The position numbers were made by a program, and so were the translations under genes. Source: Gammaproteobacteria bacterium (lineage in GTDB: Bacteria > Pseudomonadota > Gammaproteobacteria > Eutrophobiales > Eutrophobiaceae). Taken from it: 64,000 nucleotides of DNA. How positions within the stretch are numbered: position 1 is the first letter of the stretch; each line of letters opens with the position of its first letter. The notes below the pieces were generated by a model. That model saw only the letters and a program-made list of their open reading frames with translations. It was not told the DNA's origin and made no database searches. The stretch spans positions 704,001 to 768,000 of the forward strand of contig CAXMWX010000005.1 of the NCBI GenBank assembly GCA_963422205.2. Direction: 5' to 3'. Positions 1-64,000 of this stretch are shown here, piece by piece.

Positions 1-516
1 GGCGGCCAGATGCTTGATGGTATCCCCCGGCCTGATCTTGACCCGGCACTGGGCCAGCACCGGCCCGGTATCATAATCCTTATCCACCAGATGCACAGTC
101 GCCCCGGTCTCCCGCTCCCCTGCTGCCAGCACCGCCTGATGGACTTTTTTGCCATACATCCCCCGCCCACCATAGGCTGGCAACAATGACGGATGGATAT
201 TCACTATCCTGTGCTGATAAGTACGCACCAGGCCGGGCCCGAGTTTTCTCATAAACCCGGCCAGGATGACCAGATCAACGCCATGTTCATCCAACACTCG
301 CAAGCTGGCCTGTTCCAACGCGGCGGCCTCTGGGTGCGTAACACGGCTGAGGTGGTAAGCGGGAATACCGCTCTCCCTGGCATATTGCAGGGCGCCCGAT
401 TCGGGGTTGTTACTGATCACAAGCACCGGTTCGGCGGCGATCCTGTGCGCTCGGCAGGCGGCGATGATCGCCTGCATGTTCGAGCCGTTATGCGATGCAA
501 AAAATCCCAGCTTCAT
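1..516 (-). CDS. purN: Phosphoribosylglycinamide formyltransferase PurN (3' end runs off the window)
   Basis: Not in the ORF track. Manual translation from the ATG at 516 gives MKLGFFASHNGSNMQAII...VISNNP...DLVILAGFMRKL...IVNIHPSLLPAYGGRGMYG...HQAVL...ETGATVHLVDKDYDTGPVLAQ. These are the PurN GSN, NIHPSLLP and G-x-TVH...D-x-GP motifs. The start overlaps the pdxB stop (ATGA, 513-516). Confidence 0.95.
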   Translation of the reverse strand, partial: MKLGFFASHNGSNMQAIIAACRAHRIAAEPVLVISNNPESGALQYARESGIPAYHLSRVTHPEAAALEQASLRVLDEHGVDLVILAGFMRKLGPGLVRTYQHRIVNIHPSLLPAYGGRGMYGKKVHQAVLAAGERETGATVHLVDKDYDTGPVLAQCRVKIRPGDTIKHLAA

Positions 517-1664
517 ATTATGCTAACCTGAAAGCCCAGGGCACACAGCGTATCCTGCAAGCGATCAGCCTCGCCTGACAACGCCACCTGCCGGTGTGCA
601 AAACCGTAACGGGGCGGGTAGTTCGCCCGCAGCGCATCAAACAAATCACCGGGGGATGGTGCTGGCAATTCAATCAGACGATGCAAGGCAGCGCTGTCGA
701 CACGCACATCATAGCTGCTTAACACGGCCTTTTTGATCAGCGTCAGGTCGGTCTTGGCCGTATCAGCGGCCAGCTTTACCTCTGCCAGCGCCGGGATTGG
801 CAACTCAGGCAAGCGAGGCGGCCTTGGCCGCCCCATACATGCCAGCAACTGATCATATACCATGCAGGTGGCTCGCCGCCGGGCATCCAGGCTGTAGCCG
901 GCGATATGCGGGGTCGCAATACTCGCCCGCTCAAGCAGGGCGGTATTGATATGCGGTTCATTCGTCCAGACATCCAGCACCACCTGCATCCGGGGCCTTT
1001 GTGCCAGAGAATCCATCAGCGCCTGCTCGTCTATCACCTCGCCGCGGGCGGTGTTAATCAGGATCACAGCGTCTTTCAGCTGCTGCAAAAATGCCGCATC
1101 AACCAGGTGGCGCGTCGGGTAGGGGCCGGTATCTGTCAAGGGGACATGGAGGCTGATAACATCAGAGCGCATTATCTCTTCTATCTCCCGAAATGGATAA
1201 CCACCGGCAGCATCCAGGATAAAAGGATCGTACACATGAACCGATAAGCCCAAGGCCCGTAACTGCCCTGCCAGCGATGAGCCGACATGCCCGTAACCGA
1301 TGATGCCAATCTGCCAGCCGTTCATATCCAGGGCAGCCTGCTCATCAAGACCAAAAAGACTGCTGAGTACATATTCACACACTGCTGGTGCATTGCAGCC
1401 CGGGGCATGGAAAAAACGGATATCCGAGTCTTGCAAATACGCCAGATCAACATGATCAACACCGCTGCTGGTGCTGGCCACATAGCGCACCGGGGTGCCG
1501 GTCAGCAAGGCACGATCCACAGTCGTCACCGTCCTGACCAGCAACACCTCGGCATCGTGCAACACAGACGGCGTTATCTCCCGGCCGGGGACAAGCTCAA
1601 TCTCACCCAGATCAGCAAACACCGCCAAGACATGGGGAATAGCCGCATCGGCGATGATCTTCAT
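513..1664 (-). CDS. pdxB: 4-phosphoerythronate dehydrogenase PdxB
   Basis: 383-aa ORF: MKIIADAAIP, LLVRTVT, APGCNAPAVCEYV, GIIGYGHVG (NAD-binding), LHVPL, INTARGEVID, LDVWTNEP, TPHIAGYS, and a C-terminal YD...FDALRANYPPR segment typical of PdxB. Confidence 0.93.
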   Translation of the reverse strand: MKIIADAAIPHVLAVFADLGEIELVPGREITPSVLHDAEVLLVRTVTTVDRALLTGTPVRYVASTSSGVDHVDLAYLQDSDIRFFHAPGCNAPAVCEYVLSSLFGLDEQAALDMNGWQIGIIGYGHVGSSLAGQLRALGLSVHVYDPFILDAAGGYPFREIEEIMRSDVISLHVPLTDTGPYPTRHLVDAAFLQQLKDAVILINTARGEVIDEQALMDSLAQRPRMQVVLDVWTNEPHINTALLERASIATPHIAGYSLDARRRATCMVYDQLLACMGRPRPPRLPELPIPALAEVKLAADTAKTDLTLIKKAVLSSYDVRVDSAALHRLIELPAPSPGDLFDALRANYPPRYGFAHRQVALSGEADRLQDTLCALGFQVSII

Positions 1665-1774
1665 GCATCAAGATGAAGTAAAAACCCCGACCGTATGCCC
1701 GCATTGCATGGCTGTCGATAAGGATGATGCGGCAAAAGACAAACCGTTCGATATAATGATCACACCGGCGCTGT

Positions 1775-2731
1775 TCAGCGGGCGGCTTCCCGTCCCAGCC
1801 CTTCTTTCTCTACTGGCATCAAATCCTGCTTGCTGATCCCTAAGGCCAGCGTGATTGGGCTGGCAACATAAATGGAAGAGTACGTGCCAATAATCACGCC
1901 GACGATAAGCGCAATGGAGAAAGAATGAATGACCTCGCCGCCATAGAAGAACAGAGCCGACAAAACCAGCAAAGTAGTCAGCGAGGTGATCAAGGTGCGG
2001 CTGAGTGTCTGGTTGAGCGATGTATTGATGATATCGGTGGCAGTACCGGTTCGCATGCGCCTGAAATTCTCCCGGATGCGATCAAACACGACAATGGTAT
2101 CGTTCAGCGAATACCCAATCACGGCCAGGAGGGCGGCCAGCACCGACAGATCAAAATCAAGCTGTGTTAAGGAGAAAAATCCCAGCGTGATCAACACATC
2201 ATGCACCAAGGCGGCAATCGCACCGAGCGAGAACAAACGCTGGAAACGCAAGGCGACATAGATAAAAATACCAAACAGCGCAAAGATCATGGCCAAGCCA
2301 CCATCATTGGTCAACTCATCCCCCACCTGCGGCCCGACAAACTCCACCCGCCGCACCACCACCTCAGGATCCGTGGTACGCAACAGATTGATGATATCCT
2401 CGCTGATATCAGCGGTATTTTTCTGCTCCCTGGGCGCCAATCTGATCAACACATCCCGGGTGGTGCCGAAATACTGGACGATGGCATCGCCGTATTCAGA
2501 ACCGGCCAGCGTCGTTCGGATGGCATCCAGCTCGGCCGTTGCACCATAACCGACTTCAACCAGCGTGCCGCCGGTGAAATCGATCCCCAGATTCAACTGA
2601 CGCAGGGTCAATGATGAGATCGCTACCAGCAACAAGAGGGCTGAAAAGACGGCGGCCAGCTTGCGCCCGGCCATGAAGTCAAAGCGTATTCGAACAGCGG
2701 GTTCTTGCAGTGTATTCATCCGGGTGTTCAT
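1775..2731 (-). CDS. secF: Protein translocase subunit SecF
   Basis: LNLGIDFTGG, VEFVGPQVGDEL, HDVLITLG, IGYSLNDTIVVFDRIREN, GTYSSIYVASP; several hydrophobic helices; 9 bp downstream of secD. An alternative ATG lies at 2719. Confidence 0.97.
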   Translation of the reverse strand: MNTRMNTLQEPAVRIRFDFMAGRKLAAVFSALLLLVAISSLTLRQLNLGIDFTGGTLVEVGYGATAELDAIRTTLAGSEYGDAIVQYFGTTRDVLIRLAPREQKNTADISEDIINLLRTTDPEVVVRRVEFVGPQVGDELTNDGGLAMIFALFGIFIYVALRFQRLFSLGAIAALVHDVLITLGFFSLTQLDFDLSVLAALLAVIGYSLNDTIVVFDRIRENFRRMRTGTATDIINTSLNQTLSRTLITSLTTLLVLSALFFYGGEVIHSFSIALIVGVIIGTYSSIYVASPITLALGISKQDLMPVEKEGLGREAAR

Positions 2732-2740
2732 CTAACCTGG

Positions 2741-4117
2741 CTAGATCGACAGCCGGTCAAGTTTTCTGCCGCCATAGATGAGGTTGATGATCGCCCGGGT
2801 CACCATGATGGCGGTGAACATGGAGCAGACAATGCCGAGAGACAAGGTCACGGCAAAGCCCTTGATCGGGCCGGTGCCGAGGCCGAACAACACCAGGGCA
2901 GCGATCAAGGTGGTAATGTTGGCATCGGCAATGGTCGACAGCGCCTTCTCATAGCCAGCATGGATACTGGCCTGGGGCGAGTTGCCGTTGTTGATCTCCT
3001 CACGAATTCGCTGAAAGATCAGCACATTGGCATCCACCGCCATGCCGACTGTCAAGACAATGCCAGCGATGCCGGGCAATGTCAGGGTGGTGGGCAGTAT
3101 TGAGAGCAGCGCCACGATGAACACCAGATTCAAGCTCAGCGCCAGGTTGGCCGCCAGGCCGAAGACCCTGTACCAGAGCAGCATGAAGATCAACACCAGG
3201 ATAAAACCAATCTGCACTGACAGCTTGCCCTTGTTGATATTGTCCTGCCCCAGGCTGGGGCCGACAGTGCGCTCCTCAATGATATAAACCGGTGCCTTCA
3301 GGGCGCCGGCGCGAAGCAACAAGGCGAGATTATTGGCCTCTTGCGAGGAGTCCAAGCCGGTTATCTGGAAGCGGGCGCCGAGTTGCTCCCGGATCGTTGC
3401 CTGATTGATCACCTCTTCAGTGACGACTTTACGCTGCACCAGCTCGCCATCCTGCTCAATCATCTCCAGCTTGTTCTCAATAAAGACCACGGCCATGAGT
3501 TTGCCCACCTCATCAATGGTCTTGTCGGCAAATATTTTTGCCCCCTTGCCATCGAGACTGATGCTCACATTGGGGCTGCCGGATGCCTGATCAAACCCGG
3601 CCCCGGCCTGGGTGATATAATCGCCGGTCAACATGATCTCTTTTTTCAGCAGCACGGGATTGCCCAGCCGGTCCCGGTACAACCTGGCACCGGCCGGCAG
3701 CCGGCCGTCCACCGCATCTGCCGGGTCATGTTCCTGATCGGTCATGCGAAATTCCAGTGTGGCTGTTGCCCCCAGAATGACCTTCGCCCGTGCGGTGTCC
3801 TGCACACCGGGCAACTGCACAACGATACGATCCGTCCCCTGCTGCTGAATGATCGGCTCGGCAACACCAAGCTCATTGACGCGCTTTTTCAAGACCACAA
3901 TATTCTGTTTTAATGCCTCACGCTGTATCTCGTTCAGCGACTGCTCCCTGATCTCTACCTGCAACTGATGTTCATCAGCGGCGGCATCCAACTCGGTCAA
4001 TACCAGTTCGGGATAATCATCTTGTATCTTCTCGATACCGGCGCGCAAATGCCCATCATCACGAAAGCGTATCAACAGGCCGCCATCCCGGTTGCGGGTG
4101 ACTGTGCGGTAACGAAT
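2741..4117 (-). CDS. secD: Protein translocase subunit SecD, 5'-truncated (about 458 C-terminal residues)
   Basis: RVNELGVAEPIIQQQGTDRIVVQLPGVQD, ALLLRAGAL, EERTVGPSLG, TLPGIAGIVLTVGMAVDANVLI, GTGPIKGFA. The frame stays open upstream of the track start as IRYRTVTRNRDGGLLIRFRD, then meets TAG at 4120-4118, where AT-rich DNA begins. The N-terminal membrane helix region is missing. Confidence 0.96.
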   Translation of the reverse strand: MRYRTVTRNRDGGLLIRFRDDGHLRAGIEKIQDDYPELVLTELDAAADEHQLQVEIREQSLNEIQREALKQNIVVLKKRVNELGVAEPIIQQQGTDRIVVQLPGVQDTARAKVILGATATLEFRMTDQEHDPADAVDGRLPAGARLYRDRLGNPVLLKKEIMLTGDYITQAGAGFDQASGSPNVSISLDGKGAKIFADKTIDEVGKLMAVVFIENKLEMIEQDGELVQRKVVTEEVINQATIREQLGARFQITGLDSSQEANNLALLLRAGALKAPVYIIEERTVGPSLGQDNINKGKLSVQIGFILVLIFMLLWYRVFGLAANLALSLNLVFIVALLSILPTTLTLPGIAGIVLTVGMAVDANVLIFQRIREEINNGNSPQASIHAGYEKALSTIADANITTLIAALVLFGLGTGPIKGFAVTLSLGIVCSMFTAIMVTRAIINLIYGGRKLDRLSI

Positions 4118-4121
4118 CTAT
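4118..4121. other. Bacterial / eukaryotic sequence junction
   Basis: Abrupt switch from GC-rich, fully coding DNA to AT-rich repeat- and intron-containing DNA at the point where the secD frame breaks. There is no N gap. Confidence 0.92.
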
Positions 4122-5203
4122 TTTTAGTTGGTTGTCAGCAGTTTAATGATCTCAACTGCTTGAACTCTTTTCGTTATTGATGACGGTTTCTACAGAATGA
4201 TTTATTTTTGGCATTAACGCCACAGCACCTCACACAATGCAGTAATTTCGACCTGTTTAAGGAGTGACGACTTGATCTTTCTTTTGTTTGTTTTTGCTTT
4301 TTTTTCACTAATTGGATTTTATAACATTGAGTGTCTACTAGAAGAGGAAAGAGGAAGAAAGTAAGCTACAAATAACCTAAAAAGACACTCTCCTCATACA
4401 AAGGAAAATTAGGAGAATAAACTGCGAAAGAAGGACGATAAAATTACCCAGTATGATTTACTTCAGGTGCCGAATTTGTTGCTGTGGAATGTGATTTGAA
4501 TAGATTGGGTTCCTTTCTCAACGACTCATGCGTAAAACAAAATGCGGTAAATAACGCACAATTACGACGGCGTTAAATTCTTTAATTACTACAATATTTT
4601 TGTTTCATCGATCAACTCACATGGGTCTATACCAAGCCTACAAACCAGTTTATGTGATTGAATCGTTTTTGTCATTACATTTGCGCACACTTGGGAATGC
4701 ATCTGTATTTTAAATGTCCGTAATCACGGGATTATTGAAATACTGGACTAGTGTAATATGTTTCAATAATTTTACGTTTGGAGTTACAAAATATGCAATA
4801 GTATATCGACATAAAAAATTATACGATGTTGAAATCACTGAATATTCAAAAGCAAAATTAGCAACACGTAGAAGCTCCATTTGATTATTTCTTTGCTGAA
4901 CGTAATGTTAAGTTCTCACAAAATAGGATGAGTCTGTGTGTAGGCCTAGGCGTCTAGTCTAGTAGTGCAAAGATATAAAACAACCCAGAACCGAAAATGA
5001 ACGCAATAGTTGAGGTATAACTCCCAATGAAACCCAAATACCTAAAATTTAGGCTGGAATGGAAGAAATTCTTCAAATTTAACCTTCCAACTCAAGAAAA
5101 CTCTTGAAACCGCCTAAAATGAAAAACGCGATTGAATCTATTAGAAAAGCCAAGTGAGACCTACCGCTTTGAATCACTGCACAACATCCAGTCATAGCGA
5201 AAT

Positions 5204-5772
5204 CAGGGTTGCCAGGCCAGTTGCGCAAAAAATGCCAAACAGCGTATAAAAATATGCCAAACGGAACCAAAATATGCCAAACAACCTTCAACAAGCGCAA
5301 ATCCTCTGATAACCTAACGCAATACTTTTTACACAAAAGGCCACATATGAAAAAATGGGTCGCACAGATTGGAAGAGCAAAAGAAAGGGTCTTCACATCC
5401 GCAGATGTCCTATTTTTTCCACTAAAAATCGGTGAAGAGCAAAAAAAGAAAAAGTCTACGGCTTGATTCACAACTGGAGTTTATATTTCTGTAAGTGCCC
5501 GCGAGCCGCATAAAATGGTTTCGCGGGCTGCAATTTTCCCACCACTGACCTAAGCAAAGACGGGTCATCCTATTTTTAGGATTTTGCGGACGCAGTTGCC
5601 AAATACAAAAAAAATGCCAAGCACTGTTGAAAAAAATGTCAAATTCATAAAAAATGCCAAAAATATGCCAAACTATGACCAATATGCCAAACAAAAATTT
5701 TCGTGCCAAACCACTTTAAAAAATGCCAAATTTTTGGAATTTGGCATAAAAAATGCCAAACTGGCAACTGTG
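5204..5772. mobile_element. Non-autonomous hAT-type MITE
   Basis: Ends CAGGGTTGCCAG / CTGGCAACTGTG; perfect 8-bp TSD AGCGAAAT (5196-5203, 5773-5780); repeated subterminal ATGCCAAA motifs. Confidence 0.85.
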
Positions 5773-6458
5773 AGCGAAATAACAAGGCTTCTTAATACAG
5801 TAGGGGAGAACCTCCGACATTGGGACAATTTTTCTATGGGACGCTTTGTACTAGGTCTACACGCTTCACTGATCACGCGAGAATTGATTGCGTAATTTCT
5901 GTTCCTTCGCCTTACTGTTTCAGTGAATTACACGAAGTTATAGGGTCTTGTGAGCAGAAATGGCTGATTTAGCAAGGAAAGTTTATTTTTGGGGGATCAA
6001 AGTAAATATTTTATCGTATTTTGTTTTAAAATAGTCTTCAGCGATATTGATTCACAAGGCTGGCACGATGTCAGGTAACAGCAGGGAACTTGAAGCTAGA
6101 ATCGAGATAAAAAGCGAGTGCCTACTGTGCACTCAGGTGAAATCAGCAGCGATTTTTTAAAAATGACGGTCATATCAAACATTGGGACAAATGCATGTCT
6201 TCATCAATAGGGCGCTGTCCCATTGTTGGAGTGCATGTATATAGGTGCAACTTTTGTTTACATTCTTACTTTTCACGCTAAACTGTCACTGTTGTTATTT
6301 CCATGATTTTGCTTGTTGATTTCAATGGAATCTGAACTTCAACCAACATTCTCCCGAGGCTCGCGTGAAAAGGGGAAAACTGATCCCACTACCATGAGAG
6401 CAGCAATTGAAAAAGCATTGCTAACGGGGAAGATCAGGCCAATAATTGCAAGAGAGTA

Positions 6459-7647
6459 GGGGAGAGTGGGGTTGGTTGAATCGGGGGTTGGTTGAATTAG
6501 TAAACCCTATTCCGAGACTGAAGTCACAAGTCCTGACCTGTCTACATATTTTTGCTTTGCCAGAAGTAGTCTTCGTGCATACTGAATGAAGGATGGATTG
6601 AGCAAGGCTACGTATGCCTTTTTTCGGTAGGTGCGTAAAAACATCTAAAAGTAACTTTTGATATTTCCGCAATTTTTCATTTTCTGCTTGTAAAGTCAAA
6701 ATAATTCTTGCAACTAAGGATTTTATTTACAGAACATAACGTAGGCTACTAACAGGACCAATATGGTTTTAACTTGATAAAAACTTTCTTAGGCTAGATT
6801 TTAGCTAAAATATTAAAGCATGGCGCCTTGGGGTTGGTAGCATCAGATGATTCAACCAACCCCAATAGGGAACTTTGCTAACAGCTTGACTAAGCAACAA
6901 GTTTTAATACTGCAACTAGAACTTTTCAAAAGGCTTACTGGTAGTTGAACTATAACGGGTGTTTATGAAAGATTAGTTGAATAAGATAATCATGGTGAGA
7001 AATTGGAAAGCCAAGACAAATCAAAGGAAGGATGCGGATGTAGTTAAGCGGGCTGCGCGTGAGGTTCTGGAGAATAAAATGCCAGTTCGTGGGGCAGCAA
7101 AGTTTTGGAGTTTCCTGCTACGCAATGAACCGATTCATACATGGCATTAAAGCTCGAAGATTGGTTAAAAAGTGCAATAGTTGGGCCCATGAATTATGCA
7201 CCGACAGAGGCTAATTTATCTGCACCTCTTAAATGGTCATAAGCGCCAACTTAGAGTAGAATGTTTATCATGTAGTGTGCGCTACAAACACTGACTTTTC
7301 GTTGTGTGCGCTATTTATCGTGTTCGTTGCTGTTAGTTAATGTGTTGAGCATAATACAATGAACTAAAAAATAAAACAAATATTTGGTAATTGAAAGAAA
7401 TTGCAAATCGAAAGTGATTTAACCAACCCCATCGTACGATTCAACCAACCCCGTGTGGGCAAAAAATACCACCTCTAGGAAAATGCGTTTGAATCACTCA
7501 ATAAAAACTAATAACCACCAAAAAAGTATTTCATATTAAAGAGAGACGCCCTGATTTGATTTGATTAATTTTTACTGATAACGGATCTTCGCAGCAGCCG
7601 CAAGTGAAGAAAAACTGCAAGTTGAGTCAACCAACCCCACTCTCCCC
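6459..7647 (+). mobile_element. Internally deleted pogo-like element nested in the previous one
   Basis: TIRs GGGGAGAGTGGGGTTGGTTGA / TCAACCAACCCCACTCTCCCC with TA TSD. Relic MVRNWKAKTNQRKDADVVKRAAREVLENKMPVRGAAK from 6992 resembles a pipsqueak-type HTH at the start of a transposase. Confidence 0.75.
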
Positions 7648-8204
7648 TATAATGTTGCTAGACAAACTTTGAAAAACTGGATAGATACTATTATAACTGG
7701 ATGTTGTAGACTCTTTCATTGGGTATCGTTGTTTGGGGCCAGTCGCCTGCTAAAAATAGGGCACAACCTAGAAAAGAGATGAAGTCGAGATGTCCAGGTA
7801 AAGCAATGCAAAAAAGAGTCTTTACAGTCTGGAATGAGTTTAGCCTGGATTGGCCGTGCGTAGCAAGGCTGATGAGACTTTCGTTATAGTGGATAGATAC
7901 TGTTGTGACAAAAAGGCACAGGCACATGGAACCCAAGACAACCTACTGAACGAACCAAATTATGCAGTTCGTGTTTTGTTTGCCAGCGCTGTTCTGTCAA
8001 GAACTTTTAAGAAATGAACTCTCTAAATTACATTCAATGTTTTGGGCTATATTAACTTTGCTTTAATGCTGATGCTAATTCTTTTCTGTTGTTTTTCAAC
8101 TTTGTTTTTAAAACACTACACGACATGCAGTAGCCTAATATCTCGTTATAGCTATGGTGATCTGGCGCGTCCGTAAATTTTTTGATTTGCAACCGTAAAA
8201 AAAT

Positions 8205-8400
8205 TTTATCTTCATTATACTTGCGGTAATACGCCGAAGCGTCTAACGAGTGGCGGGGCCCATTTCCACGGCTTCGCGCCTGGGCAACATAGCTCCGAAG
8301 AAACGTCGCAACAGTGGCGAGCCGTTGGCGACACTGTGCTGATTTGACCGGCCCGGGAATCGAACTTCATACCTTCCGAACCGATAGCGTACGCTTTGCA
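8205..8400 (-). mobile_element. tRNA-derived SINE, family B copy
   Basis: Shares the B-box-like GTTCGATTCCCGGGCCGGTCAAATC and body CACAGTGTCGCCAACGGCTCGCCAC...GGGCCCCGCCACTCG...TAATGAAGAT with copies near 16960, 17180, 28895, 29150, 50255, 50815, 57330 and 59302. Confidence 0.8.
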
Positions 8401-8439
8401 TCCGCAGCTTGGTATAATCATTATACCAGTAGCTCTAAG

Positions 8440-8608
8440 CAGGGGCGTCGCCAGCTCATCGGGATCGAGGAAGAGGGAAAAGTCAACTGTAGAGGGGCCA
8501 GGGACCTTGTTTCAGTCTATTTTTTTTTAATTCCTTTTTCGATCAGGGGGGAAAGCTGCCAATTTGGAGACCGAGCCCCCTTGGCCTTCCCGCTGACAAC
8601 GTGCCTGA
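8440..8608. mobile_element. Short hAT-type MITE
   Basis: CAGGGGCGTCGCCAG / CTGACAACGTGCCTG ends; imperfect TSD GCTCTAAG / ACTCTAAA. Confidence 0.6.
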
Positions 8609-11600
8609 CTCTAAAGTGTTGCAAACGTTACGTAATACATTGAAACGTTAAAAGGAAGTTCAACTGAAGACTGTGGTGTTTTAATTTTGATAATCGATGT
8701 TCAAAGTTTTCTATTTCGTTATATTGTTAATTGAATTTCATTTTATGTCTGACTCTTTCAAGTACAAGACAGATCGTTAGCCGGTGGGGGCATGACACTA
8801 CAGTAAGCATCTCTGTCTGCGTCACCAATTGCTTTAAATACCTAGTTATCTTGTTTGATGGCGAAAAAGACCTTTACAATACGCCAAAGGTTTGTTTCGA
8901 TCTACATTGCCTGTTTGTGCCGTTCCAAACTTCATGTCCCATTAATAAAACTGCATTGTCCCGTTGCATGAACCACTTCCACCAGTGGGACAATTTTAAA
9001 CCTCTCAGAAAAATGATCACCTGTTTTAACTCAGCGTAGATAGAGAAATCCAACCAAGTGCTATTTGAAGAGTACATCAATGACCATGGTTGCATCTAAA
9101 AAAAACGCTGACTTGCCGTAATCTTCACTCACAAATGACCAAAATGTAAAAATTGTCCCAATGATGGAGGTTCTCTTCTACAGTATTTGAAATGAAATAT
9201 GATGTAGCTTCACGGAGCAACGGCGATTTAGCTTTTTGGAACAAATTGGCGTAGGAAACTTTTTCAAAAATAAAAAAGTTTTTCATTACCATAGTAGGCC
9301 TACTAGGTATTATTAAAAAAAAGTTTTCAGTAAAGACTATTTATTGCCGAGATTTATGAAGTCCAACGAAGATTGAGTTCATCGAGGGTGATGGTGGTGT
9401 GGTCTTTTCGAATGTAAGTTGTTTTGATGAAAATTATAGCCGTTGCTTTCGGGCTTGTTTTTTGTGGCTGAATACTGAGGTAAACCTTCGTTCAGAAATG
9501 TGACTTGAACTGGTAGAGCTGACTGTCTGCAACGAAACAACATCCATTTGAAGCTGCGGTAATTTCAATATGTCTGTGAGCAAAAGCCGTGAACAAGCCT
9601 ATTGCACGCAAATAACTTGAGATGCTGTAGGCCTTGCCTCAATTTATTGTTTCTAAGGGAAAAGAAGGCCGTACAATGATACTGTGCGTTAGTTTCTGCC
9701 CAAAGTAAATGCAAGAAGTGACTCGCCATCGCCGCAGCGTTCTTATACAATGGTGTTGTTTCGCGGAGGTGGACAATTGGGCACCGCTTATTGCTCGTCT
9801 CAGGGTAAAACAAAACCATAAAGAAAATGAAAGAATGAATATTTTAATCAGAAAAAACTTCAAATTTTTGCATAAAAAAACATTTATAGCCCTATCGTTC
9901 AGATCAACTTTTAATATAAAATTTTAAAAAACCTCCACAGCCTGTTTCTCGCTAAGCGCGGTCCTCAGGAGGTATCTTATTCAAATAGAATTGAGCTCTC
10001 TGCTGTTCGTACCACAGATCGCCGATACAGTTTATAACACTAGATATTCACCATTCAGTTCAAGCTTTACGGTATATCAATAGCTTACATAATCGACTTA
10101 GAATACTCACTCACCGGCAAGCGCATCCCATTCTGGTATTTTCAATTTTAGTACAGGTAATACCAGCTCTTCTGTCATTTCTGACTATTGCTCGCCCAAG
10201 CGTGTTCCCTTGTAATTCTGGAGGAGCAGCTGCATTTGCAAGAAAAAATTTTGTACCACGAGTGCCATTTTTGAAATTATTTTTGCAAGTAGCCTAAACC
10301 TAATTGCTTCATGTCGTTGACGTATTGCAAACTTCACCAGTTCCTCAATAGCATTATTTTCATAACACGGCTGCCACGTTATTAATAAAGTGACAAGTGA
10401 TATATTTTGAGTTTACAATCCTATGATGAAACCGTCTTAGTTCTGCACTTATGATCATTTGGTGTGTGAATTTATTGCAACACGTGACGAGAGATATTTA
10501 GAATATGCAGAACTTTCGTTGTTTATCGCAGGTTTTGATTAGAATTGTTTGATATGCTGAAACCATTCTCGAACTTTCTAGAACAGTGGTTCTTAAACCG
10601 GGTTTGATCGAACCCCCGGGGTTCGATGAGTCGGTTCCAGGGGGTCGGCGGACATAAAAAAACTGAAGGCTCCTACCATTACGTAGAAAAACGCAGCGTG
10701 ATCTGATTTTTTTATTTTGCAAAAAACTAATGTGTAGTCTTTGGTGATTATTGATTTGTAACATCAATTAACACAAGTAAGTTTTTCATAACTTGGCAAA
10801 TTCTGCGTTTTACACAACCTTGGGTGTGCACTGCGCAACTACAAAATAAGTACTATTATTACGTAACTTGATTGAAGAAACAATGAATGTGAATTTATCC
10901 AAGGAGCGGCAAGCAGTCCTAGCACTCTGTGTTGGGTATTGTGTTAGTAATGTCGGAGCACATTCTCTACTTTTTATGTTTGGAGGTTATGCAGTAGTTT
11001 GTCGTTCGCGTCAGTTGAAGTTCAGAACAAGAGCGCGCACTTTATCGAGATAAATTAATCATAAATAAGGCTAATAGCCTAGTACTGTTTATATTTTACT
11101 TGAACTGTAACCCTTTTGTTAAGAGACTGCAGTTGGTAGATTTTAATTAGAAAACTTTAGGTAAGCAACCGCAACAGGGGCGGATTAAGAGATTGCGGGG
11201 CCCGGGGCAGATAAGAGTGCGAGGCCCCTAATTATGAACGGCGAAACCAACTAATGTCCTTTTGGATATTAAAGTTTATTGACATCACAATCAACCAGCA
11301 ATTTTATTAAGTTTATCAAACTCAGGTTTGGGTCGTGCTAAAAATATATTAATGTTGACAACAAATTTTCATTTTGACTATGAATGTAGATCAAAGAGGT
11401 TGAGTCCAATTTGCTGCATTGACATATTAAAAAAAGTTAAATGTTTTAATTTTGTTAAAAATTCACTTTCAAAAAAGGCCAAGCATGGAACAAAATTTTC
11501 GCACTGTTTCAAAGGCGAAGATATACAACACCAAAAAACAAAATAATAAACAACATAGAGAGTGCTATACGCTAAGGCTAGTTGCTGTGCTGGCTTCTTC

Positions 11601-11931
11601 GGTTTGATTATCATAGCTCAAAGATTGAATGGATGTAGAATCAGCTAACTGCTCGTTTGCATTGGAAAAGAGGCGACTTATTGCCTTCAACTTGCCTTCA
11701 ACTTCTCTTAATTTTACCTCTCTTTCCTCTGTTTTTACGTGTTTGACTTCCACTCTCATACTTTTGACCCAAGTCACGAATTCTTCCAGTCGTGAGCACT
11801 TTTATAAGAAACACTCTGCAGTGGTCACGGAAGCTCAACTATCTTAATTTTCAAATAGGCCTATTGCTATAATTATGAGTACCGATAAGTTTCTGTAATT
11901 CCAAAATTTGCCTAACTTTGGGCTAAGTTTA

Positions 11932-12240
11932 ACAGCTCAGATGGCCAAGTGGTTAGAGCGTTTGCCTCGGGAGCTGTAGCTTTGGGTTCGATTCCAATTC
12001 GGGTCAAACCAATGACTTTAAACTTTAAAATTGGTATTCACAGCTTCTCTGCTTGACGCTCAGCATGAAAGGGACAGTGTGGAAAACAGGTTGGCAAGTT
12101 TACTTGTTGTGCCGTTGGGAAGGGCACTTAGCGGGATTCCCCCATCTTAGTGTGGTAGGCAGAGGCTGGCAACTCCTAAGCGAGCTCGTTATTGCGCATT
12201 GATCGCTTTCGCGTGATAGGAGGATGAATATGCAACTAAA
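11932..12240 (+). mobile_element. tRNA-derived SINE, family A, near full length
   Basis: A box TGGCCAAGTGG, B box GGTTCGATTCC, body AAATTGGTATTCACAGCTTC..TGCTTGACG and tail ATATGCAACTAAA. Related copies near 18300, 19630, 28110, 38890, 59685 and 61657. Confidence 0.85.
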
Positions 12241-12707
12241 TTCGAAGTACAAAAGTGCGAAGATCCGACACCCCGAAGCCTTTAAAGTTATTACGTTGTG
12301 ATAAAAGTATTTTACTTACGGCTTTAAGGCATTAACGTCGTGACTTCAAAAAAACTTACGACTTCAATGCATTTTCGTTGTACTAATACGTAAAAGTGCA
12401 ACTATGAACCGGCCTTAATTTTCTGGTATCATGCATTATCGCCTGCTATAGCTCATTAAGTTTCCAGCGAATTGAGATACAGCTTGTAATGAAATAGGCA
12501 AATAGCTTATAAATTTATTGAATATTTTTGAACAACTTGTAAATTTAAGCAAATTTAAATTTGTCTGCAATCTGCACGCTTCTAAATATAGGCCAGAAGG
12601 CCAAAGCGTTTTTAAAAATTTGACGGTCGATTGCAGCCTTTAATGTAAATGCAATTATACCAGTCACTTTGTACTGTGACATTACAGTTACCTTGCAATA
12701 TTGCGAG

Positions 12708-13313
12708 CAAGGGTGGAAACTCAAATCTAAACCTCAAAACCGGGTTTTAAAGAAACCAAAACTGAAACTGACTCCTACTTGGCCAAATTTTTGAAAACCT
12801 AAACTTGAACTTAAACCGTTTTTTCTCGAAACGTCAAAACCGAAACTGAAACTAAAATTTGTTCAAAAATTTCTAAGGTTTTGGGTTTTAAAAGTTGTCA
12901 CCACCATCATTACCAGTAGAGTTCCTTTAATGCTAAGCGTCAAATAGAGAAGCTGTGCATACCAATTTTTGAGTCTTTGGTTTCACCGGACTCGGAGGTA
13001 CACCCAAGTCAACAATTTCTGAAGCACTTGCTCTCCTCACTCGGCCATCTGAGCTGCCACTTATCATCGCAATAAAACAAAAACGCCAAGAAGTAGCGCA
13101 TTTAAATAACCCGTATTCAAAATAAAATAGATTTATTGGATGAAACTTAGACCGAAACTGAAACCCAGAAACCGAAGCTGTGCGTATGCAAAACTGAAAC
13201 CTAATTTTTAGCAGTCGTGAAACCAAACCAAAACTGAAACTGGACATATGGGCTTTAACACATCGACACTGAAACTGACACCCTAACGCCAAGTAGCTAG
13301 GTTTCCACCCTTG
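12708..13313. mobile_element. hAT-type MITE nested in 11175-13553
   Basis: CAAGGGTGGAAAC / GTTTCCACCCTTG ends; TSD ATTGCGAG / ATTGCAAG; repeated AAACTGAAAC motifs. Confidence 0.8.
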
Positions 13314-13768
13314 ATTGCAAGCCTGTTCTAATTTTTTTTTTTTTTTTATTCCAATTATTGCCGTATCGGTAGGTAAATATTTTGATTTTTTAGTTCAAAG
13401 TTTGCTAGTAATGCAGATTATAAGGTTGTAAAATCTTATACCTTAGTTTAATGCAATTGCTAATAGAGCTAGAAATTAGTAAATGCGCGGGCTACCCCAA
13501 AGTGCGGGACCCGGGGCAACTGCCTAGTTTGCCCATTGCTTAATCCGGCCCTGAACCGCTATTACAGGCGCTAATGTACAATTTTCTTCGTTTGATTTAG
13601 ATTTAATTTATTTTAGATATTAATCATTTCTACAGCATTTTCATTCTTTCGTACTAGGCTACTATCTACTGTATGTCGAGCAAAAGAAGAAAGTGGTCAG
13701 AAGAATATGTACAATTTGGATTAACGTATTTCACGGACCATGATTGGAGTCAGCGTTATCAGTGCATG

Positions 13769-15474
13769 CAGTGGCGCCGCCGGGAAAAAACATTGGGGGG
13801 CGAAATGACGTCATAATTTGTGATTTTTGCAGAGCTACACGAAAACATGAATAAGACGATAAGACGCATTAGCTTTCCGTAGGTGCAGTTTAATCGGCAT
13901 TCTTAAAGTAGGCTATTGCACTTCTTACTGTAATTTTTTTTATTCCGAAATTTTTCATCAAACCAACGTACTAACTTTTGCAACCTTTGTGACAAAAGTG
14001 ACCAAAATTGCAAAAACTGCTAGATTTCCTGATACCTGAAGTATGCAAAGCTCTATTATGATGTCACAGTTAGGCTAAATTTTCTCGAATTTTAACAGAA
14101 ATTTAGGGCAAATAACAGCGAAACATCAAAATAGAATTACAGTAGCTAGCTTACCCTAAGATCAGTACAAATTTTAAAAAAGGAGGGGCATAATTTCCAC
14201 ATTTTTTCAGGCGTATTTTTTTCGGCGTAACAATTTAAAGTTGATTGAGAAACAAAAAAAGCTTTAAGGTTGTCCGGGGAATGTTCCCCTGGAAGAATTC
14301 GGAAAATTTGCATGCTGCGAATGGCTGTTTTAGCGCTTTTCGAATAATTTTCGGGCAAATTTTATTTGAATTTTTGACCCTAATCTGAGTGCTTCGCAAA
14401 TTACTATTCTAAGCGAGCTCGTACTTTCTTAAGCAAGCTCGTACAGCGCATTGATCGCTTTCTCGTGATAGGAAGATAAATAATATGCAACTAAATACAA
14501 TTACATTCGATACAACAGCTGGAAAAAATACACGGTGTCCATAAAGTCTTGTTGCAATTTAAAAGAAATTTCTCTTTGTTTTGAATGCCAGAGCAGAGTT
14601 CGTGGACTGTTCTCTTTTTTTTTTTTTGAAAAATATAGCAAAACATTTTTGCAATTTGACTCACAAAAAACATCGTCAAGCACAATGAAAACTCACCGCA
14701 ACATTTATTGAAAAAAATTATTGGCGATGATTTATCGATCACCGATATCGCTCAAAAAAATTGACATTTATCGATTATCGGCATCGCTTAAGGTTTTTTG
14801 AAATTATCAATTATCGTTATCGCTTTACTACAGAAAGGTTTATCATGCCCATCACTGATAGTGGTTGTGGGTCTGCAATCTGCATGCTTCAACGGTTAAA
14901 TATTTTGTTGCGCCTTCCTTTTTCTGTAAGCCTACCAGCTTTTCATCCTTTGCTTACGTCTGAGTATGTTCTGCGCAGAAATAAACAACAACAAAAATAT
15001 TGCTGAAGCGCAGTAAATTACATTCTGCTTTGGATTGCCAATCAATCTATGTATAATGAATACTTGCTAAAACTTAAAAGATTTCTGATTCTGAAAAGCC
15101 TTCACTTGCCCGCTGCTGCTTTAAATATCTCAAAACGTTACACTAGCTTCGTGAAATTACAGTACGTCAAGCCAGGTATGACTTCACAAAGTATTGAAAT
15201 ATCTAAGGTGGCTTTTATGATACAACAGCTGGTCATTGATATGAATTGCAACCATTGTCTTTTACAGTAAGCAGCGATTGCTTCTGTTACATGCGTTTGC
15301 AAATTGCGAAATTAGGAATGTCGACGAATATTAGAACACGAGATGGAGCAAAACAGCTCCCCATATCCCTTGAAAAAGAAACTGTGCGGTTCTAGACGAT
15401 TTGGAAAAATGGTCAAAAAACCATTGAAGGGGTGGTCGCCCCCTCTCGTCCCCCCCTCCGTGGCGGCGCCCCTG
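13769..15474. mobile_element. Non-autonomous hAT element inserted into the Buster transposase relic
   Basis: Ends CAGTGGCGCCGCC / GGCGGCGCCCCTG; perfect TSD AGTGCATG (13761-13768, 15475-15482). Interior about 13960-14495 is homologous to about 35160-35710. Confidence 0.88.
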
Positions 15475-16959
15475 AGTGCATGGTTTGCCAAGCCAGATTA
15501 AACAGCTCTAGCTTAGCACCGGCAAAACTCAAAGAACACATGCTAAAGATGCATGGGAATGGAAAATACAAGAACACAGCGCTAGCTGAATTTATAACAA
15601 AGATAGCCAAATTTCATGAAAAACCTACAGTACTCTGCCTGCTTGCGGTTTTGTACCCATTGACAAGCCGATTCTCACAGCATCGTACGAAGTGGCGTAC
15701 CTGATTGCGAAGCAGGGTAAACCACACACTATTGTGTGTGAGATCCACATTTCACTTTGTGCTCTACTCGTTACAAAACATTTTTTTAATTTTAATTTTA
15801 GCAGGGCTTCGGTGAGCACCTGCATGAAGCTTGAGGGGTTGGGTAGCTTAAAAAGTTTAAGAACCACTGTTCTAAAAACTTTGTACCTTGAGCATTTTTT
15901 CATCTTGTCTATGCGTTATAATAGACGTTTTGCAATCTATGGTGTTATTTATTATTACAGAAACGTCTACTATTGTGTCGTAATTACGTAACAATGTGGT
16001 ACTATCTGGAATTTTTTGGAATCGTAAATTTTCTATAAATAGGAGCGGAAATTCGTGATTGTATTCAGAAGAGTTTTAGACGTGTTTGGAATAAGTCTGT
16101 GTTGCTGCTTTTCGTATAGTAATTTTGAGTGAGTGTTAGCGGAGATTCCAGATTGATTTGCATTGCTCTGGGAGGAATACTTTTTGAGTCACTTAATATA
16201 TAATTTCGTTATACGTTAAGGGTGGTTTGTTTCTTTTTTTGAAAGTGGTAGATGCAAGGTTTCCAAAGAACATTGGATATAATACTGATACTCTCACGTC
16301 GTTCTCTGGGATAGATAACGTTTCCGTTCTCAGAGTTAAAGGTTGAATCTTTAGCCAAGTTTCAATATTGCGACAATGGCCTTATAATTCAATCGTGCTG
16401 AAGCACTGTCGGAAAAATTGCGAAAATTGCGAAATGAGCTTAAGCTCTTCATTGCAACAACCACCAAAAATATGCAGCCCAAATAGATGAACCACCAACA
16501 ATATGATAGCCTAAATATGTGCCAATGCGATGGGCTGCTGCCATGAATCGAACACATACCGCACGACTTTTAACGCGCGGCATTGCTGGCTCGTTTCAGT
16601 GTAGCATCCACCTGACACAATATTTAGAACGTAGAAAAGCTACAGTAATAGCGATAGACTGCTCGGCAGTAGAACGCTGGTTCTGTAATTAACGGACGTG
16701 GAAATCAACCGTTAATGTCCTGCAAAATATGCATTCAAGTACAGAATTAAACATACTTTAATGAGCAGTGAGAAGTGTACAAGTCTCTGTACTAACTGGT
16801 ATGGACTATAAAATTTTAGAAACACATCAGCGAAATACGTGATTTTTGATTCATAAATCTCACAATAGCAGCATTTTGAGATGATTTGTTACGATTTGTT
16901 AACACTTCTTCATATTGGGTCTACTATGTTTTTCATTTTGTCAATACATGCTTGCCCTC

Positions 16960-17325
16960 AAATCAAAAATCAAATCTTCATTATACTCTCGTTGATACGC
17001 CGAAGCGTGTTACGAGTGGCGGGGCCCATCTTCGCGACTAAGCGCCTGGGCTACACAGCTCCGAAGAAACGTTGCAGCGGTGGCGAGCTGTTGGCGACAC
17101 TGTGCCAATTTGATGGACCCGGTAATCAAACCCCAGGCCTCTCGCACCGCTAGCGTGTGCGCTTGGCAATTGAGCTAATCGACACAGTGTCCTCAACAGC
17201 TCCCCACCGCGTTGCGACGTTTCTTCGGAGCTGTGTTGTCCAGGCGCTAAGCCGCGGAAATGGGCCCCGCCACTCGATACACTCTTTGGCGCAATACCGC
17301 GAGTATACTGAAGATTTGATTTTGA
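16960..17325. mobile_element. Two family B SINE copies head-to-head, forming an inverted repeat
   Basis: About 16960-17175 on minus and 17180-17325 on plus. The tails AAATCAAATCTTCATTATACTC and GAGTATACTGAAGATTTGATTTT point outward. Confidence 0.8.
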
Positions 17326-17327
17326 TG

Positions 17328-17500
17328 CTTACCCTGTCCACATGCCCAATTTTAGCGGGCAAAAAGCATAGGCTTCTGCATCATAATCAAGGTTTTTAAG
17401 TCATACATGAAAAAAGGGATTATGACATCAAAAATTTAATTATGACGCAGAAAGCCCCTGGGCTTTTGCTCCGCCAACATTTGACATGTGGACAGGGTAA
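17328..17500. mobile_element. Short palindromic MITE
   Basis: TTACCCTGTCCACATG ... CATGTGGACAGGGTAA with a partly self-complementary interior. Related sequence near 41075-41240. Confidence 0.65.
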
Positions 17501-18294
17501 ATAACAACCCACTTTTATGCCTATGAAGGCCTACCTGTTTCTTTATCTTTTTTGCAGCACATTTTTCCCTGATTGCAACATCCGATAACACAAAACAGCA
17601 TAATGAGTCCTCCGATTGAAAGAACAATTGGAATAACAGTTGCATCTAAAATAGTAAAAAGTGAAAATAATGTTTTTTTAATACCTGAAAACGTTGTTTG
17701 AGCAAGCTTTTTTTGCAAATTAGACAACTGCTGCTTTACAAAACTGCTTTTTTAGAATCGCGTAAGTATCCGAAAAATTAATTTTGGCACATCGTGGGCT
17801 TGGCGCATGATCTTTTTTACTGTGTGCATATAATTATCTCGATTGAGCTTAATTTTTTCTTATCATTTCCGTAATTTTCCATATTTTTGGTGGTTTCAAA
17901 TCCTAGTCTTGATCTTTCGAGTTTGCAACCTTAACCTTTGTGCTTCCTCGCTCGTAATGTTAAATTCTTTGTGTCAGCAGCCTCATGTTGCTTAAGTTGT
18001 TATTTTTATTTTGCTGTGAGTTACGTAAACATCATTTCAGTTTATAAGTTTGAAACAGGCAGCTATTTGAACTTCAAATTTAGCGTTTCGCCATGCCAGA
18101 AAAAAGAATACGCAGCGCAATTTTGCCTCCCCTCCAAAAAAATGCGTGACTGCTAGCACGAATTGGACGATTATTATTGCAATTATTATTAAGAAATTTT
18201 ACGGCGCTTTATAACTGAGGATGTTTTTTATAAAGAAAATTAATTTTTAACGCAACAAGAGGGATAGCAATCACAATTAGGTATAATTCTGGAG

Positions 18295-18555
18295 GAACTG
18301 AGCGTTCGCCTTTCGAGCTGTAGACGTGGGTTTGATGTCGGATCAAACCAGTGACTTTAAAATTGGTATTTACAGCTTCCCTGCTTGACGTTCAGCATTA
18401 AAGGGGCAATGTGGAGAACAAACCGACAACTTTACTTGTAGTGCCGTAAGGAAAGGCGCTTAGCGGAATTACACCATCTTGGTGTGGCAAGCATGCGGGT
18501 GGCCGGCAACTCCTATATGCGAGCTCGTTATACTGCTTTGATTGCTTTCTGGTCA
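18295..18555 (+). mobile_element. SINE family A copy
   Basis: GAGCTGTAGAC...CAAACCAGTGACTTTAAAATTGGTATTTACAGCTTCCCTGCTTGACG...GCGAGCTCGTTAT matches 11932-12240. Confidence 0.8.
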
Positions 18556-19626
18556 TGGGAAAACGAACACGCAACCAAATAGGCCTACAAATTCTTTATT
18601 TGTCTTTGTTGAATTTGTAGTGATAATACAGACAACTGCAGCCATTGCAATTGAGAAGATTACAACTGTTTCGAAAAATCTCATCAGTGCAGCACGACAG
18701 GAATCAAAAAGAGGGACGACCGATTAAAACTGTCTGCTTAATGCCACAAACTACGCTATGTTAACAAGGCAGCATTGAAGGCATGAAGTGATTTACATCA
18801 CCACACAAGATGACATCGTGGTCACAATAAGATATCTTGAATCTCTGAGAACCATAGAAACAACTTATTCTGGCTTGTGTTGAAGATATATGGTCTTCAA
18901 CTTCAAAATTTCGGAAAATCAGTTCGATCTAATGGCCGATGGTCAAACTTAGCGAAAATAAATTTCTCCACAGTGAAATAACAGCTTTACGCCATGAAAA
19001 CCCTTCTGACCCAACCTATAGCTATTCTCCCTACCAGTTTCTGCACTGTAGCTAACCCGTTTTGTTAAATTTATGTGTGTGGCGATTACGTGTTCGTTGT
19101 TCGTTACTGGACGTCGTGCAATCTATTTCCTATACGAAATCTGACTGATTCTCAACATGTTTCATAGATAGTGTAATTTTTTATCTTTTCCCCAATTCTT
19201 TCACACGTTTTCCATTATTTTTTTTATCATCTCCTCCTCCGTCCTGGAACGGGCAGGTTTTCGAAAATGGAAGGTGTGATTTCCAGCAATAATATTCAAC
19301 GTGGCCATGCTTGTATTTGCTTTTTTTGCACTCATTTAAATTCGCGTGCTTGCTAAAAATCTCTCTCTCTCTTCTGGCTCTTACATCGGTGTGCCACCTT
19401 GAGATCGAGACTGCAGTACCGTGCTGCAACAAAAAACATCCTGAACTCCAACATGTTCAAAGTTGTTTAAATGAGAATAAAAATGCGAATACTGTGTGCA
19501 ATGTCGCAAACAAAAAAATAAAGATAAATTGTGGTAACTATGTGTTTGTGTAAACTTCTTTTGATCGCAGCCGAACCCCTGCTACAGCCTCACCGAACCC
19601 CTATAGGGTTTGATCGAACATACTTT

Positions 19627-19770
19627 ACAAACCACTGCTTTAATGCTTAATCTCAAGCAGGGAAGCTGTTGATACCAATTTTAAATCATTGGTTTGACTC
19701 GAGTTGGAATCAAATTAGAGTTTACTGCTTTCGACTTAGACTGTCTATCCATTCGGCCATGCGAGCTGCA
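19627..19770 (-). mobile_element. SINE family A, 5' half
   Basis: Reverse complement gives CAGCTCGCATGGCCGAATGGATAGA...GAGTCAAACCAATGATTTAAAATTGGTATCAACAGCTTCCCTGCTTGA. Confidence 0.7.
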
Positions 19771-21803
19771 CATGAATGGCGAAGACTTCGAGGAAGTATA
19801 GCCGGTTCTGTATCAACAAAACGGTTTGGTATGAAGAAAGTTGATTATTCTAAGATAAAATCTGGTGGTAGTACACTTATTGTATAGTATTTTCCACTGA
19901 AGCAGTAGGCTGATAATTGAGCGCCCTTAGCAAAGCTTAATACGGGTATGTTGTGCTGCTTTTCGGCCTTGGTACCAGCGTTGGCATTGCTTTGTTTACG
20001 TGGCTGCTTTTTCATTCTTTTTTCTTTTCATTCCATCCTACAAGCTTTCGTTGAAATTAGAAAAGATGGCCCCGTAATTAAATTAGCCATGGCCCCACTC
20101 ACTGTTTGCTCGCTTTTGCTTGAACCTCGAACAGTTGACTTCTACAAACAAAACATTAAAAATGCAACAATAATTAGGCATTATCGTATACAACAGAAAA
20201 CAATTTTATTTTTACCATCTTTTTCCTCGTATTTATTTCCCAGGCAATGGGTTGCTGGAAGGATGGATGACAAAATGAAGAAGTTTATGCGTAAAAACAA
20301 TGAATACATAGCTTAGCGTTGATCCTGTGAATATTATTTTTTAACGTTCAAATGAAAGTATTGTACAACTTCAGTATAATACTGAAACTGAATGATCAAG
20401 CAGTCGAGGAGCCACTGGTTTCACGCTGCGTAAAACTATCATATTCAAACAGCAAATCCCTTTTTCAAATGAAATGATCGGCTGGCAAATATTTAAGTGC
20501 AAATAGCTTTGTAGGTCTTCAATAAATGGTTATTAAATTATCATTAGGTTTCCGGCGCTCTACAACTGAAAAAATACTTCATTAGGGTTTCCGACGGAGA
20601 GGAAATCTTGTTTGTACAGAGTAGCCTATAAATACTATACAACATAAGACCTCCGTAACTTAATTTATTGTGATGATAAGTTACCGAAAATTGTCTGTCT
20701 TCAGCCGTCAAGATTTTACATTGCACGCCCAAAGTCAATAAAGCTACCTTTGCACAATAATATTGTAACTTTTGACCACTACTCTGCGGAATTCATTGCG
20801 TGTCAAACCTCTCAACGCGACCGTTTGTGACACGATTTACGGGAAAGACGAAAATAATCGATGTTGCTATTCTCCAATTAGGTTTGAGTTTTCGTTATAT
20901 TACTCTATAAACTGCAAGTTGAAGCAAGGCTCAACCCCTATATTGAATAAGATAATCACCTGAGGAGCCGACAACGGTGAAACAGTGTGTAGTGTTTTTT
21001 TATGATTTTATGATTGAGTGGTTTTATAATTATTTCAAACTGCAATAAGTGCGTAATTTGAATCGAATGAGCAAGCCCTTGCATGTCTGCATTTACTACT
21101 GACTCATTTACAGTATTTCAAACGGAGTAGGATGCACGGTTGGAATCGCGCGCACAAACTCTTTCTGATCTCAAAAGAACAAAATTACCTAACATTGCAA
21201 TCACCACGCTGCACGGACATCTTTAAATTTTTATTACTGATATAGTGAAATGTATATAAATTTAAATCTGCACATGTGAATTGAATGCTTTTTGAATTCT
21301 GACAAACCCTTTTCTGTATTCGTAAAAATTCAATGCAAGACTTTTGCACAATGCCCAACAATTGCAAATTGTTGAAAGCTACGAACTGATTTCTCTGTAA
21401 AACTGATTTTATTGTTAACGCTTATTACTACAATTTCACAACTGCATTATTAACAGCATTGCTTTTCGACAAAGAGCTGTTTTCACAAGATGCTGTACGC
21501 AACCCTAAAAACGTTTCACTAAAATTGTTTTTCTCACTATACTTTGACCTACTAAACCTCTAATCCCTTGCGTGTCACTGGTGACCTGGCAAATTTCTTC
21601 CTTGCTCTAAGTCACGCCACACTTTCTGGGTCAAATATGATAAAGATATTTTTTAGTAGCAAGTGATGCCGTGAGGGATAAACTTACGTGTGCAAGGGCG
21701 AGTTTTATGACCATGTGTGACGTGTATACACAATGAAATGACGTAATTAACGTCCAGATTGTCTAGCTTCGACAGAAACTAGTTTACTGGTGAAATGATG
21801 AAT

Positions 21804-22124
21804 AAACTAAAATTAGAAAACATACTAAAAACGTATGCAATTGCTGTTTCTTTACATTAATTGAAAACATATAAACTAAAATTATAAACTAAAAACTAAA
21901 ATTAGAAAACATACTAAAAACGTATGCAATTGCTGTTTCTTTACATTAATTGAAAACATATAAACTAAAATTATAAACTAAAAACTAAAATTAGAAAACA
22001 TACTAAAAACGTATGCAATTGCTGTTTCTTTACATTAACTGAAAACATATAAACTAAAATTATAAACTAAAAACTAAAATTAGAAAACATACTAAAAACG
22101 TATGCAATTGCTGTTTCTTTACAT
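21804..22124. repeat. Tandem repeat, 89-bp unit, about 3.6 near-identical copies
   Basis: CATACTAAAAACGTATGCAATTGCTGTTTCTTTACATT recurs at 21821, 21910, 21999 and 22088. Confidence 0.92.
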
Positions 22125-22609
22125 TTCTTGTCTGATTTTTCTACTAATTATTTTGTGTATGCAGGAGAAAGCAGTAATTTTAAAACTATTACTAAATATT
22201 TTGTGTATGCATGAGAAAGCAGTAATTTTAAGCCTATTGCTGCTGGATGTAGCAGGTTTTCGATACGGTAGGGGCTTATACACCTCATTTTCGTTGATTA
22301 AAATTTAGCCTATGTGAATTGCTACTGTTTCACTTCTTGCAACCCTTTGTATTATTAAAGGTCGTTCTCAAAAACTGGTAAAAATCAGTAACTTTAGAAC
22401 GATTAAAAAACCAATTAAGAAAAACCTTATTCAGCATTAATGTGTGCGTCGTGGTTGCAGTGTATGAGGTAACTGTGCGGTATAAGCTCTACCGAGGGAC
22501 AACTTTATGGTAATACTATAGCAGTCGCGAGAACGCTGCGCTAACAAGAACTTTAACATTGGGGTTACTCAATATCAAGGTTATCAGTACGCGTGCTTTT
22601 GCCATTGTA

Positions 22610-23182
22610 CAGTGGAATTCGGTTAATAAATCCACCTCGGGACAGCCGGTTTTGGATTTAATACGCGGCGGCTTTAATAAACGGCGTTTCCTAAAAATGC
22701 ATCTCACCATTGTGGATATCCCCCTGCAGCGGCAAAAATGCACAAAATGTACTATTTTTTCAATATTTATTCGACACAGAAAAATCTGCGCAATGAAGTT
22801 TGCTTCGGTGGAAATGTTTTCCTCAGATGGCCATTCACTTCTTCTTTCATATCACAAAGCATGTCCATCTTCTTAAACCCAGTACGCTCTAGCCCCAGGG
22901 CCAAGCGACGAAAACATTTCCGCATCTCTGCTGCTAGGACATGTACGTACTTGTCCATACGAAACTGATATTCCAATATTGTACGTAGGCCTACTTACTA
23001 GCACATAATGAAGAAAAATTTGACTGCATTAAGCACGTAAACTGGATGTATTAAGCGGCGCTTGGATTTATTAACCGAAGTTTTTATAACGGGAAAGGAT
23101 TGGGACCACTCCGTTCCAAGCAAATTGGATGTAATAAGCGGCTGGATTTATTAACCGTGGATTCATTAACCGAATTCCACTG
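22610..23182. mobile_element. Tigger/pogo-type MITE
   Basis: TA|CAGTGGAATTCGGTTAATAAATCCAC ... GTGGATTCATTAACCGAATTCCACTG|TA; subterminal GGATTTATTAACCG repeats. Confidence 0.85.
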
Positions 23183-23613
23183 TATAGCAGCGCCACTGAT
23201 GGCTTTATCGAGATGAAACAGAACTTCCCTGGTCTCAGTTTCTCGAATCCAGTTATTTGAGCAAATAATTTTATAAACTCGAGTCCAGTTCTTAAAAGGA
23301 ATATCGCCATGTTTGCTTTCAATTATGCTGTAAAACGTTTATAACTTCATAGATTTTCAAAATATTTTAATGAAACCGAAGTTTTCTCTTCATTATCGCA
23401 GTTAGGTACTTGAATGTTACTCGTACAAGCTTTTACGTTACTGTTCAGCAGGTGGCAGTAGACTCGATGACCGCACGGTCTATTCGCTGTTACCTGGCCA
23501 AGTGAATACACCTACACTGAAAATTGCGTTATTACATTTTAATTTTGCTGTTACGTTCTGTATCACTTGGTGAATAAACAAACAGATTGATTGTTCTTCT
23601 CGAGCATTTAGAC

Positions 23614-23963
23614 CAGGGGTGGGCAATTATTTCACACGAAGGGCCAGAATTGGGAAAACTGTTGAAGCCGCAGGCCGCACGCTGATTGGAAAACAAGGTG
23701 AAGACCTTTTTTTTTTTTGGAGATCACGGTCCACGTACAAATGTGATCTCCAAAATAAGAGGTTTTCACCACGTTTTTTATTCCAATTTTGCACCGTTGA
23801 GCTTATTTTTTGAAAATCACTGCCATCCATGATCTCTAAAGGAAAAAAAAGGTCTTCCGCTAAGTTCACGGTGAGAACTTAAGTTTGTGTAAGTGCCGGC
23901 GGGCCAGAATAAAAGGACCGGCAGGCCGGACTTGGCCCGCGGGCCGTAGTTTGCCCATGTCTG
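23614..23963. mobile_element. Charlie-type hAT MITE
   Basis: CAGGGGTGGGCAA / TTGCCCATGTCTG ends; perfect TSD ATTTAGAC; GGCCCGCGGGCCG subterminal palindrome. Confidence 0.88.
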
Positions 23964-24438
23964 ATTTAGACCTTGCTAGAGCAGTACGGAAGTATAGTTG
24001 TTATAGCGGATATAGCATACTGATACGTTGATTAATCACCTTTTAATAAAACGCTATTGCCTCTAGGGTCAATATTTCTCACAACGGTGCTCATGAGGCT
24101 GATGTTTCATTTGCTAAAATACACTAACAGCCATTTTTAATCAACAACGATTCAGCAGTTTATTGCTTTTTGTTAAGAATGCGCTAAAGTGGTACTTCAT
24201 TGTGCAACAAAAAAATTCTTTGCGGCTAAGTCCAATGTAGGTTCACATGACCGTAAAGTCTATTTTTTAATTTTCATCTCTGTTTGTTTGAAGGAAACAA
24301 AAATTCTTTTCAGCTGTGTGATTGCTGGCAATTTGAAAATCAATCGTGAAGGAAATAGGCCAGCTTCATAAAGACCATCAGTTAGCCTAATACAATGTGC
24401 GAAAAGCGAAAATAGGCCGGTAAAGCGTACGTGGAATA

Positions 24439-25477
24439 CATCCTTGTGCAAAGTAATCTGGGCAGTTGAAAAAAAAAACGCATGAATTTAAGACATTTTG
24501 CTTTTATTTGAAATTTGGAGAAAGCACAGTTTATTTTTGTGGATATTGATAACTGAAATGTCCACCACTTGCTTTGAGGACTAGATCTACTCGTTTTTTC
24601 ATCGACAGCACCAACTTTTTGCAGATGTTTTTGATTTCATCATCGTGAAACCATATGTGTATTACAGACTAAATCAGCTTGGTTTTTGTAGTGCAGTCCT
24701 GCTTCCTCAAGCGATTTTTCACAATGAACCACAGGTGTTTTATAGGATTAAGGTCTGGAGCATTACCAGGCCATTCCATCACTTCCATTTTCACTTTTTG
24801 AAACAATTTGTAATAATCTTGGCCTTGCGACCTGGGGCAGAGTTTTGTTAAAAAATGACTTGAGGATGAAGGTTTGCCAATTTTCTTGATACTCTTTTTT
24901 TATTATTGGCAAATAAGTTTTGCTGTTCATCATCCCCTCAATAGGCTCGAGAGCTCCCGGGCCATTGACAGAAAAGCATCTCCAAGCCATCTTTTTGTCC
25001 AGATATTTAACGGATTAAACAAAGTGCTCTTCTCGAAGTGGCTAACCTTCATTCTCAAGTCATTTTTTAACAAAACTCCGCCCCAGGCCGCAAGGCCAAG
25101 ATTATTACAAATTGTTTCAAAAAGTGAAAATGGAAGTGATGGAATGGCCTGGTAATGCTCCAGACCTCAATCCTATAGAACACCTGTGGTTCATTGTGAA
25201 AAATCGCTTGAGGAAGCAGGACTGCACTACAAAAATCAAGCTGATTTAGTCTGTAATACACATATGGTTTCACGATGATGAAATCAAAAACATCTGCAAA
25301 AAGTTGGTGCTGTCGATGAAAAAACGAGTAGATCTAGTCCTCAAAGCAAGTGGTGAACATTTCAATTATCAATATCCACAAAAATAAACTGTGCTTTCTC
25401 CAAATTTCAAATAAAAGCAAAATGTCTTAAATTCATGCGTTTTTTTTCAACTGCCCAGATTACTTTGCACAAGAGTG
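24439..25477. mobile_element. Fold-back derivative of a Tc1-like transposon with about 440-bp inverted arms
   Basis: About 24439-24880 is nearly the reverse complement of about 25038-25477. Each arm encodes the transposase C-terminus (WPGNAPDLNPIEHLWFIVKNRL...LVLSMKKRVDLVLKASG). The spacer encodes the upstream WRCFSVNGPGALEPIEGMMNSKTY on minus. The reading is disrupted by stops and frameshifts. Confidence 0.9.
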
Positions 25478-26001
25478 AATGTGCTACCATGATAGTAAGA
25501 AGTCTCCGTATGTTACCATCATAGACGCACGGTAAAGCGTACGTGGAATATGTGCTACCATCATAATGAGAAGTCTCCGTGTGTTTCCACCATGCCCCTC
25601 CCCAACCCCTTGGCACTGGCGTTGTTGTAGATTATAGAACACACTAGCACCTCATCCAATCAAATGCTGTGACCATCGTCAAACCACGGTCAAACATCAT
25701 TACCCAGGTCCCAAGATAAACTATTTGGTCAAGAATTTTACGTAATATTGTGGCAAGCAAAAGCGCGAATGACCTAGTAGTGCGGGCAATTATATTCCAA
25801 TCTTTCTGACCTCATAAAGACTTGAGAATATCATAGCTACCAAAATGTAAATGCAGTAACGTTCACAAAGCGTAACTCTTAACCATACTCCAACATTTTC
25901 TTTTACCTAAATAAGAATATATTTCAACATTCGATTAAAACAGCAGCGGTAATTTATATCTAGAGCAGAACACCTAGAGCAGAGGTGACGAACACCTAGA
26001 G

Positions 26002-26972
26002 CAGAGGCGATGAACATGCGGCCCGCAAAAGAATTTCCTGCAGCCCGCGAACATTTTGGCAAGACCACACTACTCTTGAACTTTCTTTTTCCAACTATCC
26101 TTGCAGTTACTGTAGTAGCTAGTAGGGAATAGGGATTATGTAAGTTTGCAGAAATGAATTGGCGAGCTTGTAAGACCATATACGCAAATTTAACTGCTTT
26201 TTTAAGATACTTGTTATTCTGTTTTTCAATCAATATTCAATTAGCCTTTTCTTTCAATGTCTTCAGCAAACAAACGAAAGATCGTAAAATGGGTTTTTAT
26301 GGTAGGCCTATTGTTTTCGGTTGTTCGTTACTGGTGATCAACATTTTTTCGTTATTAACGGGTCTCATAATAGGTCTATGACTAAAAAATTATGCGGCCC
26401 GCTTACTCATTGGTAAGTGACAAAGTTGCCCGCGGTAGCCAGAGATGGACATTTATCGAGATACAGTAATTTATTGGCGATAGTTATCGGCGATAATTTA
26501 TTACCAATTATCGTTATTGCTCCTAATAATGTGGATTTATCGATTACCGATATCGCTTTTGTAATACATTTTGTCATCACCAATAAATTATCGCGATAAA
26601 TCATCGCCGATAAATGATTCTTTATGTACACATTGTTCAAAGTGGGTGAGTTGGCGCTGTAAATAAAATACACAGTGTCCATAAAGTCTTGTTGCAATTA
26701 AAAAAAATCTCTTTGTTCTATTTAATGCCAGGGCAGAGTTCGTGAACTGCTTTCTTTTCTAAAAAATGTAAAAAAAACCTTACCGCAACGTTTATCGGAA
26801 AAATTTATCGGCGATAATTTATAGATTATCGATATCGCTTTAAGAAATTGAGATTTATCGATTATCAGTATCGCCCAGGGTTTTTTGAAATTATCGATTA
26901 TCGTTATCCATTTAGTACAGAAAGGTTTATCGTGCCCATCACTGGCGGTAGCAAATAGGTTCGTCACCCCTG
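26002..26972. mobile_element. Charlie-type hAT element containing a nested MITE
   Basis: CAGAGGCGATGAAC / GTTCGTCACCCCTG ends; perfect TSD ACCTAGAG. Confidence 0.82.
26440..26944. mobile_element. hAT-type MITE with ATCGATTATCG-rich subtermini
   Basis: CAGAGATGGAC / GCCCATCACTG ends; perfect TSD GCGGTAGC. A partial relative lies at about 14510-14857. Confidence 0.85.
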
Positions 26973-27393
26973 ACCTAGAGTTTCTTAGACCAACTTAAAA
27001 ACGGTACCGGTAGGGTTAAAATGATTTAAATGAACATCGTAGAAGAGTAGTGTAGGGATATTTGTTTACAACCACAACGATTGAAGAGAAAAACAAAGTT
27101 ATTGCAGGCTGACCTAAACCGAATTATTAGAATTAACTGAACTAATTCTAAAATTTTCTTTAATCTAGAGTAGACCCAATTTCCAAAGAATTTATTTTAA
27201 CATTCGATAAAAAGAGCAGTTTTATTTCATATTCGCAAACTTCCGGTAATTTATATCGGCAAACTTCTGTTTTAGCGAGTCTGCGTAAATTTAGTTGATT
27301 ACCAGTACCTCGAAAACAGAACCATCGTTTGTCATTGGTGGTGGGTAAAGTAAATTACTACGATGGTGCTCTTTTATTACTGGATTTGTCATG

Positions 27394-29744
27394 TAGAGGC
27401 GTGCGCAGAATTTTTCAATGGGGGGGTTCACTGACGTCACATCGTGATGACGTAAGGACTCTGCAATTACAGTAGCTCAGAGATATTTAAGTGCATCGGG
27501 TTGTAATGTTTCTAGTCTATTATTGCGCAATTGCAGTAAACCATGCCATAACGAAGCAAGCAACCAAAGATATTTCATTCACACTTTTGCTTGATTCTTT
27601 GCGCTTCGTTTAAAAAGAGAAAAGGTTTCACGGAAATTTAAGCTGTCAAGCTGTGATTAAAAAGTTTTTGTTGACTAGATTAAAAAATTTTACTGAAAAA
27701 ATTTTAGCTGATCCCATTTTTGGGCCATTGGAAGGTTAGCACACGAAAGTAGGCTAGCTTTCACAACGTCACAAACAGGATGCAGCCAGAGGGTAAAACA
27801 GTCAATTGCTTTTGTCACACCTAACGCTTTCACACTTTCACGCCAAACGCTTTCACACTTTAAGTGCAAATCTGGCTTTAATCGGCCACAAAACACTAAC
27901 ACTCTTAAAACAATTCACATTGTAGTTTATACGGTACTAACCAAGTGTACTTTAACATCAGCAGTGACTGCTTTAACAGCTTACATTATACTGAGCTGTT
28001 GTGTGGTTTTATGGCGCTTTATAACTACTAAGGTCCTTTAGCGCCAGGACTAAATTTTGTCCAGAATTCACTGACGTATTTTTAATCTCTGTTCATTTCA
28101 TCCTCCGCGCTACACTTAATTGCTGAGCGTTTAGCAAGTGTAACAGTAGATACCAGTTTTAAAGTCTTTGGTTTGACCCGACTGAGAATAGAACCCAGTC
28201 TACCAGCTTCCCAGGCGAACGCTGGCAAGCACAAAACACTCTGCAAAGCGCAGTTATAGAGTGACGTGCAAACGCATTGTAAATATAGGTCACAGGAAAA
28301 ACAATTTGTGGATTGATGATTAGTTCATTTTGTAGCCCTGAGTTCGATTACACAAGAAACAGTTTATCACAGCTTCCCTTCAAAAAATCTTTTTTGAAAA
28401 ACCAACATTGATACAAACAACGCATATAAACCTTGATATAAACATTTAATATGCACTCATTATGAAGGGGGCAGTTTCTCCCATAACTGTCTGGAAAAGC
28501 GAAGATGGTGGAGCATGAAAAATACAGCCCTCTCTCTCAAAACATTTTTAACTAAAATAAATTACGAGCGCGAGAGGAATCTCTAATCATGCGATTAAAG
28601 TCAAAAACAGCGTCGGTATTATTTAAATATTTTTCACCTAAATCACAGGGTCGATTTTATCATCAGATAATCTCAAAGACATAATCGAGGTGTCTGGGAA
28701 ACGAAGCACTCCAGCTCCTGAGACAGTTACGATGCGTAAAAACAATTTTGCCTACCCCCCCGCCCCCCGTTCCACCACTGAACCTCTTTAAATCTTTCGT
28801 TGGTCTGGTCTTCCTTGGCAGTATTTTTATTTTATTTTTAACACTTAGGGCAGTGCCAATTTAGTGTTATATATTTTAATATTTTTTCGACAAACCGGCC
28901 GGTTATAGCGCAGTGTTAAGGATGTCGCTATCGATGCGGAAGATCTGAGGTTCAATTTCCAGGTCGATCAAATCGGACACGATCAAATCACTGTGTAGCC
29001 AAAGGCTGCGACGTTTCTTTGGAGCTGCGTTGCCCAGGCGTAAAAGCCGCGGGTTCGGACCCCGCCACTTGTTATCCACGGTTAGGTGCTACAGTGGGTT
29101 CAATAAAGCGAGTAGGCCTACAGTGAAGATTTACTTTGATTTAAAAAAAATTTGTGTGCAGCCGCTGGCGACGCTGTGCCGATTTGACCGGCTCGGTAAT
29201 CGAACCCCAGACCTTTCGTACCGATAACCTATGCGCTTAACAACTGAGCTAACGGCCCAGAAACCTAACCCAAAACCTCCCGCGCCGATAGCGATGTGTC
29301 TGACCACTACGCCAACTGGCCGGTTCGGTCAACTCAAAATTATGACTTTGCAAGCGAAACATCTGCCTGCGTTGCAACCATTCTCTTCCAAGAATGCCTT
29401 CTGTGCTGAAACGTTGTCTTGTCCAACCATAGCCGTTGAGAACAATCGCTTTATGACATAACAACGCGACTCCAGCTTTAACAGCGCCCATTGACTTTGT
29501 CTAGGGCCGGCGTGATTTTGAGTTAGTCTTTGGTTCAAGCGCATCGCACCAGAAAAGTTTGACTGCCGGTATTATTGCATCACAATGAAAGTTTTTCAAA
29601 ATTATAATGAGGAAGATGAATAGCACAGAAAAACATGATAGCAATTTCGGCAATCTTTGTATCAAAAGAGGCGGATCGTTTCAAAAAGAGATGTTTTCAT
29701 TTTTTTCCATTCCCCCCCCCCCCCCCCCCGTGCGCACGCCACTG
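27394..29744. mobile_element. 2.35-kb composite non-autonomous hAT element carrying SINE copies
   Basis: TAGAGGCGTGCGCA / TGCGCACGCCACTG ends; TSD TTGTCATG / GTGTCATG. The interior is homologous in reverse orientation to about 49780-51970. Confidence 0.78.
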
Positions 29745-31112
29745 GTGTCATGTTACTGTTTCAATATCCAACAATGCTTTACATGCCTTTTGTTTGCAGA
29801 AAACGTGGAAACGTACCTATCTCTGAAAGTGCTCTTTCAAATAATGGCGACTCTTCCTTGTTACCACAGCCGCAAACGAGCGTTCTTAAAGTGCGCTAAA
29901 ATACTTGAAAACGTATCTTCGTTCTACCATGAAGGAAATTGGATCAATTGGACTTGCATTGCTATGTCCACCGTGATATCAGCTTGCATTTGAACAAAGT
30001 ATTTGACGAAATCCCCGCAAAAATCGAAGACTAAATTTTAACTGAATTTTATGTGTAATTTAGTTCCACGCTTTGTAAACAACTTTTCATTTCTGTCCTA
30101 CTTCTGGGCCCCAGAAATTCAGCCCTAAGCCGCTAGTGCCCAGCGGTCAATTTTTTTTTTTAATTTATGTAAAAAGCATCGCCAAGCGGTCACCTTTTCT
30201 AATTAAAATAAGTTCGAAAATGAGTGTTTTTCATGCAAAAAACAGTAAAAATCCGTTGGCGTTTGAGGTTTCGCCCCAGAACCCCCAGTTGTGTCCCCCC
30301 TCTGCCAAATCTAGGGTGCGACACTGGCTACCCTAAATAAGTTTAGGCAGAAAAAAGCTGGCTTTGATGGGTTGAGTGATGAGATTGACCTAGCTGTGTA
30401 GTGCAACACTTTAAAAATGCAGAACAGCTCGTAGGGGTTACGCATTACAGCAGGCCTGGCTGTTGGCTACCGCACACCGGTCGATTTTGTACATTTATAC
30501 AAACCTTAGGCCTGCCTGCAATTATTCATGCTAAACCGCTATGTTTCGGGGTTTGATAAAAAAAAATACTCTCAACAAACAATTTGCATTTTAATTGTTT
30601 GAGCTAAATTGCCAATGCTTTATCGCAGTCTAAAAACAATATAGGTCTAATAAAGCTCTAACAAAAACTTCACAAATGTTTCTACACAGAGCTATACCAT
30701 CAAAAACATCGCAATTAACCACGCAAATAGGCAACACAAAAACTTTTCACGTGTAAAACAAAATAGTGATTTTTGCTCCTTGCAACTAACGATACTCATT
30801 GGAATACTAAATTAAATATATAGCTTATGAAGTATCAACAAAAATAGATCAAAAATTTAAACAGCTTCGAGCGAAATTTGTTTTCATAGCGGTAACTCAA
30901 TTGACTAGGTCTGTGTAGCCAATGTCGCGAAAATTCAATGCTTGTTTAACACTTTAGCCCCTGCATACAAAATAAAATACTTCAAGAAGGGATGTAAACT
31001 TTAGCAATAAAATGTTATTCTATCCGGTATCTTGTAGTAGACGAAATTCTAATCAGAAAAGAAACAGACTTCTGTGTAACTTAAAGCATTATGAAACAAA
31101 TACAAAAAAAAA

Positions 31113-33765
31113 CTACACTTGAATTTCGTTTTCTTCAATTGATTCAACGTCGTTGCGAATTTCGTCCAAGAGCCAATATGTTGTCAGGGTCCCCTTTCCT
31201 TTAATAGGAATTTCTCCCCGTAATTGAAGTTGAAAGTTTTCATAATCATCCAACAGCTCTTTGGTCGATTCCGAAACGTGGATGGACAACGCTACAAAAA
31301 ACATAAAAACAAATCAGTTGACAAAAAAATGAGCAGGCTCTACAGCAAAAAGAGTTGGCACTATTCTTTGATTGGATTGATGGTTTTGTCAGATCGTGTT
31401 TACAATGAAAACAAAAATTTGAAATATCAAGTTTTGTTATTAGTCAACTTACGTAGTCCTGTTGATTCCATCCTGGATGCTGTATTCACGGTATCACCGA
31501 AGAGACAGTATCGAGGCATCTTCAGTCCAACTACACCAGCACAACATGATCCTTGAAAAAATACAACAGCAATGCTTTCATTATAGCCTATAATTTTATC
31601 AATCAAGGTTTTAACTGTGTTTTTTCAGGCGAAATACGAGCACAAATTTGACCTTAGCCATAAAATTAATGTTCTATGTGACGCCAGAACCGAACGAAGT
31701 TTATTTCACGGTACGTTCACGATACGCAATTTAAAATATCAGTGTAGTCTATTCCGCAAAAAAAAACACAAAAACATGCAAGAAAATTTGAGTTAAAATC
31801 GTTTCAAAGATTTTAATGAAATCCTGAATTAGCCGATGTGAAATATTATGGCGGCGACTGAATCCCATGACCAATGCATCACTTTTGTAAAATTCTTTGA
31901 AAAAACGCTGAATTCTTTATGAAAAGTCATAGCTGCTTAATAAACCCAGCGTGGTGGAATGAAACGTTTTATGGTGCATTTAATTTATGACCAATACACT
32001 GCAGTGGCTGAACCAAGCGATAAAATTAGCCACGACTGCCTAGATACAGACTACAGTACGTTAGTGCCTTATGTTCAGGCCATTTTTACCAGTGTGAATT
32101 CCAATTCTGAGTTGTAGTTGATCAAGAGGACGATGTCGTATTCTGAAGCTCTTGACAGCTTTTAGCAACGCCAATGCAGTGCGCGCTATTTCAACCACAT
32201 GACGAGTGCCGTTACGCTCTGGCAAGCCTGATACCAGCATGTACTCGTCTCCGATTGTTTCAACCTAAAACACCAGGAGAATTAAAAAACAATTCTTAAA
32301 TACTTATACGTAAAAAATTAAGCGATTGGCCTATGACAAACCACTGCACTTAAAGTAAGCAATTATAGACAAAACTGCAATGTAAAATTCTATTTTTAAT
32401 GCTACTAATTACTTTGTAGACGTCAAAAGTATCGATTGCTTCATCGAAACAAGTGTAGAGATCGTTAAGAAAACTGACGATCTGCATTGGACTCGAAGTA
32501 GCAGATAAAGCTGCAAAGTCGCCGATGTCGGTGAAGCAAATGGTAACACTTTCAAATGCTTCCGCTGGAACTACTTCACCATGTTTGAGCCGAATAATAA
32601 CGGGCCTACAAAGCAAAATAGCTGTAATGTAGCAAAAACCTCAGCAAAATCACTGAAATAACCAGGTATAAAAACAAATCCAGAAAGCTGTGGTAATGTG
32701 GAAGCCTATACATATTTTGAGCATTTAAGTACAATTTTACGTCTATAAAAATTTTATTGCCTAACTACATCCAATTAATGCAAAACATTTACTCTATTCA
32801 ATTCCTGTTGGCCTCTATTTAAGTTTAATAATTTTCAACCAAAATTTGAAAATACAAAAGAAGCTTGAAGATTATTCAAACAAAAAATTCTCAGTGTAAG
32901 ATGAAATGTCAGATAAATAAAAATGTGTAATTGATTACTGCCTAATGATAACGTTGCTGGTAAACAAGCATGTTTATTCCAATTGAGGTTATCAAAGTGC
33001 TGTAGGGGAAATCACAATGAATGACACAGCCCAGGTTTTCAAAACAAACTGATTGCAATAAGACACCTAATGCCTTGGGATTTTCTAGAAGATGTATTGT
33101 GATAAGTTTCAAACATTTCGAGCAGTGACACAAGCTATGAAATAAATCTGTTGACACTCATTAATTTTAAAGCCTTTTTCCCAATACAATGGCTCAAACC
33201 GATGGGTTTGAATAAAGTTAAGGGAAGCTGAAAGGTTTAAATAATACAATCTTTCTTTATGCTTTAAAATTAGATTAGTGTTATTTTTGTCAGCTTTTAC
33301 GGAAAAGCGTTTTTGAAAATACACTTGACAGAAACAAAGTCTTTGTCTGTTCAATAGGCCAAATCAGATATAGAAAATACGTGATAGGTTTAGGCAAAAA
33401 TAACTGCTCAGCATTTGCAGTGTTTTCAACACACAAATAAGAGTATTTGACTAGGAATAACAAAACTTCTCCAACTTGCCATCGCAAATAAAAGGTTTTT
33501 GCAGATCCGAAATGTGTGGTTTGCCTATTTATTTACTTGTTACATCCGCTTAGAGGATGATGCAAAACTTACGCAGAATGATACGTTTATAATACGAACA
33601 GTTTTACAACAAGCTTACTCTGGAAGCATTTGATAGAGTAGGTCGTCTGCTTTCTGTTTTTCTTCGTGGTATGCAGCTGTTCTCTCTTCCACTAACCCCT
33701 CCAAATTCAACGCGTATTGTTCCAAACGTTGCAATAAATTTTCCACCAAATTGCCATCATTTTCA
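31113..33765 (-). CDS. Guanylyl cyclase gene exons 19-23: coiled coil and catalytic domain
   Basis: [16 protein letters not shown]...LLYQMLP; [17 protein letters not shown]; LNDLYTCFD...[19 protein letters not shown]; LRIGIHTG; [27 protein letters not shown]; IHVS; [11 protein letters not shown]; stop at 31115-31113. Confidence 0.96.
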
Positions 33766-36700
33766 CTGCAGCACAATAGAGTAACAACAACTACACCACG
33801 AACATTCTAGCTCAATACTTCTGAACTTTCAATATGCAAAAACCAATCAAGTTGAGTGACAACGAAGAAGGTTAATTGATTGAAAATCCAAAACCAATGA
33901 GATAAAATATACTCCATGATGTCCAGAGGGGTCATCATGTTCTCCATATGAATATTTTTTCGGCTTCAAGTTTCCGGGCTTGCTATACAGCATTAACATT
34001 ACATAATTAACGTGTAGTTACTTTTTCATTTTTCATGTTGAAAATTTGATTATGATACAAAAACAAGGTCTTTTGACCCACCACAAAAATGCACACAAAA
34101 ACTGAGTTCTCGTGATTGAGTCATAAACTCATCATACTGTGACATCCTATAAAAGGATGTTACAAAATGGTGCGTCGTTCAGAGATGTTGGAACAACTAG
34201 TCTTGTTCCGATATATTTAAAAGTAAAAATGTAACTCATTTCTTCAGAAACATTTTAATCGAAGCACATGGGTGTTTATTTTGGTGATGTTCCATCACAG
34301 AAATCTGCTGCAGTACTATCGGCGTAACCAAACTTTCTAGCCAACGTTCCACAGAAGATTTTGTTATTTATTTGAAAAACCTGCTGCTCACCTGTTCAGA
34401 CGTTCAATGATTTTCTTTGCATTGGCAAAGGTAGGCCTTTCATTTGGTTCTTCATGCCAACATTTCTGAATTAACCCACACATATCTTCACTCAATTTGT
34501 ACATGTCAAGCATCGGTCGAAAATAAGGCTTGAAACCACAACGAACTTTTGTAACAATATCTGTTCATGCAAATTAACGCTGTATAATCACATAGTTACG
34601 TGGAACTTGAAGAATTTGTTGCACTAACCTTTACAAGACAAGTTTGATTTTCCGATATAAAAAGGACCTTTTCTCATAGCTATTTCTTGCAAAATAATTC
34701 CGAAACTATAAACATCACTTTTTTGTACTCCTGCCGGACCGTTTGACAACCCTCTCAAAACTTCTGGTGCTGTCCAAAGTTTTTCTACAACACGTAAAAA
34801 TGACTGAGATACAGCAAATGAGCTCAAAAATAAAGTAGCCTAGAACTCGTTTGAAAAACGCAATTCAATTGCAGTATAACATCGCTAAAAGTATTTGCCC
34901 TTTGTACTTGTAAACCAATAATATACTAAAGACAGCATAACTAACGGAAATACGACTAAAAAAAGTTACACCCAAGGGCGTTGAAGGTGGGGGCTGAGGG
35001 AGGCTGAAGCCCTCCTTATATTTTTTCAGCCCCCCCGTAGAAATTTTGAGCCCCTCTTCAGTCCCCCTTACAAAAATTTATAACTACAATACACCTTATT
35101 GCACTTCGACGTTGGCTCATGGCGTCGCTTGCTATTTGTTCCTTTTCTTCATTGTTACCATCAAACCAACGTACTAACTTTTGCAACTTAGCGACAAAAG
35201 TAAACAAATCAACAAAATCGCAAAAACTGTTGGATTTCCTGGTACCTTAGAGTACACAGCTCTTAGAGCTTTATAATGATGTAACAGTTAAATTTTCTCC
35301 AATTTTAATAGAAACTTCTGTGCAAATAACAGCGAAACAACAAAATATCAAATTAGAATTACAGTAGCTAGCTTGTCTTAGGCGCAGTGGCGTAGCGAAA
35401 CATTTTAAAAGGGGGGGATAATTTTCACGTTGTTTTCAAGCATATTTTTTTTCGGCAGAACAAATTTGAAGCTGATTGAGACACAAAAAAGCTCCATAAG
35501 GGGGTCCAGGGTCATGCTACCCCGGATATTTTTTGAAAATTTACATGCTGCGTATGGGTATTTTAGTGCTTTTTGAATAATTTTCACGCAATTTTTTTTA
35601 ATTTTTGACCCTAATTCTGAGTGCTTCGCCAAATTGTTACCGGTAACCTAAGCGAGCTCGTACAGCCCATTGATCGCTTTCTCGTGATAGTAGGATAAAT
35701 ATGCAACTAAACACAAAAAAAATTTGATTCATTTTGTTCGCACATTTTCGGTTATGCGTGCTTAAGGCGCAAGGCTTATCGCTATCGAAGAGGTTCGTAA
35801 CTACAGAAAAATTGTATACATCAAAAATATTTTTGAAAATGGCTGGTGGAAGGATGCATACCTTTTATCCTACCACCCTGGATCCGCCCCTGGCCATAAG
35901 CTACAGAAACCATCAAAAGAGTTTGGCATGCAGTCATTAGCACCATTAGTTTTGTTCTTTTTTACTTAGGCTATAGGCAGAGACAAAAAGGGGGGGGGAA
36001 TGACACAATACTCCTTCCCTAAATACGCTCCCGTCTAGAAGCCTGAGACTAGGAGCTTGTGAACGGATAATAAGTTCATTTAAAAGAGAATTAGGCTTAA
36101 ACACGTTTACAAACGTCGATCTGGCCACTGTTTGTTATAGCAGCTTGAGGAAAGCTTAAGTTCATCAAGCTATCTCCAAGTGACTTTTACTGAAGTGAAG
36201 TGCATGGTACATATGACAATGTTGCGATAACAAGGAGGGGGGTCTGAGGGGCTTAGCCCATCAGACGTTGATATGGTAACACAAATTTCAGCCCCCCCTT
36301 CCCCTTCTTAAAAGTACTTTCAACGCCTCTGGTTACACCTTTACCCTGCTTTGTACAAAACCAAAACTTATCATATTGATTTTTTTAAAAGTCCTTTACA
36401 AGGGATTAGCACCTAACTAAATCTTGTTTAACCACATTGCAGGTAATGTCACCACAGCTAAAAGAAGGAAGATCTAATAGAAAACCAAAATTCATTATAA
36501 GCATAATTAATATAATCACTTTCATATTCGCGGTCAGAATCGTCACCAGTTGTATTGTTTCGGAATGCTTGTAATCCATAATCAGTAATTTTTAAAACGA
36601 TTCGAGAGTCAACAACGCAATTCGGAGATTTCAAATTGCCATGGTAATGCAGCGCACTTCCATGTAAAAACGACATTCCTAAAAACAATTCATAAATATA

Positions 36701-39700
36701 GCTCCGACTTGATGAAAAATAGCACTTTGTAACGTAGCCTATATTGCACGATTAATGATGGAGCGAATAGGTAAGGGCTTGAAGGCTTGTTTTCGTCAGT
36801 ACACTAATATTCTGGGATAAAAAATTGTAATGCAATTTTCACTCTTGGAGATAGTTTGAAGCTTACGCTGTACCAGTCAAGTTTGACGCAAGCGATTTGC
36901 CGCCAGAGCAATTCACATTGCGTTTAACGAAAAGCACTTAGAGTCAGGTACCGGTAACGGCTGGCCGACTTGTATATCGGTTAAAGTAGTGTATATTACA
37001 TGTATTGTATAATGTAAATCCTACCAACAAAGTTCAGTCACTCTTGATCGATATTGTAATAATAAAACTACTAATGCACATACAAGAGCGATCTAAGCAA
37101 AAAGTGCTGTTGCACCAACACCTGTTTACCACTTGAAAGTACAATAACCCGTTAAGTGACTTTCGCAACCTCCCAAGAAGTGAAATTGACGGCTTGCTTT
37201 TTTTTACTCTCTTTTAAATGCGGGATGTAAACACCGAATTGTGAGTGTGGTGCCTCTGAGCAAACTACAGACCACATCATTTCTACATGTTTGCAATGAT
37301 GACACCCGACGCTGGCTTAAAATCAACGCCGTCAACATCTAAACCGTCGGAAGAGGATACCGAATCGAAATTGAACTTTTGATCTGGTCTTCTTTAGAAG
37401 CTGTGATTTATGTACTGGTCTGACAGAATGTAAGCTTCAAGCACTTGTTGCTTCATAACTGCGCTTTTATAGTCACCTTTTTCATTTTTTTAATTCAACC
37501 ACGAAAAGTTTTTCAATAAATGCTGTTTGATTTTTCGTTTGGTGTGTAGAGTTATACTAATCTACAGCAAAACCACCGCAGTTTATAGTCAAGTTGTTTC
37601 AAGGGCAACTAAAAAGCCTAAGCCTAATGAGGCCGCGACTAGCCTCGCAACAACCTACCAACCTTTAACTAAGTCGTTCATGAGAGAAAGCCTGAACATT
37701 TTGTCCATGTTTATTTCTTCGTTCATTAAGATATCTCTTAAGCTTCCTTTTCTACAGTATTCCGTCAAAATACAAGCATGCGGCCCGTCCACACTTGCTC
37801 CCAGAAAATGTGTAAGATGTTCGTGTGTTATGTCCCTCATCTAAAGCAAAAATGTTGCATTAAAGATTTATAGTTTATATCACTTACAATAGAACACAAC
37901 ATTCGTTTAAATACTTGGGTGTTAAGATATGGAATTCTATTCCACATAACATCAAGCAACATTCCACGTTTCGAAATTTCAAAAATTCGTACAAATATTA
38001 CCTTGTTAGTTATTACGAATAACGTTCTTGGTATGTTATTGCTATTACCTAAATTGATTCTACAGTATTGTGATTATACAGCTAACTTTTAATCGAAAAA
38101 ATATTCCATTCCTGGCATAACTAAGGCTTTTGATATTTATGTGGGCTATTCAATAATTGCAATAGGGCTGTTGCTTGACTTGAAGACCTATGGTCCCTTC
38201 GCAGTAGCCTGTTGCTCCTTTTTTTTTTTTTTCAAAATTGCGTCAGTTATGTGTAACGTTATTGATGTTATGTATGAGCAACGAATAAAATTCTGTTCTG
38301 TTCTATTCTGTTCACTTATACTAGTAAACATCAAACTCACAGCATGGCCACTGCGCTCTGTTTCACCCCCAAAACGATCATGAGGTGACTTATTCAAATA
38401 GTTAAAATTTGTAGCATATGATCAAAGGTAAGACCAAAGTTAACAAGTTAGGCTACTCATTGCTCATACGTAGGCTTAATGGTATAGCATTTTCCTAAAA
38501 GTATGAAATGGTTACAGAAACAAACTTACATGTTTTAGCTCCATTAGTACATGCTTGGTCAAGTCGACTTTCTTTTTGTTGGAAAGCTTCATGACTACAG
38601 TTTTGTCCTGCACGTATTATACTTTTGATAGCTTACATGAAATGCATAATTGCACACTGAAGAAAATCGAAGTCGTAAGATCTACTGTACTGAACCTCTC
38701 TTGCCATAAAAACGTCCTTCTTGAAGCAACGTCTTACAATGACGGTGGACAGTTGGTACTGTTAAATTTCTTTTTTTCTTGAAATGAAGACATTAGACAG
38801 CAATGATGCCAAAATATCACAAATATACAGCAAATAACCGGTGAGCTTAGGTAAAATAAACCTTTCAGCCGTTTTTTTCTTATATATATTTCATTGCATA
38901 TTTATCCTACTATCACGAGAAAGCGATCAAAGCGCAATAACGGCCTCGTGTAGGAGTTGCCGACCACCAGTCTACCACACCAAGATGGAAGAATCCCGTT
39001 CAGTGCCTTTCCCACAGCACAACGAGTAAACTTGCCGGCTTGCTCTCCACACTGTTCCTTTAATCCTGAACGTCAAGCAGGGAAGCTGTAAATACCAATC
39101 TTTACGTCATTGGTTTAACCCTACTCGGAAGCAAACCCGAGTCTACAGCTATAGAGGCAGATGCTCTTACCACTCGGCCATCTAAGCTGTACTTGGTCAT
39201 CCCTCACCACTCGGCCATCTGTTTTTTTTTTTTATGTAAAAAAAAAAAGTAATCAAATATGAGTACTGTAAAATCGGTTATGAGTAATAGGTTATGATAT
39301 TCATTGCCCATGAAAGAACTAAACCTAAAAACAAGCCTGAGTTTCAATAGACGTGCTCTAGTGTTCTGCAGATTTTGACAGTTACAGCATATGAGAGCTA
39401 GCGAATACATTAATTGAACTAAACTGGTATTAAAATGCCCAGGAGCGTAGCCAGGGGGGGCAAAAGGAGCAATTGCCCCCCCGAAATGTTTTCAGTGAAC
39501 ACTAGCCTACAAACAAAGATACTAATGCTATAACGTAAATCTACTAACAACGCAAGCAGAGGCGGATTAAGACCACTTTTCGACAAAAAAACTACGCTAA
39601 AATGAGTATTTTTCTTGCAAAAACCCTTGCCGAATCCCGAGTGCGCCACTGGAAAATCTATGAAGTTTTGCCTCCCCCCAAAAAAATTTTGGGCTGGCTA

Positions 39701-42700
39701 CGCCACTGAAAATGCCTAATACCAAAGCTTGTTTTGACACTTTTGTTTAAATTAGAAAAGAAGACTTGCCTTGTAAAAGCAGATTGCTGTGAGACCTCGC
39801 CAGGGCTTCTCTTGAACTGACGATCCCGAGCTTACTTTACGCTGCAAAAAAAGATTGTCATTGCGGTTAAATAAAATTAAAGCTAAAACACATTAAACAA
39901 TGAAATATAAACGGCAAAACAAACAAAATAAATTGTTAAAAAAACCACGTACATCATCATCAAAAACTTTGTCATCCTTTTTTGAATTTGAAGACCATTT
40001 TCGTTTTCGTCTAAACGACCGTTTGGGAATTATTCCCGGTGAAAGAGAAGGAACATACAAAGACATAAACTCCCCGATGGTTGTATCACTTTCAGAATTA
40101 AATCGTGAGTTACCGAACCAGATGTTATCGCAAAGTGTTCCACCGAGTATACTGTTTGGCGATACGGGACGAGTAATATCGTTCCAAGAAACTTTCCACA
40201 GTTGGCGATGTAATTCTTTGTCGATATTCTTTTTCCTGGAAATATGATAGTTTGTTTATATTTACGTAAATACGTGATTCTGATTGTGTTTGTTTTCAAA
40301 TACAAAATAAACAATCAAAATTTTCGCTGAATTGGACAAGCTAGTCAAATGTTGCAGAGCAGTGTTCCGTTAGTACCGTATTTCATATCAATGCAGCTTC
40401 AATAAGATGTTTTTGCGGTTTATTATCACCAGGGACGTATTTAGAGGAGGGTTTGTACCATGCTCCCCCTCACTTTTTGACTTTGCCTTTCAGTAAAAAA
40501 AAATAAATGCTGCTGAGTGATTGAAATATGCCAGATTTTTTTTTTGGCTTTTGCAGCTTACGGCTCCCCCTTTTAAAATATCTCGCTGCGCCATTAATTA
40601 TTACTTACAAAAAATTGTGCAAACTGTCGTGACATCTATATATAAGATAAGGTAAATTTTACTGAGCATGCAAAACAGTTTAAGATTACTGAATATCTTA
40701 TCATCCTAATCATATTTTCGCAATCTTCTGCGGTTGCAAACACTAATTAGCACAGGGTCCGCACTCTCCCAGCTCCGTCAATAATAAAAACATCACAGAA
40801 ATTATTAGTCAAATAGCATTCTTTTACATTTTTTTGCCTGCAATTCGCAAAGCTCGCAGTCTTGAAAACTTAACTGATACACCGTAGCCTACCTGTAATT
40901 CAAGTACATTAATGCTCCCATCACAAACATGCTTGCCAAGCCAACAGCAATTGCAGAGATTTCCCATGCATTCCATTCTAAATAAAAATCAACAAAGCAA
41001 TGAGCCAAAGTTAAGTAACATTTTGTGCAGCAGGACGATTTTAAACTTTGTTTGATTTTTCATGAAATAATCATTTACCCTGTCGAAATTTATACATCCA
41101 GGCACCATTACCCTGTCTAACTTGTCCAATTTTAGTGGGCTTTAGGCCCGAGGTTTTTGATTCTAGTTTCTGCCTCATAATCAATTTTTTGATGTTATAA
41201 TTACGTTAATAAGCCCACTAAAATTGGACATGCAAACAGCACAATTCCCACTAAATCGGACACGTAGAGACAATAATGCAGTAGGTAATAAAACCAACTG
41301 ATTACAAAGTCTTCAAAAATTCTATTTGTCTTGTACTTATAAACTGCTTGAAATCGTTAAATATCAACACAATCAAGGATTTAAACCAACTTTTCACGCA
41401 TCTTTCGCCTTTGAATCCACACTTAGGAACATCAGTAGGAGGAGACCCATTTGGCCATGATATATCGAGGGTTTCTCGGTATGTATCACTTTTTGCGCTG
41501 AAACGACCTGATACTCTAATTTCACCTACAGAAAAATTACAAACAATTTTGGCAAAACTGCATTAGGCTGTTTTTAAAACCATGATTTTGCTAAATCTAA
41601 AAGGTGTCTCAACATTCACACGTATAGCACGATGCACCATTGCACATGACTTCGTAGATCAAAAGCTTTCGTATAAGATAGCAAAAATATAGCTCAACTT
41701 GATAACCAAATCAGGATCAAGACCCTTAATTATGCTAATCCTTTGTTTTTTTGGCCAACACTAATAGCAGCACATTTCAATATCTGTTCTGAAGCATGAT
41801 TTTTGGCAACTATGAGAGCAATAGCACAGCAGCTGTAAATCTCTCAGACCATTGTTTTAACTTTTTGGGACCTGCGACTCTTTGAAATGTTCTAAAAAAA
41901 AAGCCTAGGAACCCAGGCAAACAAAAACGCTGTGAAGATCACTATCAAATAGCTGAAGTAAAAATATTGCAATAATTGTATTTGGATTAACACACTCCTT
42001 GAAGCCCCACAGCGGTCTCATTTGGGGTTCATGGTCTCAAGCGCTAAATTGTACCGACCTGTTTTCGGGTCCAAGCGTCGGATAACTAGATCCAACAGAC
42101 GATCCCCTTCATCATCAAAAGATATTTCTCCTGTCACACCTGCAGTATACTTGTCACAGTTAGATTTTTGTGAGTAAATTTTTATAATGGAATCAGCTTT
42201 TGAAACAAACTAAACCATCACGAATCAGATTTGGTTAAAAGTTTTCCACACACCACGTTTACCTTTTGTCCGTCGTTAAACTACAGTACTAGTTTGTTGA
42301 GTATGATCAGTTATTTTAAGCAATTATTTTTATAACTTTGTTTTTATTTTACGTACCTTCAAAAGTGTGTCCCGCAATGAAATGTTTTAGGAGTTCTGAA
42401 CCTTTAAATTCATTTTTTGCATCACTTGAGTGAACCCCGGCTCTTCTACCCAAACTGCTATTAATTACATGGGCCAATGTGAGCAAAGAGTCGTGGAAGA
42501 AGGCAGGGTATAAATTTTTCTATAAGTGCAAAAAACAATAACTTATATAAATAATTAATGGAACGACTGTTAAAACCAGAAATAAAAACAACTACAGTAA
42601 ACAGAACAGCTAAATGTTAGTGCAAATTTATGCGGGTACTAGGCTGTTAGCCTAGCAGTAAGTGATTGCATTCAACGTAAAATTAAGCCTTTTACACTAT

Positions 42701-45700
42701 AGACTTGATTTAACCATTAAAATTACTTTTTCTTGAATCAAACATTATTGCTACCAATGCAATTAGCAATTTAAAATTAGTGATTTAAAGGAGATATGAT
42801 TGTTCAAGAAACTACTCAAATCTGTTCGTGAGCAACAGAAAACAAGAAGCGATGACGAAGTACAGTAAGCTTAAATGCTAATGCTACTGGTATGTTTTCG
42901 GTTATTTTTGTGCGTGTACTGTTTAGGGATGTGCCTAGTCGAGTCCGAGTACTCGGCCGAGTAATAAGGCATTACTCGGACTCGGCCGAGTCCGAGTATT
43001 AATTGATATTCGGCCGAGTATTAAGCCATTATCATTTTGACCTTTTTTATGCTTTTTATCCGAATTTGGGTCGAAATTAGGACTTCTACGGACGTGATGA
43101 CTTTTTTTTTTTTGGTCTTCACCTAATTTTGAGTTCATAATTGGACGTCGTAGATACTCGGATTCGGACTCGGCCGAGTAATGTCGTGAATACTCGTTAC
43201 TCGGCGAGTCCGAGTAATTTTCCTCGAGGCACATCCCTAGTACTGTTGTAAACTTTTGGATTTTAACTGTAGCACTTACTTGAAAGTATTCATCTGTGCT
43301 ATTTGCGTTATAGAAAATCTTTTCCATTGTAAGTAGCTCTTCGGCTACTTCCACACTGAGATCTTCTTTTAGATCATTAGCCATGTTTCTATAACAATAC
43401 ATATATAGGCCTAGAGTACAATCAGGTTGCATGTGCTCATTGGTCGAGTTCATTCTTTGACGGCAGCTCTGTTGTACTTTTTCTTCGAATAAATCATGTA
43501 AAATAATAACATCATCACACCGTCTTATTGTCAAATAGGTGTAGTACATTTTCATTGTTACTTTGTCCCACATGTCCATTTTCGTAAGCAAACCTTGTGG
43601 GGTTTTTGTGATTAAAATAAATTTTTATTGCTACAACCTACGTTCCCTCTAAGCTGCGCAGCTAGCCGAGAAACCCCGCGCAGTACATTTGGTCTTCCGC
43701 GCACTGCGTAAGTATTGACAGCAAAACAAGCTATAAATAGCCTACTAGCTTTCAATCGGAAGCAAGCCCTACATTTGAGATTTGACAATTATGTTTTACA
43801 AATTCAAGGTGCAATCAGTTAATTGTGCAGTGATACCATGAAATTCTACTATGCCAGTAATTGATCGAGCATATTAACTAAAAATGATGTTATAATCATT
43901 TGACAATCTCAATGGTAATAGAACGTAGTGCCCTTAAAAACTCGTGATAAGAAAACGGCATGTTGTTGACAAAATGGAGATGTTTCGTGGAAGTACTGTT
44001 TTGACAAAGGAAGGGTTAAGCTAATCAGCACAAGGCATGAGGTAGTTAGTTGTGTGCAGGAGCGTATTTAGGGGTAGACATTGTGCCATGCCCCTCCCCC
44101 CTTTTGACTCTGCTTTTTAGTTAAAAAGAGCAAAATTAATAGTGCCTAGTGTCTGAAATATGCCAGACTCTTTTGATGGTTTCTGTAGGTATGGCAAAGG
44201 CGGATCCAGGGGGTAGGATTAGAAGTATGCATCCTCCCACCAGCCATTTTCAAAAACGTTTTTGATGCATACAATTTTTCCATAATTTCGTACTTTTTTG
44301 ATAGCGATAAGCTTTACGCTATAACCACGCATAATCGACAATGTGCCAAGAAAATGCAGCATATTTGACGAAGCACTCGAAATTGGGGTCAAAAAATTTA
44401 AACAAAATTTGCCTAAAAATTATTCAAAAAGCACTAAAATAGCCATTACAGCATGTAAGTTTTCCGGGGGAGTATGTCCACGGACCCCTCTAGAGTCTTT
44501 CTGGTTTCTCAATCAGCCTTACATTAGTTTTGCAGAAAAGAAATAAGCTTGAAAAAATAAAGAAACTATGGTTCCTCCTTTTAAAATTAATCGCTACGCC
44601 ACTAATTGTGTGCTTAAATGAAAAATACACAGAACACATGAGATTAAAGGAGAGAATGAAGAAATGGAAGGTAAGAGTTTGATGAAATCGTGACCTCGGC
44701 AGTCAGAGCTACGCACTTAACAAGTTACCACTAGGCCTGCATTCGTTCAAAATATTGTGTTTTTTTCTATTTTTTCAAATTTTCTGCGCAAACCTTTTTT
44801 TGGGGCTCACACGGCCTTCCATACAGCGCACACTAAGCAAGCTCTTAGAGAGAACGTTAGTTACAACCTTCATTTTTTAAACATTTATCTCGACATTATT
44901 TATGATGCAGAAGATTTAGGGTCACAAAAAGTAAACACGAATATAAGCAATTGTCAGCCTATCGATATATTGCTAATAAGAGCACAATCTATTTTGCATC
45001 TGGTAGAAAGCATGCAGAAACTATTTTACAGAATATCGTGCTGTGACAACACAGAGTTTTTTTCTTGAAGTAGTCCTAACTCGCGCATTTGACTGAACGG
45101 GTATATGCAAAAATTGTTACATATTCAAAACCAAAGGGTTACTACGGTACGGTACGGTACGGAATTATTTTCCGAATTATATTCCTCAAAAAACATACCG
45201 CACCGTAATTTCGTACTTCGCAAAAATACCGTACGTAACAGTACGGTACGAAATTATTTCCGTACCGTAATACCGTACCTTTCCGTACCACATTTTTTCA
45301 ACCAATTTACGTCAAGCAAAGTTCAGCAGGAAACTTTTGCCATTGCTACGTCAAAGTTCAGATTTATCGTCCTTTTATTTTAGCTGTTGAACACAACTTT
45401 GCTTTTATAGGCTACAAAACATTATTGGTTATCCTCCATACCAGTAGATAAAAAGCGAAAACTTTGGGGGGGCAGGGCTAGTTTCATAGGCAATGATCGA
45501 GAGGACCCATTTTCGTTTGCCTTTAGGTAACAACCTCTAAAAAAGATCTTCATCGGGCGAGGGGGTGGGGGTGTTTTAGTGCCCCTTCTGGTTGCATACC
45601 TGACGAAATTAACAGTTTTAATGCCTTAATAAATCTATTCAACGTAGCATCGGTATTCAAACATCAGAACAGTAAATCAAAAAATTGTTGCAGCAAAGGC

Positions 45701-48700
45701 CCAGGCTACAGGCCTGCAAAAATATGAGGCATCAGGCCTCCAATAAGAAAGCATTGTTCTCTCAAAAAAGGTAGGCTACGTACGCTATTAACTGATCACT
45801 ATTTGTAGATTGGCATTTTGTTTTTTTGCTTTTCTCCTTTTATGATAATTAATTGTTCTTTCCATATATAGGCACAATTTCGTTAATTAAGACTTTACCA
45901 TGAACTGGTTAATTCGTTAAAACAATTTTTAAAGTTAACGGACTAATTCAACTTTTTTTAAATTGTCCATTAACTTAACGTTTATTGCTTGTCAACATCT
46001 GTTCGCGTTTTGTTAATGCTTATTACTTTTTTCATTAACTTTAAGATCAAAAGCCTTGCAAAACATTGTTTGAGCACGAAAGTTTGCTTGCACCAACACT
46101 ATTGATCCAAAAGTTTGGGTTTCGGCCTAAGCCTATCAGAAAAATTGGAAAAAATTCAAAAAAGTCAGTTTAAAGGGGTTGTTCAAAAATTTTAAAGTTT
46201 TCAGATGTCTAATTAAAGGCGTAGCATGAACTTAAAGAGCCGTTTTTAGGCTTCCATTCATAGTCACACCCCTCAATCTTACTAGCAGCAGAATCAACTC
46301 TAATACTAAAATATTTGTTCCCAGTGAAATTCCACGAGCGACCTATGTTAAAAACCAATTGAACAATCTCCTGCCATGCATTACTAACAGAAACTCAACA
46401 GACTACCGGTAATAGACTACGAAAAATATAAGAAATGCCTATTGGCAAGACCATTACGTGAAGGCTTCGATATACGCAGGATTATGATTGAACAATCGAA
46501 TTATAATTATTGCATAACAATTTAACTCGTTCACAATATTGTTGTTTGAAATTGTGAGGGGTCAGGGGTAACTGGTGGTGAGCGACGAACGCAACTAACG
46601 TGGCAAAGTTATAGACAAAAAGGAAAAGTGCAGAAAAAGAAAAGTGCAGTACTTGGAAGCAAAAGTGCAAAGCGTGCATTACTGGAGTACGGAAAGTGTA
46701 CTTTACGGAAAATATAATACCGTATTTCCGTACCGTACCGTACTTTTCCTAAAAATTCCGTACGTAATTCCGTATCGTACTTTTTGCCAAAATTTAACCG
46801 TACCGTAATTCCGTACCGAAACGTACCGTAGTAACTCCTTGATCAAAACTAATTCTAGGGGCTTGTGTAACTCCTATTAATGAAAAATCAGCTCTGTTTG
46901 TAATTTTACGAATGTGGCATAGTGTAAACTTATGTCAGTATTGAAGATTAAATAGGATAAAGCCGTCATACGTACCTTCCAATACCAGAATTCATTTTTT
47001 CAAGAAATTGCTGAAAAGATTCTAGATGTTCATCTCCAAAAGTAACAATTAAAGCAGTTTGAAACATTTTCCTTAGTTCTTCAACCTAAAAAATTTAGTC
47101 AGCAGTAGTCACTTACAAAAAATTCATAAAAATTTGCATTACCAGACCAGACGTCCATTAGCATTAGCATTAACAGAAAAAACACAAAAAATTCATAAAA
47201 ATTTGCATTACCAGACCAGACGTCCATTAGCATTAGCATTATCATGCATTAGCATTACCAGACCAGATAGGGTGACCAGACGTCCCGTTTTGAACGGGAC
47301 AGTTTCGTATTTTCACCCGATTTTGAGCGTCCCGACTTTTTCTCAGATGTTCCGTTTTTTATTATTTTCGCATTTAGCGTGAGAACATGATTATGTGAGA
47401 ATTAAAAAATAGAATACTTTTTTAAAATAGCAAAAAATTCATATTTCCTGATGTCGTTGGATTTAGATCCTAAAACGTCTTCGTGGAAAAGCTGTTGCAG
47501 CTTTTTAACACGTCCGCTACTACCTGTTGCGGACGTAAGCGTGTTGGAGAGACGAAGAGTAGCGAGAAAAAAACTCCTTGGTGGAACCAAGAAGTTAAAG
47601 AGGCTATTCGAGCAAAAAAAAAGTGGCTTTTAAGGCCTGGCTTTTAAATAAGTCATCAGTTGAACTTCGTTCGCAGTATTCGGAAGCACGTAAGGTGGCA
47701 GCCATAAAAGTTGAACTGTCTAAAAAAAGGGCGTGAAAGGAATTCGGAGAAAGGTTAGACGATGATTTGAAAATAGCAAACAAAGTATTCCGGCAGACCA
47801 TTCGCCGTTTGCGTGAAGAAAGATCTCAATTCTCAAGGTTGAATGGCGGTTTCTTTCTTCATCGAAGGTTGAATGGCGTCACTCTGAAAGATCCAGATGC
47901 TGTTTTGAATCGGTGGAGAGAATACTTTAGTGATCTTTTAAACCCAGTTGATGCTACATCGACACATATTCGTAAGGAAGAGGTTGGGGAAGATATTCAG
48001 ATCACCGAAGCAGATGTAAATGCAGTTATCAAATCATTGAAAACTGGAAAAGCACCTGGTGAGGATGATCAGACCTAAAATGTTAAAAGCAATGAACAAA
48101 GTATGGTGTTCGTTGGTTGACTCGTGTTTGTAAGGTGGCATGTACTGTAGGACTGGCCAAGCACCAAAGCAATGGCAAACCAGTGTGATGATACCTATCC
48201 ACAAGAAAGGAGACAACAGAAAATGCACCAATTATAGGGATATATCTCTCATCAGTGTCCCGGATAAGGTCTATGCCAAATGCCGTGAAAAGAAATGCCA
48301 TGAAATAGTCGAGCCTAAACTAACGGATGCTCAGTGTGTTATCAAAAATACGAGTTATCAAAAAATAACACTTTCTTGGGTTATCAAAAATACGAGGCAA
48401 ATTTGGTAAGACGGTATCTTCTATTGTTACTCTATTGTTGTTGATTTGTCGCACTTTGCTGGCGAAAATCGTATTTACACAGCAGCGCTAGGATTTTTCT
48501 GCTGAACTTATATAACGAATAGAGTTAACATTGCAATATTTGCAATACATTGCAATATTAACATTGCAAGTCTTTTTCATATTTCAGATCAATTTTTAAA
48601 TATATCCTTCCACTTTTTAGTTGATAGCATTGTTTAGCGATGGGCTGGGACAAAGTTGTAACTTGTAATCATAGGCCCACGCAAATGGGGGGGGGGCACG

Positions 48701-51700
48701 GTGTCATGACCCCCCTCCCCGTCGTCCTAATAATAAGGTGCTAAAACCTAACTTTCAGTCCATAATGTCTCAAACTAATAATGGTTGCAGCCTCCTTTAA
48801 CTTATTTTAGCCAAGTTTCTGCTTTTAGACATTAGCTGCAAAAATATTTTTGCATTGTCCATAATGACTCTACTCATTACGTGCTCTTGTTCGACAAAAA
48901 AGTGCGCTAAAATATATTGCTTATGTGAAAACCGTAAAAACTCGTTGGCGGCTGGGGGTTTCACCCCCACACTCCGGTCGTGGCCCCACCTTTGCCAAAC
49001 CTTGGGTGCGCCACTGCTTGTAATCATACACTCTTGTCTCAACTCTTTCCACTTTGGACTGTTTCGTACGGTAAGGGATGGTTGATCACGGTTTTTTCAC
49101 TTTTACATTTGTTTGTTTTTAAAATGTCCCGTTTTTTCTTTTAAAATGTCCGGTTTTCGTCATAGTTTAATCTGGTCAGCCTATTACTAGAACAAAACTA
49201 TTGCCAATGCTTGGTTGGTTGTTGGTGCATTTCTCTTCCAAACGATGCCGCCGTAATCACTTACACTTAGTAATATCGATCACACCAGTTTAGCAGAATA
49301 TTTTATTTATCACTTGAATTGATTAATGCTTTGTTAAAAGGGGCTTGAAATTCCGTAATGGAATAAAATGTCCGTAACAGATTTTCATTTTGCTTTCTCT
49401 GTTTCCAGCAATAGTAAAGCCAGTGTCTAGTTGTGGATAGTGTAGAGCCAATGACAAGAGCTATTTGCATTGCATTTTGGCCAGAAACCCAGTGAGCAAA
49501 GAGCTTGTACGACAACCAATCTACCGTACAAATCAAAAACACAGTAAGTCAATTATTTCGCTTGTGAGATTCAGTAGCGTACCCTCGGGAGGGGGGGTTC
49601 GGGGGTCACCCTCTTTCCCTCACCCCCCATTGGCGATTGGAAAAGAAATGAAAACCTCTCTCTCCTTTTGGAACTTTTTGGAACCTCCTTTTTTCATACA
49701 GAGATTGCCGAAATTGCTATCATGTTATTTTGTGCTATCCAACTTGCTTGTAGAATGTCGAGAAACTTTCATTGTGATGCAATAATATCGGTAGTAACAC
49801 TTTTTTGGTGCGTTGCTCTTGTTTTAAACCAATGGCTGACTCAAAATGCAAACCTGGACATAGTGGACAAGGTGAATAGGCACTGTTAAAGCTGAAGTCA
49901 TCTTGTTATGTCATAAAGCGATTGCTCTCAATGGTTATGGCTGGACAAAACAACGTTTCAGCGACATGGCCTAGCAGTACCGAGCGCAGGTGACAGATCC
50001 TACATGACGGATTCGATTCGCGGTTGGAGCCGATCGCATTTGACGTATATAACGGGTGGCTGCTGACTCGAAGAGCGCAAGCTCACTTCGCAGTCTCCCT
50101 CAATTACTGTTGAATTTTCAGTTCAATATAATTTGAAAATAACCTCAGTTATTTATTTTATTATTTTTCAGCACAGAAGGCATTCTAGAAAGAGAATGGT
50201 TGCAACGCAGGCAGATGTTCCGCTTGCAAAGTCATAATTTTGAGTTGACCGAACCGGCCAGTTGGCGTAGTGGTTAGACACATCGCTATTGGCGCGGGAG
50301 GTTTTGGGTTAGGTTTCTGGGCCGTTAGCTCAGTTGTTAAGCGCATAGGTTATCGGTTCGGAAGATCTGGGGTTCGATTACCGGGGAGGTCAAATCGACA
50401 CAGTGTCGCCAACGGCTCGCCACCGCTGCGTTGTTTCTGTGTTTCTCAGGCGCTAAGTTGCGGGGATGGGCCCCAGTGGCGTACGCACAGGAGGAGGGTT
50501 GGAAGTCAACTCTGCTTGGGCTTGACAATTGCAGAAAAAATGAAACCTTTCTTTTTTGAAACGAATCGACTTTTCGTTGTGCGGAGCTTGCCGAAATTGC
50601 TATCATATTTTTTCTGTTCTGTTCAAATTTTTAATTTGATCTCGAGAAACTTTCATTACGATGCAACAATAGCAGTGGTACAGCTTTTCTGATTCGTTTT
50701 GCTTAAACTGCATTTTTGTCATTGATGCTGCTGTGAAGCAATTAATAAGTAAAAGTTTTCTTTGTGGTGCATCTACAGTAACTATAATGGCTGACTGGTT
50801 GCACACAAAAATTAAAAAAAAATCAAATCAAATCTTCATTATACTCGTTTCATTACACTCGCCGTAGTACCGAAGCGTGGATAACAAGTGGCGGGGCCCG
50901 ACCCCGCGGCTTAGCGCCTGGGCAACACGGTTCCAAACATACGTCGCGACAATCGTGAGCCGTTGGCTACACTGTGTTCAATTTGACCGGCCTGGGAATT
51001 GAACCCCAAACCTTTCGCATCGATAGCGACATCTTTAACACTGGGCTATAACCGGCCGGTTTGTTAAAAAATTATTCAAATAAAAAAAACTAAATTAACA
51101 CTGCCCTAAAAATACTGCCAAGGAAGACCAGACCTACGAAAGATTTGAAGAGACCCAGGGACGAAACGGGGGGAGGAGGCAAAATTGTTTTTACGTACCG
51201 TATACTTGTCTCAGGAGCTGGAGTGCTCTGTGTCCCAGACCGATGCTATCGACGCTGTGATTAGGGTGAAAAATATTCAAATAATATCGACGCTGTTTTT
51301 GATCTTCTTCATATAATTAGGGGTTCCTCTCGCGCGTAATTTATTTGAGTTCAAAAATGTTTCAGTAGGCTGGAAGTTTTTTTTCTTGTTCCACTATCTT
51401 CACTTTTCAAGATACAGTAGTAATGGGAGAAACTATCCCCTTCATAATGAGTGCATATTAAATGTTTATAACAAAATATACAAACTTATGCGTTGTTTAT
51501 ATCAATGTTGGTTGTCGAAAAAGTTTTTTTGGAAGGAAGCAATTGTGTGTTTTACCCCCCATCCTCCCCGGCTACACCCTGTTTGTGGCGTTGCGAAAGC
51601 TAGCCTATTTTAGTCAGTTAACCTTCCTATAGCTCAAACATTAGGTCAACTAAAATTTTTTCTGTAAACATTTAACCACGGCTTGGCAGCGTCACATTCT

Positions 51701-54700
51701 GCGAAACCATTTCGCTCCTTAAATAAAGCGCAAAAAATTTAGCAAAAGTATGAATGAAATATCTTGGTTGTTTGCTAAGTTATGGCATGATATAGCATAG
51801 TCATGGTTAACTGCAATTAAGTATTAGTTTAAACCAGAAACATTGCAATCCGAAGCACTTTAATACCTCTGAACTACTGTAATTGTAGTATCTTTACGTT
51901 GTCACGATATGACTTCACTGAACCCCCCTTCCCCCCTCGTACACCACTGTTGAAAAATCCCGCGTACGCCACCGTTGAAATTTTTTCATTCATCGTCGTA
52001 AAAAACTATGCTACACGTTCCCACCAACTTTGGGGACAAAATACCCAAAAACAAAAAAGATAGCCGACGTTACGTCCAAAATGCCATTATTGTCGAGCTT
52101 TGTTAGCGCGATAAAACAAGACAAAGCGCAGTATGTCCAATACAGACTTAATGTAATCTGTCTTTTTTTGCCGCACAGACACAAAACTGTACAGAAGAAT
52201 AGAAGCATTTGAGATTTATTGTCGGCTAAAAAGTTAAGTAAAAAGAATTGGACTTCGAAATTTGCACCAAATAAAGAGTATAAGTAGTTAAGTATTTCCT
52301 AAAAATTTGAACAAAATCCGCCATGAATTGTTCCGCCATGAATTGTATTAATTTAAAAAGTTCAACTCCAAATAGTTTTTTGCCTTTTTCTCAAAACTTC
52401 GTTTTTGGACTTGTGTTTTTGTTTTGCACGGCAGCAATGCTTGGTGTAAATTTCGAGCTAAAACTTTTCGCCCCTTCTCATACCACTACATTAATCTGAC
52501 CTTTTCGATTTTCAAAACGTATTCGTTTTGAATCCACGGTGTAGGGCCGAGTTTATTTTCCAAGTCGATTATAACATAGACGTATTCTTCATTGAAGCCG
52601 TAGCTAATGGCCTGTTGGAGTATATCAACAATAGTCAAATCATCAGCACTGATAAGAAAAACTGCAACAAATAGAAACAACAGTTTGAACGAGAAAGAAA
52701 ATTCAAAAGTGCGCTTAATTACACTCCATAAACTCATGAAAAACTAAAAGTTTGTTTTTTTGCAGTTGTGCAACTGATGATGGCAAAAAGATTTCTATGA
52801 TACATGATCACTCCAACTTTTCAAAGGCAGTGTTTTTTAACTTTTCCAGTTTCTGGAATCCCTATATATTCTTAAAGGTATTGGCTTGGTGGCCTCTTGT
52901 CTGCATATCCTGCAAAAGAGGTGTATGTTCAACACAGTTTCTCTTCTTTTGCGGGGAGCCCGAATTTTTTGCTGAGAATTTTTCACGAGCCACTGATGTA
53001 AAGAAAATATCAAGTTTTTAAAATTAAATAATAAAAACTCACTACAATGTTACCAGCCTAGGCCAATACACGCTTTACGTGAAATATTTTAGACTAATTG
53101 CTGAGGTTACGGTAAAGATTTAAGATTAGAACCTTTGCGTTGAATTTTGATGTGGAAACAAACATTGCTTCTTCCACGAAATTTTAAGCTCATGGCTAGG
53201 TCTTTCATCAGTGACTCGTGTTTGCTTGGCACTGCAAGCGCTTGATCAAAGCTCCTAAAATACTCATGTTCTGCAAAGTTCTGCATCTCCCCATAAAACG
53301 ACTACAATTTCTCAATATTGTTTTGTTAAGAGCAATCCAAAGCATCATTAGTGACGAGCTATGGTTGGTTTAGCAGTGTTAAATAGTCAAAACAATGATA
53401 TAATCTGGAATGTTATCAATATAAACATTTTAGCAAAGCATCATATCAACTACAAACAAACCCATGTTATTTTGAAAGCCTCCGGCAAATTAGTAAGTAC
53501 CATTTTTCCTAAGTTATCTGCTTGTGAATTAGATTAATCGATTTTAGATCGGAAACTTCGAAAACGATGTAGGCCGGGATGAAGCAAATGCAAAAAACAT
53601 TTTTTTTTTATGATAAATAACTTCCAATTCAATTGAATAAGGTTGAGAATATTTTAATATTTTGATGTATTCGAACTATCACGTTGCACAGACAACTAAT
53701 TTCCCCAATACTGCAAATAAGTTGTAGCAGAAAAATAATTTTAGAGCGAAATGATTTAAGATGCCTGAAGCCAAGATATGATAGCAGTATCCACAAAATA
53801 TTATATCATCACTGCAATTAAACCATGAATAAATATAGTTCTAAAGCTTTCAAATTCACATACAAAAAAAGATGCTTGCAAACGGCTGTTTATACTCACT
53901 TCGACCCTGAGCTTTCAAGGCTTGTAGTAAACCAGCTTCTTTATCCAAATAGGCGGATATTCTTTCCTGTTTTATATCAATGGAGGGAATATTTTTTTTT
54001 AGCGCATTGAATATTCCTTCGGAGATAAAGTAATGATATCTGTAAAATTTTTTGATGAAGGTTTCGCATAAGTCTTGCGCAGAAGAAAATTTTGCTTACC
54101 TGATTCAAACGGTATGTTGGTTTGATGGTAGGCAGTGACGAAAAAGCGTAAGCTATACATTATTTTGATTTGCAATTATAGGTTGCTTACAACTAAGCAA
54201 GGGATTGGTTAAAATACAGTTCTTTGATGTAAGTGCTTGCATTGAAATATTTTGCAACTTTAAGATACACAGTGTAATTACAGAATTTAGTACCGTTGTT
54301 TTGATAAAGTCAAAGAAAATTCTGCTTCTTGATTGTGAAACCATCAACAAGCATGCGATTGCAACGTAAAACGATAAAATATTTCATGTTACATTACTAA
54401 ACAAATAGTTCAGAAATTATTATGACACGGGGGTTTCTTCAAAATTTTGTTATCTTCAGATCAGTAATTTGACGAGTTGCAGTCAAACACTGTCTTGTTT
54501 ACTAGAAGTTACAGCAAAATTTAAATCAATTTTTCTAATATAGAATGGATCAATTTTTGAAATTAAGTCTCTTACTACTGAACCAACAAAAATTTTTCAT
54601 TTGTTTATTAATGTAATCAAGCCCCAAAATTTAAAACCTCAAATACTTTGTCGGCGATAAACATTTTTGACATATCGTTTTATTCAACTTGTCATATTCT

Positions 54701-57700
54701 GATAATGTAATCACCTGTTTATCTATAACACCAAAGAACAGACTGGAATTTTTGTGACAAAAGATTAACTTCGGAAGAAGTAAAAAGACGAGTGCAATCA
54801 GTAAAAGCTAATGACGTAGCTAGCAACAGATTTGTTTTCGACTGATTGTCCCAGGCATACATTTGGTTTGCAGCGTCACTGATACCGTTACTCAAAACTT
54901 ACTAGCTTTTAGTACACTGCAAAGATTTTAACATGTTGCAATGTTGCATGCACTTTGCTTAGACTTATAGATTGGATGGAGTGTCGTACAAGGGAACTTG
55001 GTGTAGGACTATATGTTTGTTGCATTGAGTACATACTCTAATTATATGCTTTACTGACTAATCTCTCATAAGAACTATCCAAAATGATAGCACATTGATT
55101 TTTAAAAGACTCATGTAGTGATGTATGTCTAGTGATTTGAAACTACGTTGTGTTGATGGCAATACATTTTCTACGTGGTACAAGTCCATAAAATATAATA
55201 GATTTTTTATGGACATTTTTAAGAACACAGTGCAGTCGTTTTTTTGTAGTGATTAAACTGTAGTTTTAAAGTAAAACTGCAGCATACTTTTCATCTTTGT
55301 CATCGTCATAGAGGTCAACTGCTCTTCTTGTCCAGTTGTAATATTTCATAATTGAAAGCACGCATTTTCCTACTACTTTAGCTGCTGGTCCGTTTCGTAC
55401 CACTGTGTTGTTAGTTCTTTCTTCTTCAATTTCAGTCTGTGATGTTTGAATAATTGATTGGTGGTACAGAATTTCAAAATAGCTTTGAAAAAGGCAATTT
55501 TCACATTCGGCTTGAGGAAATACTCTATCATAACTCTTTTTGACGCGATCACCCACTGATGAGTGCGTCACGAAAAATTTATGGGATAAACAGCTTTATT
55601 CAAAGCTACCTATAACTCTAAAGAGTTATGATAGAGTATTTCCTGAAGCCGAATGTGAATACAGCTTTTTTCAATGCTATTTTGAAATTATGTGATGTTT
55701 CATGGATCACACGCAATCAAGAGTTTGTAAAAAAATCGCAACTACGTAATACGAGTCTAAGCTGATATTGTTTCAAAGAAACTTAATTTCAAAAAACAGT
55801 TAAAAAATTATATTTGTCTTACGGTTTTACTTTCATGTTTTCTGCAATTAAGTGGGTAATGACATATGTAAAAGAAATACGGATAAAACCATCGGTACTG
55901 CTAGAATTTTTCACACCTTTTAAGGAATATTTTTGCAATTAACTGTCGGTAATCAAATTCCTTAAAAATACTCAACGCGAATAGAACAAAGCACAACATC
56001 CAGTATTGGAGCACTAATTCAAGTTTCGCAGGATTTTTCGTCATATATCAGCCATTTTCTACATTAATTTTCAATAAAGCCACAGTACAGTATATAAAGA
56101 AAGTGCTAACTTTGCCGAAATACGCTATTGCGGAACTTATCGGATCAATCTTCAGCTTTTTGTCCAAATATTTGATATTATTGACCACGATCTACTAATT
56201 CACTATGGCCAAACTTTTGTGATTCATAATCATTTATTATAGAAAATCGCCATATTATAAAAATTTCACTCAGCGCAACAAAATCATCAAATTAAACCAA
56301 ACTATTTCTTGCCCTAATCTTTGTCCAATTAAAGACAAAGAGTTGGTATTTTTGATAAAATACAGTAAATAAAAAAACCTAACACATGAAATAACTGCAA
56401 CAAAACGTTTGGCAGATGACAACTCTACGACCACTTAACAGATACAAGAGCAAAAGTTTAAAATTTCCTTACTCTTAATTTTGAAAAGATTGCACCCGAT
56501 GTCATATGAAGTATGTCCCAGTGATTGGTTGACGTCAAGATGCGTGACATTGAAAAAGCATTCATTGGACCAATCAAAAACGGAAGATGACCCCTTTTGC
56601 GAGACTCAACAGCAGCGATTAAAGCCAGTCTAAAAACATAAATACTCATGAAATAGAGCCTCCAAGAATCCCGATCCTCTTCGACGAAAGGTAGATGCTC
56701 TAGTGGAAATGCTAAGGCAAGAACAACTAATGTCTTCAACGTAATTTTGGCATTCAGTTCTGGAACGGCCTTGAGGCTTTTAACAAACAGATGCATGTGG
56801 CTGTTCTTTTCTGGAAAATTCGTGCCGCAGTTGCGATCTTTTTATTCGAAGAAGCAACGATTCGATGTTTAGGAAATCACTAATACTGTATCTCCACTTT
56901 TGTCCTCGTAGACTATGCGATTGGTTCAATCGCATACTTCAATGCAAAATAATATGACTCTTTCAAGCCATAAATTTAAATAGAAAAAACAGGCTTAAGT
57001 TTTGCTGTTACATTCATCAAACTTTACAAACAAGCTGCTTAATTATTAGACTTTAAAAATAGTATAGTATTATTTTCGGGTTGATACTCATTTCATTATT
57101 ACTTTTTGCAACAACAAAAAAAAAACAAACAAGCTGTTTTGCCAAAAAAATGTAAACAAATCTTCGAGTTTGTATTACAATTGATTAATTTACTGTAAAC
57201 TAAAAGTTACGGAAGTATCTATTGCACTTATAAGAACCCATGGCAAAACACGAAAGATCAATAAATGGCAAATAACGGAAACTTTAAACTTGATTTCATG
57301 AGCACTTGACTTGTCAAATAAAAAAGAAATCAAATTTTTATCTTACTCGCGGCATTACGCCGAGCCTGCATTACGCCGAGTGGCGGGGCCCATCTCCGCC
57401 CATTAGCGAAGGGCAGGGGTCGGCAACGTTTTTCGCACAGCGGACCGGTTTGAACTGAATTTTTTTGCGGACTGGCCTTTGAAAAATCACAAATGTTTCA
57501 GCAATAAAGCAGCTTGTATTTATCCAAAACTGAAAACTTTGATCTTGTTTTACTCGAACTAAAGTATTCAACTTTTGAAATTTTGCTGCAACAGCTTTTC
57601 TTCAATTCTTTATTAATAGTACAGCTTCTCAAACCTGATTTGTAACGTCTGTCTCTTAACTATCTTATTTAGCCTAACACTATTTGATTTACACAAGATT

Positions 57701-58777
57701 TACGATAAAATGACAACATAATCAAATGTTCGCTGTTAAATTAAAATGTATGCTTTTGTAATTTGGTTAATTTTATGATATTCAGAAAATTTGCAATACA
57801 TACTGAGTCACCAAAATCGAGCTATTAAATATAGGTCTATTTTTAAAAACGTCCAAAAATTGCATTTAACGTTATAAAAATGTGTTAAGTTCAAATCTTT
57901 TAATCTGAAAAGGAATACGGACCGGTAACAAACTTCACAAGGACTGGTACTAGGCCGCGACCCGGTGGTTGCCGACCACCGGCGTAGGAGCAACAAACAA
58001 ACGTGGCAGCGGAGGCGAGCCGTTTGCGACAGTTTCCGACTTGACCGCACAGCGATGTCTTTATCCTCTACGACGACTTGACTTTCAATGTATGAAATTA
58101 ATATTGTATTGTTTCTGTGACAGAGATTGTTTGAGTTTTCACTTAACCCAACTAGGAGAAGCTCAGTCTTCTTGAAACCAAGCGGACACTTATACGGTAC
58201 ACCAAATTCCGGTTGAATTCACACTGCTTTGACAAATGACATAACTTTTTACAATATAAACAGTTCGCGTGCTTTACTTTGAATAAAATTACCTGGTGGA
58301 AACTTTGCCTTTGTTATCGCTTGAATCGTAATAATGCAAATTTATGTGATGTCCATCCAATAAGTTCTTCGTTTTTTTAATTGTTTCTAATGCAATATCC
58401 AGAGATGGTTTCACAAACACGTAGGACCAGGGATAAGTATAATATAAATTGATGTCATGAATGCATATAATATTTGGTTCGTTAGTAGTGGCACTGATAC
58501 AATTTTCATTTACTCGGTCTCCATTAAATTCAAAATAAGACGAACCGGAATAATCAGCGCTATACCCAGAATCGAAAGCAGACTCATTCTCAACTGAATT
58601 GTCATACTCAAATGTGTCTATGTTTTCGGTTGTTCTTTGGTTTGTTTCTTCACGCACTGAGTCTACCTGCATAGCCAATTCTTTGAATGCTTTTATACCA
58701 GGAACCATAATCGTAATATCGATGAAATTCGATTCCGCAACCCCGCATAAAAATAAGAAGTTTAGTATCAAAAACAT
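31113..58777 (-). CDS. Receptor (membrane) guanylyl cyclase, natriuretic peptide receptor A/B-like; 23 coding exons, 1220 aa
   Basis: Manual splicing with consistent phases throughout (3663 nt including stop). Exons: 58777-58293, 56629-56473, 55436-55288, 54039-53900, 52661-52501, 47085-46976, 43388-43280, 42519-42357, 42139-42059, 41525-41391, 40977-40893, 40235-39953, 39841-39770, 38607-38530, 37840-37663, 36678-36520, 34784-34629, 34560-34392, 33765-33619, 32605-32413, 32264-32090, 31551-31453, 31291-31113. Signal peptide, ANF-receptor-like ectodomain, one TM helix, kinase-homology domain, coiled coil and class III cyclase domain occur in order. Confidence 0.92.
34392..39841 (-). CDS. Guanylyl cyclase gene exons 13-18: kinase-homology domain
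   Basis: VLMELKH|[15 protein letters not shown]...[15 protein letters not shown]; [24 protein letters not shown]; LWTAPEVLR; [12 protein letters not shown]; PYFRP; [12 protein letters not shown]. Confidence 0.95.
34973..36331. mobile_element. Composite non-autonomous hAT element in intron 16
   Basis: CAAGGGCGTTGAA / TTCAACGCCTCTG ends; perfect TSD GTTACACC. Internal blocks are shared with 13769-15474 and about 44058-44604. Confidence 0.85.
38890..39190 (-). mobile_element. SINE family A, near full length, in intron 13
   Basis: Reverse complement starts ACAGCTTAGATGGCCGAGTGGTAAGAGC and matches 11932-12240 along its length. Confidence 0.85.
39440..39708. mobile_element. hAT-type MITE
   Basis: CAGGAGCGTAGCCAG / CTGGCTACGCCACTG ends; perfect TSD AAAATGCC. 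Confidence 0.85.
39953..40977 (-). CDS. Guanylyl cyclase gene exons 11-12: transmembrane helix and juxtamembrane region
   Basis: [24 protein letters not shown]|[21 protein letters not shown]; canonical splice sites. Confidence 0.9.
41391..58777 (-). CDS. Guanylyl cyclase gene exons 1-10: signal peptide and extracellular domain
   Basis: [16 protein letters not shown] signal; [17 protein letters not shown]; FLIGP; [11 protein letters not shown]; YYNW; YFISEGIF; PAFFHDSLL; [17 protein letters not shown]; [15 protein letters not shown], all matching natriuretic receptor ectodomain landmarks. An extra in-phase exon could hide in the long introns. Confidence 0.82.
42924..43239. mobile_element. hAT-type MITE with CCGAGT/ACTCGG repeats
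   Basis: TAGGGATGTGCCT / AGGCACATCCCTA ends; perfect TSD GTACTGTT. Confidence 0.88.
43638..44859. mobile_element. Non-autonomous hAT-like element with a nested MITE (about 44058-44604)
   Basis: ACGTTCCCTCTAAG / CTTAGAGAGAACGT ends; TSD GCTACAAC / GTTACAAC. The inner element has TSD GTTGTGTG / ATTGTGTG. Confidence 0.7.
45132..46841. mobile_element. Non-autonomous hAT element with CGGTA/TACCG subterminal repeats
   Basis: CAAAGGGTTACTACGGTACG / CGTACCGTAGTAACTCCTTG ends; TSD TTCAAAAC / ATCAAAAC. Confidence 0.82.
47268..49183. mobile_element. hAT-type element (TAGGGTGACCAGA ends) enclosing a LINE fragment
   Basis: TAGGGTGACCAGA / TCTGGTCAGCCTA; GTCCCG subterminal motifs. The left flank is rearranged. 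Confidence 0.68.
47450..48338 (+). mobile_element. Decayed RTE-clade (Rex3/Expander-like) LINE fragment
   Basis: Frameshifted relics [81 protein letters not shown] (region leading into the RT domain). Confidence 0.85.
49572..51974. mobile_element. Composite hAT element, inverted relative of 27394-29744, in intron 5
   Basis: CAGTAGCGTAC / GTACGCCACCG ends. For example 50168-50270 is the reverse complement of about 29305-29411, and 51080-51950 matches about 27420-28860. Confidence 0.72.
55470..55690. repeat. Inverted repeat with about 70-bp arms (MITE-like) just upstream of exon 3
   Basis: ATTTCAAAATAGC..TGAAAAA...TTCACATTCGGCTT.AGGAAATACTCTATCATAACTCTT is mirrored at 55621-55689. Confidence 0.75.
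57414..57981. mobile_element. hAT-type MITE inserted into a family B SINE
   Basis: CAGGGGTCGGCAAC / GTTGCCGACCACCG ends. SINE sequence continues on both sides (57330-57413 and 57982-58050). Confidence 0.72.
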
Positions 58778-59301
58778 TTCCCTGCGTCAATTTTTTTCAA
58801 AGGTTGTTTAACTGCTACAATCTAAACATATTAAATTCGCAAGAAAAGATAACCTCTGCTTATAAAATGGAAAAAAAATAACAAAAAAAGATTACTAGTT
58901 AAAAAGCTGAGGTAAATTTGCGTAGATTGTTCTCTAACACCATCTGTTGACGGTTTGCTGCAACTAGAGCTTCGTCGACACAGCAAATACAAACAGGAAT
59001 TATTTTTATTTTTAAATGTCTGATCACTGACAAACCTACGATCAAACACATTTTGAAATCACAGCACTATAGTCTTTTGATACTATGCCAAAAATTTGCT
59101 GATGATAAGCCTCTACGCCAAGCTTCTTCCAAGTTGTTATTTGGCTATTTCCTGCCATGCAGCTGCTCCTAATACGCTTCATCTGTGTTTAAAATCGACT
59201 AGCAAAAACAATTTAATGAAGTCTTTTCAGCTGTGCAACAAACTCTTGACAAGGCCTAACCTTCCACACCCAACTGCCTTCAATTCAGAGTAATGAAGTA
59301 G

Positions 59302-59525
59302 CGGCCGGTTAGCTCAGTACAGTTGTCAAGCTCATCGCTATCGCCGCGGGAGGATCTGGGGATCGTTTTCCTGGGCGGTCAAATCAGACACGGTGTGAAA
59401 ACGGCTCGCCACCAATGCAATGCTTCTTTGGAGCTGTTTGGCCCAGTCGCTAAGCCACGGAGATGGACCACCACTCATTACTCGTTTCAGCGTAAAACCG
59501 CGTGTATCATAAAGATTTGATTCGT
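59302..59525 (+). mobile_element. SINE family B copy upstream of the cyclase gene
   Basis: GGCCGGTTAGCTCAGT head, CGGTCAAATCAGACACGGTG...ACGGCTCGCCAC body, AAAGATTTGATT tail. Confidence 0.78.
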
Positions 59526-60445
59526 TTTTTATGATAGAATACCGATAGCGATAGCCTACTGCTTTTAATCTATCTGGCAAATGCACAACATAAAGTTCAT
59601 TGCTAGATCGTCAGATGTATCAATCATGGTCAAATGAACTATAAAGCATTCTGGATCAAAGTTGTACTCATTTTATTGCATGTAGTTGCATAATTATCCT
59701 CCTATCACGAGAAAGCGGTCAAAGCTCTGTAACGAGCTAGCTAAGGAGTTGCCGACCATCTGTCTACCACACCAAAATGTTGTGGCGATAACTATTTTAG
59801 GAGATAACAGAGGAGAGAATTTACGGGAATGCACGTTATGACTTAGTCTACAATTCATGTTTTATAAAAAAATAAAAACTACATGACCTGCAATTCCTTG
59901 GTGAAAGGTTGCGCAGGAAAAACATCCAAGAAGTTGCGCGAGAAAAATCGAACTAAAACTGCGACCAATTTTGCCAAAATATATCCAATATTGCAGCTTT
60001 GAAATCACGAAAAGGTTGAAAGAAGAAAGCGAAGTTGGGGTTAAGGTAGGCTAAACAGGTTTTTGAAAACGAATAGTAATTAAAACATGTCACCCAAAAC
60101 TAACATTTTATATTTCAATCACGATGCTTTGCAGCAACCTTGATTTAAACTGGTCAACGATTTAATTTTAACTATTGGCTATAACAAAACGATACCAACA
60201 ATGTACATGCAAAAATAAGGTATTACAAGTTACTTCATGCATTAATTTTCTTTAATTGAAGGTTGTCTTGAGTATAGCGTTTTAAGTTAATCAAATTTAA
60301 AATTTAAGAAACAACAGCCAAGCAATACAAATCTTCATCAATGGAAGGCTTTCTTCATTTTTCATTTCTTTATTTATTTCCGAAGTAGCGAACATCCAAA
60401 CGTCTGTTTCCAACTTCGGCTGGTAGGACGCACGTCGGGTGTCAC

Positions 60446-61792
60446 CAGGGGCGGATTAAGAAATCGCGGGGCCCGGGGCAAATAAGAGTTCGCGGTCCCT
60501 AAATTATAAAAAAAGAAACCAACTAATAGCCTATCCTTTTGGATATTAAAGTTTATTGACATCACAATCAACCAGAAATTTTATAAAATTTGTCATACTC
60601 AGGTTGGGTCGTGCTTAAAAAGATACTAATGTTGACAATAAACTTTTATTTCTGCTATGAATTCAGATCGAAGAGGTTGAATCCAATTTGCTATTTTGAT
60701 TTAAAAGCTGTGAAATGTTTTAATTTTGTTGAAAATTTACTTACAAAATTAATTTTTTTATAAGATCAAGCTATACCATAAAGTTTTTGCACTGTTTCAT
60801 TAAAGGGGCATATATAAACAACACAAAAAATATAAATTATGCAAAGCACAAGATTCAAATAAAATGCAAAATTTCAAGAACTTTTCAACATACACAACCC
60901 TAATAGGCTATCACAGCATCACAGAAATATCTTAGTTGTGAATGTGACTCATGCATGTCCCTCCTTATTTTCTTTACCTAACCCGTATTAACCAAAAGGG
61001 GGCAGACACACTCTTCCCCAGGCGAGGATGTAAGAAACCCAAACATTTGATGCATAAATTTACTCAGCACATTTACTGGTATTTTGCACTGGTTGTGCTG
61101 AGTAAATTTATGCATGAATTTTTCGGGTTTCTTACATCCTCGCCTGGGGAAGAGTGGTTCTGCCCCCTTTTGGTTAATACGGGTTAGGTAAAGAAAATAA
61201 GGTGGGACATGCATAGGGCCTAAGTCACATTCACAACTAACAGAAAATATAATAAACAACACAGAGAGTACAACGCTAAGGCTAGTTGCTCTGCTGGCTT
61301 CTACGGCTTGGCTGTCATACTGTAGCTCAAAGATTGAATGGATGTAGGATCAGCTAACTGCTCGTTTACATATTAGAAAGGAACCGACTTATTTTTTGCT
61401 TGCACTTGTTTTCAACTTTTTGTGATTTCGCCTCTCTTTCCTCTTTTCTGTTACGTGTTTGACTTCCACTCTCATATTTTTTACCTAAGTCTCGAATTCT
61501 TTCAGTAACAAGCACTTTTAAATATGAAACACTTTGAAGTGGTCTCGGAAACTCAACTATCTTTATCTCCTTAAATTAACTAAAAATATTACTGTAAGTG
61601 TAAGTACCCATAAGTTTTTGTAATTCCAAAATTTGGCTAATTTTCGGCCAAGTTCAACAGCTCAGATGGCCGAGTGGTAAGAGCGTCCGCCTCGGAAGCT
61701 GTAGACTTCGGTTTGAATCCGAGTCGGGTCAAACCAATAAATTTAAAATTAGTATTCACAGCTTCCTTGCTTAACACTCAGCATTGAAGGGA
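60446..61792. mobile_element. Second copy (left part) of the 11175-13553 composite hAT element
   Basis: Starts CAGGGGCGGATTAAGA and is colinear with 11175-12075, including the embedded SINE head at 61657. It is interrupted by a LINE 3' end. Confidence 0.85.
60932..61240. repeat. Near-perfect palindrome of about 310 bp (fold-back MITE)
   Basis: TTAGTTGTGAATGTGACT...CATGTCCC..CTTATTTTCTTTACCTAACCCGTATTAACCAAAAGGGG mirrored to ...AGTCACATTCACAACTAA, with a loop of about 20 nt near 61072-61093. Confidence 0.9.
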
Positions 61793-64000
61793 CAAATTCA
61801 AAATCAAAATTTATTATATGTTGTCAATCATGACGCTTGAAAAAAAAAATGCAACACCAAATAGCTAACAACAATCAACAACAGGCAACTGCGTAGAGAC
61901 CATAGTGGTGTTGGAGTCAAGCAGCAGCCTACTGGAAATTACAGTAATCTCCCGGTTAAGTTCGCAACCGTTTAAGTTCACATCCCTATTAAGTTCGCAA
62001 AAAATTGTCGAAAAATCAAGATTCAACTTTTGACAGAAATGTATTGATGTTTACAGCAAAACAAACACGTCGTGAAAAAGTTAGCAGTTTAAACAAGTCA
62101 TGAACCATCAGCTGATGCACGCTGCTGTCTTACTTGTTCTTCGTTTCCAAGACCACTTGCCTCAATTTTCGCTGAAAAAATTCAAATGAATTTTTCAGTT
62201 TGTTATGATCAATTCCTGCTTCATCTTGCACGTCGGGGCACAACAACTGATCCTCTACTTCAAGGACTTTATTTTTTTCTCGAAACAGTAGGTTCATGCT
62301 CTATGCCCTAAGCCCAAGGGTCGGAGTCTCCGTCAGCGCTGACACATGCCTTATGTTACGTAATAATGCACTTTGTACTAACTAACCATAGCCTAATTGT
62401 TATGTTCGCACCTACCGCATAAGTTCGCACGAACCGTTCAGATTCAAGTTGCGAACTTAACCGGGAGATTACTGTCCGTCTATAGCTAAAAGTCAGGTGT
62501 CGCATTGAAAAAGGAGTCCAAATTTTATGCAAATCGAATAGTATTGAGTGTCCATTTGTTCAACTACGTTCCTAATTCAAAACAATAAAATTTAGTTGGA
62601 AGATATTTATTTAAATGTAACTTTTTATAAGTTATTCTGATTTAAATTTTTTAAAAGGTAATTATTTAAACGGTTGTGGTATTTCATTTCATATTTTAGC
62701 CTCAATATCTTCAAAAGATTTTTGTGATCTCCTTGTAGAATATCTAGGTATGGCAATTGCCTTCGACGAATGATTACGGGTGGAGCGAGTGTGAACGTTA
62801 GACACATAAGTAAAGTAATAACTAAAGTGTGTTTGCAACATTTTGTGAACATGCTGATACACGAGTTCTGCTATTTCATGCTGATATAGATCATCTAGCT
62901 TGAGTATTTTTAGGTCATAATATTGCGGAGAAATTGGTTTAAAATTACTCGTTTTTGTCATATAATTCTCATACCTTTGTTTTTGAACATCTTTAATTTA
63001 TGAATATAGGAGACACAAGTTGACGCCCAAGAAGGTAAAACATAAAGAAAATGGATAGACACAAGGGAACAGTAAAGGATTGTCAGAGTTTTAGTTGGAA
63101 GATACCTTGACAATCTTACTATTACACGTTACATCTATAGAGCGAGAAATTTTAGATCTTAGGTTGGTGATATGCTCATTGAATTTCAAGGTATTGTCAA
63201 TTAATATTTCTAGATATTTAACTGATTTCGAGGGTTCTGTTTTATCTTCATTAAATGTGAAGGATATAAGAGGAGGAGTTTTGTAAATGTACGGAGATAT
63301 TAATAATGATTTTGTTTTAGATGGGTTTACGGTCAGTGAGTTTGACGCCATCCATTCAGAAACTGTAGAGAGCTCGGAGTTAGTGGCTTTTTGAAGTATT
63401 CGTGTACTACTGGAGGTTATATTTAATGCTGTATCTTCGTCTGCAAAGAATCTTGGAGTAGGTACTAAACCATTAGGCGTATTCAATCGTTTAAAGTAGT
63501 AGAAGTTATATCATTTAAAGAAACAGATTGTTTCCTTTCAGTTAAATAATTTTTTAGTAAATGATTTGCAATGCTTCTAATACCGTCATGATGTAATTTT
63601 AAGGCAACTTTTTGTGACACACAATATCGAAAGCCTTTTTGATATCTAAAAACATAAAGAGATCGGTAAATTTTTTCTCTTCAACTGCGTCAAACCATGT
63701 AGTTATTAAATCAATTATAGGGTGAATGGTTGAGTGCCCTCGACAAAATCCAAATTGCACAGGAACCAGAATTGTGTGAGTGTCCACAAAAGACACAAGG
63801 CGTTTCAACAAAAGCTTCTCAAAAATTTCAGACAAGAATGTAAGTAAAGAAATGGGCCTGTAGTTTCCAATTTTATCAGTTGGACCGCTTATATAAATTG
63901 GTATGACTTTGGCAATTTTTAGTTCTTGAGGTAAGACTCCAAGAGATAGGCAGTGAATAATGATAAATGAGAGAGCAGGTGCCAAAACGTTGGATGAAAA
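61793..64000 (-). mobile_element. Decayed CR1/L2-group LINE: RT domain and 3' end
   Basis: LKIAKVIPIY..G....GNYRPISLL....IFEKLL, QFGF..GHST, FLDIKKAFDIVCH, FAD(E)DT, WMASNSLTVNPSKT, VKYL.ILID..LKF..HI; multiple stops and frameshifts. The putative 3' UTR ends AATAAATTTTGATTTTGAATTT near 61795. Confidence 0.88.
61942..62474. mobile_element. Tigger/pogo-type MITE inserted in the LINE 3' UTR
   Basis: TA|CAGTAATCTCCCGGTTAAGTTCGCAA ... TTGCGAACTTAACCGGGAGATTACTG; AAGTTCGCA subterminal repeats. Confidence 0.85.

Follow-up and report, generated by a model that had tools for sequence, protein, structure and literature searches.

The window analysed here, a stretch of 64 kb, corresponds to C7:704001-768000, where C7 is one contig of a prokaryote assembly of 14 contigs and 2.99 Mb. 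It contained 4 bacterial frames at its left end, the last of which was a truncated secD gene, and this was followed without a gap by tunicate-like DNA (Table 1). The GC content was 0.55 to 0.60 up to about position 3900 and 0.34 to 0.40 from position 4200 on, with a range of 0.34 to 0.43 for the AT-rich part up to position 64000. On the contig as a whole, the GC content was ~55% over 708,117 nt and then ~37% for the remaining 128,198 nt, the last of which is C7:836,315, and long open reading frames covered 0.909 of the bacterial part versus 0.079 of the AT-rich part. The assembly was scored as 97.97% complete with 0.12% contamination, and because of these values the 708 kb on C7 can be taken as the bacterium's sole assembled copy of a quarter of its genome. 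An earlier note on this DNA had framed it as an animal genome with a bacterial insert, which was wrong in that the record is a bacterial genome assembly carrying host DNA. The same note had proposed that a second junction should be sought to the left of the first base of the window. The 704 kb in that direction were bacterial without a break to the contig start; a separate host-like join was located on another contig at C11:~3064, inside the pstS gene.

Table 1. Features of the 64-kb window, with positions counted from its first base.
Feature	Position	Strand	Evidence
purN, phosphoribosylglycinamide formyltransferase	1-516	-	TIGR00639 159.1 bits (cut-off 150.1); open frame; first 172 codons only, continues left of window
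pdxB, 4-phosphoerythronate dehydrogenase	513-1664	-	383 aa, intact; NF001309 E 9.5e-113, profile 1-378 of 379
secF	1775-2731	-	318 aa, intact; TIGR00966 316 bits, profile 1-278 of 279
secD, C-terminal 458 codons only	2741-4117	-	TIGR01129 452 bits (cut-off 244.4); ~160 N-terminal codons absent
Breakpoint and TAG stop	4118-4120	-	Bacterial match ends at 4119, host match begins at 4119; one shared base
Eukaryotic (tunicate-like) host DNA	4120-64000		GC, ORF cover, IFT80 in same tail, unlinked depth; continues to C7:836,315
High-copy host repeat	5401-5700		Summed contig depth 22,499 in X1 and 14,116 in X2, vs 41 and 22 for flanking single-copy host contig
Very high-copy host repeat block	7501-8400		Summed contig depth 281,299-475,359 in X1; 166,123-295,137 in X2
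Retroelement reverse-transcriptase fragment	63602-64000	-	PF00078 RVT_1, E 3e-11, 43.8 bits; continues past window

The 4 frames in the GC-rich DNA were free of internal stops, as had been claimed, and all were located on the minus strand and supported by profile matches, although the PdxB match to NF001309 (377 bits) was under the curated cut-off of 434 bits. The best relatives of SecF in genome contigs were gammaproteobacterial MAGs, with at most 72% identity; among the 80 loci kept, relatives with 62% to 68% identity were found in Thiogranum, Thiohalobacter, Ectothiorhodospiraceae, and Candidatus Thiodiazotropha.

SecD passed the domain model TIGR01129 and failed the full-length family model NF009545, to which it aligned over profile positions 163 to 596 of 604 only, with 446 bits vs a cut-off of 728; in another search, the match to this model began at profile position 172. 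The homology to the SecD proteins of 4 relatives began exactly at the codon 4117-4115, and the window SecD aligned from positions 166 to 173 of the relatives' frames onward. As judged from these alignments, the window gene is a genuine secD gene cut at its 5' end. The earlier note had put the loss at ~150 N-terminal residues; the loss itself was confirmed, and the figure is corrected to ~160, as the product has 458 aa and the closest proteins of full length have 619 aa.

The secD frame ran to position 4117 and was followed by the TAG triplet at the break, again in agreement with the earlier description. The relatives' residues at this codon were T, K, K, and Q, and a K or Q could be coded NAG. 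The TAG was most likely produced by the join itself, in which case two of its bases would come from the bacterium and one from the host. It was also correct that there was no N gap, of which none was present in the window, and that the join lacked a transposon end. A search of the join for transposon ends, target duplication, and microhomology yielded repeats of chance size only, with lengths of 10 to 28 nt and identities of 71% to 100%.

The AT-rich tail of C7 contained a frame of 774 codons for IFT80, the best named matches of which were to Clavelina (70%), Ciona (65% and 62%), and Styela (55%). Reverse-transcriptase fragments were identified elsewhere in the tail as well, and bins on this side reached depths of up to 2x10^4 to 5x10^5 in the 2 sequencing runs described below. 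On the strength of such sequence features, the AT-rich side is identified as animal DNA of an ascidian-like type. The suggestion that it is bacterial, and that secD was disrupted by the insertion of a genomic island, a prophage, or a plasmid, would be in line with the often AT-rich nature of islands and with smaller low-GC windows seen elsewhere in the assembly. It is nevertheless the least probable of all explanations considered and can practically be dismissed, as the block spans 128 kb with a long-ORF cover of 0.079 and contains both reverse-transcriptase fragments and an IFT80 protein of 760 to 774 aa that is 70% identical to an ascidian protein. Furthermore, its repeats were present at 10^3 to 10^4 times the depth of the flanking host contig, and its depth was unlinked to that of the bacterium.

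It was also noted that degenerate tandem arrays with units of 18 to 20 nt adjoined the repeat at 5401-5700. A tRNA-like Rfam match at 61660-61731 scored 31.8 bits, with a gathering score of 29, and a tRNA-derived SINE was considered; no tRNA was predicted by ARAGORN in the window.

To examine the junction, the window was compared with the contigs of 2 public runs, here called X1 and X2, which represent 2 samples from one study and are independent only to a limited extent. The bacterial side was found on a contig of 86,498 nt in X1 (depth 538), positions 49,665 to 53,783 of which corresponded to window 1-4119 with 0 differences, and on a contig of 52,042 nt in X2 (depth 8.42), which matched window 1-4119 exactly on the minus strand at positions 32,716 to 36,834. 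Both of these contigs extended 32,715 nt beyond the break, with sequence unmatched to window 4120-9000. The host side was found on other contigs. In X1, this was a contig of 2,097 nt (depth 41.1), positions 962 to 2097 of which corresponded to window 4119-5254; its remaining 961 nt, left of the break, had a different sequence. In X2, it was a contig of 2,099 nt (depth 22), positions 1 to 1136 of which matched the window from 4119, whereas the 963 nt left of the break again differed from the window. X2 may be the source sample, with 0 differences on the host side.

None of the 2 runs contained a contig that bridged position 4119, as assessed at the contig level among the longest pieces listed and by depth arithmetic on one bin, a level at which rare variants are dropped and a low-frequency junction would be missed. 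In that bin, 3901-4200, the depth (403.9 in X1 and 12.2 in X2) equalled the sum of the bacterial and host contigs weighted by 219 and 82 nt. The depth of the bacterium relative to the host was 538:41.1 (13:1) in X1 and 8.42:22 (0.38:1) in X2, and the abundances of the two sides are unlinked between the samples. The earlier note had proposed counting molecules that span 4119 and comparing the depths on its two sides; at the contig level, the former gave no spanning contig in 2 runs and the latter a change in depth at the join that went in opposite directions in the 2 runs. It had also proposed looking for a full secD and for the uninterrupted host locus. The host locus was recovered uninterrupted, on a contig that crossed the break and continued for ~961 nt. 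The 32.7-kb continuation on the bacterial side probably starts with the missing secD part.

The depth was flat over bins 1-3900, at 538 in X1 and 8.42 in X2, except for a stray match of ~18 nt in 2 bins, which agrees with the earlier statement that the bacterial part is free of host repeats. A contig joint from 8336 to 2576, with a host-like depth (55.4 in X1 and 36.1 in X2), resembled a link between the host DNA and secF. However, the rise in depth that it caused in bin 2401-2700 (+3.3 and +2.2) amounted to only ~18 nt of match, and it was rejected as a short chance hit from a contig of repeats.

Each side thus continues separately in 2 samples and the depths are unlinked, and for these reasons we conclude, with a probability of about 95%, that the join at window position 4119 (C7:708,119) is an assembly or library chimera and no biological structure. 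As far as contigs from public runs allow, this supports the ranking in the earlier note, which had placed a chimera of bacterium and host above a real insertion.

The alternative given there, a very recent bacterium-to-animal insertion, was contradicted by the contigs and depths of both runs (2 of 2). In the form considered here, a long segment of the bacterium's chromosome would have been inserted in the germline into the ascidian nuclear genome, with 4119 as a true junction. True insertions of this kind are known for Wolbachia, large pieces of which reside in insect and nematode chromosomes and are supported by reads across the junction, by PCR, by inheritance, and by a depth equal to that of the host. 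The present join resembles these in that long endosymbiont DNA adjoins host DNA without a gap, with 128 kb of host DNA to follow. The intact bacterial genes would be expected of a very young insert, and the host-like join on C11 could be regarded as a second junction. However, the host and bacterial contigs here each crossed the breakpoint separately, unlike in the Wolbachia insertions: in 2 of 2 runs, the former extended for ~961 nt into different sequence and the latter for 32,715 nt, with the junction bin fully accounted for. A nuclear insertion is expected to have its junction at host depth and a copy number equal to that of the flanking host DNA, and neither was observed, the bacterial depth being 13x that of the host in X1 and 0.38x in X2. 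Further arguments against it are that a quarter of the genome is present in the assembly as these 708 kb alone and that the bacterial part lacks host repeats. A germline insertion is therefore considered extremely improbable.

The join on C11 was similar in kind, with a repeat on its AT-rich side in common with the C7 tail at 84% to 86% identity. The joins on C7 and C11 fit poorly with the two ends of one insert, because secD and pstS were 236 to 390 kb apart in 2 near-complete relatives, and the present genome, which is 97.97% complete, does not lack a segment of this size. A further possibility is that the join is real and of low frequency, representing a recent integration, either somatic or confined to one colony, of symbiont DNA into the ascidian nuclear genome that was caught by a long read and was below the detection level of short-read contigs, with a second event at pstS on C11. 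Contigs drop rare variants, and a bacterium that inhabits the host or its surface and reaches 13x the host depth would have had the opportunity; if true, this would represent ongoing DNA flow from symbiont to host in a tunicate. Nothing positive was found in its support. The overlap of one base without target duplication or repeat is as expected from random ligation or a read chimera, and a second similar join in one assembly fits a technical source better than 2 rare biological events. We consider such an integration very unlikely, albeit less so than a germline insertion.

The missing part of secD was searched for in the assembly. Queries from 4 relatives with the N-terminal piece of SecD (~165 frame positions from the start, or ~160 residues) matched none of the 14 contigs (0 of 4). 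For yajC, there were 0 matches at E <= 1, whereas an identical search was positive in 13 of 14 control genomes. The absence of the secD 5' part and of yajC from the assembly further supports a chimera. A search for a full-length SecD from the same species retrieved only the window's own truncated product of 444 aa at 100%, the next best match being at 76%, and informs neither way on the missing 5' part. In 2 relatives (G001 and G008), the genes queA, tgt, and a transporter gene were located upstream of yajC-secD. These genes were found at C12:35.7-39.5 kb in this assembly, on a contig of 41,005 nt, where they were followed by 2 paralogous PAS/chemoreceptor-like frames that ran off the contig edge; there was no yajC. 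This arrangement suggests a gap caused by repeats between the end of C12 and secD, with the reservation that synteny falls short of proof.

Under the preferred explanation of a chimera, 708 kb of the chromosome of an ascidian-associated gammaproteobacterium would have been connected to a 128-kb piece of ascidian nuclear DNA in an assembly built from host-associated material. The cause would be either a small number of long molecules in the library, perhaps a single one, that were chimeric, or an error in the path that the assembler followed. Of these two, a chimeric read appears to be the more plausible origin than a graph error. In the living bacterium and its host, the chromosome of the former would continue through the remaining part of secD and the locus of the latter would continue with host sequence, and the position of the break inside secD would be due to chance. 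The perfect appearance of the bacterial genes is explained by their origin from a living bacterium.

The ascidian DNA amounts to ~131 kb, or 4.4% of the assembly, of which 128,198 nt are located on C7 and ~3 kb on C11. It is not counted in the contamination score because eukaryotic DNA is without bacterial marker genes. Prokaryotic assemblies in which chimerism or contamination escapes marker-gene checks have been described with GUNC, which judges the lineage homogeneity of contigs by their genes (Genome Biol 2021, PMC8201837). As far as that account describes such cases, the genome examined here is similar, with ~131 kb (4.4%) of foreign DNA at scores of 97.97% and 0.12%, whereas the criterion there is based on genes and the AT-rich tail here is gene-poor and eukaryotic. 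In the draft genome of the tardigrade Hypsibius dujardini, non-target DNA was mistaken for horizontal transfer (bioRxiv 10.1101/033464; PeerJ PMC4824900). To the extent that these 2 sources cover it, the case is alike in that intact bacterial genes were found beside animal DNA, that coverage and read linkage settle the matter, and that the bacterial part belongs to a separate organism; it differs in that the animal DNA is here found in a bacterial record and is joined within one contig, rather than being present as separate co-assembled scaffolds.

The join is thus no biological finding, and the apparent transfer from bacterium to animal is explained away by coverage and contig continuity. Its practical value lies in database curation, for which C7 should be divided at 708,119 and the part of C11 up to ~3,064 cut off, so that the bacterial record is freed of host DNA and of the eukaryotic gene calls on it. 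The assembly serves as the one-genome-per-species representative in the collection that was searched, and gene calls from the tail, among them one of 760 aa for IFT80, are already present in a protein collection under a contig of this bacterial record. Entries of this type can give rise to erroneous claims of horizontal transfer as well as to false taxonomic labels.

The window opens with 4.1 kb of bacterial DNA that contains four open minus-strand frames, named by NCBIfam profiles, and the GC content falls from 0.55-0.60 up to about position 3900 to 0.34-0.40 from position 4200. The observation in an earlier note of a bacterial operon that abuts animal DNA inside secD was confirmed. The bacterium is a gammaproteobacterium with no close relative among named organisms, and its best SecF match, to a MAG, was 72% (genome_contigs). 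The SecD frame contains 458 codons, as compared to 569-645 codons for the SecD-containing frames of 12 family members, and its 5' end is cut, as the full-length model NF009545 was matched only from profile position 163-172 on. The nearest full-length SecD proteins are 619 aa long, and about 160 residues are therefore missing here, so that the loss of the N-terminus stood, but not the size of about 150 residues first suggested for it.

Features on the bacterial and host sides of the joins in contigs C7, which contains the window, and C11
Feature	Position	Strand	Evidence and remarks
PurN	window 1-516	-	TIGR00639, 159 bits vs cut-off 150; extends past the left end of the window
PdxB	window 513-1664	-	NF001309, E 9.5e-113, profile 1-378 of 379
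SecF	window 1775-2731	-	TIGR00966, 316 bits, profile 1-278 of 279
SecD	window 2741-4117	-	TIGR01129, 452 bits
Reverse-transcriptase fragment	window 63602-64000		PF00078, E 3e-11
IFT80 frame	C7:783,226-785,547 (locus L018:1227-3548)	+	774 codons uninterrupted (760 aa as called); outside the window
Reverse-transcriptase fragment	C7:827,146-828,273		PF00078, E 7.5e-24
Host-like AT-rich segment	C11:1-3064 (locus L020)		29-48% GC

A single base is common to both sides of the join, with the bacterial match extending to position 4119 and the host match starting at 4119. The join is free of repeats, of a target duplication and of transposon ends, the last in agreement with the earlier description. The secD frame does meet a TAG codon at the join (4118-4120), as had been stated; both this codon and a TAA codon at 4124-4126 precede the frame. 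In the minus-strand TAG (4120-4118), the T comes from the host side and the AG from the bacterial side. In an alignment with four relatives, SecD homology starts at the first codon past the TAG (IRYRTVTRN in the window, V/IRYKTI(T/S) in the relatives), and the residue at the position of the TAG codon is T, K, K or Q. Since K and Q, found in the relatives, can both be encoded as NAG, it was most likely the join itself that gave rise to the stop codon.

The missing 5' part of secD, corresponding to the first approximately 165 positions of the frame (about 160 residues), was not recovered from any of the 14 contigs of the assembly with N-terminal queries from four relatives (0 of 4 matched). The neighbouring gene yajC was also absent from the assembly, with no matches at E <= 1 in a search that was positive in 13 of 14 control genomes. 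The loss of both sequences places an assembly gap exactly at the false join. A protein search found no full-length SecD from the same species. In genome G001, which belongs to the same genus, and in the related genome G008, queA, tgt and a 515-codon transporter gene are located ahead of yajC-secD. The same three genes were identified at the right end of another contig of the assembly (C12:35,600-41,005), and beyond them a pair of paralogous PAS/chemoreceptor-like frames continues off the contig. It is plausible that this contig end is the true neighbour of secD, across a gap caused by a repeat.

To the right of the join, frames of at least 150 codons from stop to stop cover a fraction of only 0.079 of the DNA, versus 0.909 of the preceding 128 kb of bacterial DNA. 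The IFT80 frame matches the model of the second IFT80 beta-propeller at E 6.6e-106 (PF23335) and that of the IFT80/172 TPR domain at E 4.5e-60 (PF23387), and its top named matches are all from ascidians: Clavelina lepadiformis (70%), Ciona intestinalis (65%), Ciona savignyi (62%) and Styela clava (55%). Three further proteins without an organism name matched at 74-83%. With ascidian IFT80 as the best named matches, the host is, judging from sequence, a tunicate. The absence of introns in a cilium gene as large as IFT80 was noted, and may reflect a retrogene or tunicate intron loss.

Other features of the host DNA are two repeats of very high copy number, with summed contig depths in the sequencing runs X1 and X2 of up to 475,359 and 295,137, respectively, at 7501-8400, and of 22,499 and 14,116 at 5401-5700, whereas host DNA present as a single copy has depths of 41 and 22. 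A tRNA-like match to RF00005 on the plus strand at 61660-61731 (31.8 bits, gathering score 29), where ARAGORN calls no tRNA, could represent a degenerate tRNA or else a repeat that derives from one. Two tandem arrays were also observed, one in which an 89-nt unit occurs 3.6 times with 99% identity (21804-22125) and one of two copies of a 48-nt unit (22142-22238).

The join was examined in the public runs X1 and X2, which represent two samples of one study with the same coded organism and each contain 82% of the sampled words from window 2118-6117. The comparison was made with contigs, which drop rare variants, over window 1-9000. In X1, positions 49,665-53,783 of a bacterial contig of 86,498 nt match window 1-4119 with no differences, while positions 962-2097 of a host contig of 2,097 nt match window 4119-5254. 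In X2, window 1-4119 is matched on the opposite strand by positions 32,716-36,834 of a bacterial contig of 52,042 nt, and the host match lies at positions 1-1136 of a contig of 2,099 nt. The bacterial contigs extend 32,715 nt beyond the break in both runs with no match to window 4120-9000, and on its left the host contigs have a further 961 nt (X1) and 963 nt (X2) of different sequence. The two kinds of contig thus run past the breakpoint separately, which shows that in both samples the chromosome of the bacterium is continuous there, as is the locus of the host. Bacterial sequence past the break, one of the results that would refute a real integration according to the earlier note, is thereby present at the contig level, and the continuation is presumably the rest of secD; its common end probably marks a repeat boundary in the bacterial genome. 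Host-side differences from the window numbered two in X1 and none in X2, for which reason X2 may be the source sample of the assembly.

Because the individual matches were read among the longest pieces listed, the 300-nt bin with the junction was also checked by depth arithmetic. The values expected from the two contigs, 538 x 219/300 + 41.1 x 82/300 = 404 in X1 and 8.42 x 219/300 + 22 x 82/300 = 12.2 in X2, fully explain the observed depths of 403.9 and 12.2, which leaves no further contig, and hence no bridging contig, at the join in either run. Molecules spanning the join were accordingly not seen at the contig level, and the coverage step proposed as a check is evident between bacterium and host (depth 538 versus 41.1 in X1, 8.42 versus 22 in X2).

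These contigs support the reading already preferred over insertion, namely that the join is a chimeric read or contig and not a biological feature, produced either as a library chimera or by assembler error. A real germline insertion from the bacterium into the animal is very unlikely. A rare somatic integration would leave a junction at low frequency, of the kind that the contigs of X1 and X2 drop as a rare variant, but it is also very improbable. Against a nuclear insert stand the host and bacterial contigs that each pass the breakpoint in both runs, and the ratio of bacterium to host, which is 13:1 in X1 versus 0.38:1 in X2, a 34-fold change that is incompatible with such an insert.

The chimeric join lies in a contig of 836,315 nt of a prokaryote assembly, in which the window occupies C7:704001-768000. 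The GC content of 10-kb windows on this contig drops at 708 kb from about 0.46-0.59 to 0.35-0.40, and the lower values persist as far as the contig end. The 10-kb GC values revealed no second host junction to the left of window base 1, where one had been sought and where there is only 704 kb of bacterial chromosome. The AT-rich DNA to the right (128,198 nt) is the only large block of its kind in the assembly and the sole stretch in which successive 10-kb windows show little long-ORF cover. On C7, the windows of this type number 25 and are all located from 705,001 on, and the four found elsewhere are on C3, C5 and C13. Two 10-kb windows at C3:550,001-565,000 have a long-ORF cover of only 0.10-0.16 and, in contrast to the host tail, were not flagged for low GC on C3.

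A second join was identified at the start of C11, where the first approximately 3 kb contains no bacterial-type frames and an element of about 0.7 kb shares 84-86% identity with part of the host tail (C7:810,033-810,988). This segment adjoins a gene of the PstS family with a cut 3' end, in which TIGR02136 is matched over 7-227 of 295 and the alignment stops after residue 241, the proteins of two relatives being 321 and 329 aa as aligned. That there are two joins, each within a gene unrelated to the other, is consistent with a technical origin. A single inserted segment does not fit, because 236-390 kb separate secD and pstS in two relatives with near-complete genomes, and the completeness of the present genome is 97.97%.

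In total, about 131 kb (4.4%) of the bacterial record of 2,988,056 nt in 14 contigs is ascidian DNA, and the IFT80 protein called on the tail (P0121) is already in a public protein collection under C7. The assembly is a case of the undetected chimerism of genomes with which the GUNC paper deals according to its abstract (PMC8201837), and mirrors the contamination episode in the tardigrade Hypsibius dujardini (bioRxiv 10.1101/033464; PMC4824900). The sole value of the finding is as a curation flag, in that marker-based quality scores, here 0.12% contamination, miss this amount of ascidian DNA.
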